In this document: in pieces, positions 1-54,635 of the stretch
Layout: each line of letters begins with the position of its first letter
Position numbering within the stretch: position 1 is the stretch's first letter
DNA from: an uncultured delta proteobacterium
Lineage (GTDB): Bacteria > Desulfobacterota > Binatia > Bin18
Direction: 5' to 3'
Assembly: GCA_963733195.1 (NCBI GenBank)
Contig: CAVTCR010000042.1
Location: 1 to 54,635, forward strand
Length of the DNA stretch: 54,635 nt
Notes under the pieces: model-generated
What the model saw: the letters and a program-made list of their open reading frames with translations, nothing else
Told to the model about the DNA's origin: nothing
Database searches by the model: none
Program-made: the position numbers and the translations under genes

Positions 1-1109
1 ACGCGGGCAGGAATTGCGCTTTTTCAAAACGCTGAAAGTGTAAGGTTAACAGGGAGTCAAAGCAGCACGATGGGTGGTAGGAGTTTGCGCGAAGCACTGA
101 ACAATGGCGGTTTTGAACGCGGCGAAGTCCGCGTAATAGGTGGAGTACAGACACTGCTTTTTGACGAACTTCCACAGCCGCTCAATCAGGTTGAGGTTGG
201 GGGAATAGGGAGGCAAGAAAACACAACTCAATCTGTAAGCTGGCGGCGAGGGTCACGACCTGCGCACAGCGCTGATAGCGGGCATTGTCCAGGACCACCG
301 TGAGGGGGACGCCGAGGTTGAGCGCCGCGAGTTGGCGCAAGAGGGTACAGACCTCGGTGGCAGTAATGTAGGTGTCGTTGGTGACGGTGACGAGTTCATG
401 GGTAATCGCGTTGAGCGCGCCCAGGACGTTGAAGCGTTGACGGCCCGCTGGCGCGCGCAGGAAGATCCGTGTCAGGGACCAGAGAAACCCCAGGAAGGGA
501 GCTAACACAAAGTGCGCGGCATCGACAAAGAAGACAGCGCGCTGCCCCGCCCGGGCCTGGGCTAAGCGCGGCTCTAACTCCTCCACCAGATAGCGCGCTT
601 GCGCGTCGGGGTCGGCTTTGGCGGGGAGCATCCCGACGCGGCGGCAGCGGAGATGGAGTTTTTTTTAAGAAACTCCCGCACCTGGGTCTCACTGCGCTTG
701 ATGCCCGTCAGCGCTTCGATCTTGTTTGCGCTTCTTTGATCGTCGCTGGCGGATGGGCGCGAAAGTAGGCTTCCAAGGATGGCGTAGTGTTCCTGGAGCG
801 CACTCTCCGGTCCCTGGATCGCCACCTCTTTGAGCCGCTCCACTCCCCCCTCAAGATAGAGTTGGAAGTAGTCGCGCAGCGTGTTCTCCGTGATGTTCAC
901 CAATTGCGCAATCTGCCCATGCGGCAACCCATGACTCTTCAACCACAACGCCTCCATCCGCCGCTGGACCAACGGCATCGGATGGCGATACCGCTCATAG
1001 TTCAGCGCTTCAAATCTCGGGGGTAAACTCCAGTTGCATCGTCATGCCTACCGCTTACCAGATGCAAACGCCCTGTCTCTAAAACCGCAATTCCTCCCCG
1101 TGGACAGTA
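1..1109 (-). mobile_element. IS630-family insertion sequence (left end cut by window edge)
   Basis: Imperfect terminal inverted repeats: acgcgggcaggaattgcgctttt (1-24) versus the reverse complement of aaaaccgcaattcctccccgt (1081-1101). Ends in TATA, consistent with a TA target site. Encloses an IS630 transposase. Confidence 0.85.
46..1045 (-). CDS. IS630-family transposase (split over ORFs 574-978, 182-631, 46-231)
   Basis: N-terminal HTH (RRMEALWLKSHGLPHGQIAQL) and DDE motifs FVDAAHF, VVLDNARY, LPPYSPNLNLIERLW. An A8 run at ~659-666 sits at the junction between the HTH and DDE frames. Confidence 0.9.
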
Positions 1110-1707
1110 TATCTTGGTGGGCGTGGTCGTTGCGTCAGTCATTGGTTTCCTCGGCAATGAGGCTGTGGCGATCTTGCGTATAAAGGTTGGCAAGGAAATC
1201 GGCAGCGCTGCCCTCATTGCCGATGGCTATCACGCCCGTGTCGATGGCTTAACCAGCTTGGCAGTGCTTTTCGGTGCCGGGGGCGTGTGGTTGGGCTATC
1301 CTCTCGGGGGATCCCTTATTGGCCTGCTCATTACGGTGGCCATCCTCCGCATTGTTTGGGAATCTGGGAAGGCTATCTTCACCCGCCTCCTTGACGGGGT
1401 AGAGCCAGAAGTGATTGATGAAATAAAGCAGGCAGTCACTCACCTCCCAGGAGTTCGCGACGTTACGGAAGTGCGAGTCAGATGGTTGGGCCATCCGGCT
1501 ACATGCAGAAGTCAATGTTGCCGTGGACGCGGGGTTCTCTGTGCAGGAGGGACATGAGATGCGAAGGAGGCTCGCCACCAGCTCCTCCATTACGTGAGTT
1601 ACCTGTCCGATGCGATAATCCACGTTGATCCTGCCAACGCTCCAGGTGAGGAACATCACCACATTGCTGAGCATGAACATGATGGCTTACCTGCCCACTC
1701 GCATTAA
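1110..1707 (+). pseudogene. 3' part of a cation diffusion facilitator (CDF) transporter, interrupted by IS630
   Basis: SAALIADGYHARVD motif, C-terminal cytosolic domain (VRVRWLGH...IIHVDP) and His-rich tail EEHHHIAEHEHDGLPAHSH, with stop at 1705-1707. The frame begins directly at the IS end. Confidence 0.85.
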
Positions 1708-1767
1708 AAAATAAGGAAAACCTGCTCGGTAATACCTAAAGATATTTCTGTTCTCGAACTGGAAACG

Positions 1768-2083
1768 CTACGCCTCGACCAAGATCAGGCGCAGCGTGAC
1801 CTTTTCGAAAGGGAAATGGAACGGATCGAGAAAAAACAATAGCTCCGCGTGCTTCTTGGTTTCGGAGAAAACACGCCTGTCGTTGTGAGCGGAAATCTTC
1901 TCGCACCGCTCCCTAGACAGCGGTGAAAAGCCGTTGTTTCCTCCGCTGCAAAACCTGGAAGCGTGCGCGTTAGCGCATCGTCCAGATATGCAAGCCGCCC
2001 GATTCGTCTTTGAAGGACGGGAGGCAGAACTTCGCCTTTCAGTGCGTAATCGCAGCGCAGTAAGCAAGACAGAGCGACATCAT
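1768..2083 (-). CDS. possible small hypothetical protein (frameshifted)
   Basis: ATG 2 bp after the CoA-transferase stop. Protein-like segments in two frames, no recognisable motif. Confidence 0.25.
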
Positions 2084-2085
2084 GC

Positions 2086-3312
2086 CTACCGATCTCCCGC
2101 AAACAGGATCGCTTGTCTGCGTAATTCCGCTACTTGCTCCGCCGTGTACCCTAAGTAAGCACTGAGCACTTCGGCGTTATGCTCGCCTAAAAGTGGCGCT
2201 TGAATATCGGGAAGCTCAGGGAACTCCGAATACTTGAGGGGGAAGCCGGGAATCGTGAGCTCGCCGAGAATTGGGTCTGGCACCGTCCGTACCATGTCGC
2301 GGGATTTGAAATACGGATGTGCCAACGAGTCGACGATCGACATCACGGGAGCGCAGGCGATACGGTACTCGTCCATCGCTTTCAGTGCCGCTTCATCGGA
2401 CGGAAATGATTGCAGCCATGCTTCAATCATCTGGATAAGCTCCCCCTGGTTCTTGCCGCGATCAACTCCGGTGATAAAGCGCGGGTCCGTGACCAATTCT
2501 GGCTTCCCCATCGCCCGACACAGACTCTCCCATTGGCGATCAAGTACCAAAATTACAATCCATCCTTGTGGTCCTTTGAATGCTCCTACGGGGCAGATGA
2601 GGGGGTGGTGGGAACCTGTGCGCTTGGGCACGTACGCACCGCCGCTCATCGTATGCGCCTGCACGTTCACTTCGTGCATGTGATACAGCGCATCCACCAT
2701 TGCCAGATCAATATGCTGCCCTACGCCGGTTTTTTCGCGGTAATACAATGCATAACCCAACGCGGCAAAGGCATGCACCCCGCTGCCCACATCGGCAATC
2801 CCTAACCCAACAAATTGCGGTGGACCGTCAGCCTCACCAGTCATATGCATGATGCCTGAGAAGGCCTGGGCAATCAGATCGTAGCCCACTTTATGTGACA
2901 GTGGACTTTTACGACCAAAGGCAGAGATCGACACCATGATGATTTTTGGATTGATTTGCTTGAGCGACGCGTAGTCGAGTCCACGCTTCTCCATCACGCC
3001 AGGGCCGAAGTTTTCGACCACGACATCAACCGTCTTCACCAACGCACGGATCACCTCGAGCGCTTCTGGTTTATTGAAATCAATGCACAAGCTTTTCTTG
3101 CCGCGATTTTGCTGCACGAAATAGGCACTGCGACCATCTTTGAGAAACGGCAGCAATCGCGACGGGTCGCCTCCCGGCCCGGGCTCAACTTTAATAATAT
3201 TGGCGCCCATTTCCGCCATCAGCCGTGTCACTGTTGGTCCAGCCAGATACTGAGTGAAATCAAGCACCTTACAATCTGCGAGCATACGTGGGTGAGTGGT
3301 TCCCTTGTCCAT
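2086..3312 (-). CDS. CaiB/BaiF family III CoA-transferase
   Basis: Motifs VLDFTQYLAGP, NRGKKS, VVVENFGPG, GYDLIAQA, APLLGEHN. RBS AAGGGG before the ATG at 3312. Confidence 0.93.
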   Translation of the reverse strand: MDKGTTHPRMLADCKVLDFTQYLAGPTVTRLMAEMGANIIKVEPGPGGDPSRLLPFLKDGRSAYFVQQNRGKKSLCIDFNKPEALEVIRALVKTVDVVVENFGPGVMEKRGLDYASLKQINPKIIMVSISAFGRKSPLSHKVGYDLIAQAFSGIMHMTGEADGPPQFVGLGIADVGSGVHAFAALGYALYYREKTGVGQHIDLAMVDALYHMHEVNVQAHTMSGGAYVPKRTGSHHPLICPVGAFKGPQGWIVILVLDRQWESLCRAMGKPELVTDPRFITGVDRGKNQGELIQMIEAWLQSFPSDEAALKAMDEYRIACAPVMSIVDSLAHPYFKSRDMVRTVPDPILGELTIPGFPLKYSEFPELPDIQAPLLGEHNAEVLSAYLGYTAEQVAELRRQAILFAGDR

Positions 3313-3554
3313 AACAGTCCCCTTACTTGTCAGAGCATTGCACGCCACGTGGTGTAGCATCGTAATTTGAGAAAAGCGAGCAGTAAAGCACCTTCGACAC
3401 TTGTCACAATGCTTATTCTCAGCTTCCTTACCTTTATCGTATTCCCGCACGCAGACATGGCTTCCCGGATATCCATCACGTTTTGGGGTTTATGAGAGGG
3501 CCGAATTGTGGAGCCATTATGATCAGGCATTAAGAACAGTGTCAAATTTTGTTG

Positions 3555-3576
3555 TCTGTCAACTTTTGTTGACAGA
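3555..3576. promoter_or_regulatory. perfect palindrome in a divergent intergenic region (possible operator)
   Basis: TCTGTCAAC-TTTT-GTTGACAGA between the divergent CaiB and GMC operons. Confidence 0.35.
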
Positions 3577-3924
3577 ATGAGGTAACCTATTCCTTCAAAA
3601 GAAATTTTTCATCTTACAAACGCGCCTCATCAACGAAATTTTCCAGACCTGCCCGTACTCGCGCTCTGAGCGCGAATGTATATGCGTAATACAGTTGATC
3701 TTTTTAATTTCACCTAAACGGCATTATTTTCGTCACTATAGAGGATAAACGAGGCATGACCTTCTTCACTATTATAGTGTCAATAACACACTGATTGTGA
3801 TTAGCAATACTGGACGCCCATTGTCACGATGGGGCTTGGGGGATTGCCCTGCCTGCTATCCTCGGGAGAAGTGAAATCCTTGGTGTCGGGCAAGTCAAAC
3901 CATCAACTTCAAGGGGGACTATCT

Positions 3925-4379
3925 ATGAATCTCGACGAATTCCTCGAACTCTCTGCGGTGTTGACGGGCGTCAGCGCGAAAGAACTTCCGGCAGACGCGA
4001 AGCAGCAAACCACGGACGGCAAGCCGACAACACTTGGTCAAATCCACCTGGATCGGCTTGCAAGCCTCTTACCCTGTTGAACTCGAGCGCATTGGCAACG
4101 GCATGGCAGGAAGCAAAGCCCACGGCAGATCCAACCGGCGGAATTGCGCAAACGGCTGGCTCGTCCCGAGGCGGCCAGCCTTGCGCAAGGCTGCGCGGCA
4201 GGTCATCAAAATCTGGTATCGCACTGTTATTGATGACCCTCAGGACGCCACGCGGAAGAATGAGCTCGGCGGGGACATTGGGCAGCATCAACGTAGTATC
4301 GTGTGGGGCTCTCATCAAGGCCCAGGTGCAGGGCTACTCCAATCGCCAACATGGATACTGGGTGTCCAAACCAGAGTAG
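3925..4379 (+). CDS. FAD-dependent sugar/sorbitol dehydrogenase small-subunit-like protein (frameshifted)
   Basis: MNLDEFLELSAVLTG start with RBS, ARQVIKIWY and a C-terminal GYWVSKP, resembling FAD-SLDH small subunits. Lies directly upstream of a GMC gene. Confidence 0.65.
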
Positions 4380-4419
4380 CAAGAACAATCACTTTAACCT
4401 TGTCGGAGGTTTATAGCCT

Positions 4420-6115
4420 ATGGAATCGAAATCACCTGAATACGACGTTGTGATCATCGGCTCTGGCGTGGCGGGTGCGATTTGTGCAAGCCGCCTCGCT
4501 GACACGAAAGCGCGTATCTTGATCCTTGAAGCAGGGGACAATGGCTTAGGGGGCTTCCAGCGGGAACAATTTCACCGCGTATGGGAGGTTGCGCCGAACA
4601 AATCGTGGAAAACCCCCTATCTAGAATCACCCAACAGGAACTATTATCCCAGCCCTGGCAACAACGATGTCAGTACTTTGACCAGAAGGACACGAGTACG
4701 AACGGAACCGGCCTCTTCAAAGGGTACTACCAGCGGATGCTGGGAGGCACGACGTGGGCGTGGCGTGGCAACACACCACGGATGATTCCTAACGATTTCC
4801 GGCTGAAGAGCGTGTACGGCCTCACTGACGTTCCCGACTGGCCGATTTCCTACGACGATCTCGAACATTGGTATTGCGACGCGGAGGACGAGTTGGGGGT
4901 CTCAGGTGATGACGAAGAATGGAACGGAATGCTCGGGGCCATTCTCAGCCGCCGTTTCCAGCCTGAGATTGTGAAAAGCTTCAGTGATCAGTTGCAACAC
5001 GGCCTCGACCACGCCATTGTACCGCATGATCACAGCCATACATCCGAGGCTATCAGACTCCGCAGGCGAAGAAATTGCGCCCTAGAGGAGCGGCCCGCCT
5101 CGAGGGGAACAACAACTGTATTCCGCTGTGCCCGATAGGTGCAAAATACGATGCGAGCATTCACCTCAGGCGCGCTTTACAACAAGGAGTGAAACTGCGT
5201 TCTGGCTGTGTGGTTTTCAAACTCGAGGCTCGATTCGCAGTCCGGACTCATCACTAAGGTCCTCTTCAAAGACTGAAAGTCGACGCAGCTAAAGCAGGCT
5301 CGTGAAGTTACAGCCCGTTTCGTCATCCTCGCCGCAAACGCCATCGAAAGCCCAAAGATCCTTCTCGTGTCCTACCTGGCCAGAAGAGCGATCAGGTCGG
5401 CCGTAATCTGATGGACACATCCTGGGCGAAGGATCCATTCATTTCCAAACCGATCAAACCCATCCGCGGACAAAGCATTACTGGAATCGAAGTCTTCCGG
5501 GACGGACCGTTTCGCTCTAAGCATGGCGCTTTTCGTATGACACTTGGCAATGATGGCTGGGGCCGCGCCGGTAACGCCACCACAGTATTGAATGAATTGC
5601 TTAACGACAGCGACCCAAACGAAGTTCTACTTTGGAGAGGATCTGAAGAAGCGGAACTCGTCGAAAAGGCGACTTCCTTGGTTCGATTCGGATTCTCCAC
5701 CGAGCAGCTACCCTACTCGACTAACCGTGTGTGTCTTTCCACGCAAGTCGACGAGTCTCGATATTCAGCGGCCGAAAATCGAATACTCGGTTGATAAACA
5801 ATACACCGTTAAAGCCCTCGAGACCGCGCACGCACGTTGCCACAGAGACTATTCGACGAAGATGGGAGCAACAGTAGACGAGAAACCATTCGCGGCTGTG
5901 GAAAGATGGGAAGTTGCAGTGGAATACAGCGGCCCACCCCATGGGGACATGCCGCATGGGGACGAGCGTCGACGAACTCAGTGGTAGACTCGTTCGGACG
6001 TTGCCATGAACATCAGAACCTTTTCGTCGTTGGCAGCAGCGTCTTTCCCGACCGGTGCCACGGCAAATCCGACTCTGACGATTGCTGGGCTCGCGTTGAC
6101 GCGCAGCGTGCGTAG
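4420..6115 (+). CDS. GMC family oxidoreductase (multiple frameshifts)
   Basis: YDVVIIGSGVAG FAD motif, LGGTTWAWRG, WPISYDDLEHWYCDAE, GNNNCIPLCPIGAKY, GRNLMD, and SVVDSFGRCHEHQNLFVVGSSVFP across several frames. Confidence 0.88.
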
Positions 6116-6149
6116 CGTCCTCTAATCGTGAACGGCCAAGCTAACCAGG

Positions 6150-7068
6150 ATACATAACGAGTTATCTACTCAACGATGAATCCGTAGCCTTTGAGGACAA
6201 CCAGACGGCGATTCCATTCGCTTTCGCCCGAAGAACCCAGACCTGCTCAAGGGCTTCCCGCAGGGTGACGCCAAGATTACCGCAAGCGGTCCAACCAAAG
6301 GTACCACTCAGCTTCGTGTGGAAGGAGTAGATGCGTTAGAATTGCACTACTTGACTCCAGCTGACCATTCAGGAGATTAAGGCTGCCCGCCGCGCCCGCA
6401 GCGTTCTCGACTTTTTGATTTGCTCGGCTTCCAAGACATACAGTTTAATGCCAATGAAACCGCCACTTCTTCGGTGCCGCCAGCGATTCAGGGATACATT
6501 CTCACCCGCGATTTGGATAATCAACAAAACCGACGGCCGGTATCGTTCTTATTTACTGGATCGACCGGGCGCGCGGACGGAGCAAATGTGTTTGTCACTC
6601 CAGCTATGCTTCCTGACAGCGTGAACGCAAGACTGCTTGCGGCAGGCGAGGCCTACCCGCTTTACTACAACAATCTTCCCGCCGTTTTGCGCGACTTCCT
6701 CACAAGTCTTTTCGCTCAAGCCCGTGCGATGATCAAGGTTTATGGCACGCTGATGAATCACTCAAAGGGATCAAGGCAACTTCGAAAGACGACTTGAAGA
6801 AGCATGTCTTCTTCCCCAAGCTCTATCGCCGCCTCAAGGACTACTTCGAAAAAACGGAGGCGACGTCCCTGAATGGTTTTGACTCTTGGGTTCGCTCCGA
6901 CCAGCGAATCGGGATGACGCGGTGTGGATTAACTCCCTTCGCGAATTGCGCCACTTGCACAGCACGTACAAAGTGTCCGGCAACAGGATTAAGATGCTCT
7001 ATCAGCCGGACGACTTAGTATTCTTAAGCAAAGGCTCCATGTTTACACCGCTCACTCCATTCCCATGA
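6150..7068 (+). CDS. thermonuclease/SNase-like nuclease (frameshifted, start uncertain)
   Basis: QPDGDSIRF at ~6200, QLRVEGVDALELHY, SVNARLLAAGEAYPLYY, FFPKLYRRL, and C-terminal QPDDLVF. Confidence 0.7.
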
Positions 7069-7089
7069 AGCAATTCTCTTGTGGCAGAG

Positions 7090-7195
7090 CAAAACGGGGA
7101 AAAGGCGAAAAAGAACAAGCTATGAATAGTGTTTCCTTCTCTCTCCTTCCCTCCTTTTACCCGTTTCCCCATTTCTCCCTTTCCTCTTTTCTGTA
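7090..7195. repeat. purine-block/pyrimidine-block ~8-bp periodic imperfect inverted repeat between convergent genes
   Basis: aaaacggggaaaaggcgaaaaag...ccttttacccgtttccccatttctcccttt. The same family recurs at 10020-10150, 31120-31250 and 46270-46330. Confidence 0.6.
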
Positions 7196-8596
7196 TTAGA
7201 GCGTCGGCCTCCGCGTATGCCACTCCGTTGCCTGCTCGTAGGCGTAGCCTGCCTGCATGACGAGACCTTCTTCATCATGGCGTCCGATCAATTGTAAGCT
7301 CATCGGCAACCCTTCTGTACTGAAACCGCAGGGAACCGAAATGGTGGGACTGCCAGTGAGGTCGAACGGCGCAGTGTGCCGAAGCAGCCCCAAGCTCGCT
7401 TCGCGTGAGAGCGGAGCGTCAGGACGAAAGTCTTTGACTAACATCGGTGGCATTGGCATAGAGGGGCAGAGGAAGAGGTCGACTTTCTGCAGGATGTCAT
7501 CCAACATACGACAAACTGCCTGTCGTTTTACGTGTGCTTGCACGTACTCGGCCCCTTTCACCTTTACCCCTTCTTCGAGAAATGAACGGAAGGTTGGGCC
7601 GTAGTCATTGGCACGTGCCGGGTAGAATTGTTCATGGGCAGCGGCAGTTTCTGCCGCGCAGATCGTAAACCAGAAGGGATCATCGCCCACCGGGAACTTC
7701 ACTTCGTGAATACTCGCTCCTAGTTCTTGAAAAATTTTGGTTGTCGCTAGGACCGACGCATTGACCTGCGGATCGACTCCTTTCGCACAATAGTCGGCAT
7801 CGACTCCGATACGAATGCCTTTGACCCCGTTGCGTAGCATGTCAAGGTAATCACGAACGGTAACACGCCGCGTGGTCGGGTCTTTCGGATCGAAGCCCGC
7901 AATCGCACGCAACATGATAGCGGCATCAGAGACACTACGTGTCATAGGGCCAATGTGATCCAATGATTCCCCGAGCGGGAACACCCCATAACGACTCACC
8001 TTGCCATAGGTCGGCTTGACCCCAACAATGCCACAGGCTGCCGACGGAAAACGAATCGAACCCCCGGTATCCGATCCCAACGAGCCGAAGCAGAGCGAGG
8101 CAGCCGTAGCTACCCCTGAACCGCTCGATGAGGCCCCTGGCCAGCGATCAGCATTCCACGGATTCACCGGTGGATGAATTGACGGATGGTAGCCGGCAAG
8201 AGCGAATTCCGTCATTCCCAATTTCCCGAGCAGCACAGCTCCGGCAGAATTCAGTTTATCAACTACCGTCGCATTGTGATCGGGTATCCAGTTGGAGAGA
8301 ATCTTCGATGCACAGGTTGTGCGAATGCCTTTGGTGAAACACAGATCTTTCACAGCAATCGGCATCCCATGCAGGGGTCCACGGTAGACGCCTTTGGCGA
8401 TTTCCTGCTCAGCTTCTTTCGCCTGCCGCAGGGCGAGCTCAGCGGTAATCGTCAAGTAGCTGTACAGCTTGCTCTCATGTATAGCGATGCGATCGAGCAT
8501 TGCCCCCGTAAGCTCGACCGGCGAAACTTCTTTGTTCTTGATCAGTGCCGCAACTTCAGTCAGCGTCTTGGTACAGAGTTCGGCAACGTTGGCCAT
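7196..8596 (-). CDS. amidase signature family protein
   Basis: GPLHGMPIAVKD, PGASSSGSG, GSDTGGSIRFPS. Likely start is MANVAEL at 8596. Confidence 0.93.
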   Translation of the reverse strand: MANVAELCTKTLTEVAALIKNKEVSPVELTGAMLDRIAIHESKLYSYLTITAELALRQAKEAEQEIAKGVYRGPLHGMPIAVKDLCFTKGIRTTCASKILSNWIPDHNATVVDKLNSAGAVLLGKLGMTEFALAGYHPSIHPPVNPWNADRWPGASSSGSGVATAASLCFGSLGSDTGGSIRFPSAACGIVGVKPTYGKVSRYGVFPLGESLDHIGPMTRSVSDAAIMLRAIAGFDPKDPTTRRVTVRDYLDMLRNGVKGIRIGVDADYCAKGVDPQVNASVLATTKIFQELGASIHEVKFPVGDDPFWFTICAAETAAAHEQFYPARANDYGPTFRSFLEEGVKVKGAEYVQAHVKRQAVCRMLDDILQKVDLFLCPSMPMPPMLVKDFRPDAPLSREASLGLLRHTAPFDLTGSPTISVPCGFSTEGLPMSLQLIGRHDEEGLVMQAGYAYEQATEWHTRRPTL

Positions 8597-8715
8597 ACAC
8601 TTCCCCTTCCTTATGCGGCTGATGAATGCGTGAGTAGAACGTAATGCGTGATACGTGAACGAAGTGGGACACACGTACCTCTTTCCTCACTCATTACTTA
8701 TTACTCGTTAGTCTC

Positions 8716-9987
8716 TTAGATGCGCAAAATCGCCCCTTGTTCTTGCAGGGTCTGTTGGAGCTTATCTATATTCAGCTGCTTTGGTGCAACCCCAGTTCGT
8801 ATTGCCAGTGCTGCCGCCGTTCCCGTCGCTTCACCAGTTGCCATGCAAGGTGGAATTTCCTTGGTTGCATGATGCACACGATGATCGACAGAAATACAGC
8901 GTCCGGCCACAAGCAGATTGGAAAATTCTTTCGGCAACAATGAACGATAAGGAATGTAGTACAGTGCCTCGTATTTGGTCCAATGACCAGTAATGGCAAT
9001 TACATCATCGCACGGAGTATCGATGTCATCGCGTCCGACTATATATTCGCCAACCAGACGGCGGCTTTCGGTCACTCCAAGCTGATCAGCGATATGGCAA
9101 AGGTGGGACTTAGCAAAACCAGGCGTTTCCTTACGCAACCGATCAACGACTTCCATCACGCGTTTGCGACATTCAAGTTCGGCATAGGTCAAATCTTCGG
9201 GTTTAGTCGCATCGATTTTGCGGGTGACACGTTCCGCTGCTCCCCAAGGAAGTAACACTTTCCCTTCACCAATAGTATGGAAGAACCAGCCACCAGCTTG
9301 AATCGCAGCCTCGGCATTCTCCACACCGCCCATGGCGAACCACAACCAAGGCAAGACTTCTTCACTTTCATACGCCGCTCCCGCAGAGGTGAAAATGTCG
9401 CCATCTCCACTCGCGTCGATCACCACCTTAGCAAGAATTGCAAAGCGACCAGATTTACTCTGGAAGGCAACGCCTGTGATTTTTCCATCTTCGACAATGG
9501 CATCACACGCATACGAGTGGAGAAGTAACTTGACCTTAGCGTCTTCGACCATGTTGTTCAGCGCGAACTTGAACTCCTCAGGATCATAGGCCACTGAGTA
9601 GCGTACCCGGTGCGGCCCGTGGCCCCAGACCAGACCCCAGCTTTGATCACGCTGGATCAAGGTTTCGTCTGTGCTTCCCCATTCTGACTTCGACGGAAAC
9701 ATTGCCGCGCCGCGCTTTGCCAGGCGGTCCGTCACTTCCTGACACAAGCCACCGATCACTTGCTGGCCACGACCATCATCAAGTGTCAGCAGCAAAATAA
9801 TCAGGCCACCGGTTGCCAACCCACCAAGATAGCCGAGTCGTTCGACCAGCATGACATCGGCACCGTTGCGCGCCGCTGCCACAGCCGCAGATACTCCAGC
9901 CGAACCGCCACCAACAACGAGCACGTCAGTTTCAGCTTTGACCGGAGTGGAACGGGGTCGCTCTTCAATAAACCGCACTTGACTCAT
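8716..9987 (-). CDS. FAD-dependent oxidoreductase
   Basis: DVLVVGGGSAG, LGGLATGG, VIDASGDGD, IPYRSLLP, NLLVAGRCIS, CMATGEATG. Start is MSQVRF at 9987; the ORF extension upstream is repeat DNA. Confidence 0.9.
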   Translation of the reverse strand: MSQVRFIEERPRSTPVKAETDVLVVGGGSAGVSAAVAAARNGADVMLVERLGYLGGLATGGLIILLLTLDDGRGQQVIGGLCQEVTDRLAKRGAAMFPSKSEWGSTDETLIQRDQSWGLVWGHGPHRVRYSVAYDPEEFKFALNNMVEDAKVKLLLHSYACDAIVEDGKITGVAFQSKSGRFAILAKVVIDASGDGDIFTSAGAAYESEEVLPWLWFAMGGVENAEAAIQAGGWFFHTIGEGKVLLPWGAAERVTRKIDATKPEDLTYAELECRKRVMEVVDRLRKETPGFAKSHLCHIADQLGVTESRRLVGEYIVGRDDIDTPCDDVIAITGHWTKYEALYYIPYRSLLPKEFSNLLVAGRCISVDHRVHHATKEIPPCMATGEATGTAAALAIRTGVAPKQLNIDKLQQTLQEQGAILRI

Positions 9988-10155
9988 ATCGCGCTTTTTC
10001 ATTTCTCTCAAATAAACTGGCGAAACGGGCGAATGGGAGAAAGGAAAACGGATAAGGAAACAGAAGGGAAGATACTCCCTTCCTTTCGCCTTTTCCCTTT
10101 TCGCCATTTACCCGATTTCCCCCTTTTCATACCCTTTATTTGCCCATCCCTTCGG

Positions 10156-11269
10156 TTACCACATCTGCCGTAATAACCCGAGCAGTGCTTCCTCCCCACC
10201 TTGCTGTTTGTGCCACATCGCACTTTCTTCAATCACCGCATGCGCGACTGCCGGGAGTTCATTTTCCTTTGCCCCGACATCGCGCAACCGGCGAGGCACA
10301 CCAAACGAATCGATAAATGCTTCTACTGTACGAGCCGCCTCTTCCGCCACATCTTCAAGTTTGCGTCCTTCGGTCTTGATACCAAACGCCTGGGCGATCA
10401 TCGCCTGCTGGTCTAACGTCTGTGGAGCAAGAAACCGCATACAATGGGGAATGGTAATACAAGAAGTGACGCCATGGGGAACGTCCCATCGCGCGCCGAT
10501 CTGGTGACCAAAGATATGACTGAGACGAACACCGACATTGCCTAAGCCAAAAATCGACAGCCACGCAGCGACTTGACATTCGCCACGCGCATCTATGTTC
10601 TTTGGCTCCTTCACTGACAACGGCAAATTGTGCCGGAGTTTGCGAATGGCTTCCATCGCCAATGCGTCAGTCACAGGCTGAGGGTTCACTGACCACAATG
10701 CTTCAATCGCATGATCCAGTGCTTTCATCCCGGTCGATGCCCACAATTGCGTTGGTGTCGCCACAGTTATTTCGGGATCGAGGACGACGATCTTCGGCAC
10801 AATCCGTGGATCAGCACGGACTGATTTGACCCGCGTCTTTTCATCCGTTATTCCAGCAAACGGGGTAAACTCACCAGCAGAGAGGGTCGTCGTGATCGCG
10901 ATCTGCGGAATGGCATCCTGCGGGCGATCGCCTAACAATTCCAAAGCAACGATTTTGGCCGCATCGACCGGACTGCCACCACCAAAGCTAATGATGAGAT
11001 CGGCCCGGGCTTCGCGTGCGCGCGCTGCCGCTTCGCTTATGTTGCTGCTCGGCACATGTTGTTGACAACTGCTGTAGGTACCAACCCATTTATCTTCAAG
11101 CAGAGTTTCGAGCTTGCGGACCAAGTCAGTCTTCGTCGCCAGCGTCTTCCCGGTGAGAATGAACGCCCGCTCTTTGCCTAACCGTTCCATTTCTTTTGGC
11201 ACGCTGGGCGATCGAGCCGGCACCAAAAATGACTTTCTCAAGTTGGGGAAATTTGTATTCGCGAATCAT
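10156..11269 (-). CDS. iron-containing alcohol dehydrogenase family (maleylacetate reductase-like); frameshift near 5' end
   Basis: GGGSPVDAAK, TTLSAGEFT, MKALDHAIE, SHIFGH, VPHGVTS. RBS AAGGAGG and ATG at 11269 (MIREYKFPQLEKVIFG). Confidence 0.9.
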
Positions 11270-11280
11270 GTATCCTCCTT
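11068..11280. repeat. direct repeat A1: ADH 5' end plus RBS, duplicated at 18067-18280
   Basis: Near-identical sequence; the differences are mainly third-codon-position changes. Confidence 0.9.
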
Positions 11281-11292
11281 TACGCGAACTGC

Positions 11293-11499
11293 TCATCGAA
11301 CTCTTTCAGAATACACCGAGAAGATAGAAGAGGCTGTTCTTGGTATTTGATCACCAGGTATGTCTCCTACCTGTAGTTGCTGAATCACCGGTTGAATGTC
11401 AGAGCGAATATGGTGGTACTTCTTGGCCAGTCCTCGCAGGTTACGCTTAAATTCTGGCGTATATTCGACCTGTACGTATTCTCCTGGCTTACTCGGCAT
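11293..11499 (-). pseudogene. RelE/ParE-superfamily toxin, C-terminally truncated
   Basis: YTPEFKRNLRGLAKKYHHIRSDIQPVIQQLQ.GDIPGDQIP. The usual downstream KVR...GKSGGYR segment is missing. Confidence 0.7.
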
Positions 11500-11707
11500 C
11501 AATACTCTTCCACAAATCAGATATCGGTCTTGTCTCTCCTGCCAAAGCTTCCTTCCAGCCTTGCTTGAAACTCGCCTCGGCGGGCTTGAGCTCTACACTT
11601 TCACGGAACAGGCGAACAATCTGTAGGAGATTGAGTCTGTATTCTTCTGGCACTCCCTTGATTTCATGGACAAGTTGCTTTTCATAGGCTGAGAGTTTGG
11701 CACGCAT
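11489..11707 (-). CDS. antitoxin partner of the RelE-like toxin
   Basis: 72 aa ending SFKQGWKEALAGETRPISDLW. Overlaps the toxin start; RBS AAGGAG. Confidence 0.75.
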   Translation of the reverse strand: MRAKLSAYEKQLVHEIKGVPEEYRLNLLQIVRLFRESVELKPAEASFKQGWKEALAGETRPISDLWKSIDAE

Positions 11708-11757
11708 CTTCGTCTCCTTAGCGGGAAGTCTGGCTGTTGACCACTTGAAAACGTAGT

Positions 11758-11856
11758 CTACTTTACCTCTGCTTTATGTGAGGCAACAAGGGTATGGGAG
11801 CTGCACCCCATCTTATTCGTTAGCGAGCGTAAAAAGCTGATGCCGGTCCCAAAGGA
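11758..11856. repeat. direct repeat B1: copy of the 3' end of the SNF2-Mrr gene (18931-19028)
   Basis: ctactttacctctgctttatgtgaggcaacaagggtatggga...tagcgagcgtaaaaagctgatg is present at both sites. Confidence 0.88.
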
Positions 11857-11899
11857 TTATAATGCCTATGAGCTAACTTTGTCGCACGGTGGAGGATGG

Positions 11900-12116
11900 A
11901 CAGTTAAATGCGTGAGGATTTTTTGCCCGCCTGCCACATTCAGTAGTGGGAACGCAGATGCAAGCTGGCATTCCCTGGCTTTTGACTAGCGCACCCATTG
12001 GTGTCAGGTCTCCTGCTCCCCTGCTCGGACAACATACGGATGAAGTATTGCATGATGTGTTAGGTTATGCAGATGAGGACATTGCACGGCTGAGAGAACA
12101 GCAGGTTTTGTACTAA
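11900..12116 (+). pseudogene. 3' fragment of a CaiB/BaiF CoA-transferase
   Basis: RSPAPLLGQHTDEVLHDVLGYADEDIARLREQQVLY followed by a stop; no upstream part present. Confidence 0.7.
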
Positions 12117-13182
12117 TCTGCATTTATTCATCGAGTCATTGGGGTATTGAAAAGCAAAGTTGAAAAGCCAATGTTTCAACAACTCAATTCTTCAATGGCC
12201 CGAGAGCTCAATCTCTCACTGACTCAATTCTTCGATCAGCGTCTTGGCCTCTCGCAAATCCTTTGTATCAAATCCCTCAGTGAACCAGTTGTAGACCTCC
12301 GACAACATCTGGCGAGCTTCTTTCTGCTTGCCTTGTTTCTGCCACAGACCGGGCCAGACTCGTTGCTGCCTGTAGTTCCAAGGACTTTCGCCTCTTGACT
12401 ACGGGCGACATCGAGGGCCTGCCGAAAGCACTTCTCCGCTTCGCCTTGGGGGTAGGGGGTCAGGGATAGGGGATCGGTATTTTTCGACTTTGGACTCTGG
12501 ACTTTGGACTTTGGACTTTTTTCAACTTGAAACTCTACGTTTTGGCCTCCGACCTTGAGCAGCGTTAGCGACCCTTTCAGCATATACGCCCCTACCTCGT
12601 ACAGACGCTGACCAGATTTGTATATCAAGACGTAGTGCCTCGGTGAGCAGCGCTAATCCTTGATCTGATTGCCCTCGGCTATCCCATGGGCCGCGGCTAC
12701 AGCGCAGGGAAGAAAACCCGGGAGTACCAGCTACACTTCCCTTCGCGAGTGAGTGTCCATGCTGTTAACTATAGTGCGCATCAGTGTAAGCCCTTCCTCC
12801 TTGTACCCTAGCGCAATTTACGCACAGCCTTGTAAGAAAGAACTCCGAATGCTACAAATTAAATAAGAACTTGGAGCCGTGCGGATAGATAAACGCCGAT
12901 AACTCCTCCGTCCGTTCTAGCGAGTTTCCCGTACATCTTTGCGAAACTGATGGACTGGGCAACAAGCCGTAGCGCAGTAGCAAAGCTATGGGGGTGTGAG
13001 ATCTGTCTAGCCAGAGCGAGCGCTTCGTGAACCCTCTGAAGGGCCTGCTCGGGATAGCCTAGAACAATGCCAGAGACACCAGGCGAAACTAACCCCATGA
13101 AGCACAAGCAAGCACCCCAGCAAAAGTCTGATACGGCAGCGGCTGGGAATAATATAAAACGAGTACTTGCTCAAAACTCTAA

Positions 13183-14089
13183 GAGCCTATCCGGATAACT
13201 AGATTTTGCTATGCTGCTCTTTATGAGACAAACAAGCAAGAAACAGCAGCGGGCAGCGGTGAACAAAGTAACCGCAGGATTTCGGGTGTCCGATGAGTTG
13301 TGGGCAGTGCTCGCGCCCGTGCTCCCGAAGCACCGCAACACCCATCGCTTCGGCGGAGGGAAGCCACGGACCCGGATAGGCAGTGTGCCGATGCGATTTT
13401 CTACGTGCTGCGGACAGGGTGTCAGTGGGGAGCGTTGGACGCGACCGAGTTGTGTCCCTATTCCACGGCGCATGATCGGTTTCAAGCCTGGGTAGCCGCC
13501 GGGGTTTTTCTGAAGTTGTGGAAAGCCGGGGTGGAACAGTTCGATGATTTGAAGGGGATCGATTGGAACTGGTTGAGAATGGATGGAGCGATGACCAAAG
13601 CGCCGCTGGGAGGGGAAAAAAACCGGTCCCAACCCGACGGACCGCGCCAAACACGGCGTGAAACGCAGCCTGCTGACCGAAGCCCATGGGGTCCCGATCG
13701 GCTTGGCTATTGACGGCGCCAATCGGCATGACATGAAGTTGGTCAAACAAACCATGAAGAGCATGGTATTGAAACGCCCCGCCCGACCAAGAAACGCCCA
13801 CAGGGCATGTGTATGGACAAAGGATATGACTACGAGGAAGTACGCGAGATGCTGACAGGAGTTTGGCTTCACGGCCCACATTCGCTCACGGGGCGAAGAA
13901 GCGCAAGAAGATCAAACGGCACGCAGCTTTAAAGCAAGACGATGGGTGGTGGAGCGTACACATAGTTGGATGAATCGCTTTCGGCGCATCTTAATCGCTG
14001 GGACAAGACGGCCGGAGAACTATCTTGCCTTCTGCATTTTGCCTGTGCCCTAATCGCGTTCCGCGCAGCAGGGTTATTCGGATAGGCTC
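13183..14089 (+). mobile_element. IS5-family insertion sequence (~0.9 kb)
   Basis: Terminal inverted repeats GAGCCTATCCGGATAAC / GTTATTCGGATAGGCTC, flanked by TAA and TCA. Confidence 0.9.
13223..14085 (+). CDS. IS5-family transposase (frameshifted)
   Basis: SDELW, AIFYVLRTGCQW, STAHDRFQAW, a GGGGAAAAAAA slippery site at ~13612, GANRHD, DKGYD, RWVVERTHSWMNRFRR. Confidence 0.9.
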
Positions 14090-16301
14090 TCAAAGTACAG
14101 AACAGCGGGATCGCCTGCGCGAGATGCATCTATCCGAGAAGCCCTAGATTGCTTAAGGATGAAGCAAGATGAAGGAGTCGATCTCGCCACCTTCTACACG
14201 CTTTATTATACTCTGATCGCGCGAGCTTGTAGAGTATAGCACTTCGCAGGATGGGAAATAGCTGAAGGGATTTCTTCTACTTTAGTACTCGGTTTGAATG
14301 CTTTGATAGTATACTCTTTGTCCTTCAAGTGCGATAGAACTTACGGGTGGCCATAAACGCCAAGCCCAGCGGGATCTGTAAGTTCGAACTCTTGGCGGAT
14401 GGCGTTCGACCGTTTCCGGGAGCGTTTTGAGTAACTCTAGATCCTTTGCTGAGGTGGCTGATAGCTTCTGGATATTGGCACGAGCGCTGTATGGCATTCT
14501 CGCCTGCGTGCTGCAGATAGAGGATTGCCCTGTCATAGAGGCCGTCCTTGCTCAAAATGCACTGGCCAGTTCTGCGGCAATCTCTTTAGGCCCGGTCGCC
14601 GTAGGCTTGTTCTTTTCGCTTCCCTATCCGCAGATGCCATTGTTGCCGTTGTCCCACGCTCACCTGTTCGTGCCAAAACTCTTGATACAACGCATGCAGA
14701 AAACCATACCGCGCCGCGTATGTCCCATCCGGCCATTCACTTATCCCCGCAAGCCGCAGAAACTGCTGCTGCTCCACTAGCCGACTACAGTGCCTCTCGA
14801 CTTGGGTCGTTTCGGTCTCCAAGGCCGCCGCTACTGACGCTGCCGAGAACTCCAAGCCCGCGAGACTCGCCGCTTCTAACACTCGGTGTTCCTCACTCCC
14901 CAACCGGTCCTGCTGTCGTGTCAGCACCTGCTGGACACTCTCGGGCGTCCACGTCTCCAGCTCAGCTCCGTCTCCGAGCATGGCCCACAGGCCGTCGTCG
15001 GCTTGCACGAGGACCTCGCTCTGTACCAGCTCCTGCACCAGCGTCATCAGAAAGAGCGGATTGCCATCCGAGCGGCGATAGAGGACCTGGGCCAACCGAG
15101 TCGGGAAGACGCTCTGGGGAAAGCGCTGGGCAAGGTAGTCCTCCACCGCGGCTTCGCTGAGCCGAGTCACTGATAGTTCGTGTGCCCGCTGATGCGCGTA
15201 GAGGTCGTTGGTCAACGGCTTGAGGGGATGATTGTCTGCGAGCATTTCCACCGGTCGGTACGTGCTCACGATGAGTAACCGAGCAGGCTCGCGTCGTCGC
15301 GCGAGCAACGACAGCAGCTCTAACGTCGAGGTATCACTCCAGTGTATATCCTCCAGCCACAACACTAGCGGACGCTCGGCAGTAACAACGTCCATCGCCT
15401 CACCCATCTCTCGTAGCATTCGCTCGCGCATCACGCCTTGGGTCTGTCTTTGTAATGCTTCGAGATCCACCGCGGACAGGAGTGTCGGCATCTGCACCAA
15501 CCACGTCGGCGCACGTTCACGGAGCACGGCAATCAGCCGTTCCCCCCCAGGCTCGCGACACAGTCGTCCCAGCGCTTCTAGGATCGGCATGTACGGTTCA
15601 CCGGGGCCGTACTGCTCGATACACTGGCCGTGGGCAAAGCTAGGGAGCTAGGAGTCTGGGGGTAGAGCTGGGAGCAATGGAGAAGAGGTGCTTATTGCTC
15701 TTTGCTCCGTGCTCCGTGCTCCGTGCTCTGAGCGATAAACGCTTCGACGAGCGTGGTCTTGCCAATCCCTGGCTCGCCCGTGACGAAGACGATTTGGCGC
15801 TCGCCGTTCAGTGTTTTACCTAACCATAAGTGAAGTTGCGCGAGTTCGGTTTCACGACCGACCAGAACGGGGACTGGGCGTTGGGGGTTAGGGGCTAGGT
15901 TTGGGGCTTTGACACTTCGGACGTGGAAGTTTCCGACTACTGCCTACGGACTGCTGACTACTGGGTACTTCGCAATGAAGCGATAGCCGCGCCGATGCAC
16001 CGTCACGATAAATCGTGGCGTCTGGCGATCATCTCCTAGGGCACGGCGCAGCTCCTGCACACAAACCCCTGGCGCGACATCACTCACGGCGGTCTCGGCC
16101 CAGACGGCATCACAGGAGCGCCTCCTTCGTCACGAGTTGATTGGCGTGTTCCAGTAAATAGCGCAACACGGCAAAGGTTTTCTGTCTGAGGGGAATCTCC
16201 TGCGTATTGCGCCACAACTGCTCGTTGACCAGATCGAGACGAAACGGCGAGAAGCAAAGATCGTTCTCTGAATTCATGCCTCCCTTTACCACGTTTACGG
16301 A

Positions 16302-16342
16302 ACAATTGACATGAAATTGTCAAGAAATTGTGTAGAAATTGT
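16302..16342. promoter_or_regulatory. 11-bp-period direct repeats (putative wHTH binding sites)
   Basis: GAAATTGT at 16313, 16324 and 16335, with a weaker ACAATTGA at 16302, just upstream of the regulator start. Confidence 0.55.
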
Positions 16343-16483
16343 GAGACTTCCTCTCCTCATCGGCCTTATGCTCCTTTCACACAAAAGAAAAGAAAGGAGA
16401 GGGGCTTATGTCAGCAGCAAACAACGCTGTGGTTCGTCGTCTCATCTCGGAACGGTATGAGCGCAGGCAGCTCGCTCAATGCC

Positions 16484-16545
16484 GTAGCCCGGATGGAATG
16501 AAACAGAATCCGGGAACACACTTACCTGGATTTCATCCGGGCTAC
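16484..16545. repeat. GTAG-type REP-like palindrome
   Basis: GTAGCCCGGATG...CATCCGGGCTAC, a 12-bp perfect inverted repeat. Confidence 0.7.
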
Positions 16546-16718
16546 AGACTGAGCAGAAAGGAGGTACACCAGCAAAAGTAGTCATTGACAAAGCGAAGTA
16601 GCATTACAGTTTTCACACGCTGTTCTCACCTTAATAAATGAAGCGACAAGATAAGATGCGACCACTGTGTCAGTCGCTCAATCTCGCCACGCATCTCCGT
16701 GGCCACAGGAGATTATCA

Positions 16719-17252
16719 ATGAAACCGATACAAAATCTGGCTTTAGTAAGGACAACTGTGAAACGCAAGGCAAGTGCCCTGTTGGTTGGCTTCGCCACGC
16801 TTGCTCTGATTGGAAGTGTGGGCAGCATGAGCTCAACTGCGAGTGCCGACAGCTCAGCTCGCATCGAAGGGTCCTGGATTTCCGCAATATCGACCCCCGA
16901 GGTCTCTTTCACCGCGCTCTCTTCGTTTACTGCAGGCGGCGTCTTCCTGGCGACGGGTTCGTTTGATCGGGTGAATCCAGTTTCACCATTGTATGGCAGT
17001 TGGAAGCGCATTGGACCGCGTCGCTTCAGTTCGACCGCATATTTCTTTGCCTTTGATCCTGCGAATCCCAACAGTGAAGCGGTGGCAATGCTTAAAACCA
17101 CATCAGAACTACAACTCAACAATTTGGATGAACTGGTAGGGGTTGGGGATCTGAACAGTTGTGACCTGCAAGGCCAAAACTGCGTAAATATTCAGGGGGG
17201 AGCCGTCGATTTTATTGGCAAGCGAATCGTACCCGAGCGCCTAAGCCAGTAG
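16719..17252 (+). CDS. exported beta-rich hypothetical protein
   Basis: AGGAG RBS, signal peptide ending ASA, IEGSW and GSWKRIG strands, one Cys pair. Divergent from the wHTH-AAA regulator. Confidence 0.75.
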   Translation: MKPIQNLALVRTTVKRKASALLVGFATLALIGSVGSMSSTASADSSARIEGSWISAISTPEVSFTALSSFTAGGVFLATGSFDRVNPVSPLYGSWKRIGPRRFSSTAYFFAFDPANPNSEAVAMLKTTSELQLNNLDELVGVGDLNSCDLQGQNCVNIQGGAVDFIGKRIVPERLSQ

Positions 17253-17737
17253 GAGTCCTAAGGGGTCCTACTCCTCATTCGAGTTGCTAGAGTTCTCTAT
17301 TCCCACGTGCTCAAAGGCCTCGGAGGTTTATTAGAATTCCTCTAGACCAGGATACACAACCGCTAAAGGATTTCCTATATCACCAAGTACCCAAGTACCT
17401 CCAAATCCCAAGGACTTGTTACCATCACATGGCAATAAGTCCCTTGAGTGAACGACAGTCTGCACCTGCACTGATCCCGCGTTGACCGTAACAACAATGG
17501 CACGGATATTTGGGGCACGTACTGCCGCGGCAAGCAGCCAGCGTTACTACAAGCGCATGCTGCCAGTCCAAAGTATTCATCCGCTGTGAGCGGTTTAACG
17601 TAATAATGAGGATTTCATAGGTAATAGCGTATTGTATGACTTGTAGCGCCATCGCCGCTGAATACTATCCTCTCAGTATAATGGCAACAAGATCGCGCAT
17701 CCAGAAGACAAGTGGGTCTCTTATTAACTCACCAGAC

Positions 17738-18066
17738 TAAAAAGCAGATGGCGGTCCCAGATGGTAAAGTCTCGCTCTTTGGGAAAAGCAATGGTAAGCG
17801 CAGTGAATAAGCTGGGACAAAGCAAGACCCTGCGAGCACCCGACAATAGTTTCGGTAGTGCGCCGTTCAGTGCAAGCACCACTTCGGAACTGCAATAGGG
17901 GAGGCATGGTTTTTACAATGAATGTACAGGATCAGCTCTACTCCCACGTCATTGAAAAGGCTAGCAATGAGGTCACTGCCGCTTTCGCGTGTCATAGGCC
18001 TGCTTTCCACTTGCAACACTTTGACGCTCTAAGAGTCGCTGGACATACAGTCTCAAACGCCACGTC
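17738..18066 (-). pseudogene. degenerate second copy of the Mrr domain (matches ~19003-19330)
   Basis: Shared blocks ggtagtgcgccgttcag, gaggcatggtttttaca, tgaatgtacaggatcag, gtcgctggacata and gtctcaaac. Confidence 0.75.
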
Positions 18067-18268
18067 ACTGCTGTAGGTACCAACCCATTTGTCCTCAAGA
18101 AGAGTTTCGAGCTTGCGGACCAAGTCAGTCTTCGTCGCCAGCGTCTTTCCCGGTGAGAATGAGCGCCCGCTCTTTGCCTAACCGTTCCATTTCTTTCGGC
18201 ACCTTGGCGATCGAGCCTGCACCAAAAATGACTTTCTCAAGTTGGGGAAATTTGTATTCGCGAATCAT
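18067..18268 (-). pseudogene. 5' fragment of Fe-ADH (repeat A2)
   Basis: MIREYKFPQLEKVIFGAGSIAKVPKEMERLGKERA... stops abruptly after KWVGTYSS and joins the Mrr copy. Confidence 0.85.
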
Positions 18269-18328
18269 AAAGTCCTCCTTATATTTCTCGCCGCATGGTG
18301 CGCTCGCTACAGGTCGATTTATTTTCAC

Positions 18329-18596
18329 TCAACCTGCTTGTTGTCTCGCTTTCTCAATTAAGCCTAACTCATAGTCAATTCGCTCTGCGAGCCACCGCTT
18401 CGCGAGTTCCTCAGCACTGCTGGTTCCGTGGAACAGCGCGAGAGTATTGAGCCGTTTTGCCAGAGTGGGAGTAAGCCGAATCACAGGAGGGCGAACTACG
18501 CTGGTAAAACCTTCGACGCGCTCCCACAGCTCAGGTCGATCTGTCTCTTTTCGAAGGCTTTCTACTCGCTTTCTTAGAGGGTCGTTTTAATTTCAT
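18329..18596 (-). CDS. CopG/RHH-type antitoxin (BrnA-like; one frameshift)
   Basis: IRLTPTLAKRLNTLALFHGTSSAEELAKRWLAERI. Starts 3 bp after the BrnT-like stop. Confidence 0.65.
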
Positions 18597-18599
18597 ACT

Positions 18600-18891
18600 C
18601 TATCCCAAAGGCCAAGCCGTGATCACTCGCACCAAGGCTGTCGTCCGTCCAGCACCAGTCCGGTGACGTTCTCGGATGAAAAAGATCACGTTGAGCCTCC
18701 TCCCGGTATCAGTTCTACCAATAAGTCGATACGTTGGGTATTGTCGCTGTTTCCGTTTGTTACGATAGACTTCGTGATTATTAAAGAAACACTCCTCGCA
18801 CTCCCATTCGGTAACATCTATGTCCTTCAATCTCGACAAGGTTGTTGCTGTCCCATGCAAACTCAATCTCTGCAAATTTGGTTAAGTCCAC
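18600..18891 (-). CDS. brnT: BrnT-family toxin (one frameshift)
   Basis: EFAWDSNN..I..H.V...E.EECFFN, YRLIGRTDTGRRLNVIF, VRVITAW. Confidence 0.75.
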
Positions 18892-18930
18892 TCTCGTCTG
18901 CCCACCGATTGCTCCCCGCTGGAAGTTTTT

Positions 18931-21180
18931 CTACTTTACCTCTGCTTTATGTGAGGCAACAAGGGTATGGGAACGGCACCCCATCTCATTCATTAGCGAG
19001 CGTAAAAAGCTGATGGCGGTCCCAGAGGGTAAGGTCTCGCTCTTTGGCAAAAGCAATCGTACTCGCAGTGAATCCGCTTGGACAAACCAACACCCCACGA
19101 GCACCCGACAATTGCTTCGGTAGTGCGCCGTTCAGCGCACGCGCGACTTCCACACCAACAGGTGAGGCATGGTTTTTACATTGAATGTACAGGATCAGTT
19201 CTCACTCCCACCTCATCGACACGGCGTGCAATGAGGTCAATGCCACGATCGCGTGTAATAGGCGTGGTTTCCACTTGCCATCCTTTGCGCTCCAACAGTC
19301 GCTGGACATAGGTCTCAAACTCCACACCACTCATGTCGGCGTAATTCGCTGGCGGCTCGCTGCTGCGACGCACCGATGCCGTCGGCGCCGGAGGGGTCAG
19401 TCCAAACAGGCCGAACAACTCCTCGGTCGTCAGCTTAGACTGAATATCAATGGACACATCATCAACCACTTCGTCAAAAAGCAACTGTTTCTGCTGCAAG
19501 ACGTGCTCGATCCGCTCTTCGATTGTGTTTTCGCAGGTGTAGACGTACACGTTCGCCGGAAAGACTTGACCAAACCGATGGCTGCGATCCTCTGCTTGAT
19601 GGCCAATGGCGGGATTCCACCAGCGGTCGAAATGGAAGACATATGACGCTTCTTGTAGGTTCAGCCCCTGACCACCGGCGCGCAACGACAGGATCAACAC
19701 TTTATGTGTAGGGTCCGCCTTGAAAGCTTTGATCGTCGTCTCTTTCTGTGCAGTCGGCATATCTCCCGTGTACAGCAGTGGTTGAAACGGCTTCAACCTC
19801 GCGGTAATCGCCCGACCACCATAACGGTCGTCAGCGAATTGCGAGAAAATCAGCGCACGGTGTTCTTCAGCAGCTAAGGTACGTAAGCGCTCGCGGATGT
19901 CGTCGAGTTTTGCCGAGCGTCCAGTCAGCGGACAAAAATTGCAAATCTGCTTGAGCCGGGTCACCAGTTCCAATACGTTCTCGACACGCGCCGCTTCGCC
20001 CTTCTCGCGTAAATGGAAGATGCCTTCTCGTTCTGCACGGTCATAGCTTTCACGCTGTGGCCCTTCGAGCTTGAGTGCGATGCGGCTGACAATCTTCGGT
20101 GGCAATTGTGGCAGCACATCGGCTTTCTTACGGCGCAGTTGCACCTGCGCTTGTCTTTCGCGCAGCTTCGGCCCAGGGAGTAACCGTTGTGGTGTTTCCC
20201 CCTCTGCCAGTGGTGTAACAAATTCGAGAATGGACGCGAGATCATCCACGCTGTTTTCTAATGGTGTCCCGGCCAGCGCCCAGGCACGGCGTCGATTCAG
20301 TCGTTTACATTTCGCACTGATCTCAGCCTCACGATTTTTGATCGTCTGCGCTTCGTCGAGAATCACCACATCCCAGACTCGGCGTCGCGGCGGCGAATGG
20401 AGATTTTCAGTAAAATCGGCACGGAAGGTTTCGTAGCTGACCAGGTAGACATGCGCTGCCGTCGTCCACTGCCAGGAGCGTTCACTCGCCGGACCGCGAA
20501 TAGTCGAGACCCGTAACTCCGGCGCCCAGCGCTGGAACTCTTTGCGCCATTGATCGATGAGACCTGCACGCACAATAAGCAGGGCAGACTCAATGCTGCG
20601 TTGCAAGGTTAACAATCGGAGCGCTGCGATCGTCTGAATTGTTTTCCCCAGTCCCATGTCATCGGCGAGCAACAGTGCGTCGTGTGACATGAGCGCATGA
20701 ATGCCTTCCAGTTGGTAGGCAAACAAAGTTCCGGGCCATTCCAAGGGACCATTCTTTGTCAGCAACAACTCCGTGGGAGGTTGCATGAGATACGCCAGCC
20801 GTTTCCATAGTGGGACTTGTGGTGGCGTCTGTGGTCGCTCGTTCGTGAAGAAATGGTGATCTGCCGTTGATGGTTTAGAGAAAGGAAGCCGAGGCGTCGG
20901 CTCGGTCATCAACAATACGCCCGCCAGATTTACACTGCCGTTTTCTGCCTTGGCAGCGGGCACTAGGTCCACGGTGAGATTCGTCGCAGGAGTGATAAAT
21001 GATAGAACTGGAAGTGATATTCTTGCAGTGAGCCGCGAGGGAGCACTAAGGCAGTGTCAGTCGCCGGGCATGGCGTTCAGCGATGCGGAGCTCGTCGGCG
21101 AAAAACGCGCAGCCAGCGAGCACGTGGTGTCTCTTCGCCATTGCTGTTTTGCCACCAGGAATTCCCTCACCCGTAGTCAT
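18931..21180 (-). CDS. SNF2-family helicase fused to a C-terminal Mrr-like restriction endonuclease (frameshifts near both ends)
   Basis: Helicase motifs LADDMGLGKT, ILDEAQ, GTPLEN, LIFSQF, GGQGLNL, DRWWNPA, EDRSHRFGQ. Mrr domain SGVEFETYVQRLL...DRGIDLIA...IQCK, continuing in another frame to TAG at 18931-18933. Confidence 0.9.
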
Positions 21181-21238
21181 TTACCGCTTTTCTGACGTTG
21201 GTTCGTTGGAGTCTGCTCGCAAACGATACGCTGTTTCA

Positions 21239-21427
21239 TCAGGCTTTCGCCTTTAACTGTCGAAGGATTTCTAGCGCCGCTTCGAGCGTAATCTCCGTAG
21301 TTGCTCGCGTCTTATTGACTTCCTCGTGGATCTTGAGCAGCGTTCGCGCTTGGATCGCGAATGACACCGCTTGTGAAATACCCCAAGCAACCAACAGCGC
21401 GGCGATAAGAGCGTGCATGGAATCCAT
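21239..21427 (-). CDS. small single-TM, coiled-coil protein (62 aa)
   Basis: GGAGG RBS before MDSMHALIAALLVAWGISQAVSFAIQA. Confidence 0.55.
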   Translation of the reverse strand: MDSMHALIAALLVAWGISQAVSFAIQARTLLKIHEEVNKTRATTEITLEAALEILRQLKAKA

Positions 21428-21501
21428 AGTGCCTCCATAGTTTTGCCATATATTTGTCTGATCGTAGCAGCCGGAAGCGCAGACACGTCGCAAGAGCATT
21501 C

Positions 21502-22053
21502 CTACGTCATCTTATTATCTTTTGTCCGATACACCTCTCGCAACCCAACGGAGGCACGATCAAACGGCTCCAGCAACAACCCTCTCGCAGCCACAAGTTG
21601 TAGAAGCCGCAGTTCGATCGAATCTTCTGCCGGTTTTCCTGGAAACCAAAACGCATGTACTGGTTCAGAAGTCTGAACAACGTCTTCGGTCTCGGTACTG
21701 GCATGAGGCAACGTTTCACGACTCGGAGCAAGGCGACAGACTGGAATGGACACCTGGATATCCTGGCAAAACAATTCGCTGCCGACTTCTTTGGCAAGAC
21801 AGAGCAACAGCCGTGGCGTTCGTGGACAGAGAGAGAAGAGCGAGGCAGTCAGTTTCCTGGCGGCGTTTCGTCGCAGGTCATCTTGTCGCCATAAAAAGGT
21901 TTGGGGTGTATCGATACGGTTGTAAGTAAATTCTAGCGGTTCACCACGGGCATTGAGCAGAAATAGCGCACCCAGATACCCTGCACTGTCAACCAAGGGC
22001 TCGATTTTGAGATAACCAACTGCTCCCAGTTCATCGAGGTCGTCAGCTGTCAC
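21502..22053 (-). CDS. hypothetical alpha/beta protein (183 aa)
   Basis: Intact ORF with VGYLKI...GYLGALFLLNARGEPLEF and C-terminal LLEPFDRA..GLRE. Co-oriented with SNF2-Mrr. Confidence 0.75.
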   Translation of the reverse strand: MTADDLDELGAVGYLKIEPLVDSAGYLGALFLLNARGEPLEFTYNRIDTPQTFLWRQDDLRRNAARKLTASLFSLCPRTPRLLLCLAKEVGSELFCQDIQVSIPVCRLAPSRETLPHASTETEDVVQTSEPVHAFWFPGKPAEDSIELRLLQLVAARGLLLEPFDRASVGLREVYRTKDNKMT

Positions 22054-22099
22054 GATACGGAATGGGCATGGGTTAATTTCACCAGGTGCAGGCGGCTAA

Positions 22100-22680
22100 G
22101 ACAGATAAGGGAACGAACAATTCCTTGAATTCTTGTCACGATCGACAGTTAAACGTGCAGCCGGCTTTGCGGAGACGTGCCAGCTTCTCCATCAGCTTCA
22201 TATCAAGCGGCTGAAAGCACTGTTCCCCAAACTGCTGACACGGCGGCTCTGGCAACCGCTTTTTCCAATCAACTTTAAGCTCACGTCCTGAGGAAAATCA
22301 AGCCACTGACATACTCGTCATCACGCCACTCTCGTTTACAGAAATAGGCATTCAACGAAGCGAGTGATAAGCCAAGGTTCCGCTGTTTTGTCCAATCACT
22401 GTCCGCACAAGGTTGGCACTAAGAGATCGAAGGCGGTAATCATAAATCTCATCGACATTCGCTTGACCACAAACGATATGCAAAGGTCTCCTACCAACAA
22501 ATCCAAGAACTGAGCAACTACGCCCTCTAGCTGTCTCGATCCGGATAGTCTTCAATGACCCTGCCGTTCTCTGACAGCTTGTTCGATAACATCAGGTCTA
22601 TCCTAAGTCGGCGAAGCTTTTCAGTTTCAGTAAGAAGTTTTCTAGCTTTCTTGAACGAATCCTTCTCTTTAATCATTCGA
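22100..22680 (-). pseudogene. degraded DUF4258 toxin / YgiT-type zinc-finger pair
   Basis: GRSCSVLGFVGRRPLHIVCG (DUF4258-like), followed by CQQFGEQCF...MEKL (YgiT-like). Very noisy sequence. Confidence 0.45.
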
Positions 22681-22682
22681 TC

Positions 22683-25600
22683 TCACTCAATTCCTCCAAT
22701 CAGCGTCTTCGCCTCTTGCAAATCTTTGGTGTCAAATCCTTCGGTGAACCAATTGTAGATCTCAGACAACAGCTTGTGAGCTTCTTCGTCTTGCCTTGTT
22801 GTTGCCAGAGGCGGGCGAGGCTCGTGGCGGCACGGAGTTCGAGTGACTTCGCCTGTTGGCGACGAGCAATTTCGATGGCCTTGTGGAAACACGCTTCGGC
22901 TTCGCCTTGGGGGTCGGGGATCAGGGGTCGGGGATCGGTATCTTTCGACTTGGACTCTGACTTTGACCTTGGACTTTTTTCAACTTGACTTGAACTTGAA
23001 CCTTGAACTGTTGCAGCATAAGCGTTCCCTTGAGCCGATACAGCTCTGCCTCGTAGAAACGCTCCCCAGTTTTGTCCACCATAGCCAGCGCCTCGGCCAG
23101 CACCTCAACCCTTCTTCGGCCTGTCCTACTTTTCTATAGCCTCGGCCAGCAAAGCAAGAAAATACGGCCGCCACAGCTCTGCCCCTGTAGCCCGATAGGC
23201 GGCCAGCCCCTGGTGTATCTGCGCAATCCCTTCCTCTCCTTGTCCTTGCTCCACCAATGCCCAGCCCCTTATGGATAGTTCCCCAGGCCACCCAGAGCGG
23301 AAACCCCTGCTCGGTCGCGAGTACACATCAGCGCCTCTGCCTGCTCTTGTGTGGCCTGCCCCTCCCGGCGGAGCTGGTGGAGCATGGCAGCAAAGCCAAG
23401 GCATAAGCCAGGCTAAAGGGGTGAGACAGCTCCTGGGCAAGGCTGAGCGCTCCTGGCTTCTCTTCAGGGCTTGGTCTGGATAGCCAAGAAACCATAGGGT
23501 CAAGGCCGCATAGGAAGGCAATCCACCCCCGGGTCCAGCCGCTAGCCAGAGGATGAGCGGGTGCTGCTGGGGATCATAGAGGGCAATCGCCCTGCTCCAA
23601 GTGCTCCCGGGCCGGGACAAACTCTCCCAGGTAGTACAACGTCTACCCTAGCACATTGTGGGCTCCAGAGGAGACGTCGGGTCTTGCACGCTCTGGGCCA
23701 GGCGAAGAGCTGCTCCCCCAGCTCACGTGCTGTCTGTACTCCGCCCGCACGGAATAAAATGCCCAGAGTCCACACAGCACAGGGAAGAGCTGAGGAGTCT
23801 CTCCTATCTGCTGGCACAGCTCTCGCGCCCGGGTATAGACTTTTTCCACCTCTGGGGCCGCATAGCCTTTGGTAGCCATCAATGCAGCACCCAGGGCGAG
23901 TTGTAGGGTGAGTTCTTGCTGGGTGCGTTCAGGAGTGTCCGGCAGGGTCTTGAGCAACTCCAGTCCTTTGGTGAGGTGATCGATCGCTTCCACATTGGCC
24001 GAACGCTGAGCTGGCTCGCTCCCCTGCCTGCTGCCAATAGGGAATAGCCTGCTCTATCAGCTCAGCCTCGGTGTAGTGATGCGCAACTAACTCGGGTTGG
24101 GTTTCGACGGTCTGCGGAAATTGCGCCTCCAGCGTTGTCGCTATCTGTCGGTGATATTGTTGACGTTTACTCTTGAGTAAGGACTGATAGGCCGTGTCCT
24201 GAATGAGGGCGTGTTTGAACAGATAGCGAGCTTGAGGAGGGATGCCACTCTGATAGACGAGTTCCGATTCGACTAATTGCTGTAGTCCTCGCTGCAATGT
24301 TTCCTCATTCAGCGGAGAGACCGCTTGGAGTAGGTCATAGTTGAATTCACGTCCGATCGTAGCGCCTAGCTGCGCGATTTCTTTAGTTGGCCCGAGACGA
24401 TCAAGCCGCGCCATGAGCGAATCTTGTAAGCGTTGCGGGAATCCCCAGCGGTATGGACGCCGCGGCATGCTGCCAGACCAAGACTCTATGGATTACAGAC
24501 TCCAAAGTTTTCGTTAATTCTTCAATAAACAGCGGCACGCCGTCAGTCTTACTCACAATCTGTTGTATGACTTCTTGTGGCAGTGTCTTACCACCTGTCA
24601 CCTTCTCCACCATTATTTCTACGTGGCTTCGCCCCAGACGACTCAAAGTGAGCTGACTGAGATAGGAATGTGCGCCCCACGGCGGCGTAAATTCAGGTCG
24701 AAACGTTAGTACCACCAATATCCGCTTCGTCGGTACTTGAGCCAGAAACAGAGTGAGCAGTTCTAAGGTAGACGGATCGGCCCAGTGCAGGTCTTCCCAT
24801 GCGTATATTACTGGATGTTCCCTGGCTTCTGCACTGAGCCAGGCAACGAGAGTCTCGTGGGTTTTCTCTTTTTGTTTCTGGGGACTCAAAGTGAGTACGG
24901 GGTACCCTTCTGGCTGAGGCACCGACAACAACGCGGCCAGCAGCGGTATCGCCTCTAACAGTAGGGGCACAGCACGCCGTGCCCCTACTTCGAGCTTACG
25001 CAGGTTCTCTTCGGGGTTATCCTCGCTCTGAAATCCCAGCACTCGCTGTACGTGCTCAATCACCGGCGAGAGCGCACTGTTTTGTGCATACGGTGAGCAG
25101 CGCAACTCCAAACACGGCGAACCTTCGAGCGCAACCGATGCTTTGAGCGCTTCAACGAGTCGCGATTTGCCAATGCCTGGCTCACCGCTGAGGAGAACAA
25201 CCTGTCCTTCTCCCTCTTTCACCCGCGCCCAACGCTCTTGTAAAAGTCCATACTCATGGTCGCGACCAATGAGTGGTGTCAGCCCTTTGCGTACCACTAC
25301 TTGAAATCGACTCTGGGCTTCACTCTCCTTACCTACGCGATAAAGCGTTAGTGGCGTCGAGACTCCTTTGAGTTCAGGCTGTCCACGATTCTCACAAGTA
25401 AACAACCCCTCGACCAGGCGATATGTCGCTGCACTGATCATGACTTCGTCAGGGTTGGCTTGCCCTTGTATTCGTGCAGCAATGTTCGGTGTCTCGCCTA
25501 GCGCCAGCATCTCGCGCTTCTCGCTATTGCCGATCTCACCAATTACCACTAACCCGGTGTGAATGCCGATGCGGAGTTGTAGTGGTTTTCCCTTCTTCCC

Positions 25601-26157
25601 CTCACCCTGTCCTCCTGTGACTACGCGCAGGACAGGCTCTCCCACAAGGGGAGAGGGGACCTGCTTTTGTATGGCAGTGATTATTTCCAACCCCGCGCGC
25701 ACGGCCCGCACGGCATCATTTTCATGCGCCACGGGATAGCCGAAGTACACGAGCAGTCCATCACCCAGATACTGCGCGATATAACCGCTAAAGCGTTCGA
25801 TAATCGTCGCGCTCGTCTGTTGATAAGCACGTACCACCTCGCGGTATTCTTCCGGATCGAGTTGTTCAGAGAGTACGGTGGAGCCTACAAGATCACAGAA
25901 CATCACAGTGAGTTGACGGCGTTCGCCGGCACTCGGGGTGCTAGGTGTTGGGTGCTGGGGGTTAGGGAATGAGGGCTGGGAACTGACAACTGACAACTGA
26001 GAGCTGACAACTAGAGATACGCCGCACTCGCCGCAAAACTTGAATCGTGGCGGATTCTCTGCGCCGCAATTGGCACAGCGGTGCACAGCGGACTTCCACA
26101 CTCGCCACAGAATTTCTGTCCTTCAGAGCTATCGGAGCCACAATTCGCGCAGCGCAT
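22683..26157 (-). CDS. double zinc ribbon + class III nucleotidyl cyclase + AAA ATPase + TPR protein (frameshifted)
   Basis: CANCG/FCGECG repeats, [38 protein letters not shown], Walker [32 protein letters not shown], and C-terminal [11 protein letters not shown]. Confidence 0.9.
24961..24988. repeat. GTAG REP palindrome in frame inside the cyclase gene
   Basis: GTAGGGGCAC-AGCACGCC-GTGCCCCTAC, translated as VGARRAVPL. Confidence 0.75.
25597..25659. repeat. composite REP-like palindrome in frame inside the cyclase domain
   Basis: cccctcaccctgtcctc[ctgtgactacgcgcaggacagg]ctctcccacaaggggagagggga, translated as [20 protein letters not shown]. Confidence 0.65.
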
Positions 26158-26166
26158 ACGAGGTTC

Positions 26167-26571
26167 TTACCTTGGCGGAAATACGCCCTCAAGTACAAGC
26201 ATCCGCCGCAGCCGTATTCGATAGGGCAAATTCACTGCAAGAACATCGACCGTTACCCGACCAACTGGCGTGCGCCCATGCAACTCGGCACCTTGCCATT
26301 CGAAATGTTCCTCCCACTTATCTTGGCGGGGATGGAATAGTCGCACTACTTCACCGGTCTCAGGATCTACCCCGGCAACATTCGGCCCTTTATGGTTGTT
26401 ACACGAATAACACGCAAGCGCGAGGTTATGGAGTTCATCAGTCCCGTGATGCTTGCGAGCAATAATATGATCAATTTGGAAGGTCAGTAGATCGTATTGT
26501 TGTGGCATCTGGCAGTATTCGCAAATCGATGCTGCCCGCTGCCACACTTGATGAACGAGCGATTGTTCCAT
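26167..26571 (-). CDS. HNH endonuclease
   Basis: CEYC...IDHII...NLALACYSCNNHKG, LFHPRQDKWEEHF. Confidence 0.9.
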   Translation of the reverse strand: MEQSLVHQVWQRAASICEYCQMPQQYDLLTFQIDHIIARKHHGTDELHNLALACYSCNNHKGPNVAGVDPETGEVVRLFHPRQDKWEEHFEWQGAELHGRTPVGRVTVDVLAVNLPYRIRLRRMLVLEGVFPPR

Positions 26572-26578
26572 TCATTAT

Positions 26579-26860
26579 TCAGGTACTGGGGCTTCGTTGT
26601 TTGAGGGACATTCGCGCCTTTGATCGGAGTAACGACAAAAAATGACCTACTCGCTCGTAGCAATCCATCTCGGACTGTTCTTCCTCGGTCAGGACGCCTG
26701 CACGGGCTTTCTCAGCCAACAGTTCCATACGTTCACGGTCTTCTTTCGTGAAATCGAACGAGAGAATGATTCTGGCAGTTTCAGGAGGAAATGTCGGTTC
26801 TTCCGGAGCGATAACCCGAGAGAGAATTTCAGCCTCATTAGTGGTTGCCTCAGCATTCAT
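26579..26860 (-). CDS. helical hypothetical protein, partner of the HNH (antitoxin-like)
   Basis: 93 aa with RMELLAEKARAGVLTEEEQSEMDCYE; ends 7 bp upstream of the HNH start. Confidence 0.75.
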   Translation of the reverse strand: MNAEATTNEAEILSRVIAPEEPTFPPETARIILSFDFTKEDRERMELLAEKARAGVLTEEEQSEMDCYERVGHFLSLLRSKARMSLKQRSPST

Positions 26861-26879
26861 AAAAGCACCATATCACCCT

Positions 26880-28127
26880 TTAATCCGATTTTTCAGTCTC
26901 TTCCCCATTCGCAGTCTCAAGAGCAGCTTCTTCGCTGTAGTTCTGCTCCAAAGTCGTCGCCGTCAATTCCACCGTATAATTGGGATCAAGGCGTTTGAGG
27001 TCCCATTCGGTGATCCAGCGTTTCACGTACTCGCGCATGCTAGTGATCCCCAACCGTTCCACAGTGAGTGGCGGAGGTTGCCAATTGTATGCTTCAGCAT
27101 GGATCTGGCGAATTTTCTCACAGGTTTGCTGGATCGTTTGGGTGTCGGGTGTTTTGAGACGGGCTTTGTCTCGGTTAATTACTCGCATGCCCCGATCGGC
27201 GTGTTTCGCAAGGTCCTCTCTGCCTTTCTCTCGCAGCCTTTGTGGGAGGGCTTCGAGATCATGCTTTTCTTCCAGAATGTAACTCTCAAAGTTCGACATA
27301 ATGGCAAAGACAGTGGTCAACCCTGGAGCCTGTTGCTCTGGCATCTTGCCCATCCACCGTAGCAGGTCGGCATACGACCGCGCACGTTGTAGCCAGGAGT
27401 AACGGCCAATTAGTTCCAGTTCATCGACGAGCAGTACCCATCCTGCGTAGCCTGCCGCAACAATCAAGCGCGGGACGAACATGAAACGCTGCAGTGCCAT
27501 GTCTTTATGAGTGATGGTTTCGATCTTATAGGTTGCACGCTCACCGCACGATTTCAGATGTCTGCGCAGTTCGTCAGCTTCGAGCGAACCGCCAGACCAA
27601 AACGAGACCAGACGATTGCGCAGTTCCATATCCATGCCCAAGCGCTTAAACAAAAACAGTGTGGCTGCGAACCGGGAGTTCATCCCAGAGCCGGGATTAT
27701 GTACCCAGGCGTTGAGTTCGTTGTACGTCTCACTCGTCGTATCTAAGTGCGCTGCCACTTCAGCTAACGCAGCGCCACGCTTCCCTGGCGCTATGGCCGA
27801 GCGCATCGCCGCACGATAGAATTTCACGGGATCGTAGAGTGGCGTCTCCTTACTAATCACCACGCGGCTACAGACAAAACGTTCTTCAAGTGCGACATGT
27901 TGTAGATATTCCAATAGATGCGATTTCCCTGCGCCAAAGTCACCAGCAATGAGCATTCCTGCGGCTTGTTCTCCTATTTTCGCGCCTTCTTTTGCCGCTT
28001 GGAGCTGTGCACGAAACTGTTCCTCAATCGCCAGTTGTTCACAGCCCAACGCTTGCACCGCATCGCGGCTGGGCACACCCGCACGGAGAGCCTCAATGGC
28101 ACGACGGCTGACAATCTGGTCGCTCAT
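26880..28127 (-). CDS. DUF2791 / BrxD-like P-loop ATPase
   Basis: RRAIEALRAGVP N-terminus, Walker A GDFGAGKSH, ISKETPL, AGYAGWVLLVDELE Walker B. Confidence 0.85.
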   Translation of the reverse strand: MSDQIVSRRAIEALRAGVPSRDAVQALGCEQLAIEEQFRAQLQAAKEGAKIGEQAAGMLIAGDFGAGKSHLLEYLQHVALEERFVCSRVVISKETPLYDPVKFYRAAMRSAIAPGKRGAALAEVAAHLDTTSETYNELNAWVHNPGSGMNSRFAATLFLFKRLGMDMELRNRLVSFWSGGSLEADELRRHLKSCGERATYKIETITHKDMALQRFMFVPRLIVAAGYAGWVLLVDELELIGRYSWLQRARSYADLLRWMGKMPEQQAPGLTTVFAIMSNFESYILEEKHDLEALPQRLREKGREDLAKHADRGMRVINRDKARLKTPDTQTIQQTCEKIRQIHAEAYNWQPPPLTVERLGITSMREYVKRWITEWDLKRLDPNYTVELTATTLEQNYSEEAALETANGEETEKSD

Positions 28128-29128
28128 GTTGCTGACTCCTGCACCGGTCGGACATTAGGCCCCGCACTCGACGAGAGGCGAAGTAACGTAGAAAACGGAT
28201 TCACACGCTGTTTATCATAGATCTCATCCCAGATACGCATGCGTAGCGCATCGTAGCTGTAGACCCCACGGCGCTCGTCAGGATGCAAAAACGCAGGTGG
28301 CGCAACGACGACCAAGAAGCAAAATTCCAGCTCATCAGTCGCATCGATAAACTGGCGTAAGACTTCGTAGGTGTCCAACGTCATCGCCAGGGTGTAATAG
28401 CGACTGTCATCCTGCTGTTCTTTGGCTCTCGGGCGCTGTACCAAACAACGAGAGAGATCAAGCATCAATACCAGGCCACTTTTGCCAGCAAGATGCAGCC
28501 AATATGAAAGGGACGAGAGCAGGTGGCGCGCATTGTCACGCGCCACTTTCTGAAAAATCAGTGCTGGCTTGAGCTCCACCAAGCGGCGCAAGCGACCGGA
28601 TAGCCATTCCTTGATCACTTCGGCAGGCACAGGACTCACACCATCACCACCAAACTGCGCTTGGCACAGGCGAATCATAGCCAAGCGAAATTCCTGGTTC
28701 ATACGGTAATCGTGCAGGAGACGCTTTTCGGGCAGGGCGAGCAACTCCTGTTGCAGCAGTCGTGCATCGCGTTGATTCAGGGTAGCGAGTTTTTGCAAAG
28801 TGAAATCAAAACGGTCGGATGGAAGAGTCAGGCCTTGCTCGCTCAGTATACGAGAGACAAAGGAGAACGACAGCTCATCCCAATCAATCTGCTGGGCGAT
28901 CTCGTGGAACACATGGTCAATCATATAGACGCGAGTTGTAGCGGCATCGACCCAAGTAAACTGATAGCCTTCGGCTTCGGCAACGCCGCGCAGTCCTTGT
29001 CTCAGGCCGGCATGATTAATCTCTTCCGTCGGCACAATGAACTTCACTGCCGCACCACCGCCACGAATAAAACTTTGTAAATATTCGCGCTGGGCGATAG
29101 CCAGCCACTCGGCGGGACGGATGAACAT
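28124..29128 (-). CDS. DUF2791 / BrxD-like protein with degenerate Walker motifs
   Basis: GGAGG RBS and ATG at 29128. GGGAAVKF leader, WLSG, AGKSGLVLMLD, EVLRQFID, GVYSYDALRMRI. No GxxGxGK. Stop overlaps the next ATG (ATGA). Confidence 0.75.
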   Translation of the reverse strand: MFIRPAEWLAIAQREYLQSFIRGGGAAVKFIVPTEEINHAGLRQGLRGVAEAEGYQFTWVDAATTRVYMIDHVFHEIAQQIDWDELSFSFVSRILSEQGLTLPSDRFDFTLQKLATLNQRDARLLQQELLALPEKRLLHDYRMNQEFRLAMIRLCQAQFGGDGVSPVPAEVIKEWLSGRLRRLVELKPALIFQKVARDNARHLLSSLSYWLHLAGKSGLVLMLDLSRCLVQRPRAKEQQDDSRYYTLAMTLDTYEVLRQFIDATDELEFCFLVVVAPPAFLHPDERRGVYSYDALRMRIWDEIYDKQRVNPFSTLLRLSSSAGPNVRPVQESAT

Positions 29129-29180
29129 GGATGAGCCTCCTAAAATGAAACTCATAATATTGGGACCTGCGAGCAACAGT

Positions 29181-29280
29181 CCCGCTCGTGCTGAGCGTAG
29201 CCTGAAAGGCGGAGTCGAAGCATATACTGCTCTATGGGCGTTGTCCCTCGACTTCGCTGCGCTACGCTCAGGATGAACGA
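29181..29280. repeat. inverted REP-like pair
   Basis: cgtgctgagcgtagc...agtcgaag versus ctcgactt...gctacgctcaggatg. Confidence 0.65.
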
Positions 29281-29292
29281 AGGTCCTTCTCG

Positions 29293-30129
29293 TCAAGCAT
29301 GAGAGCGGATCTGCCAGCCTCTTGGATCAGTCCTCACCCACGCAAACGAAATCCCATAGTAGGTCTTCGCCCGACCGTCTTTTGTCACAAGATGAATGAC
29401 TTTACTCGCTGCCTCATTACCCCTGGCAGGATGAAAACTCACCACTGCACCATCCCGCGCAGATGAGACGCCACTCTGATCCAGCAAGTACAGATCGCGA
29501 GCGAATTCCTGGCGTGCATACTCCTTGGCTTGTCCTGGCAGTAGCGTGAGGAGATTGTAGATTTCTACCAGCGGGATAATCGTCGCTGAGTCACGGCGGT
29601 CCTTGTCGCGGGTCTTCACTGCCGTGGAATACGCCTCATACAACGACTCCAGAAATGCTTCGGATTTGAAGCGCACCGGTTTATTTTGCAGCTCTTGCAG
29701 ATGGGACACTAACACCGATGGACGCAGCCGTCGTTCTCTCGTCTTGTCGATCGCCACCGACCGGTCGTTCGGCAGGACACGGATGAGCGACGGATAACAG
29801 TACAGTCGTTCATCGCGTTCATAAATGTGCACGCCAGCATTCGAGGCTGTCGCCAGCACCTCTGCAACAAATGAGCCGTCAGACAAGTAGACTTCCTCAT
29901 CAAAGCGCCAACCGCTTTTCGCAGTAGTGAATTGTTGCTCTAGCTCAGTAATTGTTTGCCCCGCAGTTTCAATGGCGCGGCGCAGTTCGCGCAGGCTTCC
30001 CGCTTGGGCAGCAGCACGGAATTTTTTGAGCGCCCGAAGCGCAGCAGTCGCAGCTTTACATGCAGCGTCAGCATCAGCCTCGGTCTTGCTCAACGCTTGC
30101 TCGAGAGTACCGTTGTTATTGGTGGCCAT
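29293..30129 (-). CDS. hypothetical protein (N-terminal coiled coil, possible C-terminal winged helix)
   Basis: Intact 278-aa ORF with an Ala-rich heptad N-terminus, RERRLRPS, and IPLVEIYNLLTLLP..YARQEFARDLYLL. First gene of the ATPase operon. Confidence 0.8.
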   Translation of the reverse strand: MATNNNGTLEQALSKTEADADAACKAATAALRALKKFRAAAQAGSLRELRRAIETAGQTITELEQQFTTAKSGWRFDEEVYLSDGSFVAEVLATASNAGVHIYERDERLYCYPSLIRVLPNDRSVAIDKTRERRLRPSVLVSHLQELQNKPVRFKSEAFLESLYEAYSTAVKTRDKDRRDSATIIPLVEIYNLLTLLPGQAKEYARQEFARDLYLLDQSGVSSARDGAVVSFHPARGNEAASKVIHLVTKDGRAKTYYGISFAWVRTDPRGWQIRSHA

Positions 30130-30306
30130 TTTTCTTCATTCACCTCTTCGCTGGTTAATGTCTTGCGAGCATCAAGTCCCCTTAGCGAATTTTCATCTCT
30201 CGCGTCAGTACCAAGCGGCGATTATTTTGCCGGGTCGTACAGTTTGTCAATCGGCTTGCTCTGGCCATCATTCTTCGCCACAGTGCGTTGGCGGGAGGCA
30301 TCAGGC

Positions 30307-31086
30307 ATGAAAAGATTTCTCAGTACGCTATTGGCAGTGCTACTCTGGACAGGCGCAGGCAAGGCCCATGACATCAACAAACAGAAAGTGATTGACCTGA
30401 CCTACTCGTTTGATGAGCACACAATCTATTGGCCAACAGCCAAACCGTTTCAGTTGGAAATTGTTTCAGCTGCAAAGACTGCTGGTGGGTTTTGGTATGC
30501 AGCCAACAACGCGTGCTTTGCTGAGCATGGCGGAACTCACATGGACGCACCGATTCATTTTTCCGAAGGCAAACATGCGGCGGATGAGGTTCCAGTCCAG
30601 CAGTTGATCGGTCCGGCGGCAGTGATTGATATCCGAGCACAGGCAGCAAAAGACGCCGACTATCGTCTCACTGTTGATGATCTCAAAGCGTGGGAGAAGA
30701 AGTATGGTCGTCTCCCGAAAGGCGCAATCGTGCTGATGTTCAGTGGGTGGGGTGAACGCTGGCCAGATAAGAAACGCTTCCTCGGTACTGACAAAGCTGG
30801 AGATGTCGAGAATCTGCACTTCCCCGGCTTCTCGCGTGAAGCTGCCGAGTTTCTCGTCTCACAACGAGAGATTGATGCGATCGGTGTAGACACACCAAGT
30901 ATTGATTATGGCCAGTCTAAAGACTTTATCGTTCACCAGATCATCAACGGCGCAAACAAGCCAGGGCTTGAGAATGTCGCTAGCTTAGAAAAACTGCCCG
31001 CGAAGGGCACCACTCTTATCGCGCTACCGATGAAGATTGCCAAAGGTTCAGGCGGACCAGCGCGGATTATTGCGATACTACCGTAG
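30307..31086 (+). CDS. cyclase family (kynurenine formamidase-like) metal hydrolase with signal peptide
   Basis: EHGGTHMDAPIHF, FPGFS, GVDTPSID, GLENVA, GSGGPAR. Confidence 0.9.
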   Translation: MKRFLSTLLAVLLWTGAGKAHDINKQKVIDLTYSFDEHTIYWPTAKPFQLEIVSAAKTAGGFWYAANNACFAEHGGTHMDAPIHFSEGKHAADEVPVQQLIGPAAVIDIRAQAAKDADYRLTVDDLKAWEKKYGRLPKGAIVLMFSGWGERWPDKKRFLGTDKAGDVENLHFPGFSREAAEFLVSQREIDAIGVDTPSIDYGQSKDFIVHQIINGANKPGLENVASLEKLPAKGTTLIALPMKIAKGSGGPARIIAILP

Positions 31087-31255
31087 GTTAAAGTTAATCA
31101 GCTCCTGGATACAGGAATCGCAAGGTGAAAAGGGGCAAAGGGTAAAAGGCGAAATGGATAAAAAAGAAAATGTGAGTCTGTCCTTTCGCTGTTTCCTTTT
31201 TTTGACTCTAGACTCCTAGACTCCTAGACTATTTCCTTCACCCGTTTCGCCCTGG

Positions 31256-31528
31256 TTATGGCATAGTGCTCAGTCGTTCGCGCAACTCTTCAAGTCTCTG
31301 TCGGATGGCAAGAATCCGCTCTTCGATGTCGTGATGTTTCTCACGAATGAAAGACAGCCGTCGGTTGAGGTCAGCAGCTCGGTCTGACCCTAACTCGTTG
31401 TCGTGCTCCTGAATCTCGTCCTCCATCAGCTCAATTCCTCGCCCCATTTTGAGCGCTTCGACCATCCAGAAGCGGTATTCTTCTTCGAGCGCCTTTAGCA
31501 CGGATTCCATCTCGGCTCGTGGGCTCAT
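31256..31528 (-). CDS. small coiled-coil hypothetical protein
   Basis: GGAGG RBS; 90-aa charged helical ORF. Confidence 0.65.
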   Translation of the reverse strand: MSPRAEMESVLKALEEEYRFWMVEALKMGRGIELMEDEIQEHDNELGSDRAADLNRRLSFIREKHHDIEERILAIRQRLEELRERLSTMP

Positions 31529-31655
31529 TATGCCTCCGGTCTTACGTTCTTATCTTTACGAGTAGCAGACTCTCGTGACCGAGGTCCAGCGTCGCGGCTT
31601 GCACGTTACCTATGGCGCGGTGCGTATCTCGTACATCTGAGGACGGATGAGTACT

Positions 31656-32012
31656 CTATTCCTTAAAATCGTGCAGCCAGATGATTTGGTTGCGTACCTC
31701 CTTCGCGGTGTAGCGGCTCAGGTAGCGGAGAGTCCTGCGCAATAGCTCTCGCAAGGGGACTTGATTGGAGACGATGATACCATAGTGCTCTTTCCCTTGG
31801 GTTTGGTATTTTCGGTCAAGAAGCAGATAGTCACGAATGTTATGGGTGAACACGGCTCGTCCCTGGCTTACCGCATACGACAACTGCTCCGGATCACTCT
31901 TCCCTACACGATTGACCTCCAATACGTGGACGGCGTCATATCCACGTTGGCGCAAGATTGCCGCTAGCAGGGGTCGGACATCTTCATCCAAGAACAACTT
32001 GGTTTGAGCCAT
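31656..32012 (-). CDS. DUF5615 PIN-like (VapC45-type) toxin
   Basis: LFLDEDV, GYDAVHV, GKSDPEQL, FTHNIRDY, HYGII. Confidence 0.85.
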   Translation of the reverse strand: MAQTKLFLDEDVRPLLAAILRQRGYDAVHVLEVNRVGKSDPEQLSYAVSQGRAVFTHNIRDYLLLDRKYQTQGKEHYGIIVSNQVPLRELLRRTLRYLSRYTAKEVRNQIIWLHDFKE

Positions 32013-32296
32013 CAGTTGGCTCTTTCTGTTCTCAGCCTCTCCTCGGTGTTCTCCCGCAGCTCCCGTTCAATCTCCTCTTGGTGATCATAATAATAAGACA
32101 GCGCATCATAAACCTGGGCTAGTGTCAGGTTGGAGAATTCCTTCAGGAGTTCCTCAGGGGAAAGCCCTTGCTTGAGCACGTAGCTGACGACAGAGCGTAC
32201 GGGAAACTTTGTTCCCTTGATGATAGGACTCCCTCCACAATAGTCTTTGCGAGAGACAACATAGGGATGTGTCGATTTCGCGACTGCTCCTGCCAT
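32012..32296 (-). CDS. DUF433 antitoxin
   Basis: CGGSPIIKGTKFPV, SPEEL, LTLAQVYDALSYYYDH. TGATG coupling to the toxin. Confidence 0.9.
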   Translation of the reverse strand: MAGAVAKSTHPYVVSRKDYCGGSPIIKGTKFPVRSVVSYVLKQGLSPEELLKEFSNLTLAQVYDALSYYYDHQEEIERELRENTEERLRTERAN

Positions 32297-32446
32297 AGTA
32301 AGGTCCTCCAGACCCTACCTTATACCACTCGGGACGAAACGGTCACTCTCATTTTGCCTTTGCTTCTCCCGTCTCTCAAGAACGCCTTTCATCACCCTCA
32401 TCCTTTCTGGTAAAGTGCCGCCAGGTTTACCAAAGGAGGCCCACGC

Positions 32447-33409
32447 ATGAGCGGCGTCAAAATTGGTATCGGTTTCGGTCTGTGGCGGTTGGGCATGCCT
32501 AGCCCGACAACTATCTGCGATTATGCTGAACGAGCAGAAGCGGTTGGCATCGATTCGATCTGGCTTTCTGACCATATCGTTTCGCGAATTCCGGACTTGG
32601 ATATCACGTGTATTATGGCCATGTTCGCCGCCCGCACGAAGAAGATCAAAATGGGGCCGAGTGTACTCACTCTACCGGCACGAGACCCCGTGCAAGTCGC
32701 GAAGACCTATGCAACACTCGATTATCTTACCGGTAGTTGTAACCGTGTGATCATGGCAGTCGGCCTTGGTAGTGATCCTCGAGACAGCATTGCCTGCGGT
32801 ATCAATCCCGACGAGCGCGCCAAGCGTATGGAAGAAGGGGTACAAGTCCTGCGTAAGCTGTGGGCTGGTCCCAATGTGACGCATGAAGGAAAGTTTTACA
32901 AATTCACCAATGTGACTATTGAACCACGTCCTGCGAAAGGATCACTTGATGTGTGGATCGGCGGTAACTCTGATCTGGCGATCAAGCGTACGGCTCGCTA
33001 TGGCGACGGCTGGTTTCCGTCGTTTGTCACACCACAAGATTTTCAGTCGGGGTTAGCGAAACTCATGGAGTATGGTCGCCAATATGGCCGCGAAATGAAT
33101 CCGCGCGAGGCTGGCGTGCTGATCTTCACCCACATTAGTGACAACAAGGCCAGAGCCCAAGAAATTACCCAGCAGTTTTTCAAAGGATTTGCGCTACCGG
33201 TGGAGTCTATGCCCGCTCGCTGCGCCATTGGCTCAGCCCAGGATTGCGTCGATAAGATTCGCTCCTATGTTGATGCGGGCTGTAGCAAATTCGTCCTGTG
33301 GCCGATTGTCCCGCCAGAAGATCTAGTATCACAGATTGAGACGTATGGACGGGAGGTTGTGCCTCAGTTTTTCATAACAGAAAAGCAAGATAGAGTCAAA
33401 GGGCAATAA
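32447..33409 (+). CDS. LLM-class flavin-dependent oxidoreductase
   Basis: AEAVGIDSIWLSDH, LPARDPVQVAK..ATLD, HEGKFY, VWIGGNS, ARYGDGW. Confidence 0.9.
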   Translation: MSGVKIGIGFGLWRLGMPSPTTICDYAERAEAVGIDSIWLSDHIVSRIPDLDITCIMAMFAARTKKIKMGPSVLTLPARDPVQVAKTYATLDYLTGSCNRVIMAVGLGSDPRDSIACGINPDERAKRMEEGVQVLRKLWAGPNVTHEGKFYKFTNVTIEPRPAKGSLDVWIGGNSDLAIKRTARYGDGWFPSFVTPQDFQSGLAKLMEYGRQYGREMNPREAGVLIFTHISDNKARAQEITQQFFKGFALPVESMPARCAIGSAQDCVDKIRSYVDAGCSKFVLWPIVPPEDLVSQIETYGREVVPQFFITEKQDRVKGQ

Positions 33410-33524
33410 GTCGAAAAATGAAGACTATCTTTGATGTGACGCTTTTGAACTTACAACTTGGACAATCGCGTTCAGCGTACGCTCAACTTTGAACACTGAA
33501 CCTTAACCTCGAATTATTTTTCGT

Positions 33525-34028
33525 ATGGACGTTTTAGAAGCTATTCGTTCGCGCCCGGCGATTCGCGACTTTCGCCCGGAAGCAATTCCTGAGGTGGTTA
33601 TCAAGAAGATTCTTGAAGCCGGTCGCCAAGCCCACTCACAACGCAACCGGCAGCCCTGGCGTTTCGTCGTGGTACAGAACCGTGACACAATTAAACAGAT
33701 CGGTGCCCTTGCCTCTTCCGGGCCGTACATTGCCAACGCACCTCTAGCAATTGCTGTCGCTATTGAGGGAGCAAAAAACCCGTACATCGATGCGACACGC
33801 GCAGTTGAGTGTCTCATGCTCGCAGCGTGGGCTGAAGGAGTCGGCTCCTGTTGGGTCGGTGGCATTGACCGTCCAAAAGTAAAAGAGCTATTGGGAATTC
33901 CTGAAGAAGCAGAACTGATCACTGTCATTCCTTTCGGTTATCCCACCGATGATGAAAAGAATCAGAAGAAAGTCAGAAAACGTTTGAGCAAAGTGGCATT
34001 CCGCGAAAAGTACGGACAACCATTCTAA
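33525..34028 (+). CDS. nitroreductase family protein
   Basis: IRSRPAIRDF, NRQPWRFVVV, GVGSCWVG, FGYP. Confidence 0.9.
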   Translation: MDVLEAIRSRPAIRDFRPEAIPEVVIKKILEAGRQAHSQRNRQPWRFVVVQNRDTIKQIGALASSGPYIANAPLAIAVAIEGAKNPYIDATRAVECLMLAAWAEGVGSCWVGGIDRPKVKELLGIPEEAELITVIPFGYPTDDEKNQKKVRKRLSKVAFREKYGQPF

Positions 34029-34103
34029 CTAGGGAGTTGGGATTTAGGAGTTGGGATTTCGGAAAACCAACCCCTAGCCCCCAGCCCCTAACCCCTTGTA
34101 TTT

Positions 34104-35708
34104 ATGGATCGCATTGAGAGTAAAATTCGCACCAACACTCCGGAGTTCCAGGCCAATGTCGAACACATGAAAGGCCTGGTGACGAAACTGAAAGAAGAAA
34201 TTGCCAAGGCCCGCCTCGGTGGTCCGGAAGAGTTCCGCAAACGTCACAAAGAGAGAGGAAAACTGCTTGCTCATGAGCGCATCGAAGCGTTGATCGATCC
34301 AGATACACCGTTTCTGGAACTTTCGCCGCTCGCCGCCTACGGTATGTATGACGATCCACCGTCAGCAGGAATCGTCACTGGCATTGGCGTTATTCATGGC
34401 CGTGAAGCGGTTATCATGACCAACGATGCCACAATCAAAGGTGGCAGCTATTACCCACTCACAGTGAAGAAGCATTTGCGGACCCAGGAAGTTGGACAAG
34501 AGAACCACCTGCCATGCGTGTACCTGGTGGACTCGGGTGGTGCCAACCTTCCCTATCAAGCCGACATCTTTCCTGATCGAGAACACTTCGGACGCATTTT
34601 TTTTAACGAAGCACGTATGTCAGCGATGGGTATTCCTCAAATTGCTGTCGTGCTTGGTTCTTGCACCGCCGGAGGTGCCTACATTCCCTCAATGGCAGAC
34701 GAAAGCATCATTGTCAGAGAACGAGGGACGATCTTCTTGGCTGGGCCACCGCTCGTGAAAGCTGCAACTGGTGAAGAAGTCACGGCAGAGGAACTCGGTG
34801 GTGGCGATGTCCACACTCGTCTGTCAGGCGTCTCCGACTATCTCGCCGATAATGATGAACATGCGCTCGATATTGCGCGGTCGATCTTTGCCAATCTCCC
34901 GCTGGCGCGCAAATTCCCATTAGGCCGCGAAGAACCTGAAGATCCGGCCTACGACCCGACAGAATTGTACGGCATCATTCCGCGCGACACGCGCGTGCCC
35001 TACGATGTCCACGAACTCATTGCCAGAATTGTCGATGGCAGTCGGTTTCACGAGTTCAAAGCACGCTACGGTCCGACCCTTGTCACCGGCTTTGCCCGTA
35101 TTCATGGCTATCTGGTAGGTATTGTCGCCAATAACGGCGTGTTATTCTCCGAATCAGCGCTGAAAGGCACGCATTTCATCGAACTGTGTAGTCAGAGAAA
35201 GATTCCACTCATCTTTCTGCAGAACATTACTGGCTTCATGGTGGGAAAAAAGTACGAACAAGGTGGAATTGCTAAAGATGGCGCAAAGATGGTGCACGCG
35301 GTAGCCAATGCGCAAGTCCCTAAATTCACGGTGATCATCGGCTCATCCAACGGTGCTGGTAATTACGGTATGTGTGGCCGCTCGTATTCGCCACGCCTGC
35401 TGTTCATGTGGCCGAATTCACGGATCTCGGTGATGGGCGGTGAGCAGGCTGCTGGAGTATTGCTCACAGTCAAGCTTCAACAATTGAAGGACCGCGGCCA
35501 AAGCATGACACCGGAAGAACAAAAAGCGTTTATGGCACCGACCCTGGCAAAGTATGAAGAAGAAGGGAGCCCATACTACTCCACAGCGCGACTATGGGAC
35601 GATGGGATTCTCGACCCGTGCGAGACTCGTAACGTCCTGGGCCTCGGCATTGCCATGTCACTCAATGCGCCTATTCCGGATCACAAGGTCGGGGTGTTCC
35701 GTATGTGA
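34104..35708 (+). CDS. mccB: methylcrotonyl-CoA carboxylase beta (carboxyltransferase) subunit
   Basis: [56 protein letters not shown]. Confidence 0.9.
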
Positions 35709-35781
35709 CCGCCCTAGTTCCAGTATTCGCTTGCGCTCGCTATACAGATAGACACTTTTACGCGGAGGAAAAGGATCGTCC

Positions 35782-36417
35782 ATGAATAACAAACGAGGAG
35801 GACAGGAACGTCCTCGTAACGGTAAGGTGGTCGCACTTAAGAAGCCTGTCGAAATACCGAACGGGGTTGAGGAGAATGTCCGACGGATTCTTGAGTACAT
35901 CGGCGAGGACCCAGACCGCGAAGGATTAGCCAAAACTCCCGCTCGGGTAGCACGAGCATATGCCTATCTGACCAAAGGGTACGCCGAAGACCCCAAAGCG
36001 GTCATCAATCAAGCAATGTTCACCGAAGACTATCAAGAGATGGTCCTTGTCAAAGACATCGATTTTTTCTCTCTGTGTGAACACCATCTGCTGCCGTTTT
36101 ATGGCCGCGCTCATGTTGCGTATCTTCCCAAGCATCGCATTGTCGGCCTCAGCAAGGTTGCCCGCTTAGTAGACGTGTTCTCTCGTCGATTACAGGTGCA
36201 AGAACGCTTAACAACACAGCTCGCCAACACGGTGATGGAGGAGTTGGACCCTCGCGGCGTTGGCGTCATCGTGCGGGCTGAACACTTGTGCATGCGAATG
36301 CGCGGCGTTGAGAAACAAAATTCGGTCGTCACGACAAGTGCGATGCTCGGCGCCTTTCGTAGTAATCAAGCGACACGCGAAGAATTTATCACCTTGGTCA
36401 ACGGCGCTCACCGTTGA
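35782..36417 (+). CDS. folE: GTP cyclohydrolase I
   Basis: [48 protein letters not shown]. Confidence 0.96.
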
Positions 36418-37886
36418 GGAATATACTCTTGGGCAAACAGTCCAATGGCGTGGTCAAGTGCCAACAGAGCGACTTGATAGGCATAGGTTTGATCAATCAG
36501 TTGCGTGCGCACTTGGGTTAGCGTGTTCAGGGCAGTGTTGACATCGAGGCTTGTCGCCAAGCCGACGCCATACTGTTTTGAAGTAATGCTATGGTTTTCT
36601 TGCGCCAGCGACACTTCTTTTTTCAGCGTTGCCAGCGTTGCCTCTAGCGTTTCGACAGCGAGAAGCGTCCTCCGGACTTCAATCTCGACGTTCTTCTTGA
36701 GTAGGGAGAGTTGCAGCTCCGCTTGAGCAAGATTTTCATTCTGCTCTTGGAGATCTAACTCACGGACGCCGCCGTCAAACAATGGCATCTGAAAATTGAG
36801 CGTCAGCACCCAGAATTCGTCGCGATTGGCAAATGTCGGTGTATCAAGGCGAGGATAGTTCCATTGCGTGTTAATGCTCGGGAAATAGCGCGCGAGGATT
36901 TGGTTCTTTCGCTCCCGTGCAACCTCGATTGCGGCCGCTTGAGCGCGAAGATCCTGACGATGCGTGAGTGCTTCCTCGACAAGGCGTTCATACCGCTCGC
37001 CTCGAGAGGTTAGCGGCGTTGGCTCAACGACACGAACGAGTCCCGACACTCCAACTACTCGCGCCAGGGTCGCACGTGCAAGCTGTAGCACATTCTGATT
37101 CGCGACCACGGTGCGTTCAGAGCGAGCAACTTCAACTTCGGCACGTAAGACATCCGTCTTCGTCACTTCACCAACGCGAAAGCGGGCCGCGGCCTGTTTC
37201 AGTTCATCTTTAGTTAGTCGCAACGTATCATCAGCGACGCGGACTTGCCCACGAGATCGCAAGACATCGTAATACGCACGAGCTACTCCAAAGAGGACTT
37301 CACGAATAGTGAATCCGTATTGTTGCGTCGTCTGTTTGACTGCTTCTTTTCCCAGTCGCAAAGTCGGCAAAAACGACGGCTGAAAAATCGGCTGGGTGAC
37401 GATGAAATTTCCTTGCCAGCTTTCGAGTGGTCGGATGACTGACGGCGTACCAGTTTGTCCGGGTAAGGTCTGCTGTTGAGTAAAGGAGATCTGCTCCTTG
37501 TTGCGTGTGAAGGTGCCAGGGATCTCTACCCGTGGAGTGAGGAGTGTAACGGCCCGCCAAGGGAGGAGTTGAGCCTTCGTCAGCTCATGCTCGGCGATTT
37601 TCACTTGTTCTTCGTTACCCAGTGCCAAACGATAGGATTCCTCTAGCGTCAGGACCTGATCTCCGCTCTCATCACTTGTAGTGGCGGTCGACTCGAGTAC
37701 TTGCACAGGAATTTTTTCGACGGGGTCCGCGGCAAAGGAGAAAGACAGTCCGCATATCACGCCCAGCATCAAGAGGAACGACACTCCCCACCATACCCGT
37801 TGCCATGTTCGCGTACGTGCAGCAAAGAAATCGAAACAATCAAACCTCAACAGCAATCGTCCCTTATAGGGACACGTTTCATGCAT
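36408..37886 (-). CDS. TolC-family outer membrane efflux protein (start may be further downstream)
   Basis: [53 protein letters not shown]. Confidence 0.9.
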
Positions 37887-37936
37887 GCGTGTGTTCCTCC
37901 GAAATCACTTGCTTGTGAATGGCAGAAAGATGGACG

Positions 37937-38326
37937 TGAGAGAAGATCGGTAAGCCGGATTCTGTTTCTCTTCGTAACAGGAAGAGACAACGGTCATTCA
38001 TCTAGGCATACCGTTGCTGGCATGCTCAAGCGACCGAACCCGGAGGGGAAAGCGGGGCAGCTTTTGCCTCTGGTCAGGCTCCCTCCTGTTTGATCTTGCT
38101 CCGGGTGGGGTTTACCCAACATCCTTTGTCTCCAAAGAATCTGGTGAGCTCTTACCTCACCTTTTCACCCTTACTTGAGGGGCAGGCAAAGCCTACCTCT
38201 CAAGTGGTCTCTTTTCTGTGGCACTTTCCCCGCCTCGCAGCGAGCTGCCGTTAACAGCCACCCTGCCCCGTGGAGTCCGGACTTTCCTCGTACCGTTGCG
38301 GTACGCGACCGTTTAATCTTCTCTCA
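37937..38326 (-). ncRNA. rnpB: RNase P RNA (type A)
   Basis: The minus strand has GAGGAAAGTCCGG near the 5' end and ACAGAATCCGGCTTA near the 3' end. Terminal P1 helix gagagaagat/atcttctctc. Confidence 0.95.
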
Positions 38327-38334
38327 CATCGTAT

Positions 38335-39078
38335 TTAGACGTCTGACTCTCCTTCTGCAGTTGGTCGCCAGTGGAGGATCCGCCCACAGTGCGGGCAGTG
38401 AAAAATCGTATGCGCGTTCACTTGGACACTGCTGCGAATCTGGTTACTCATGTGGGGAGGAATCCGCATGTAACAGCCTTGACAGGTATCAGAACGGATC
38501 TCGACTACGACAATGCCTCCACGCTTGGCAAAAATACGTTCATAGCGTGCACAGAGGTCGGCATCGATATCCCGAGCAAATCTCTCTCGCTCGTTACGCT
38601 CCTGTTGCACTTCACTTTCGAGGCTAGCGATTTGCGTCTCGACGCGACCTGCCTCCGCCGCCATTTTCCCTTTGAGTGCTTCAATTTCAGTCTGCGTCTG
38701 CACCAAGCGCGTCTTCTCTTGCTCAATCTGCTCCAGTAAGCGGATACCGTCTTCCTCGATCTTTTCGTTCGCTTCTTTCATCAACTCAACCTCATGACGC
38801 ACGGCCATGAGTTCCCGTTCGTTGCGAATGCGATTTTGTCGAACGCGCTTTTCTTTGATCTTTCCTTCTTCTTCTTTGAGTTGTAGCTCAGTTGCAAGCT
38901 GGCGGGATTCGAGTTCGTTGAGGCGGAGTCTTTGGGCTTCAGCCTCTTGTTGTTTCGTCTCCACGGCACTGGCACTAGCGGAAATCTGCTGTCGGAGCTC
39001 TTGGAGAGTGGATTCTTTCTGACGTAATCGTTGGTCAACTTCTTGCAGAGCTGCTAGCAGGTCGATCGGTGTGGACAA
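38335..39078 (-). CDS. coiled-coil C4 zinc-ribbon protein (DUF164/HP0958-like)
   Basis: LQEVD N-terminus, long coiled coil, CQGCYM and CPHCGRIL. Typical neighbour of rnpB. Confidence 0.9.
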   Translation of the reverse strand: MSTPIDLLAALQEVDQRLRQKESTLQELRQQISASASAVETKQQEAEAQRLRLNELESRQLATELQLKEEEGKIKEKRVRQNRIRNERELMAVRHEVELMKEANEKIEEDGIRLLEQIEQEKTRLVQTQTEIEALKGKMAAEAGRVETQIASLESEVQQERNERERFARDIDADLCARYERIFAKRGGIVVVEIRSDTCQGCYMRIPPHMSNQIRSSVQVNAHTIFHCPHCGRILHWRPTAEGESDV

Positions 39079-39139
39079 CGAAGACCTCCTTTCGTCCTCT
39101 GGGCTCGGGTCACAGGCGATGTAACACTTCTATCACGGA

Positions 39140-39212
39140 TGGGCCCACCAGGATTCGAACCTGGGACCAGCCGGTTATGAGCCGGCAGCTCTAACCGCTG
39201 AGCTATGGGCCC
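39140..39212 (-). tRNA. tRNA with CAT anticodon, most likely tRNA-Ile2 (CCA not encoded)
   Basis: GGGCCCATAGCTCAGCGGTTAGAGCTGCCGGCTCATAACCGGCTGGTCCCAGGTTCGAATCCTGGTGGGCCCA folds as a cloverleaf. Confidence 0.93.
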
Positions 39213-39261
39213 CTAAGTTATTCTCGAAAGCGATTTATATATCATAGCATTGCACTTTTTT

Positions 39262-41052
39262 CTATTCCTGCCCACCGCGTCGCTGTAAGTGCTGCAGCCG
39301 GGCACGCAACTCCTCCTCGTTCCCGGTCCGTTCAGCTTCCCGTAGCTCTAGCCGTAGCTGGTCACGCTCAGCACGCTGCTGAACATTGCGAATCTTAGCA
39401 ATACAATCGATCAGCATTTGCTGGCGCTCCGCCATTTCACCATCATTTGTTGCGGTTGCATACAGTCGCGTCACGCGATCAGCGACACCTTTCGGTAACC
39501 GGCCGAGAAAATCGCCGAGATCAAGAGTGTTACTGTTTTGCCACGCAGACACAATTTCGGTTGCGATATGCGCCCATTGCTGAAATGTGGGGATAATTCC
39601 TTCTTGGGCAACGTGGAGGGCAGCGTGACGATCCACCAACATCAGTTGTAGCAATTCGGTTTCCGCGGTAACGAGCGCATTCTGTGGTTCTCGTCGCGCT
39701 GGAGCCGACGGACCTCGGGGACCTACAGAACGAGTGGGTTCTTGCGTTGTCGCTGTTCGTCGCAACTCTTCTTCACTGACCCCGAACCGCTGGGCAATCT
39801 GCGTTAACAGTGCTCCGCGAGCAACAACATCAGTCATCGACTTCAATATCGCCATCGCTTCGCGGGCGGCTTGGGCGCGCTGGAACGCAGTCGCTCCGGG
39901 CGTCGGCGCATGACGAGCGAAGTAGAAATCCTCTAAGGGCTCGGCATGCTCGATCAGTTCACGAAGCTTATCCTTGCCGTATTTTCGTACGAAGGTATCT
40001 GGGTCTTCCCCTTGGGGCAGAAATACACCACGCCCATGCAGTTCGGCCTCAACACACAGTGGGAACGCTCGCGTTGCTGCCTTTCTCCCAGCCTCGTCTC
40101 CATCAAAGAAGAGATAGACCTCAGGCACAAAATTATGCAGCGCTTTCAGTTGTGCAGATCCAAGAGCAGTTCCGGACACGGCCACGGTTTCCTCTTGCCC
40201 ACTTTGCACAAGTGCGAGAAGGTCAATATAGCCTTCAACTAGAATCGCTCGGCTATTCTTCTTCATCGCGTCCTTGGCCTGGGAAAGACCATAGAGCAAC
40301 GTACTTTTTTTGTAGATTTCCGATTCCGGAGAATTGAGATACTTGGGCAATGTCCGCGTCGGCCTATTAGTGGTCGTCTGCTCTTGTGCCATTGGCAACA
40401 ACCGCCCACCAAAACCAACGATCCGACCAACGATGTCGGTGATCGGAAACATCAAACGATAGCGGAACTTATCGTAGAACCTGCCGTCGTCCCATTTGCC
40501 AATCAGTCCGAGGCTCGCGGCCTTGTCCAACGGAGCCTGCTGCATGGTGAGAAAACGAACAAGGCCTTCATTCCCAGAGGGAGCAAATCCGAGGCGGAAC
40601 CGCTCAGCGATCTCTTTCCCTAAACCGCGCTCTTCCAAATAGCGACGGGCAGTCTCGCCAACATTTCCCCACAGACAGCGCTGGAAGTAGGTAGCAGCGA
40701 TATCGTTGATTCGATAGAGTTGTGCACGTTCCTGCGCTTGGGGGTCACGTTCGGCTTGAGGCAAAGCAACACCTGCTTTGGCCGCCAAGCGGCGCACAGC
40801 TTCGGGAAAAGTAATTCCCTCAACTCGAGAGAGAAAGGTGAACGCATTGCCACCTGCGCCACAACCGAAGCAATGATAGAAACCACCTTCTTCGTTAACA
40901 CTGAAGGAAGGGGTTTTCTCACCGTGAAACGGGCAGAGTCCGGTGTAGTTTCTCCCAGCTTTGCGTAAGGCAATATGGGCAGAAATGATCTCGACGATGC
41001 TGACCCGAGCACGAATCTCGGCCAGCGTTGCTTCTGGAATCCGTTCGGCCAT
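39262..41052 (-). CDS. dnaG: DNA primase
   Basis: CPFHGEKTPSF...CFGC zinc finger, FGGR, KYLNSPE, LVEGYID, FDGDEAG, DPD. Confidence 0.97.
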   Translation of the reverse strand: MAERIPEATLAEIRARVSIVEIISAHIALRKAGRNYTGLCPFHGEKTPSFSVNEEGGFYHCFGCGAGGNAFTFLSRVEGITFPEAVRRLAAKAGVALPQAERDPQAQERAQLYRINDIAATYFQRCLWGNVGETARRYLEERGLGKEIAERFRLGFAPSGNEGLVRFLTMQQAPLDKAASLGLIGKWDDGRFYDKFRYRLMFPITDIVGRIVGFGGRLLPMAQEQTTTNRPTRTLPKYLNSPESEIYKKSTLLYGLSQAKDAMKKNSRAILVEGYIDLLALVQSGQEETVAVSGTALGSAQLKALHNFVPEVYLFFDGDEAGRKAATRAFPLCVEAELHGRGVFLPQGEDPDTFVRKYGKDKLRELIEHAEPLEDFYFARHAPTPGATAFQRAQAAREAMAILKSMTDVVARGALLTQIAQRFGVSEEELRRTATTQEPTRSVGPRGPSAPARREPQNALVTAETELLQLMLVDRHAALHVAQEGIIPTFQQWAHIATEIVSAWQNSNTLDLGDFLGRLPKGVADRVTRLYATATNDGEMAERQQMLIDCIAKIRNVQQRAERDQLRLELREAERTGNEEELRARLQHLQRRGGQE

Positions 41053-41951
41053 AGCAATCAGACAATCTGCAGCACGCAGCTATTATCTATGCCGCGAATC
41101 CACCGGAGCGTCTATCCCGCTCGGGTGCAATAACGTAGAGACGCATAATGACATCATATACGTATAGCAAGGATCTGCGTATGTTTAGTCGCCCATGAAG
41201 CACATACGTTAGCCAGCTCACCACGAGCCAGCCTCACTTCTTTGACAGAACTGACACAGCCCTGGACAGGCCCGAGCGACGGAACTGTCAGCCCAGCTCG
41301 CCTGCCCGTTACCAGGGCTAACATTTGCCCGCTTTTCCCTTGTCCTCTCGGAGACCTTTTGTCATTTCTATCACACGGACACGACCATGTTTCTGGCTCA
41401 TTTCTTGCCCGCTCCTAGGACCCAAGGAGCACACACGGCCGAAAACTCTATCATTTGATGGATTGAAAATTTCTTCTCCTCCGCTACCGATTAGTAACTC
41501 ACAGTGTAGTCCTGATGCAACTCAGTATGTGACAAAGACAGTTGGAGAGTATCAGCGAGGAATTCAACGAACTCGGTCACAGAATGTAGACTGCTGTGGC
41601 CAGCGTCTCTCGTACTGAGCTCGTCTTTATCCAATCTGACGATGGACTGAGGAAGCAGAAACTCCTGAGGGCGCGAGCAGTCAACATGCTTTTAGCCTTC
41701 CCTATTGCGTGGCGCCATCCAGAAAACTGGTGCATCCGCGAAAATGCAGGAGAGAACTGCCAGCGTCTAACCTCCAAAAATGGATAAAGTCGAGCGAGCA
41801 GCTGTTGAAAAACTCTCCCGTCTATCAGTTTTAAACACCAGAAAAGAAATCCCCGAGTCGCAAATCGCAGAACAATCAGGAGCTAAATCTGTTCTCAAGA
41901 GCTTGGATGCCATGAGCAATTCTGTCTCTTTCAGGGTCTTTCGACGACCTT

Positions 41952-42539
41952 TCAGAACCGAAACGGCCCTTCGCAGATCGTCTCTTCAAGCTTGCGACGA
42001 CCGTTCGGCACTTCGCGCTTCTGCAGCTCTTCCGGTAATGTCTCTTTCTTCCCTGGCTTGCCTACGGCTGCCATCGCCTCGACTCGGAACCCGTCCGGGA
42101 TGCCTAATGTTACCTTCGCGCGCTCATAGTCGAACCCTTGCATTCCATGCGCAACGTACCCTTTCAACGCTGCTTGCAAGGCCAGGTTTTCCCAGGCCGC
42201 ACCGGCATCAAACGAGTGCGTGATCGACGGTTTACCATTAAGGTCGAGCGTCGTTTTCGAGATAAAAAGCAACAGTACACCCGCATTGCGAGCCCACACT
42301 TTGTTCACATCCACGAGCAGGTCAAAGAACAGCGACCAATGCTTGCTACCACGGTGGGCGTAAAGGATACGCCAGGGCTGGTTATTGTACGACGACGGCG
42401 CCCACCGTGCCGCTTCGAACAGCACCAGTAGGTCTGCTTGCGCGACCTCTTCGCCTGACATTGCACGTGGCGACCATCGGTCGACAAAGAGATTATCAAC
42501 TGCATGGTCGGCTTGTCGGTTCTCGCTTCCTTTGATCAT
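41952..42539 (-). CDS. nitroreductase family protein
   Basis: RWSPRAM, EAARWAPSSYNNQPW, HSFDAGAAW, HGMQGFD. Confidence 0.92.
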   Translation of the reverse strand: MIKGSENRQADHAVDNLFVDRWSPRAMSGEEVAQADLLVLFEAARWAPSSYNNQPWRILYAHRGSKHWSLFFDLLVDVNKVWARNAGVLLLFISKTTLDLNGKPSITHSFDAGAAWENLALQAALKGYVAHGMQGFDYERAKVTLGIPDGFRVEAMAAVGKPGKKETLPEELQKREVPNGRRKLEETICEGPFRF

Positions 42540-42705
42540 CTTGATCTCCTTTTTGATGGGTGAACGAGTTGTAGGGGCAGAGCCCGATCATTGGTCACAG
42601 CCTGAGAGAAAAGGAAGTCCTCTCATTCGTAAAAACAATCGTCAGAGTGAGGAAAAGAGGGGCATATCGAAGGTGCCTGAGGCAGGCACCTCGCATTGCA
42701 GTAGG

Positions 42706-42903
42706 TTAGTAAAATGAGCGACTGGCGCGGCGCAACGCTCGTTTGCGAGCGGCGATGGCTTTGCGTTTGCGGCGGACACTCGGTTTCTCGTAGTGTTCGC
42801 GCTTTTTCAGTTCTTGAAGAATTCCAGCCTTTTCACATTGCTTTTTAAAGCGACGGATCGCACTTTCGATCGGTTCGTTATCCTTAACACGGACTCCTGC
42901 CAT
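42706..42903 (-). CDS. rpsU: 30S ribosomal protein S21
   Basis: [22 protein letters not shown]...[12 protein letters not shown]. Confidence 0.97.
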
Positions 42904-43062
42904 GTAACCTTCACCCCCTCCCGGGCAGGCATTGACCTTCGGGTGGTCATTGCGTCAACTTAGAGATTTCCCGGTGAAAGTCAAGGCGCGAAAAGACCAC
43001 CGCTTGACAGCACACAGCCCCCTGGGTAAGGAAACTCGATAGTGGTGGAAGGAGAATAATGC

Positions 43063-43848
43063 ATGGAATTCAAAGAACTTGTCGGGCGACGGCGGTCAAT
43101 CCGCTACTTCCTCCCCTATCGTCCGGTTGAGCGCGAGAAAATTCAAATCATCATGGAGGCCACACGTCTGGCTTCGTGTGCAGTCAATGCGAGCTTTCTC
43201 CGTGCGATCGTCGTCGAGCGCGATAAACTCTCTCGTGACGTGTTGGAGTCCCTCAAAGTACCCACCACTACACTGCAACTCGACATGGCTCCGGTCCATA
43301 TCTACTTTTATGGCAACCTCAACGCCATCAACGAAAGTCATGGCAAGACTTTGAAAGAATTGTATGATGTTGGTGCGCTTAACGCCACACATGGCTGGAG
43401 TTACAAGTTTATTGACGAAGTGGTGTGGCAACAGATTCTCGAACCGCTCAGCTCGAACAAAGAGGTTCTTCCTGTCGCCGTTGCCATGGACTGCGGAGTC
43501 GCTATGAATCAAGCCCTGCTCACCGCTTTCGATGAAGGACTCGGCGCGTTGTTGACCGCGTTTAACACCGAGAATGCTAAGAAAGTGTTCAAGGTGCCTG
43601 ATCATTTTCTCCCAATGTACGCGATGTTAGTTGGATATCCAGCAGAATCATGGGAAGCTGGAGGGCAGCGGCCACGACCAGCATTTGAAAGCCTGTACTT
43701 TGAAGGAGAGTATGGCGTGCCGATGAAGCGCGACCCTGTCGTCGTGGAAAAACTCAAACAGGACAAGATGATCCAGGAGCCTGCGCCATTACCGTGGCGC
43801 AAAGATGAGGTCCGCGCGTTGTCACGTATGTTTGGCTTACCGGAGTAA
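43063..43848 (+). CDS. nitroreductase family protein
   Basis: GRRRSIRYF, RLASCAVN, DEGLG, VGYPAE. RBS AAGGAG. Confidence 0.85.
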   Translation: MEFKELVGRRRSIRYFLPYRPVEREKIQIIMEATRLASCAVNASFLRAIVVERDKLSRDVLESLKVPTTTLQLDMAPVHIYFYGNLNAINESHGKTLKELYDVGALNATHGWSYKFIDEVVWQQILEPLSSNKEVLPVAVAMDCGVAMNQALLTAFDEGLGALLTAFNTENAKKVFKVPDHFLPMYAMLVGYPAESWEAGGQRPRPAFESLYFEGEYGVPMKRDPVVVEKLKQDKMIQEPAPLPWRKDEVRALSRMFGLPE

Positions 43849-44063
43849 GACAGCAGTCAGTTTTCAGCAATCAGCAATCGGCGAAAAAAGGACTGGGTTA
43901 TGAGGACTAAGGACCGAGCAATAACTCTCCATTTTTCCTGGACTCGGCCCTCAGCACTCGGTCCTCAGCACTGAGAGATTCGCTTACGTCTTCCCTCACA
44001 CAATCTCCGCTTGCCCGTTTCCGTGAACAATTCGGTCGGCTCCAACCTTTTTCGCTGATAGGG

Positions 44064-46085
44064 TTGGCTTGTCTCGTTGGTGTTGTCACTGGCTGTGGTG
44101 CAATCCTATTCACCGAGCTTATTACCTTTGTCCAATGGGTTGCACTGGGCTCAACCGACTTCCCGCTGTATGTGTTGCCCACCCTCCCCTGGTATCGAAT
44201 CTTTTGGATTCCGGCACTCGGAGGTCTTCTTGTTGCCCCGTTAGTCTATCTTGTCTCTCGTGAATCTCAGGGGCACGGAGTTCCTCAAGTTATCGAGAGT
44301 GTTACAGTGCGTGGTGGTAAGATCCGCCCGCGCGTTGCCGCTATCAAATCAATCGCTTCAGCCCTCACAATTGGCACCGGGGGCTCAGTCGGTCGTGAGG
44401 GTCCCATCGTTCAGATCGGAGCTGCACTCGGGTCGGTTGTTGGCCAGCTCCTTCGGGTTCCCCCCAATCGTCTGCCAACGCTCGTCGGATGTGGCGCAGC
44501 CGGAGGCATCGCGGCCGCGTTTAATGCCCCTATCGCTGGAGCGTTTTTCTCACTCGAAGTGATTATGGGCAATTTCGCCATGCCGTCTTTTGGTCCAGTC
44601 GTTCTTTCTTCAGTCTTAGCGACAGTCGTCAGCCGGTCCTACTTTGGCAATCAGCCTGCGTTTATGGTTCCTGCCTATTCCTTGCTTAGCGAATGGGAGC
44701 TGATCATTTACCTCCTTCTTGGCATCGCTTGCGGTCTCGGCGGTGTCGCCTTCATTGTCGTACTCGATTTCATGGAAAAAGTGTGGAGTCGGGTTTCCAT
44801 TCCTAACCTTCTCAAACCTGCCTTAGGCGGGTTGATCCTTGGCATAGCGATCATTTTTGTGCCCAACATCTATGGAGTTGGGCACGCAACGATGGACGAG
44901 ATTTTGCGCGGTGGGCTGTCCTGGACTTGGCTCCTGCTGCTGTTGCCCGTCAAGATGTTGGCAACGACTTTGACCCTCGCCTCCGGCGGATCAGGCGGCG
45001 TATTTCTTCCCTCCCTGTATCTCGGCTCGATTACTGGTGGGCTTATTGGCATCGGTGCTGGTGCACTTTTTCCCTCGATCACTGCTCCAAGTGGTGGTTA
45101 TGCACTTGTTGGTATGGCCGCATTCCTTGCTGGTGCGACCCACGCGCCGATCACCGCCTTCTTGTTACTCTTCGAGCTAACAGGTGATTATCATATCATC
45201 TTGCCTTTGATGCTGAGCTGTTCTGTGAGTACGCTGGTGGCAAAACTTCTGCGCGCGGAATCCATCTATACGATTCAGCTTATCCGTCGCGGGATCGATG
45301 TGCACCGACGCGAAGAGAACCTCATGCAAGCGTTTACTGTTAGTCAAGTCATGCACCGTGAGGTTCCGACACTACCAGAAACGGCCCCGTTCTCCGAAGT
45401 GGTACGACATTTTCTCGCAACAAACTTCCCGATGTGTTTCGTCGTTGACGAGCACGGCCATCTCTTTGGCGAGATCTCCATTCACGATGTCAAAGACTTA
45501 TTTCAGGAAGAAGAGCTACGTGCGTTAATTATCGCTAAGGATCTGGCACACCGTTGCTCAGTCACTACAAGTGCAGAGGAAGCTTTGGCGCGATGCCTGG
45601 AAAAATTTACTCAAATCGAACAAGAACATCTTCCTGTCCTCACACCGACTGGAGGGCTAGAAGGTATCATCTCACAACGGGACGTGCTCGATCTGTATCA
45701 CCGTGAAATTCTGCGTCATGAGTATCTGGGATTGAGTCTACGTAGCGAACAACCGCAAAGCAGCGTCCATAAACATGTGCGGCTTCCGCATTCGTATGTC
45801 GTAGAAGTCGCACCAGTGCCGCCACGTTACGTTGGGAAAACCTTGCGGGAAATCGGGCTCCGGACCAATTTTCACCTCACTGCCGTAGCGATTCAGCACG
45901 GAAATACTGGGGAGCCCGATGAGTTTCCCGACCCGGCACAGCCACTCATCCTCCAAGATCACCTCGTTTTGGTTGGTCGGCCAGCGGATGTACAACGCTT
46001 CATCAACGAAATCGACGAACAGTCCCCACCACCTCTCGCACCGATAGCAGCAGATGTTGCGCTAAAACAGGAACTCTCCAAATAA
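44064..46085 (+). CDS. ClC chloride channel with CBS pair and TrkA-C domain (true start probably ~80 bp upstream)
   Basis: GHGVP, GGSVGREGP, AAAFNAPIAG, GGSGGVFLP, ELTGDY, CBS domains, GKTLREIGLR. Confidence 0.93.
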   Translation: MACLVGVVTGCGAILFTELITFVQWVALGSTDFPLYVLPTLPWYRIFWIPALGGLLVAPLVYLVSRESQGHGVPQVIESVTVRGGKIRPRVAAIKSIASALTIGTGGSVGREGPIVQIGAALGSVVGQLLRVPPNRLPTLVGCGAAGGIAAAFNAPIAGAFFSLEVIMGNFAMPSFGPVVLSSVLATVVSRSYFGNQPAFMVPAYSLLSEWELIIYLLLGIACGLGGVAFIVVLDFMEKVWSRVSIPNLLKPALGGLILGIAIIFVPNIYGVGHATMDEILRGGLSWTWLLLLLPVKMLATTLTLASGGSGGVFLPSLYLGSITGGLIGIGAGALFPSITAPSGGYALVGMAAFLAGATHAPITAFLLLFELTGDYHIILPLMLSCSVSTLVAKLLRAESIYTIQLIRRGIDVHRREENLMQAFTVSQVMHREVPTLPETAPFSEVVRHFLATNFPMCFVVDEHGHLFGEISIHDVKDLFQEEELRALIIAKDLAHRCSVTTSAEEALARCLEKFTQIEQEHLPVLTPTGGLEGIISQRDVLDLYHREILRHEYLGLSLRSEQPQSSVHKHVRLPHSYVVEVAPVPPRYVGKTLREIGLRTNFHLTAVAIQHGNTGEPDEFPDPAQPLILQDHLVLVGRPADVQRFINEIDEQSPPPLAPIAADVALKQELSK

Positions 46086-46580
46086 AGCGACTCACCCCAA
46101 CCATTATGGAAGCGTTATGAGAAGATCCATTCTCGCTCTGATCTGCACTCTTTTCTGGCTCTCTGTAACCCTGGACCAAAGCGATGCGATCGACACCTAC
46201 GTTCAGGACAGGCTTGCCAAAGGGCTTTCAGAAATAAATCGGCACATTGGTAGGCATAGCCCGTCTTCGGATGAGGGGAAAAGGAAGAGCGCTCTTCTTT
46301 TTCCCCTTTTGCCCTTTTCACCGTTATCCCTTCCTAACCTCGTAGGGCAAGCTGTGCCTGCCGATCCCTACACGGAGGTAAACCGCTGTTGACGAGCCTT
46401 CTTCCACCATTGTCCCACTACCAACAACACCAGGCCGGTGCTCAGCAGCGTTCCGCCGTCTCCCTGGCCCCCGCCCAGCGGCGCAGGCGTCCTTCGCGTG
46501 CCTTGCGCCGTCTGGTTGAGAGGTGGTGCACCTGACCACGGTTAAATGTGGAGCTGCCCGTCAGGGTGGCTACCTAAAGT

Positions 46581-49183
46581 TTAGCGATTCATGTGCGACG
46601 CTCTGGGCAACGCTCTAAGATTCGTCAGCATCGGCGGCGGTGGAGGACAGGTACCCTGCATCCTCAGTGCATCCCTAAAGTCGTCCCCTTCGGAGCGGAG
46701 GTGCGGCGGTGGTGCCATCGATAGATTTCAGGAACACCAGCAGATCTGCCCGCTGTGCCGCGGTCAGCTCCGTCTGAATCGTGGTCGTCGGCGGAAATTC
46801 CACCCCATCCGCCCCCAAGCCGTGTAGCGGGAAGACCTCCTCCAGGGTCTGGGCTTGGCCGCGGTGCAGATACGGCGCGTGATAGTTGATACTGAGCAAC
46901 GATGGCACGTTGAAGCCATTCACCCCAAACGCCGTGCTGGCGGCGGCGTTGTCGCGGATCTCTAAGGGATTAGTGAAATCGAACGTCCCCACCTTCTCGA
47001 GATATTTGATGGTGAGGTCGTTGCAGGTGAACGAGAAGAACTCGTTCGCCGGATGCTGCCAGGCCGCGCCGCCGGTACGAGCCTGGTGACGCCGGGGTCC
47101 AAGGGCGCCACATTCTGAGCGACGGCGGCGGGGTTGTCGCGGTGGAAGATCTGGCTCTTCGTCCACTTGGCTCCGCCGTGACAGGATGCGCAATTGGCCG
47201 CAAAGACCGTCTGACCAGCCGCCAGCGCCCCCGCATTACCCTGCGGCTGGCGTAGCGGCCGCACGGCGGCGAAGATCCACAGCGTCTGGGCATCGAGGGC
47301 CTCACTGCCCCCCTGCACGATACCATGGTCGTAGATCGCGGGGTTCGCCAGGGTCGTGTTTCCCTTGGCGAAACATTGTCCGGGGTCGAAATCATCGCTG
47401 GCGAAGCCGCAGCCCCCCTGGGTGGCCCGGGAGTTGGCATTGAAGTCGGTGTTGCTGCCGCGTACGGCGCTCCAGTTGAGGAGCTTTTGATCAGCCGGGT
47501 TCTGTTTTGAGAACATCCCGTCCAGCGGGAGCGTCTGCCGCGGCCCGGTGCCGAAGGACCAGGTTACGCCATCGGCCAGCCCGTCCGGATGGCAGGACCC
47601 GCAGCTGCTCCAGGCGTCTTTCGACATCTTGCCCTTGAAATTCCGCGGGACGAAATCGCGGATCGGGGTGCCGAAGATGTCATTGTCCGGGATGCCGAGG
47701 GCGGTAAAGAAGGCGAGCTTGCCCACTAGGACGGCGTGCTCGAAGCTGCCAGGGGCAGGGGGCTCGGCGGAGTCGATGTCGAGTTGGAGCGTGAGGCAAA
47801 AACCGTCATCAACGTTCATGGACGTGACCGAGAAATTGGCCTCGTTGTTGGCGTAGCCGCGTGTCCCATCCTTGCGCATGGCCACCCCGCTCGGCAGGTT
47901 GCCCGTCTGGATACGGCAGTCCACTCCGGTTCCGGCCGCGTTCAGGATGTTGAGCTCGCCGGTTGCCGGATCAGCGAGAGTGGCGCGGATCACCTGGTTG
48001 CCGCCCCGGCTGACGATCAGGAACTTGTCGCCGGCGGCATTGGCATCGATGTGCACGATGTCGTTGCCGAACGTCTTGTCGAGGCTGGGAGGAGGCAAGG
48101 CACGTCTCCACGTCGATCTGCTTGTTCAGGTTCCTGTTCTGGAGTCCAGCCCCTACCTCCGCCAGAGCCGTAGTGTCCACGACGTTGACGAGAGCCTGCA
48201 CGTTCACCGTCGCTGCCTCTGGTGGCTCGGGCTGGGCGCCGATGTTGGGCAGATACAGACGGTTGCCGCGAATCAACGCCGACAGGAGTTGGTTGGGGAA
48301 CACGCCTTGCGGGTTGTTCGCGTTTACGGGATCAGTTCCAGGCTTGTCCGGGTCCGGGCAGAAGATAAGTGGAGTGGGGTTGGGGAGACAGTGGCTTTCG
48401 TGCAGAAGGCCGTGCGGCTGGCGGTAAAGCCGGAATCGGCGAGGGGGGCTAGGGTAATTTTGGTGATCGGCGGATTGGCATTGCCCGCAGGAAAGGCCTG
48501 GACAACCCCTCGTTTCCCGAGATCGCGCGTTCTCACCATTACCGTTGAACGTGGGGTCGTTGAAGTTGGGATTGAGTTCGGCGAAGATCTGGGTGACGAA
48601 GACCGTTTCGTCCGCGTCGTCTGCGTCACCGTCATTCGTGATCGCAAGGGCGGTGGGATTGCGTCCAACATTCACTTTCCCGGACCGCGTCCGGGAGGCT
48701 GTGTCGATGATGGCGACAGTGCCTTCCGTGTGGTTGGCCACATAGAGCAAAGTTCCGTTCGGCGTCAGCGCACAGCCCCGTGGCTCGGTGCCGACAGGGA
48801 TCGTCGCCACGACCCTGCGCCTGCGCCAGGTTAACGACCGAGACGGTACCGCTGATGCCGTTGGTGACATACGCTTCCTGGTCGTTAGGGTGGATAGCCA
48901 CGCAGCGAGGCTCTTCGCCAACGCCGATTTCGGCAATCTTTACGCCGATATCGTTGCCCTGCGCATCTTTGACTCTGAGAATTGATACGCTGTTCGCCTC
49001 GCGATTGACGACGACGACACGGTGTTCGTCGGAGGTCAAAGCGATGGTGGTTGAGTGGCTGGCGGTTGCAGCCGTTTGCCCCCACGCTGGTGCCGCGACT
49101 AGCGCCCAGAGGCACAAGGCGGACGCGAGACTAGTATACGGCCTTCGGGGGAAAGCACGATGGTAATGTGTTCTCGTTCTCAT
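46581..49183 (-). CDS. secreted YncE/YVTN beta-propeller + diheme cytochrome c peroxidase-like protein (frameshifted)
   Basis: Signal peptide, YVTN repeats, heme motifs CGSCHPDG and CASCHGG, RQTLPL, FNVPSLL, APYLH.G.AQTLEEV. Confidence 0.85.
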
Positions 49184-49225
49184 AGGTTTCTCCTTCTATG
49201 TCGAGGGATCACGTGGATAGTGGAC

Positions 49226-50132
49226 TCACAGCATGAAGCAGTGCCGCCGTTCACCATTAGCCCCGCCACACACTGCTACAACCGTGCCGGGGAGGTAGGC
49301 GCGATTGTCCTTAATGAGGACGCTTTGCAGAAGATTGGGGAACGCCATGGTCGGTACATTGGGGGTACCACCAGTACTAGGAGGAGGATCAGGAACGAAC
49401 TTGATCCGGTTCAACACATCGCCCCGCGAAGCGAAGCCGATGTCTATGGGTGCAAGTGCTACGGTATCCACCACACGGTCTTGCTTCGTGTTAATGACGA
49501 CCACACGGCCTTCTCTGCCATCGTCTGTGCCTTCATCGGCTGGGGTTTTGCCTGGGCGAAGCTGTGCCAAGAATAGTGTCACGAACACTGTACTGCCGTC
49601 TTCGCTAATGGCCAGAGCGCGGGGTTTCGGACCAACCCGTTTAATGGTTCTGATAACCTTATCATCGTTGGTGCGAATCACCGAGACGTCATCAGAGGAG
49701 AAGTTGGTGATGTACAATTTTTTTCCGTCCGGTGTCAGAGCACAACCAAAGGGTTCGGCTCCGACTGTGATCGTTTTGATGACTTGATAGGTTTGGGCAT
49801 CAATAACTGAGACCGTCCCACTCCCCATGGTTGGTGACATAGGATTTCGTATTGTCCGGGGTCAGAGCGACGCACACCGGATCATCACCCACCAGAATTT
49901 CAGCGACCTTTTGGTTCTTATCACCGCCAACTTCGTGCACAGTGACCGAGTCGTTCTGAACAGGTTCGATAAACTCGACGTTCGGGTTGACCACCCAGAC
50001 AAACTTATCGTCACTCGTCAGAGCGATCGGACTCGAGTTTGTTGACACGGCGAAAACGTAGCCACTCGGTATGCTCGCCCCTACTATGGCAAGAAGCATA
50101 GTACACAAAAAAATCGTTCTACTTTGTTGCAT
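49226..50132 (-). pseudogene. truncated YncE/YVTN beta-propeller paralog
   Basis: Signal peptide, SSPIALTSDD, YVTN, GAEPFGCALTPDG, AFPNLLQS. Similarity to the downstream gene ends at RAYLPG. Confidence 0.75.
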
Positions 50133-50503
50133 AAAAAATTCTCCTTTTACTGTCTTACGTTTCCACAGCGTTTTCCCTCTCTTTCCTTAGTAGTGCCTTC
50201 AGTAGCGTAAAGCGCGCCACGTGCTGTGGGAAGGTGGTAGAGAAACGGAAAAACTCCGGGAGAAGCTTGAGGCTCCCTCACAAGATGAGTGCCCTGTCGG
50301 GAAGGACTTAGGGGGGTTCGGGCGGTTGTCATCAGGGATTTTCCGTGTGTAGTTAGTTCAGTCATATTTCTGTAACAAATGAAAGCAAGCGGTGGTTTAT
50401 CACCATTCGTTACGTCATTAAGCGTGTCCTCCTTTCTCTCTTGTACGAAGCAGATGAGTGAGGTATGCTGTTTCGCAGTGGAGTGCCGAATTGGTCGACC
50501 AGG

Positions 50504-50731
50504 TTATGAAGTTTTCGGCTGCCCTCGGGGTTGAGCAGCCAGGGTGGTCAGTATCCGAGCCATAAACGCCAGCATTTCCTCCACTGACTGAAACACCGTC
50601 GCTTGTCCTGAGACCACGTGCTCAACTCGGCCCGGACATGGACTCTGTCCGATCGTAGCGTTGGCGCGAAACTGCACCACAAACGCCCGACTAGATAGCA
50701 AACGCCCCTCTCTCTTGATGGTAGCTTGCAT
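50504..50731 (-). CDS. small hypothetical protein divergent from the wHTH-AAA regulator
   Basis: AGGAG RBS; RAFVVQFR...GRVEHVVSGQAT.F.S.EEMLAF. Confidence 0.7.
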   Translation of the reverse strand: MQATIKREGRLLSSRAFVVQFRANATIGQSPCPGRVEHVVSGQATVFQSVEEMLAFMARILTTLAAQPRGQPKTS

Positions 50732-50829
50732 GTAGATCTCCTGGGCTAATCGATAGTGGTGTGGTGTTCGCCTCTATTTTGCACGCCGCGAAGATAACCA
50801 TAAACTGATGCAGCAGTCCTAAAAGAAAA

Positions 50830-50862
50830 CGAAAATTTCTCGAAAATTTCTCGAAACTCTTG
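50830..50862. promoter_or_regulatory. 11-bp tandem direct repeats (putative wHTH binding sites)
   Basis: CGAAAATTTCT CGAAAATTTCT CGAAACTCTTG immediately upstream of the regulator. Confidence 0.55.
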
Positions 50863-50873
50863 CAATGTGTCTT

Positions 50874-53800
50874 ATGCAAGAAAAGCAGATTCTTTTGTCT
50901 GATACTGTTCGCATCGATTTGGCGAACGAGTGCATTTGGTACAAAGACGAAGAACGACGACTCACACGCAAAGGCTTTGCTACCCTACGTTATCTTATCG
51001 AACATGCCGGACGACTGGTCTCCAAAGAGGAACTTCTCCACACCCTGTGGGCAGATGTCTCGGTTGGGGATGCAGTACTTACGGTCGCAATCGGCGAGAT
51101 TCGCAGAGCCTTGGAGGATGACCCAAAAGCGCCGCGTTTTATCGCTACTGTCCACCGGCGCGGATATCGGTTCATCAGGGAAGTAGTCAGTCGGAAGGAA
51201 GCAGAAAAGCAACAAACAACGCAGGCTGAAGGCTTCAGGCTGAAGGCTTCAGGGCCGCCTCCTTTTTCCTTCTCTAGCCTCCAGCCTACAGCCTTTAGCC
51301 TTTCTCAGTCCTCAGCCTTTAGTTCTCAGCACTCTCTATTAGTAGGTCGCGAAGAAGAACTTGAACAACTCAACCGCTGGTTCGAGAAAATGTTGGGGGG
51401 GGAACGCCAAATCTGTTTCATCACTGGCGAGGCAGGTATTGGAAAAACCGCTATCATCGACACTTTTCTTCAACACGTAGCCGCAACTCACGATCTTTGG
51501 ATTGGTCGCGGACACTGTGTTGAACAATTTGGCGTGGGCGAAGCGTATCTGCCGGTGCTTGAAGTCTTAGGACAGCTTGCCCGAGACTCGCGACAGGATC
51601 AGCTCGTTACAGCCTTGCGGCATTATGCCCCAACCTGGCTTATGCACCTGCCTTCCTTAGTGAATCCAGCAGAGCTGGCAGCGTTGCAACAACGGAGTTC
51701 CGGAGGAACGCAAGAGCGCATGCTGCGCGAGATTGCTGAAGCTATCGAATCAGTAGCCAGAGAGCGACCTCTCATCCTGGTATTTGAAGATCTCCACTGG
51801 AGTGACTATTCCACACTCGACTGTATTGCTGTGCTCGCTCGGCGACGATTACCGGCTCGGTTACTGATTTTGGGAACGTATAGACCTGTAGAGGTTATCG
51901 TGGGCGACCATCCATTACATACCCTCAAGCAGGAGCTCCAGTTACACACAGAGTGTGATGAACTGCCCTTAGAGCCACTCCCTGAAGATGCCATTCAACA
52001 ATACCTGACTAGGAGGTTCCCTGGCTTCGAGTTGCCAGCAACATTAGCGCAGGTGATCTATCAGCGAACCGAGGGTAACCCATTATTCGTCGTCAACCTC
52101 GTTCAGGACTTTGTCGGACAGGGAATGATCGAAGAAAACAACGGACACTGGCGTGTTTCCGCAAACGCGGAAACAACGGTCGCCAGCGTGCCAGCCAGTG
52201 TCCGGAGGATGGTTGAACACCAACTTTCTAAACTGCCAGCAGCCGATCTGCGCGTCTTCGAAGCAGCAAGCCTCATCGGCAGAGAATTTACGGTTGAGGC
52301 GCTTGCGGCAGCCTTGGACACGGAAATCACAACGTTGGATGAACGCTGTGAAGCTTTCGCCAGACGTAGACAGTTTCTCCATCCCACGGGCGTCGAAGAA
52401 TCAACAGAGGGAACCATCAGCTCTCGCTATGGGTTTCTGCACTCGTTGTTCCAAGAAGTCCTCCACGAACAGGTGGGAGCAGGCCGCCGGGTACGGCTTC
52501 ATAAGAGCATTGGTGAGTGGAAGGAGTTTCGCTATCAACGTCACAGGAGTGAGATGGCCGCCGAACTGGCCGCACATTTTGACGAAGGACGAGACTATGG
52601 TCGTGCGGTCTACTATTTCCAGCTCGCCGCGGAGAATGCCGTGCGCCGTTACGCCCACCGCGAAGCTCTACGTTATCTCACCAGAGCGCTTCATCTGTTA
52701 CCTCGCCTTCCAGACACTGCCAAGCGGACACAGCAGGAGTTGCGTCTTCAGGCTACTCTGGGGTCTATCCTGGTGACACTCAAAGGGACGGCTGCGCCTG
52801 AGGTCGAACAGGCATATCTGCGTGCCCAAGAACTCTGCCACCAGTCCGGAGAGACCACACCGCTTTTTCCGATACTCCGCGGCCTTTTCGCCTCGACAGT
52901 GATGCAAGGGAAGCTCGCCACCGGCCGGCAGTATGCCGAGCAACTACTTCAACTCGCGCAGAACGGTGATGACTCGGCGTTGCTACTGCAAGCGCATTAC
53001 GCCTTAGGAATGACGCACTACCGGCAAGGAGCATTTGTAACAGCGCAGGACCATCTGAGAAAATGCCGGTCGCTGTATGATTCGCAGCAGCACTTTTCGC
53101 ATGCAGCCGTGTATGGCGGAACCGATCCTGGAGTTGGAGCGTATAGCTTTATGGCCTGGACGTTGTGGCACCTTGGGTATCCAGACCAGGCGCTCAGCCA
53201 AAGCCGCGCCGCGATGACGTTGGCGCAATCGCTCTCACACCCTTACAGTCAGGCCTTTGCCTTAAACTTTGCCGCGTGGGTACATAAACTTCGGCGTGAG
53301 GCCGTAGCTACTCAAGCACAGGCAGACGCGGCCATCGCTATCGCGTCCGAGCATGGATACTCACAGATGCTAATGTTAGGGAAGATTCTTCGCGGATGGG
53401 CACTGGTCACACACGGACGCACAGCAGAGGGTCTGCACGATCTGCAACGCGGCATAGAGGATTGGCATGCGACTGGCACCAAAGACGGACGACCATATTT
53501 CTTAGCGATGCTCGCAGAAGCGTACAGCAAGGAGGCGCGTGTCGAAGATGGACTCTCTCTCGTGAATGACGCGATTGCGATTGTCCACGAGACCGGAGAA
53601 TGTGTCCACGAAGCCCACCTGTATCAACTCAAAGGGATACTCTTGCTAGCGCAGGATAGAACTGTCGAAGGATCAAAAAGCAAAAGTCAAAGGGCAAAAG
53701 TCAAAGGGCAAAAGTTAGGAAATACCGACCCCCGTTCCCTGACCCCCGACCCCCGAACTGAAGCCGAAGCGTGTTTTCAACACGCGCTACAAGTTGCTCG

Positions 53801-53981
53801 TCACCAGAAGGCCAAAGCGTTGGAGTTACGTGCAACCATGAGCCTCAGCCGCCTCTGGTATCACACTGGGAAGCAGCGTCAGGCGCGACAGCTTCTCGCA
53901 AAGATCTATGGCTGGTTTACTGAAGGGCACACCACCGTAGACCTCCGTGAAGCGAAGGATGTCCTCGACCAGTGGTCGTGA
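50874..53981 (+). CDS. winged-HTH + AAA ATPase + TPR transcriptional regulator (intact)
   Basis: LVSKEELL..LW, VHRRGYRF, Walker A GEAGIGKT, FEDLHWSD, GNPLF, TPR region, WFTEG. Confidence 0.92.
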   Translation: MQEKQILLSDTVRIDLANECIWYKDEERRLTRKGFATLRYLIEHAGRLVSKEELLHTLWADVSVGDAVLTVAIGEIRRALEDDPKAPRFIATVHRRGYRFIREVVSRKEAEKQQTTQAEGFRLKASGPPPFSFSSLQPTAFSLSQSSAFSSQHSLLVGREEELEQLNRWFEKMLGGERQICFITGEAGIGKTAIIDTFLQHVAATHDLWIGRGHCVEQFGVGEAYLPVLEVLGQLARDSRQDQLVTALRHYAPTWLMHLPSLVNPAELAALQQRSSGGTQERMLREIAEAIESVARERPLILVFEDLHWSDYSTLDCIAVLARRRLPARLLILGTYRPVEVIVGDHPLHTLKQELQLHTECDELPLEPLPEDAIQQYLTRRFPGFELPATLAQVIYQRTEGNPLFVVNLVQDFVGQGMIEENNGHWRVSANAETTVASVPASVRRMVEHQLSKLPAADLRVFEAASLIGREFTVEALAAALDTEITTLDERCEAFARRRQFLHPTGVEESTEGTISSRYGFLHSLFQEVLHEQVGAGRRVRLHKSIGEWKEFRYQRHRSEMAAELAAHFDEGRDYGRAVYYFQLAAENAVRRYAHREALRYLTRALHLLPRLPDTAKRTQQELRLQATLGSILVTLKGTAAPEVEQAYLRAQELCHQSGETTPLFPILRGLFASTVMQGKLATGRQYAEQLLQLAQNGDDSALLLQAHYALGMTHYRQGAFVTAQDHLRKCRSLYDSQQHFSHAAVYGGTDPGVGAYSFMAWTLWHLGYPDQALSQSRAAMTLAQSLSHPYSQAFALNFAAWVHKLRREAVATQAQADAAIAIASEHGYSQMLMLGKILRGWALVTHGRTAEGLHDLQRGIEDWHATGTKDGRPYFLAMLAEAYSKEARVEDGLSLVNDAIAIVHETGECVHEAHLYQLKGILLLAQDRTVEGSKSKSQRAKVKGQKLGNTDPRSLTPDPRTEAEACFQHALQVARHQKAKALELRATMSLSRLWYHTGKQRQARQLLAKIYGWFTEGHTTVDLREAKDVLDQWS

Positions 53982-54046
53982 GATGTTGCGTTCACGTGTC
54001 TGGCTGACGGCAGGCGTAGCCAGCCCTACGAGTTCAGCATAGGTTT

Positions 54047-54635
54047 CTACACAATGGGAAACCGCTAGAATGGGAGGGATGTCACAACGCTACCGGCAAT
54101 CGAACCGCGCGTGCAGAAGCGGGACATGGTTGTGGTGCCACACCCTGGAGGGGCAGCAAAGGACGTAGTGGCAGGGCGGCGAGTCCTGCCTGAGACAGCC
54201 AGGGCATGGGCGGCCACGCAAGGAGCGGGGCGGTTTTATCCCCATCCCCACATTAGTTTGCCCGAGCTAGCGGAGCGGCTGCGGCCCCAGGCCGTGGCCG
54301 CCGGCACGGCAGAGTGTTGGGAGGACGCTTGGGGCAGGCCCGATTGGTCGCGGTTGGGGGACAAGCGGCCTGGCGGGAGACAGGGGCGGATTCTCCTGGT
54401 CCGCGCCGAGGACCTCGGGGAGGAGTTGCAGACTGCCCTGTGGGTAAGTGAACAGCGCGGAGCGCGGTTGGCCCGGCTGTATCTGGGAGGCCGGGAGGCG
54501 CCCGGGGGGCCGAGTAGTCGGCGAGCCTTGCCCGTGCCCGTGTGGGCGCATCTGGACGAGTTGAGGCGCACGAGGGGGGATGGGGAAGGCGTGGGGGTAA
54601 GAAGTGGTTGTCCATCTCGTGGATCGTGAAGCGGA
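54047..54635 (+). mobile_element. decayed IS4-like transposase, running off the window end
   Basis: Eroded motifs AATQGA.RF, DWSRL, G.ELQTAL.VS, and HLVDREA at the window end. Many substitutions. Confidence 0.5.

Follow-up and report, generated by a model that had tools for sequence, protein, structure and literature searches.

A run of co-oriented genes on a contig of an uncultured delta proteobacterium (class Binatia) raises the question which of these genes form a single machine, and whether this machine acts against invading DNA. The window, the whole stretch of DNA analysed, comprises 54,635 nucleotides. The initial annotation had read positions 18,931 to 30,129 as an undescribed anti-phage system, consisting of a 278-aa coiled-coil protein, twin BrxD-like ATPases, a 183-aa protein, a 62-aa transmembrane protein and an SNF2 helicase carrying an Mrr nuclease, with other genes interleaved. 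What the window holds is a copy, broken up by insertions, of an unnamed cassette of five genes that is widespread in bacteria, here designated A-B-C-D-F.

The conserved core and its interruptions

Inspection of the open reading frames of the window recovered, all on the minus strand, A (278 aa, 29293-30129), frames of 390 aa (28124-29296) and 415 aa (26880-28127), frames of 93 aa and 134 aa (26167-26860), pieces of a cyclase-AAA gene (22686-26101), a 183-aa frame (21502-22053), a 62-aa peptide (21239-21427) and a 598-aa SNF2 frame with a frameshifted Mrr tail (18986-20972). The co-oriented run is real, but three corrections were needed: starts and lengths changed, the 62-aa gene is not part of the core and the ATPases are not twins. 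Pfam searches with the window proteins identified PF10923 in both ATPases (42 bits for B, 96 bits for C), SNF2, Helicase_C and Mrr_cat, HNH, and Guanylate_cyc with AAA_16; no Pfam match was found for A, D or the 62-aa peptide (E). The corrected features are as follows.

30221..30250, minus strand: candidate sigma-70-like promoter TTGACA-18-AATAAT, 11/12 matches, ~90 nt upstream of A; a consensus match only, the best of 7 sites where 6.7 are expected by chance
29293..30129, minus strand: core gene A, no named family
29192..29270, no strand: intergenic palindrome between A and B, 10-bp perfect arms
28124..29128, minus strand: core gene B, 334 aa, predicted inactive AAA+ protein of the BrxD/SngB family (ORC/Cdc6 clade)
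26880..28127, minus strand: core gene C, 415 aa, BrxD/SngB-family ATPase, predicted active from its motifs
26167..26860, minus strand: insertion, 93-aa protein and HNH endonuclease (TA-like dyad; Pfam)
22686..26154, minus strand: insertion, zinc ribbon-adenylate/guanylate cyclase-AAA-TPR gene in at least 4 frameshifted pieces (Pfam)
22352..22680, minus strand: insertion, decayed small gene pair (from reading frames; no Pfam match)
21502..22071, minus strand: core gene D, ~188 aa, no named family
21239..21427, minus strand: insertion, 62-aa peptide E with a hydrophobic N-terminus, seen in the window and loci L004 and L021 only
18986..21181, minus strand: core gene F, SNF2 translocase with a C-terminal Mrr_cat nuclease (Pfam, PADLOC)

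The open reading frame of B is 56 codons too long because it spans the intergenic palindrome, which we take to be REP-like; homologue starts set the true start at 29128. D and F of the window are both broken by indels. One extra base at 22048 masks the first codons of D, and F, with its N-terminus at ~21181, is frameshifted near 21157-21050 and at 19203. These frameshifts are probably assembly errors.

Synteny was followed in 84 loci, of which 68 remained after dereplication at 95% identity. Reading from A in the dereplicated loci, the expected gene was found next for B in 50/51 cases, for C in 35/36, for D in 24/26 and for the SNF2 gene F in 20/22. The misses include L011, where A stands alone, L058, where D is reduced to an N-terminal remnant, and L004, whose contig ends after insertions. 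The proposed co-occurrence of the ATPase trio with D and SNF2-Mrr was thereby borne out, in the same order and across many loci. Intact loci read A-B-C-D-F with no further conserved gene; L033, L040 and L002, at ~5.9 kb, are uninterrupted examples. The five genes lie close together and are inherited as one unit. When 19 loci are compared pair by pair, the identity of one gene tracks that of the others (Spearman 0.76-0.90), a result that shared ancestry alone also gives.

The interleaved genes of the window are later insertions outside the core, as had been supposed: C and D are contiguous in 27/30 loci. The 62-aa transmembrane peptide had been counted as a system member, a view that was dropped since it occurs in 1/30 loci showing both D and F (L021), besides L004 and the window itself. 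The HNH, cyclase and TA genes were likewise rejected as parts of the system, since the genome has them in several copies and most loci lack them. HNH homologues occur at 13 loci in the genome of the window, and the HNH pair is missing from L004, where an intact 1124-aa cyclase-AAA-TPR copy occupies the same site. The cyclase-AAA-TPR gene belongs to a very large paralogue family, with 104 matching loci in genome G000. The decayed small pair, presumably a DUF4258-like toxin/antitoxin, is absent from a related strain, whose contig joins 22075 to 22697. The exact strain was present in none of the sequencing runs searched (best share 0.46). From one RNA run came a lone contig of 269 nt on the E peptide; it does not count as evidence of expression.

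The cassette is distributed patchily. A was found in 7/151 genomes of the class, one of these being a weak coiled-coil match, and a full-length match was obtained in 3/8 genomes of genus g219. Genome G313 keeps A alone at the same site, with no match for C, and in G329 A, B and C are frameshifted and neither D nor F lies beside them. A copy labelled Bacillota is 72-75% identical, over A-D, to a copy labelled Deltaproteobacteria. None of 14 control genomes gave a PF10923 match above the cut-off.

Properties of the five proteins

The two ATPases had been described as twins; motif counts point to one dead and one live protein. Walker A was found in 0/29 B sequences and the Walker B Glu is absent, as is the C-terminal helical lid in the alignment, and the arginine finger is present in 29/29. 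C retains both Walker motifs in 31/31 sequences, with GDFGxGKS and hhhDE intact, and carries Lys (19/31) or Arg (12/31) at the finger position. From these motifs B is predicted to be a conserved, catalytically dead pseudo-ATPase with an arginine finger and C an intact ATPase; a pair of active twins was rejected on the same counts. Direct comparison of the B and C profiles is weak (probability 4%); that the two are related is concluded from PF10923 and the multiple alignment. A tree of BrxD-type ATPases separated an a-type and a b-type (SH-aLRT 94) and placed B in the a-type subfamily with BrxD; this was a quick tree with long branches, of which only the a/b split is used.

Protein A has 2216 homologues of ~266 aa, and the family alignment stops at residue 263 of the window protein. 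The structure model (AF2 pLDDT 94.4) comprises an N-terminal helical hairpin (residues 9-73), an alpha/beta middle domain and a C-terminal winged-helix-like domain. Residues 157-263 align weakly with Pol III chain 7a6h_O (Z 6.1, rmsd 3.7 over 78 residues). No credible family was found for A in Pfam, PADLOC or NCBIfam, and Foldseek gave no match against PDB and BFVD at E 0.001; the fold searches were swamped by the helical hairpin and barely probed the middle and C-terminal domains, and no new fold is claimed. An A-JetA-like fusion in Phytohabitans (P0391), found as 1 of 2 hits when 8000 longer candidates were scored, was set aside as a one-off.

D is ~188 aa in intact loci and has 492 homologues. 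Sequence searches of Pfam and PDB gave nothing for D. A comparison with 5 EndoV sequences by HHalign was not significant (probability 0.2%, E 0.24 and 0.4) and placed a Leu opposite the catalytic Asp, and the single-sequence structure model (pLDDT 33) is meaningless, as is its fold search. In three genomes (G324, G360, G368) D is fused to the N-terminus of SNF2, and D is therefore functionally tied to SNF2. F, ~740 aa in intact loci, is an SNF2-family protein (PF00176, 157 bits) with the nuclease motif D..(D)L..QCK. Mrr is absent in 4/23 loci with F fully in view and in the three D-SNF2 fusion genomes, and is thus an optional C-terminal effector. Among phage records F matched generic SNF2 cores only. 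Searches of the ESM Atlas yielded unnamed clusters only.

Relation to BREX, Shango and Zorya

No description of the cassette was found in the literature searched, and in agreement with the initial annotation it matches no modelled system, hits in PADLOC and NCBIfam being at distant-homologue level. The cassette contains no methylase, as had been stated. Its closest named relatives are defence proteins, i.e. BrxD and SngB for B and C, and ZorD for F, yet it is not a member of BREX, Shango or Zorya.

Like BREX type 2, the cassette has a BrxD-family (PF10923) ATPase upstream of an SF2 motor. However, B and C score above the PF10923 cut-off while remaining far below the BrxD equivalog cut-off (C reaches 66 bits with NCBIfam BREX_BrxD, cut-off 350), the two ATPases are diverged with one predicted dead, A and D are extra genes, and the motor is SNF2(-Mrr) whereas BrxHI is Ski2/Lhr-like. 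The lack of PglX, PglZ and BrxC genes in the window was confirmed: no BrxC/PglY, PglX or PglW was found among the scanned window genes, and PglZ (PF08665) was not found in G000 (93% complete), G324 or G368 by a search that matched in controls. A PF08665 match in G360 lies far from the cassette.

Millman and colleagues are said to have reported in 2022 that Shango has anti-phage activity. Shango resembles the cassette in being stand-alone and methylase-free and in the order partner protein, PF10923 ATPase and SF2 helicase. Among the loci collected, L146 is a genuine Shango locus. SngA has TerB_N/TerB/TerB_C domains, whereas A has none: homology of A to SngA or TerB_C was rejected (HHalign probability 0.4%, no TerB Pfam match). 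The TerB_N profile had no match in G000, and none in any control genome either, which makes this result uninformative on absence. In contrast to the single SngB, the cassette ATPase is split into a putative dead/live pair with SngB scores of 26 and 45 bits, where true SngB reaches 566, and in place of the DEAD/DEAH helicase SngC the motor is SNF2-Mrr. Shango is listed as a defence system in PMC10952713.

ZorD of Zorya type I is, like F, an SNF2 helicase fused to an Mrr-like nuclease and is the best PADLOC match of F (220 bits). F reaches only 149 bits with NCBIfam ZorD (cut-off 1500), and is ~740 aa against 900-1200. The ZorA/ZorB membrane motor and ZorC are absent from the cassette in intact loci, and PADLOC found no Zor match for A, B, C, D or E.

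Related too are unnamed sister cassettes, in which an A homologue (HHalign 92-95%, E 5e-8 and 7e-7; profile E ~1e-10 in five more genomes) is followed by a-type and b-type BrxD-type ATPases (two or three) and an Lhr-like helicase. They differ in that both ATPases keep Walker A and B and D is lacking; as motor they have either a 675-695-aa DEAD/H helicase or a protein of 1900-2000 aa in which the helicase is fused to one of SF1.

A putative loader and its likely role

We hold with moderate confidence that A-B-C-D-F works on its own, and with no methylase, against invading DNA of phages or plasmids, a complex of the ATPases B and C loading or licensing D-SNF2(-Mrr). Complementarity of their motifs suggests that B and C may assemble into an ORC-like heteromer that shares a single composite active site, where C would bind ATP and B would contribute its arginine finger in trans; C itself has Arg at that position in 12/31 sequences, so that B is not strictly the sole donor. 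A, with its coiled hairpin and winged helix, might bind DNA or an invader cue and recruit B:C, upon which ATP hydrolysis would load or un-inhibit D-SNF2. D-SNF2 would translocate on double-stranded DNA and the fused Mrr domain would cut. Self DNA may be spared by loader gating or by an Mrr preference for modified DNA, not by a cognate methylase. The earlier proposal that the ATPase complex licenses an Mrr nuclease cannot be the whole mechanism because Mrr is optional; Mrr-less versions may stop the invader by moving along its DNA and displacing proteins, or via another nuclease.

Guilt by association points to an anti-phage function, with real but partial support from the neighbourhood. Restriction-modification (RM) genes lie within 10 kb of the cassette at 6/20 independent sites (L033, L040, L054, L058, L067, L068). 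The same RM queries match 1.7% of G000, and the binomial P is ~0.011 even at 10% expected, a background taken from one genome with queries from positive loci that is probably too low, while several RM-linked loci may be related organisms. Further neighbours are IetA with an S8 peptidase, CARF with an ORC-CDC6-like gene, AAA_21, JetD_C, AbiE and HEPN-MNT. About half of the 20 sites have only metabolic or housekeeping neighbours among the ORFs annotated, which tells against the defence reading.

These RM neighbours could also indicate an auxiliary booster or backup of RM or BREX, e.g. one that removes phage anti-restriction proteins or, once RM has been blocked, cuts the chromosome of the host. 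PMC12839542 describes BrxD-BrxHI as an accessory dyad in BREX type 2, and the triple-ATPase sister cassette of G313 adjoins an MTase-specificity-kinase cluster. Such a role appears distinctly improbable: most sites have no adjacent RM, RM types vary by locus (I, II, III), and G000, G324 and G368 have no detected PglZ.

The housekeeping neighbourhoods at many sites, including the site common to the window, L024 and G313, would also suit accessory DNA repair or replication restart, with an ORC-like loader bringing an SNF2 motor, with or without a structure-specific nuclease, to host DNA that is damaged or stalled. An HhH-GPD glycosylase lies ~3 kb downstream in L015 and L018, Mrr is dispensable, and conservation is moderate and even (mean pairwise identity 59-69% for all five proteins). 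This evenness counts against the defence reading too, since a fast-evolving sensor is expected of an arms race. We regard a repair role as unlikely, given patchy presence within a genus, genes decaying one by one, the adjoining RM, IetAS and CARF genes, and the fact that the nearest relatives belong to BREX, Shango and Zorya. Patchiness, gene-by-gene decay, cross-phylum spread and RM neighbours speak for defence.

No match to A or C was found in 72,556 plasmids, nor to A in IMG/VR. This tells against the defence reading, and also against a selfish addiction cassette, whose nuclease, held in check by A-D, would kill cells losing or disturbing the cassette, with no defence benefit. TA pairs do lie inside or beside the site in L018, L021, L024 and the window; however, nuclease-less versions stay intact and F was lost in G313 and G329 with no sign of retention, so that addiction seems very improbable.

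With the anti-invader reading preferred, the cassette is a candidate for defence independent of a methylase, one missed by the PADLOC and NCBIfam models used, in hosts that are uncultured soil, sediment and aquifer-type bacteria. Two protein families without earlier characterisation come with it, A (712 clusters at 50% identity) and D. In PMC12839542 the role of BrxD as a loader or activator of its helicase is a proposal only, and the roles of BrxD and SngB in BREX type 2 and Shango are still hypothesised. In the cassette nucleotide binding lies in C and the arginine finger in B, and both are linked to a motor that itself carries a nuclease, so that point mutants could test the loader model directly. 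More tentatively, the cassette may be a branch of an unnamed superfamily, in which an ancient duplication split BrxD into subunits a (arginine finger) and b (partner); with A as a dedicated winged-helix adaptor these would form a bacterial, heteromeric ORC-like loader that brings interchangeable SF2 motors (SNF2, SNF2-Mrr, Lhr-like, Lhr-SF1 fusion) to invading DNA with no need of a methylation mark; subunit a would here be a pure trans-activator, as in eukaryotic ORC. If this is true, it would represent a new class of anti-invader machines and the simplest setting for working out the function of BrxD and SngB.

A conserved five-gene core

The minus-strand gene run proposed in the initial annotation is present in the window at the positions claimed for it. 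Pfam assigned both ATPases (B and C) to PF10923 and the last gene (F) to SNF2 plus Mrr_cat, and had no match for the 278-aa protein (A), the 183-aa protein (D) or the 62-aa TM peptide. PADLOC matched the window proteins to modelled systems distantly only, in agreement with the idea of a system not yet described. The ATPases were matched to BrxD and SngB and the SNF2 protein best to ZorD, with NCBIfam scores far under the cut-offs (BrxD, 66 against 350; ZorD, 149 against 1500). A, B, C and D are each single-copy in the genome. Close relatives of A carry the labels Ca. Binatia or Deltaproteobacteria. A sigma-70-like promoter with a good match lies ~90 nt 5' of A, and such sites occur in the region in a chance number.

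A was found in 84 loci, of which 4 come from genomes and 80 from metagenomes, the latter being the best 80 of 583 confirmed matches; the set therefore covers relatives of A at 51-90% identity only. Gene order was counted in 68 loci after dereplication, each gene being scored only where the locus was long enough. In this set, with the best 80 of 583 matches, B follows A in 50/51 loci, C is next in 35/36, D in 24/26 and SNF2 in 20/22. The exceptions are L011 (A alone), L058 (D cut to an N-terminal remnant) and L004 (contig end after insertions). A, both ATPases, D and SNF2 thus hold the single order that the initial annotation had seen in the window, and the conserved core consists of five genes, A-B-C-D-F. 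In intact loci F is ~740 aa and starts at the stop codon of D. Locus L086 (3219-6443) carries two tandem cassette copies ~3 kb apart on the same contig.

Insertions and state of the window copy

The genes interleaved with this core in the window had been regarded as later insertions, rightly so: C and D are contiguous in 27/30 loci of the set with the best 80 of 583 matches, and the HNH and cyclase-AAA genes are multi-copy. The HNH gene has 13 matching loci in the genome. In L004 the cyclase is present but the HNH pair is not, L024 shows a stump of the cyclase together with a PemK gene, and the decayed TA pair is missing in a related strain. The 62-aa peptide, previously counted as a member of the run, is an insertion too, occurring in 1/30 loci of the same set plus L004 and the window. 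The cyclase-AAA-TPR protein has ~104 matching loci in the genome, together with the 13 HNH nuclease loci a very large expansion; two further cyclase/AAA-TPR-type genes lie in the window at ~12200-16300 and 50865-53981.

D and F are disrupted in the window by single-base indels. Contigs of ~98%-identical strains do not show the additional bases at positions 19203 and 22048, and a full-length D exists at 99% identity. These strains diverge from the window near 21050-21160, the site of the remaining breaks. Because the adjoining cyclase gene is frameshifted as well, assembly error is a more probable cause than decay.

Two segments occur in duplicate (11067-11855 and 17724-18280), one from the 3' end of F and one from the start of the Fe-alcohol dehydrogenase (ADH) gene that lies downstream.

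Duplicated segments in the window
17738-18077, copy of the Mrr tail (83%)
11757-11855, copy of the Mrr tail (94%)
~18067-18280, copy of the ADH start (94%)

In L024 the ADH gene lies directly 3' of F; therefore several kb were inserted in the window, with duplication of the flanks. Directly 3' of F (18329-18875) are ORFs of 91 and 51 aa without a Pfam match, which resemble a BrnT-type toxin-antitoxin pair. A DUF433 and DUF5615 toxin-antitoxin pair lies upstream of a cyclase-family gene (31656-32296).

The ATPase pair and its partners

The initial annotation spoke of twin ATPases. A pair of PF10923 genes is indeed present, but the two are not equivalent. B lacks Walker A (0/29) and the Walker B DE (0/29), stops short of the helical lid at its C-terminus, and retains in 29/29 the Arg of the Y-x-A-L-x-x-R motif common to BrxD and SngB. 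C has Walker A and DE in 31/31 and the Y-x-A-L-x-x-R motif in 0/31, with Lys (19) or Arg (12) at the finger position. B is conserved like C (mean identity 59% and 62%) and is therefore not a pseudogene. These complementary motif losses point to a B:C heteromer, which would share an active site. A quick tree, which carried long-branch warnings, separated first-position ATPases (BrxD, SngB, B) from last-position ones (C and its kin; SH-aLRT 94).

In the high-confidence model of A (pLDDT 94) a helical hairpin is followed by an alpha/beta domain, and the C-terminal domain has a helix-helix-helix-beta-hairpin arrangement. Outside the hairpin the sole fold match is weak (Z 6.1), to Pol III chain 7a6h_O, a subunit built of winged helices. 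In protein P0391 of Phytohabitans aurantiacus the A family is fused behind a region named DUF3375 by UniRef, presumably a Wadjet JetA-like domain. No family was assigned to D, and comparison with EndoV did not confirm an EndoV-like fold. Three near-complete genomes, all from one genus, carry D and SNF2 as a fusion, which ties D to the motor. In the set with the best 80 of 583 matches, 23 loci show F fully (25 had the length, from which L011 and L004 were subtracted), and 19 of these have Mrr, which a break splits off in L084; the catalytic motif of Mrr is kept in 20 ORFs. It is missing from L058, L067, L078, L080 and the three D-SNF2 fusion genomes.

Distribution, relatives and probable role

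A was found in 3/301 genomes of the phylum and 7/151 of the class, one of the latter being a spurious-looking coiled-coil match, and full-length C in 4/401 genomes. Genome G313 retains A alone of the cassette; in G329 A-B-C is broken. Source labels of cassette proteins include Nitrospirota, Bacillota and Deltaproteobacteria. Members of the A family, looked at alone there, extend to Gemmatimonadota, Actinomycetota and Alphaproteobacteria.

Searches with PF10923 and a C profile recovered sister cassettes. These comprise a homologue of A (HHalign 92-95%), two ATPases whose Walker motifs are intact, and an Lhr-like helicase, which several genomes have as a fusion with an SF1 helicase (1900-2000 aa).

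Loci with sister cassettes
L143, 8021-13444
L144, 7730-13342
L178, 7000-16286
L179, L180, L181 and L186

PDC-M33-like genes and a cytosine methylase come after the cassette in L144. G313 harbours a triple BrxD-type ATPase cassette (L145, 7317-14320) with a fragmented BrxHI-like helicase, and its A-like gene is a weak match only (1.3%). The triple cassette adjoins a cluster of a divergent MTase, a specificity subunit and a NERD kinase, with MADS-like matches. In L187 (6578-9171) and L188 (5602-8180), bare a/b pairs of BrxD-type ATPases, without A or helicase, occur among housekeeping neighbours; the second has a short N-terminal beta-rich extension.

The cassette would act in the manner of the BrxD-helicase dyad and of Shango but lies outside both families, and its effector is ZorD-like, outside that family. 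Full-text literature searches, limited to papers available without subscription, found no description of the A-B-C-D-F order. The main text of PMC12839542 contains neither 'Mrr' nor 'Shango', and its supplement may list such loci.

Neighbourhoods were compared at 25 sites with >=8 kb of flank, merged to 20 by shared neighbours. Restriction-modification genes lie <=10 kb from at least 6/20 sites, against a rough background of 1.7% of the window's genome. This count leaves out L055 (type I system, short flank) and G368 (MTase homologue ~2 kb off) and is a lower bound, since 175/290 representative flank ORFs were annotated. In L074 (7731-11303) an 862-aa ORC-CDC6-like ATPase and a CARF protein lie directly downstream of the cassette, possibly a separate defence pair. 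Three results speak against a defence role: roughly half of the sites show metabolic neighbours only, none of the five components is fast-evolving, and searches of plasmids (A, C) and viral contigs (A) found nothing. The cassette is real, widespread and unnamed, and on balance its function is somewhat more probably directed against invaders.
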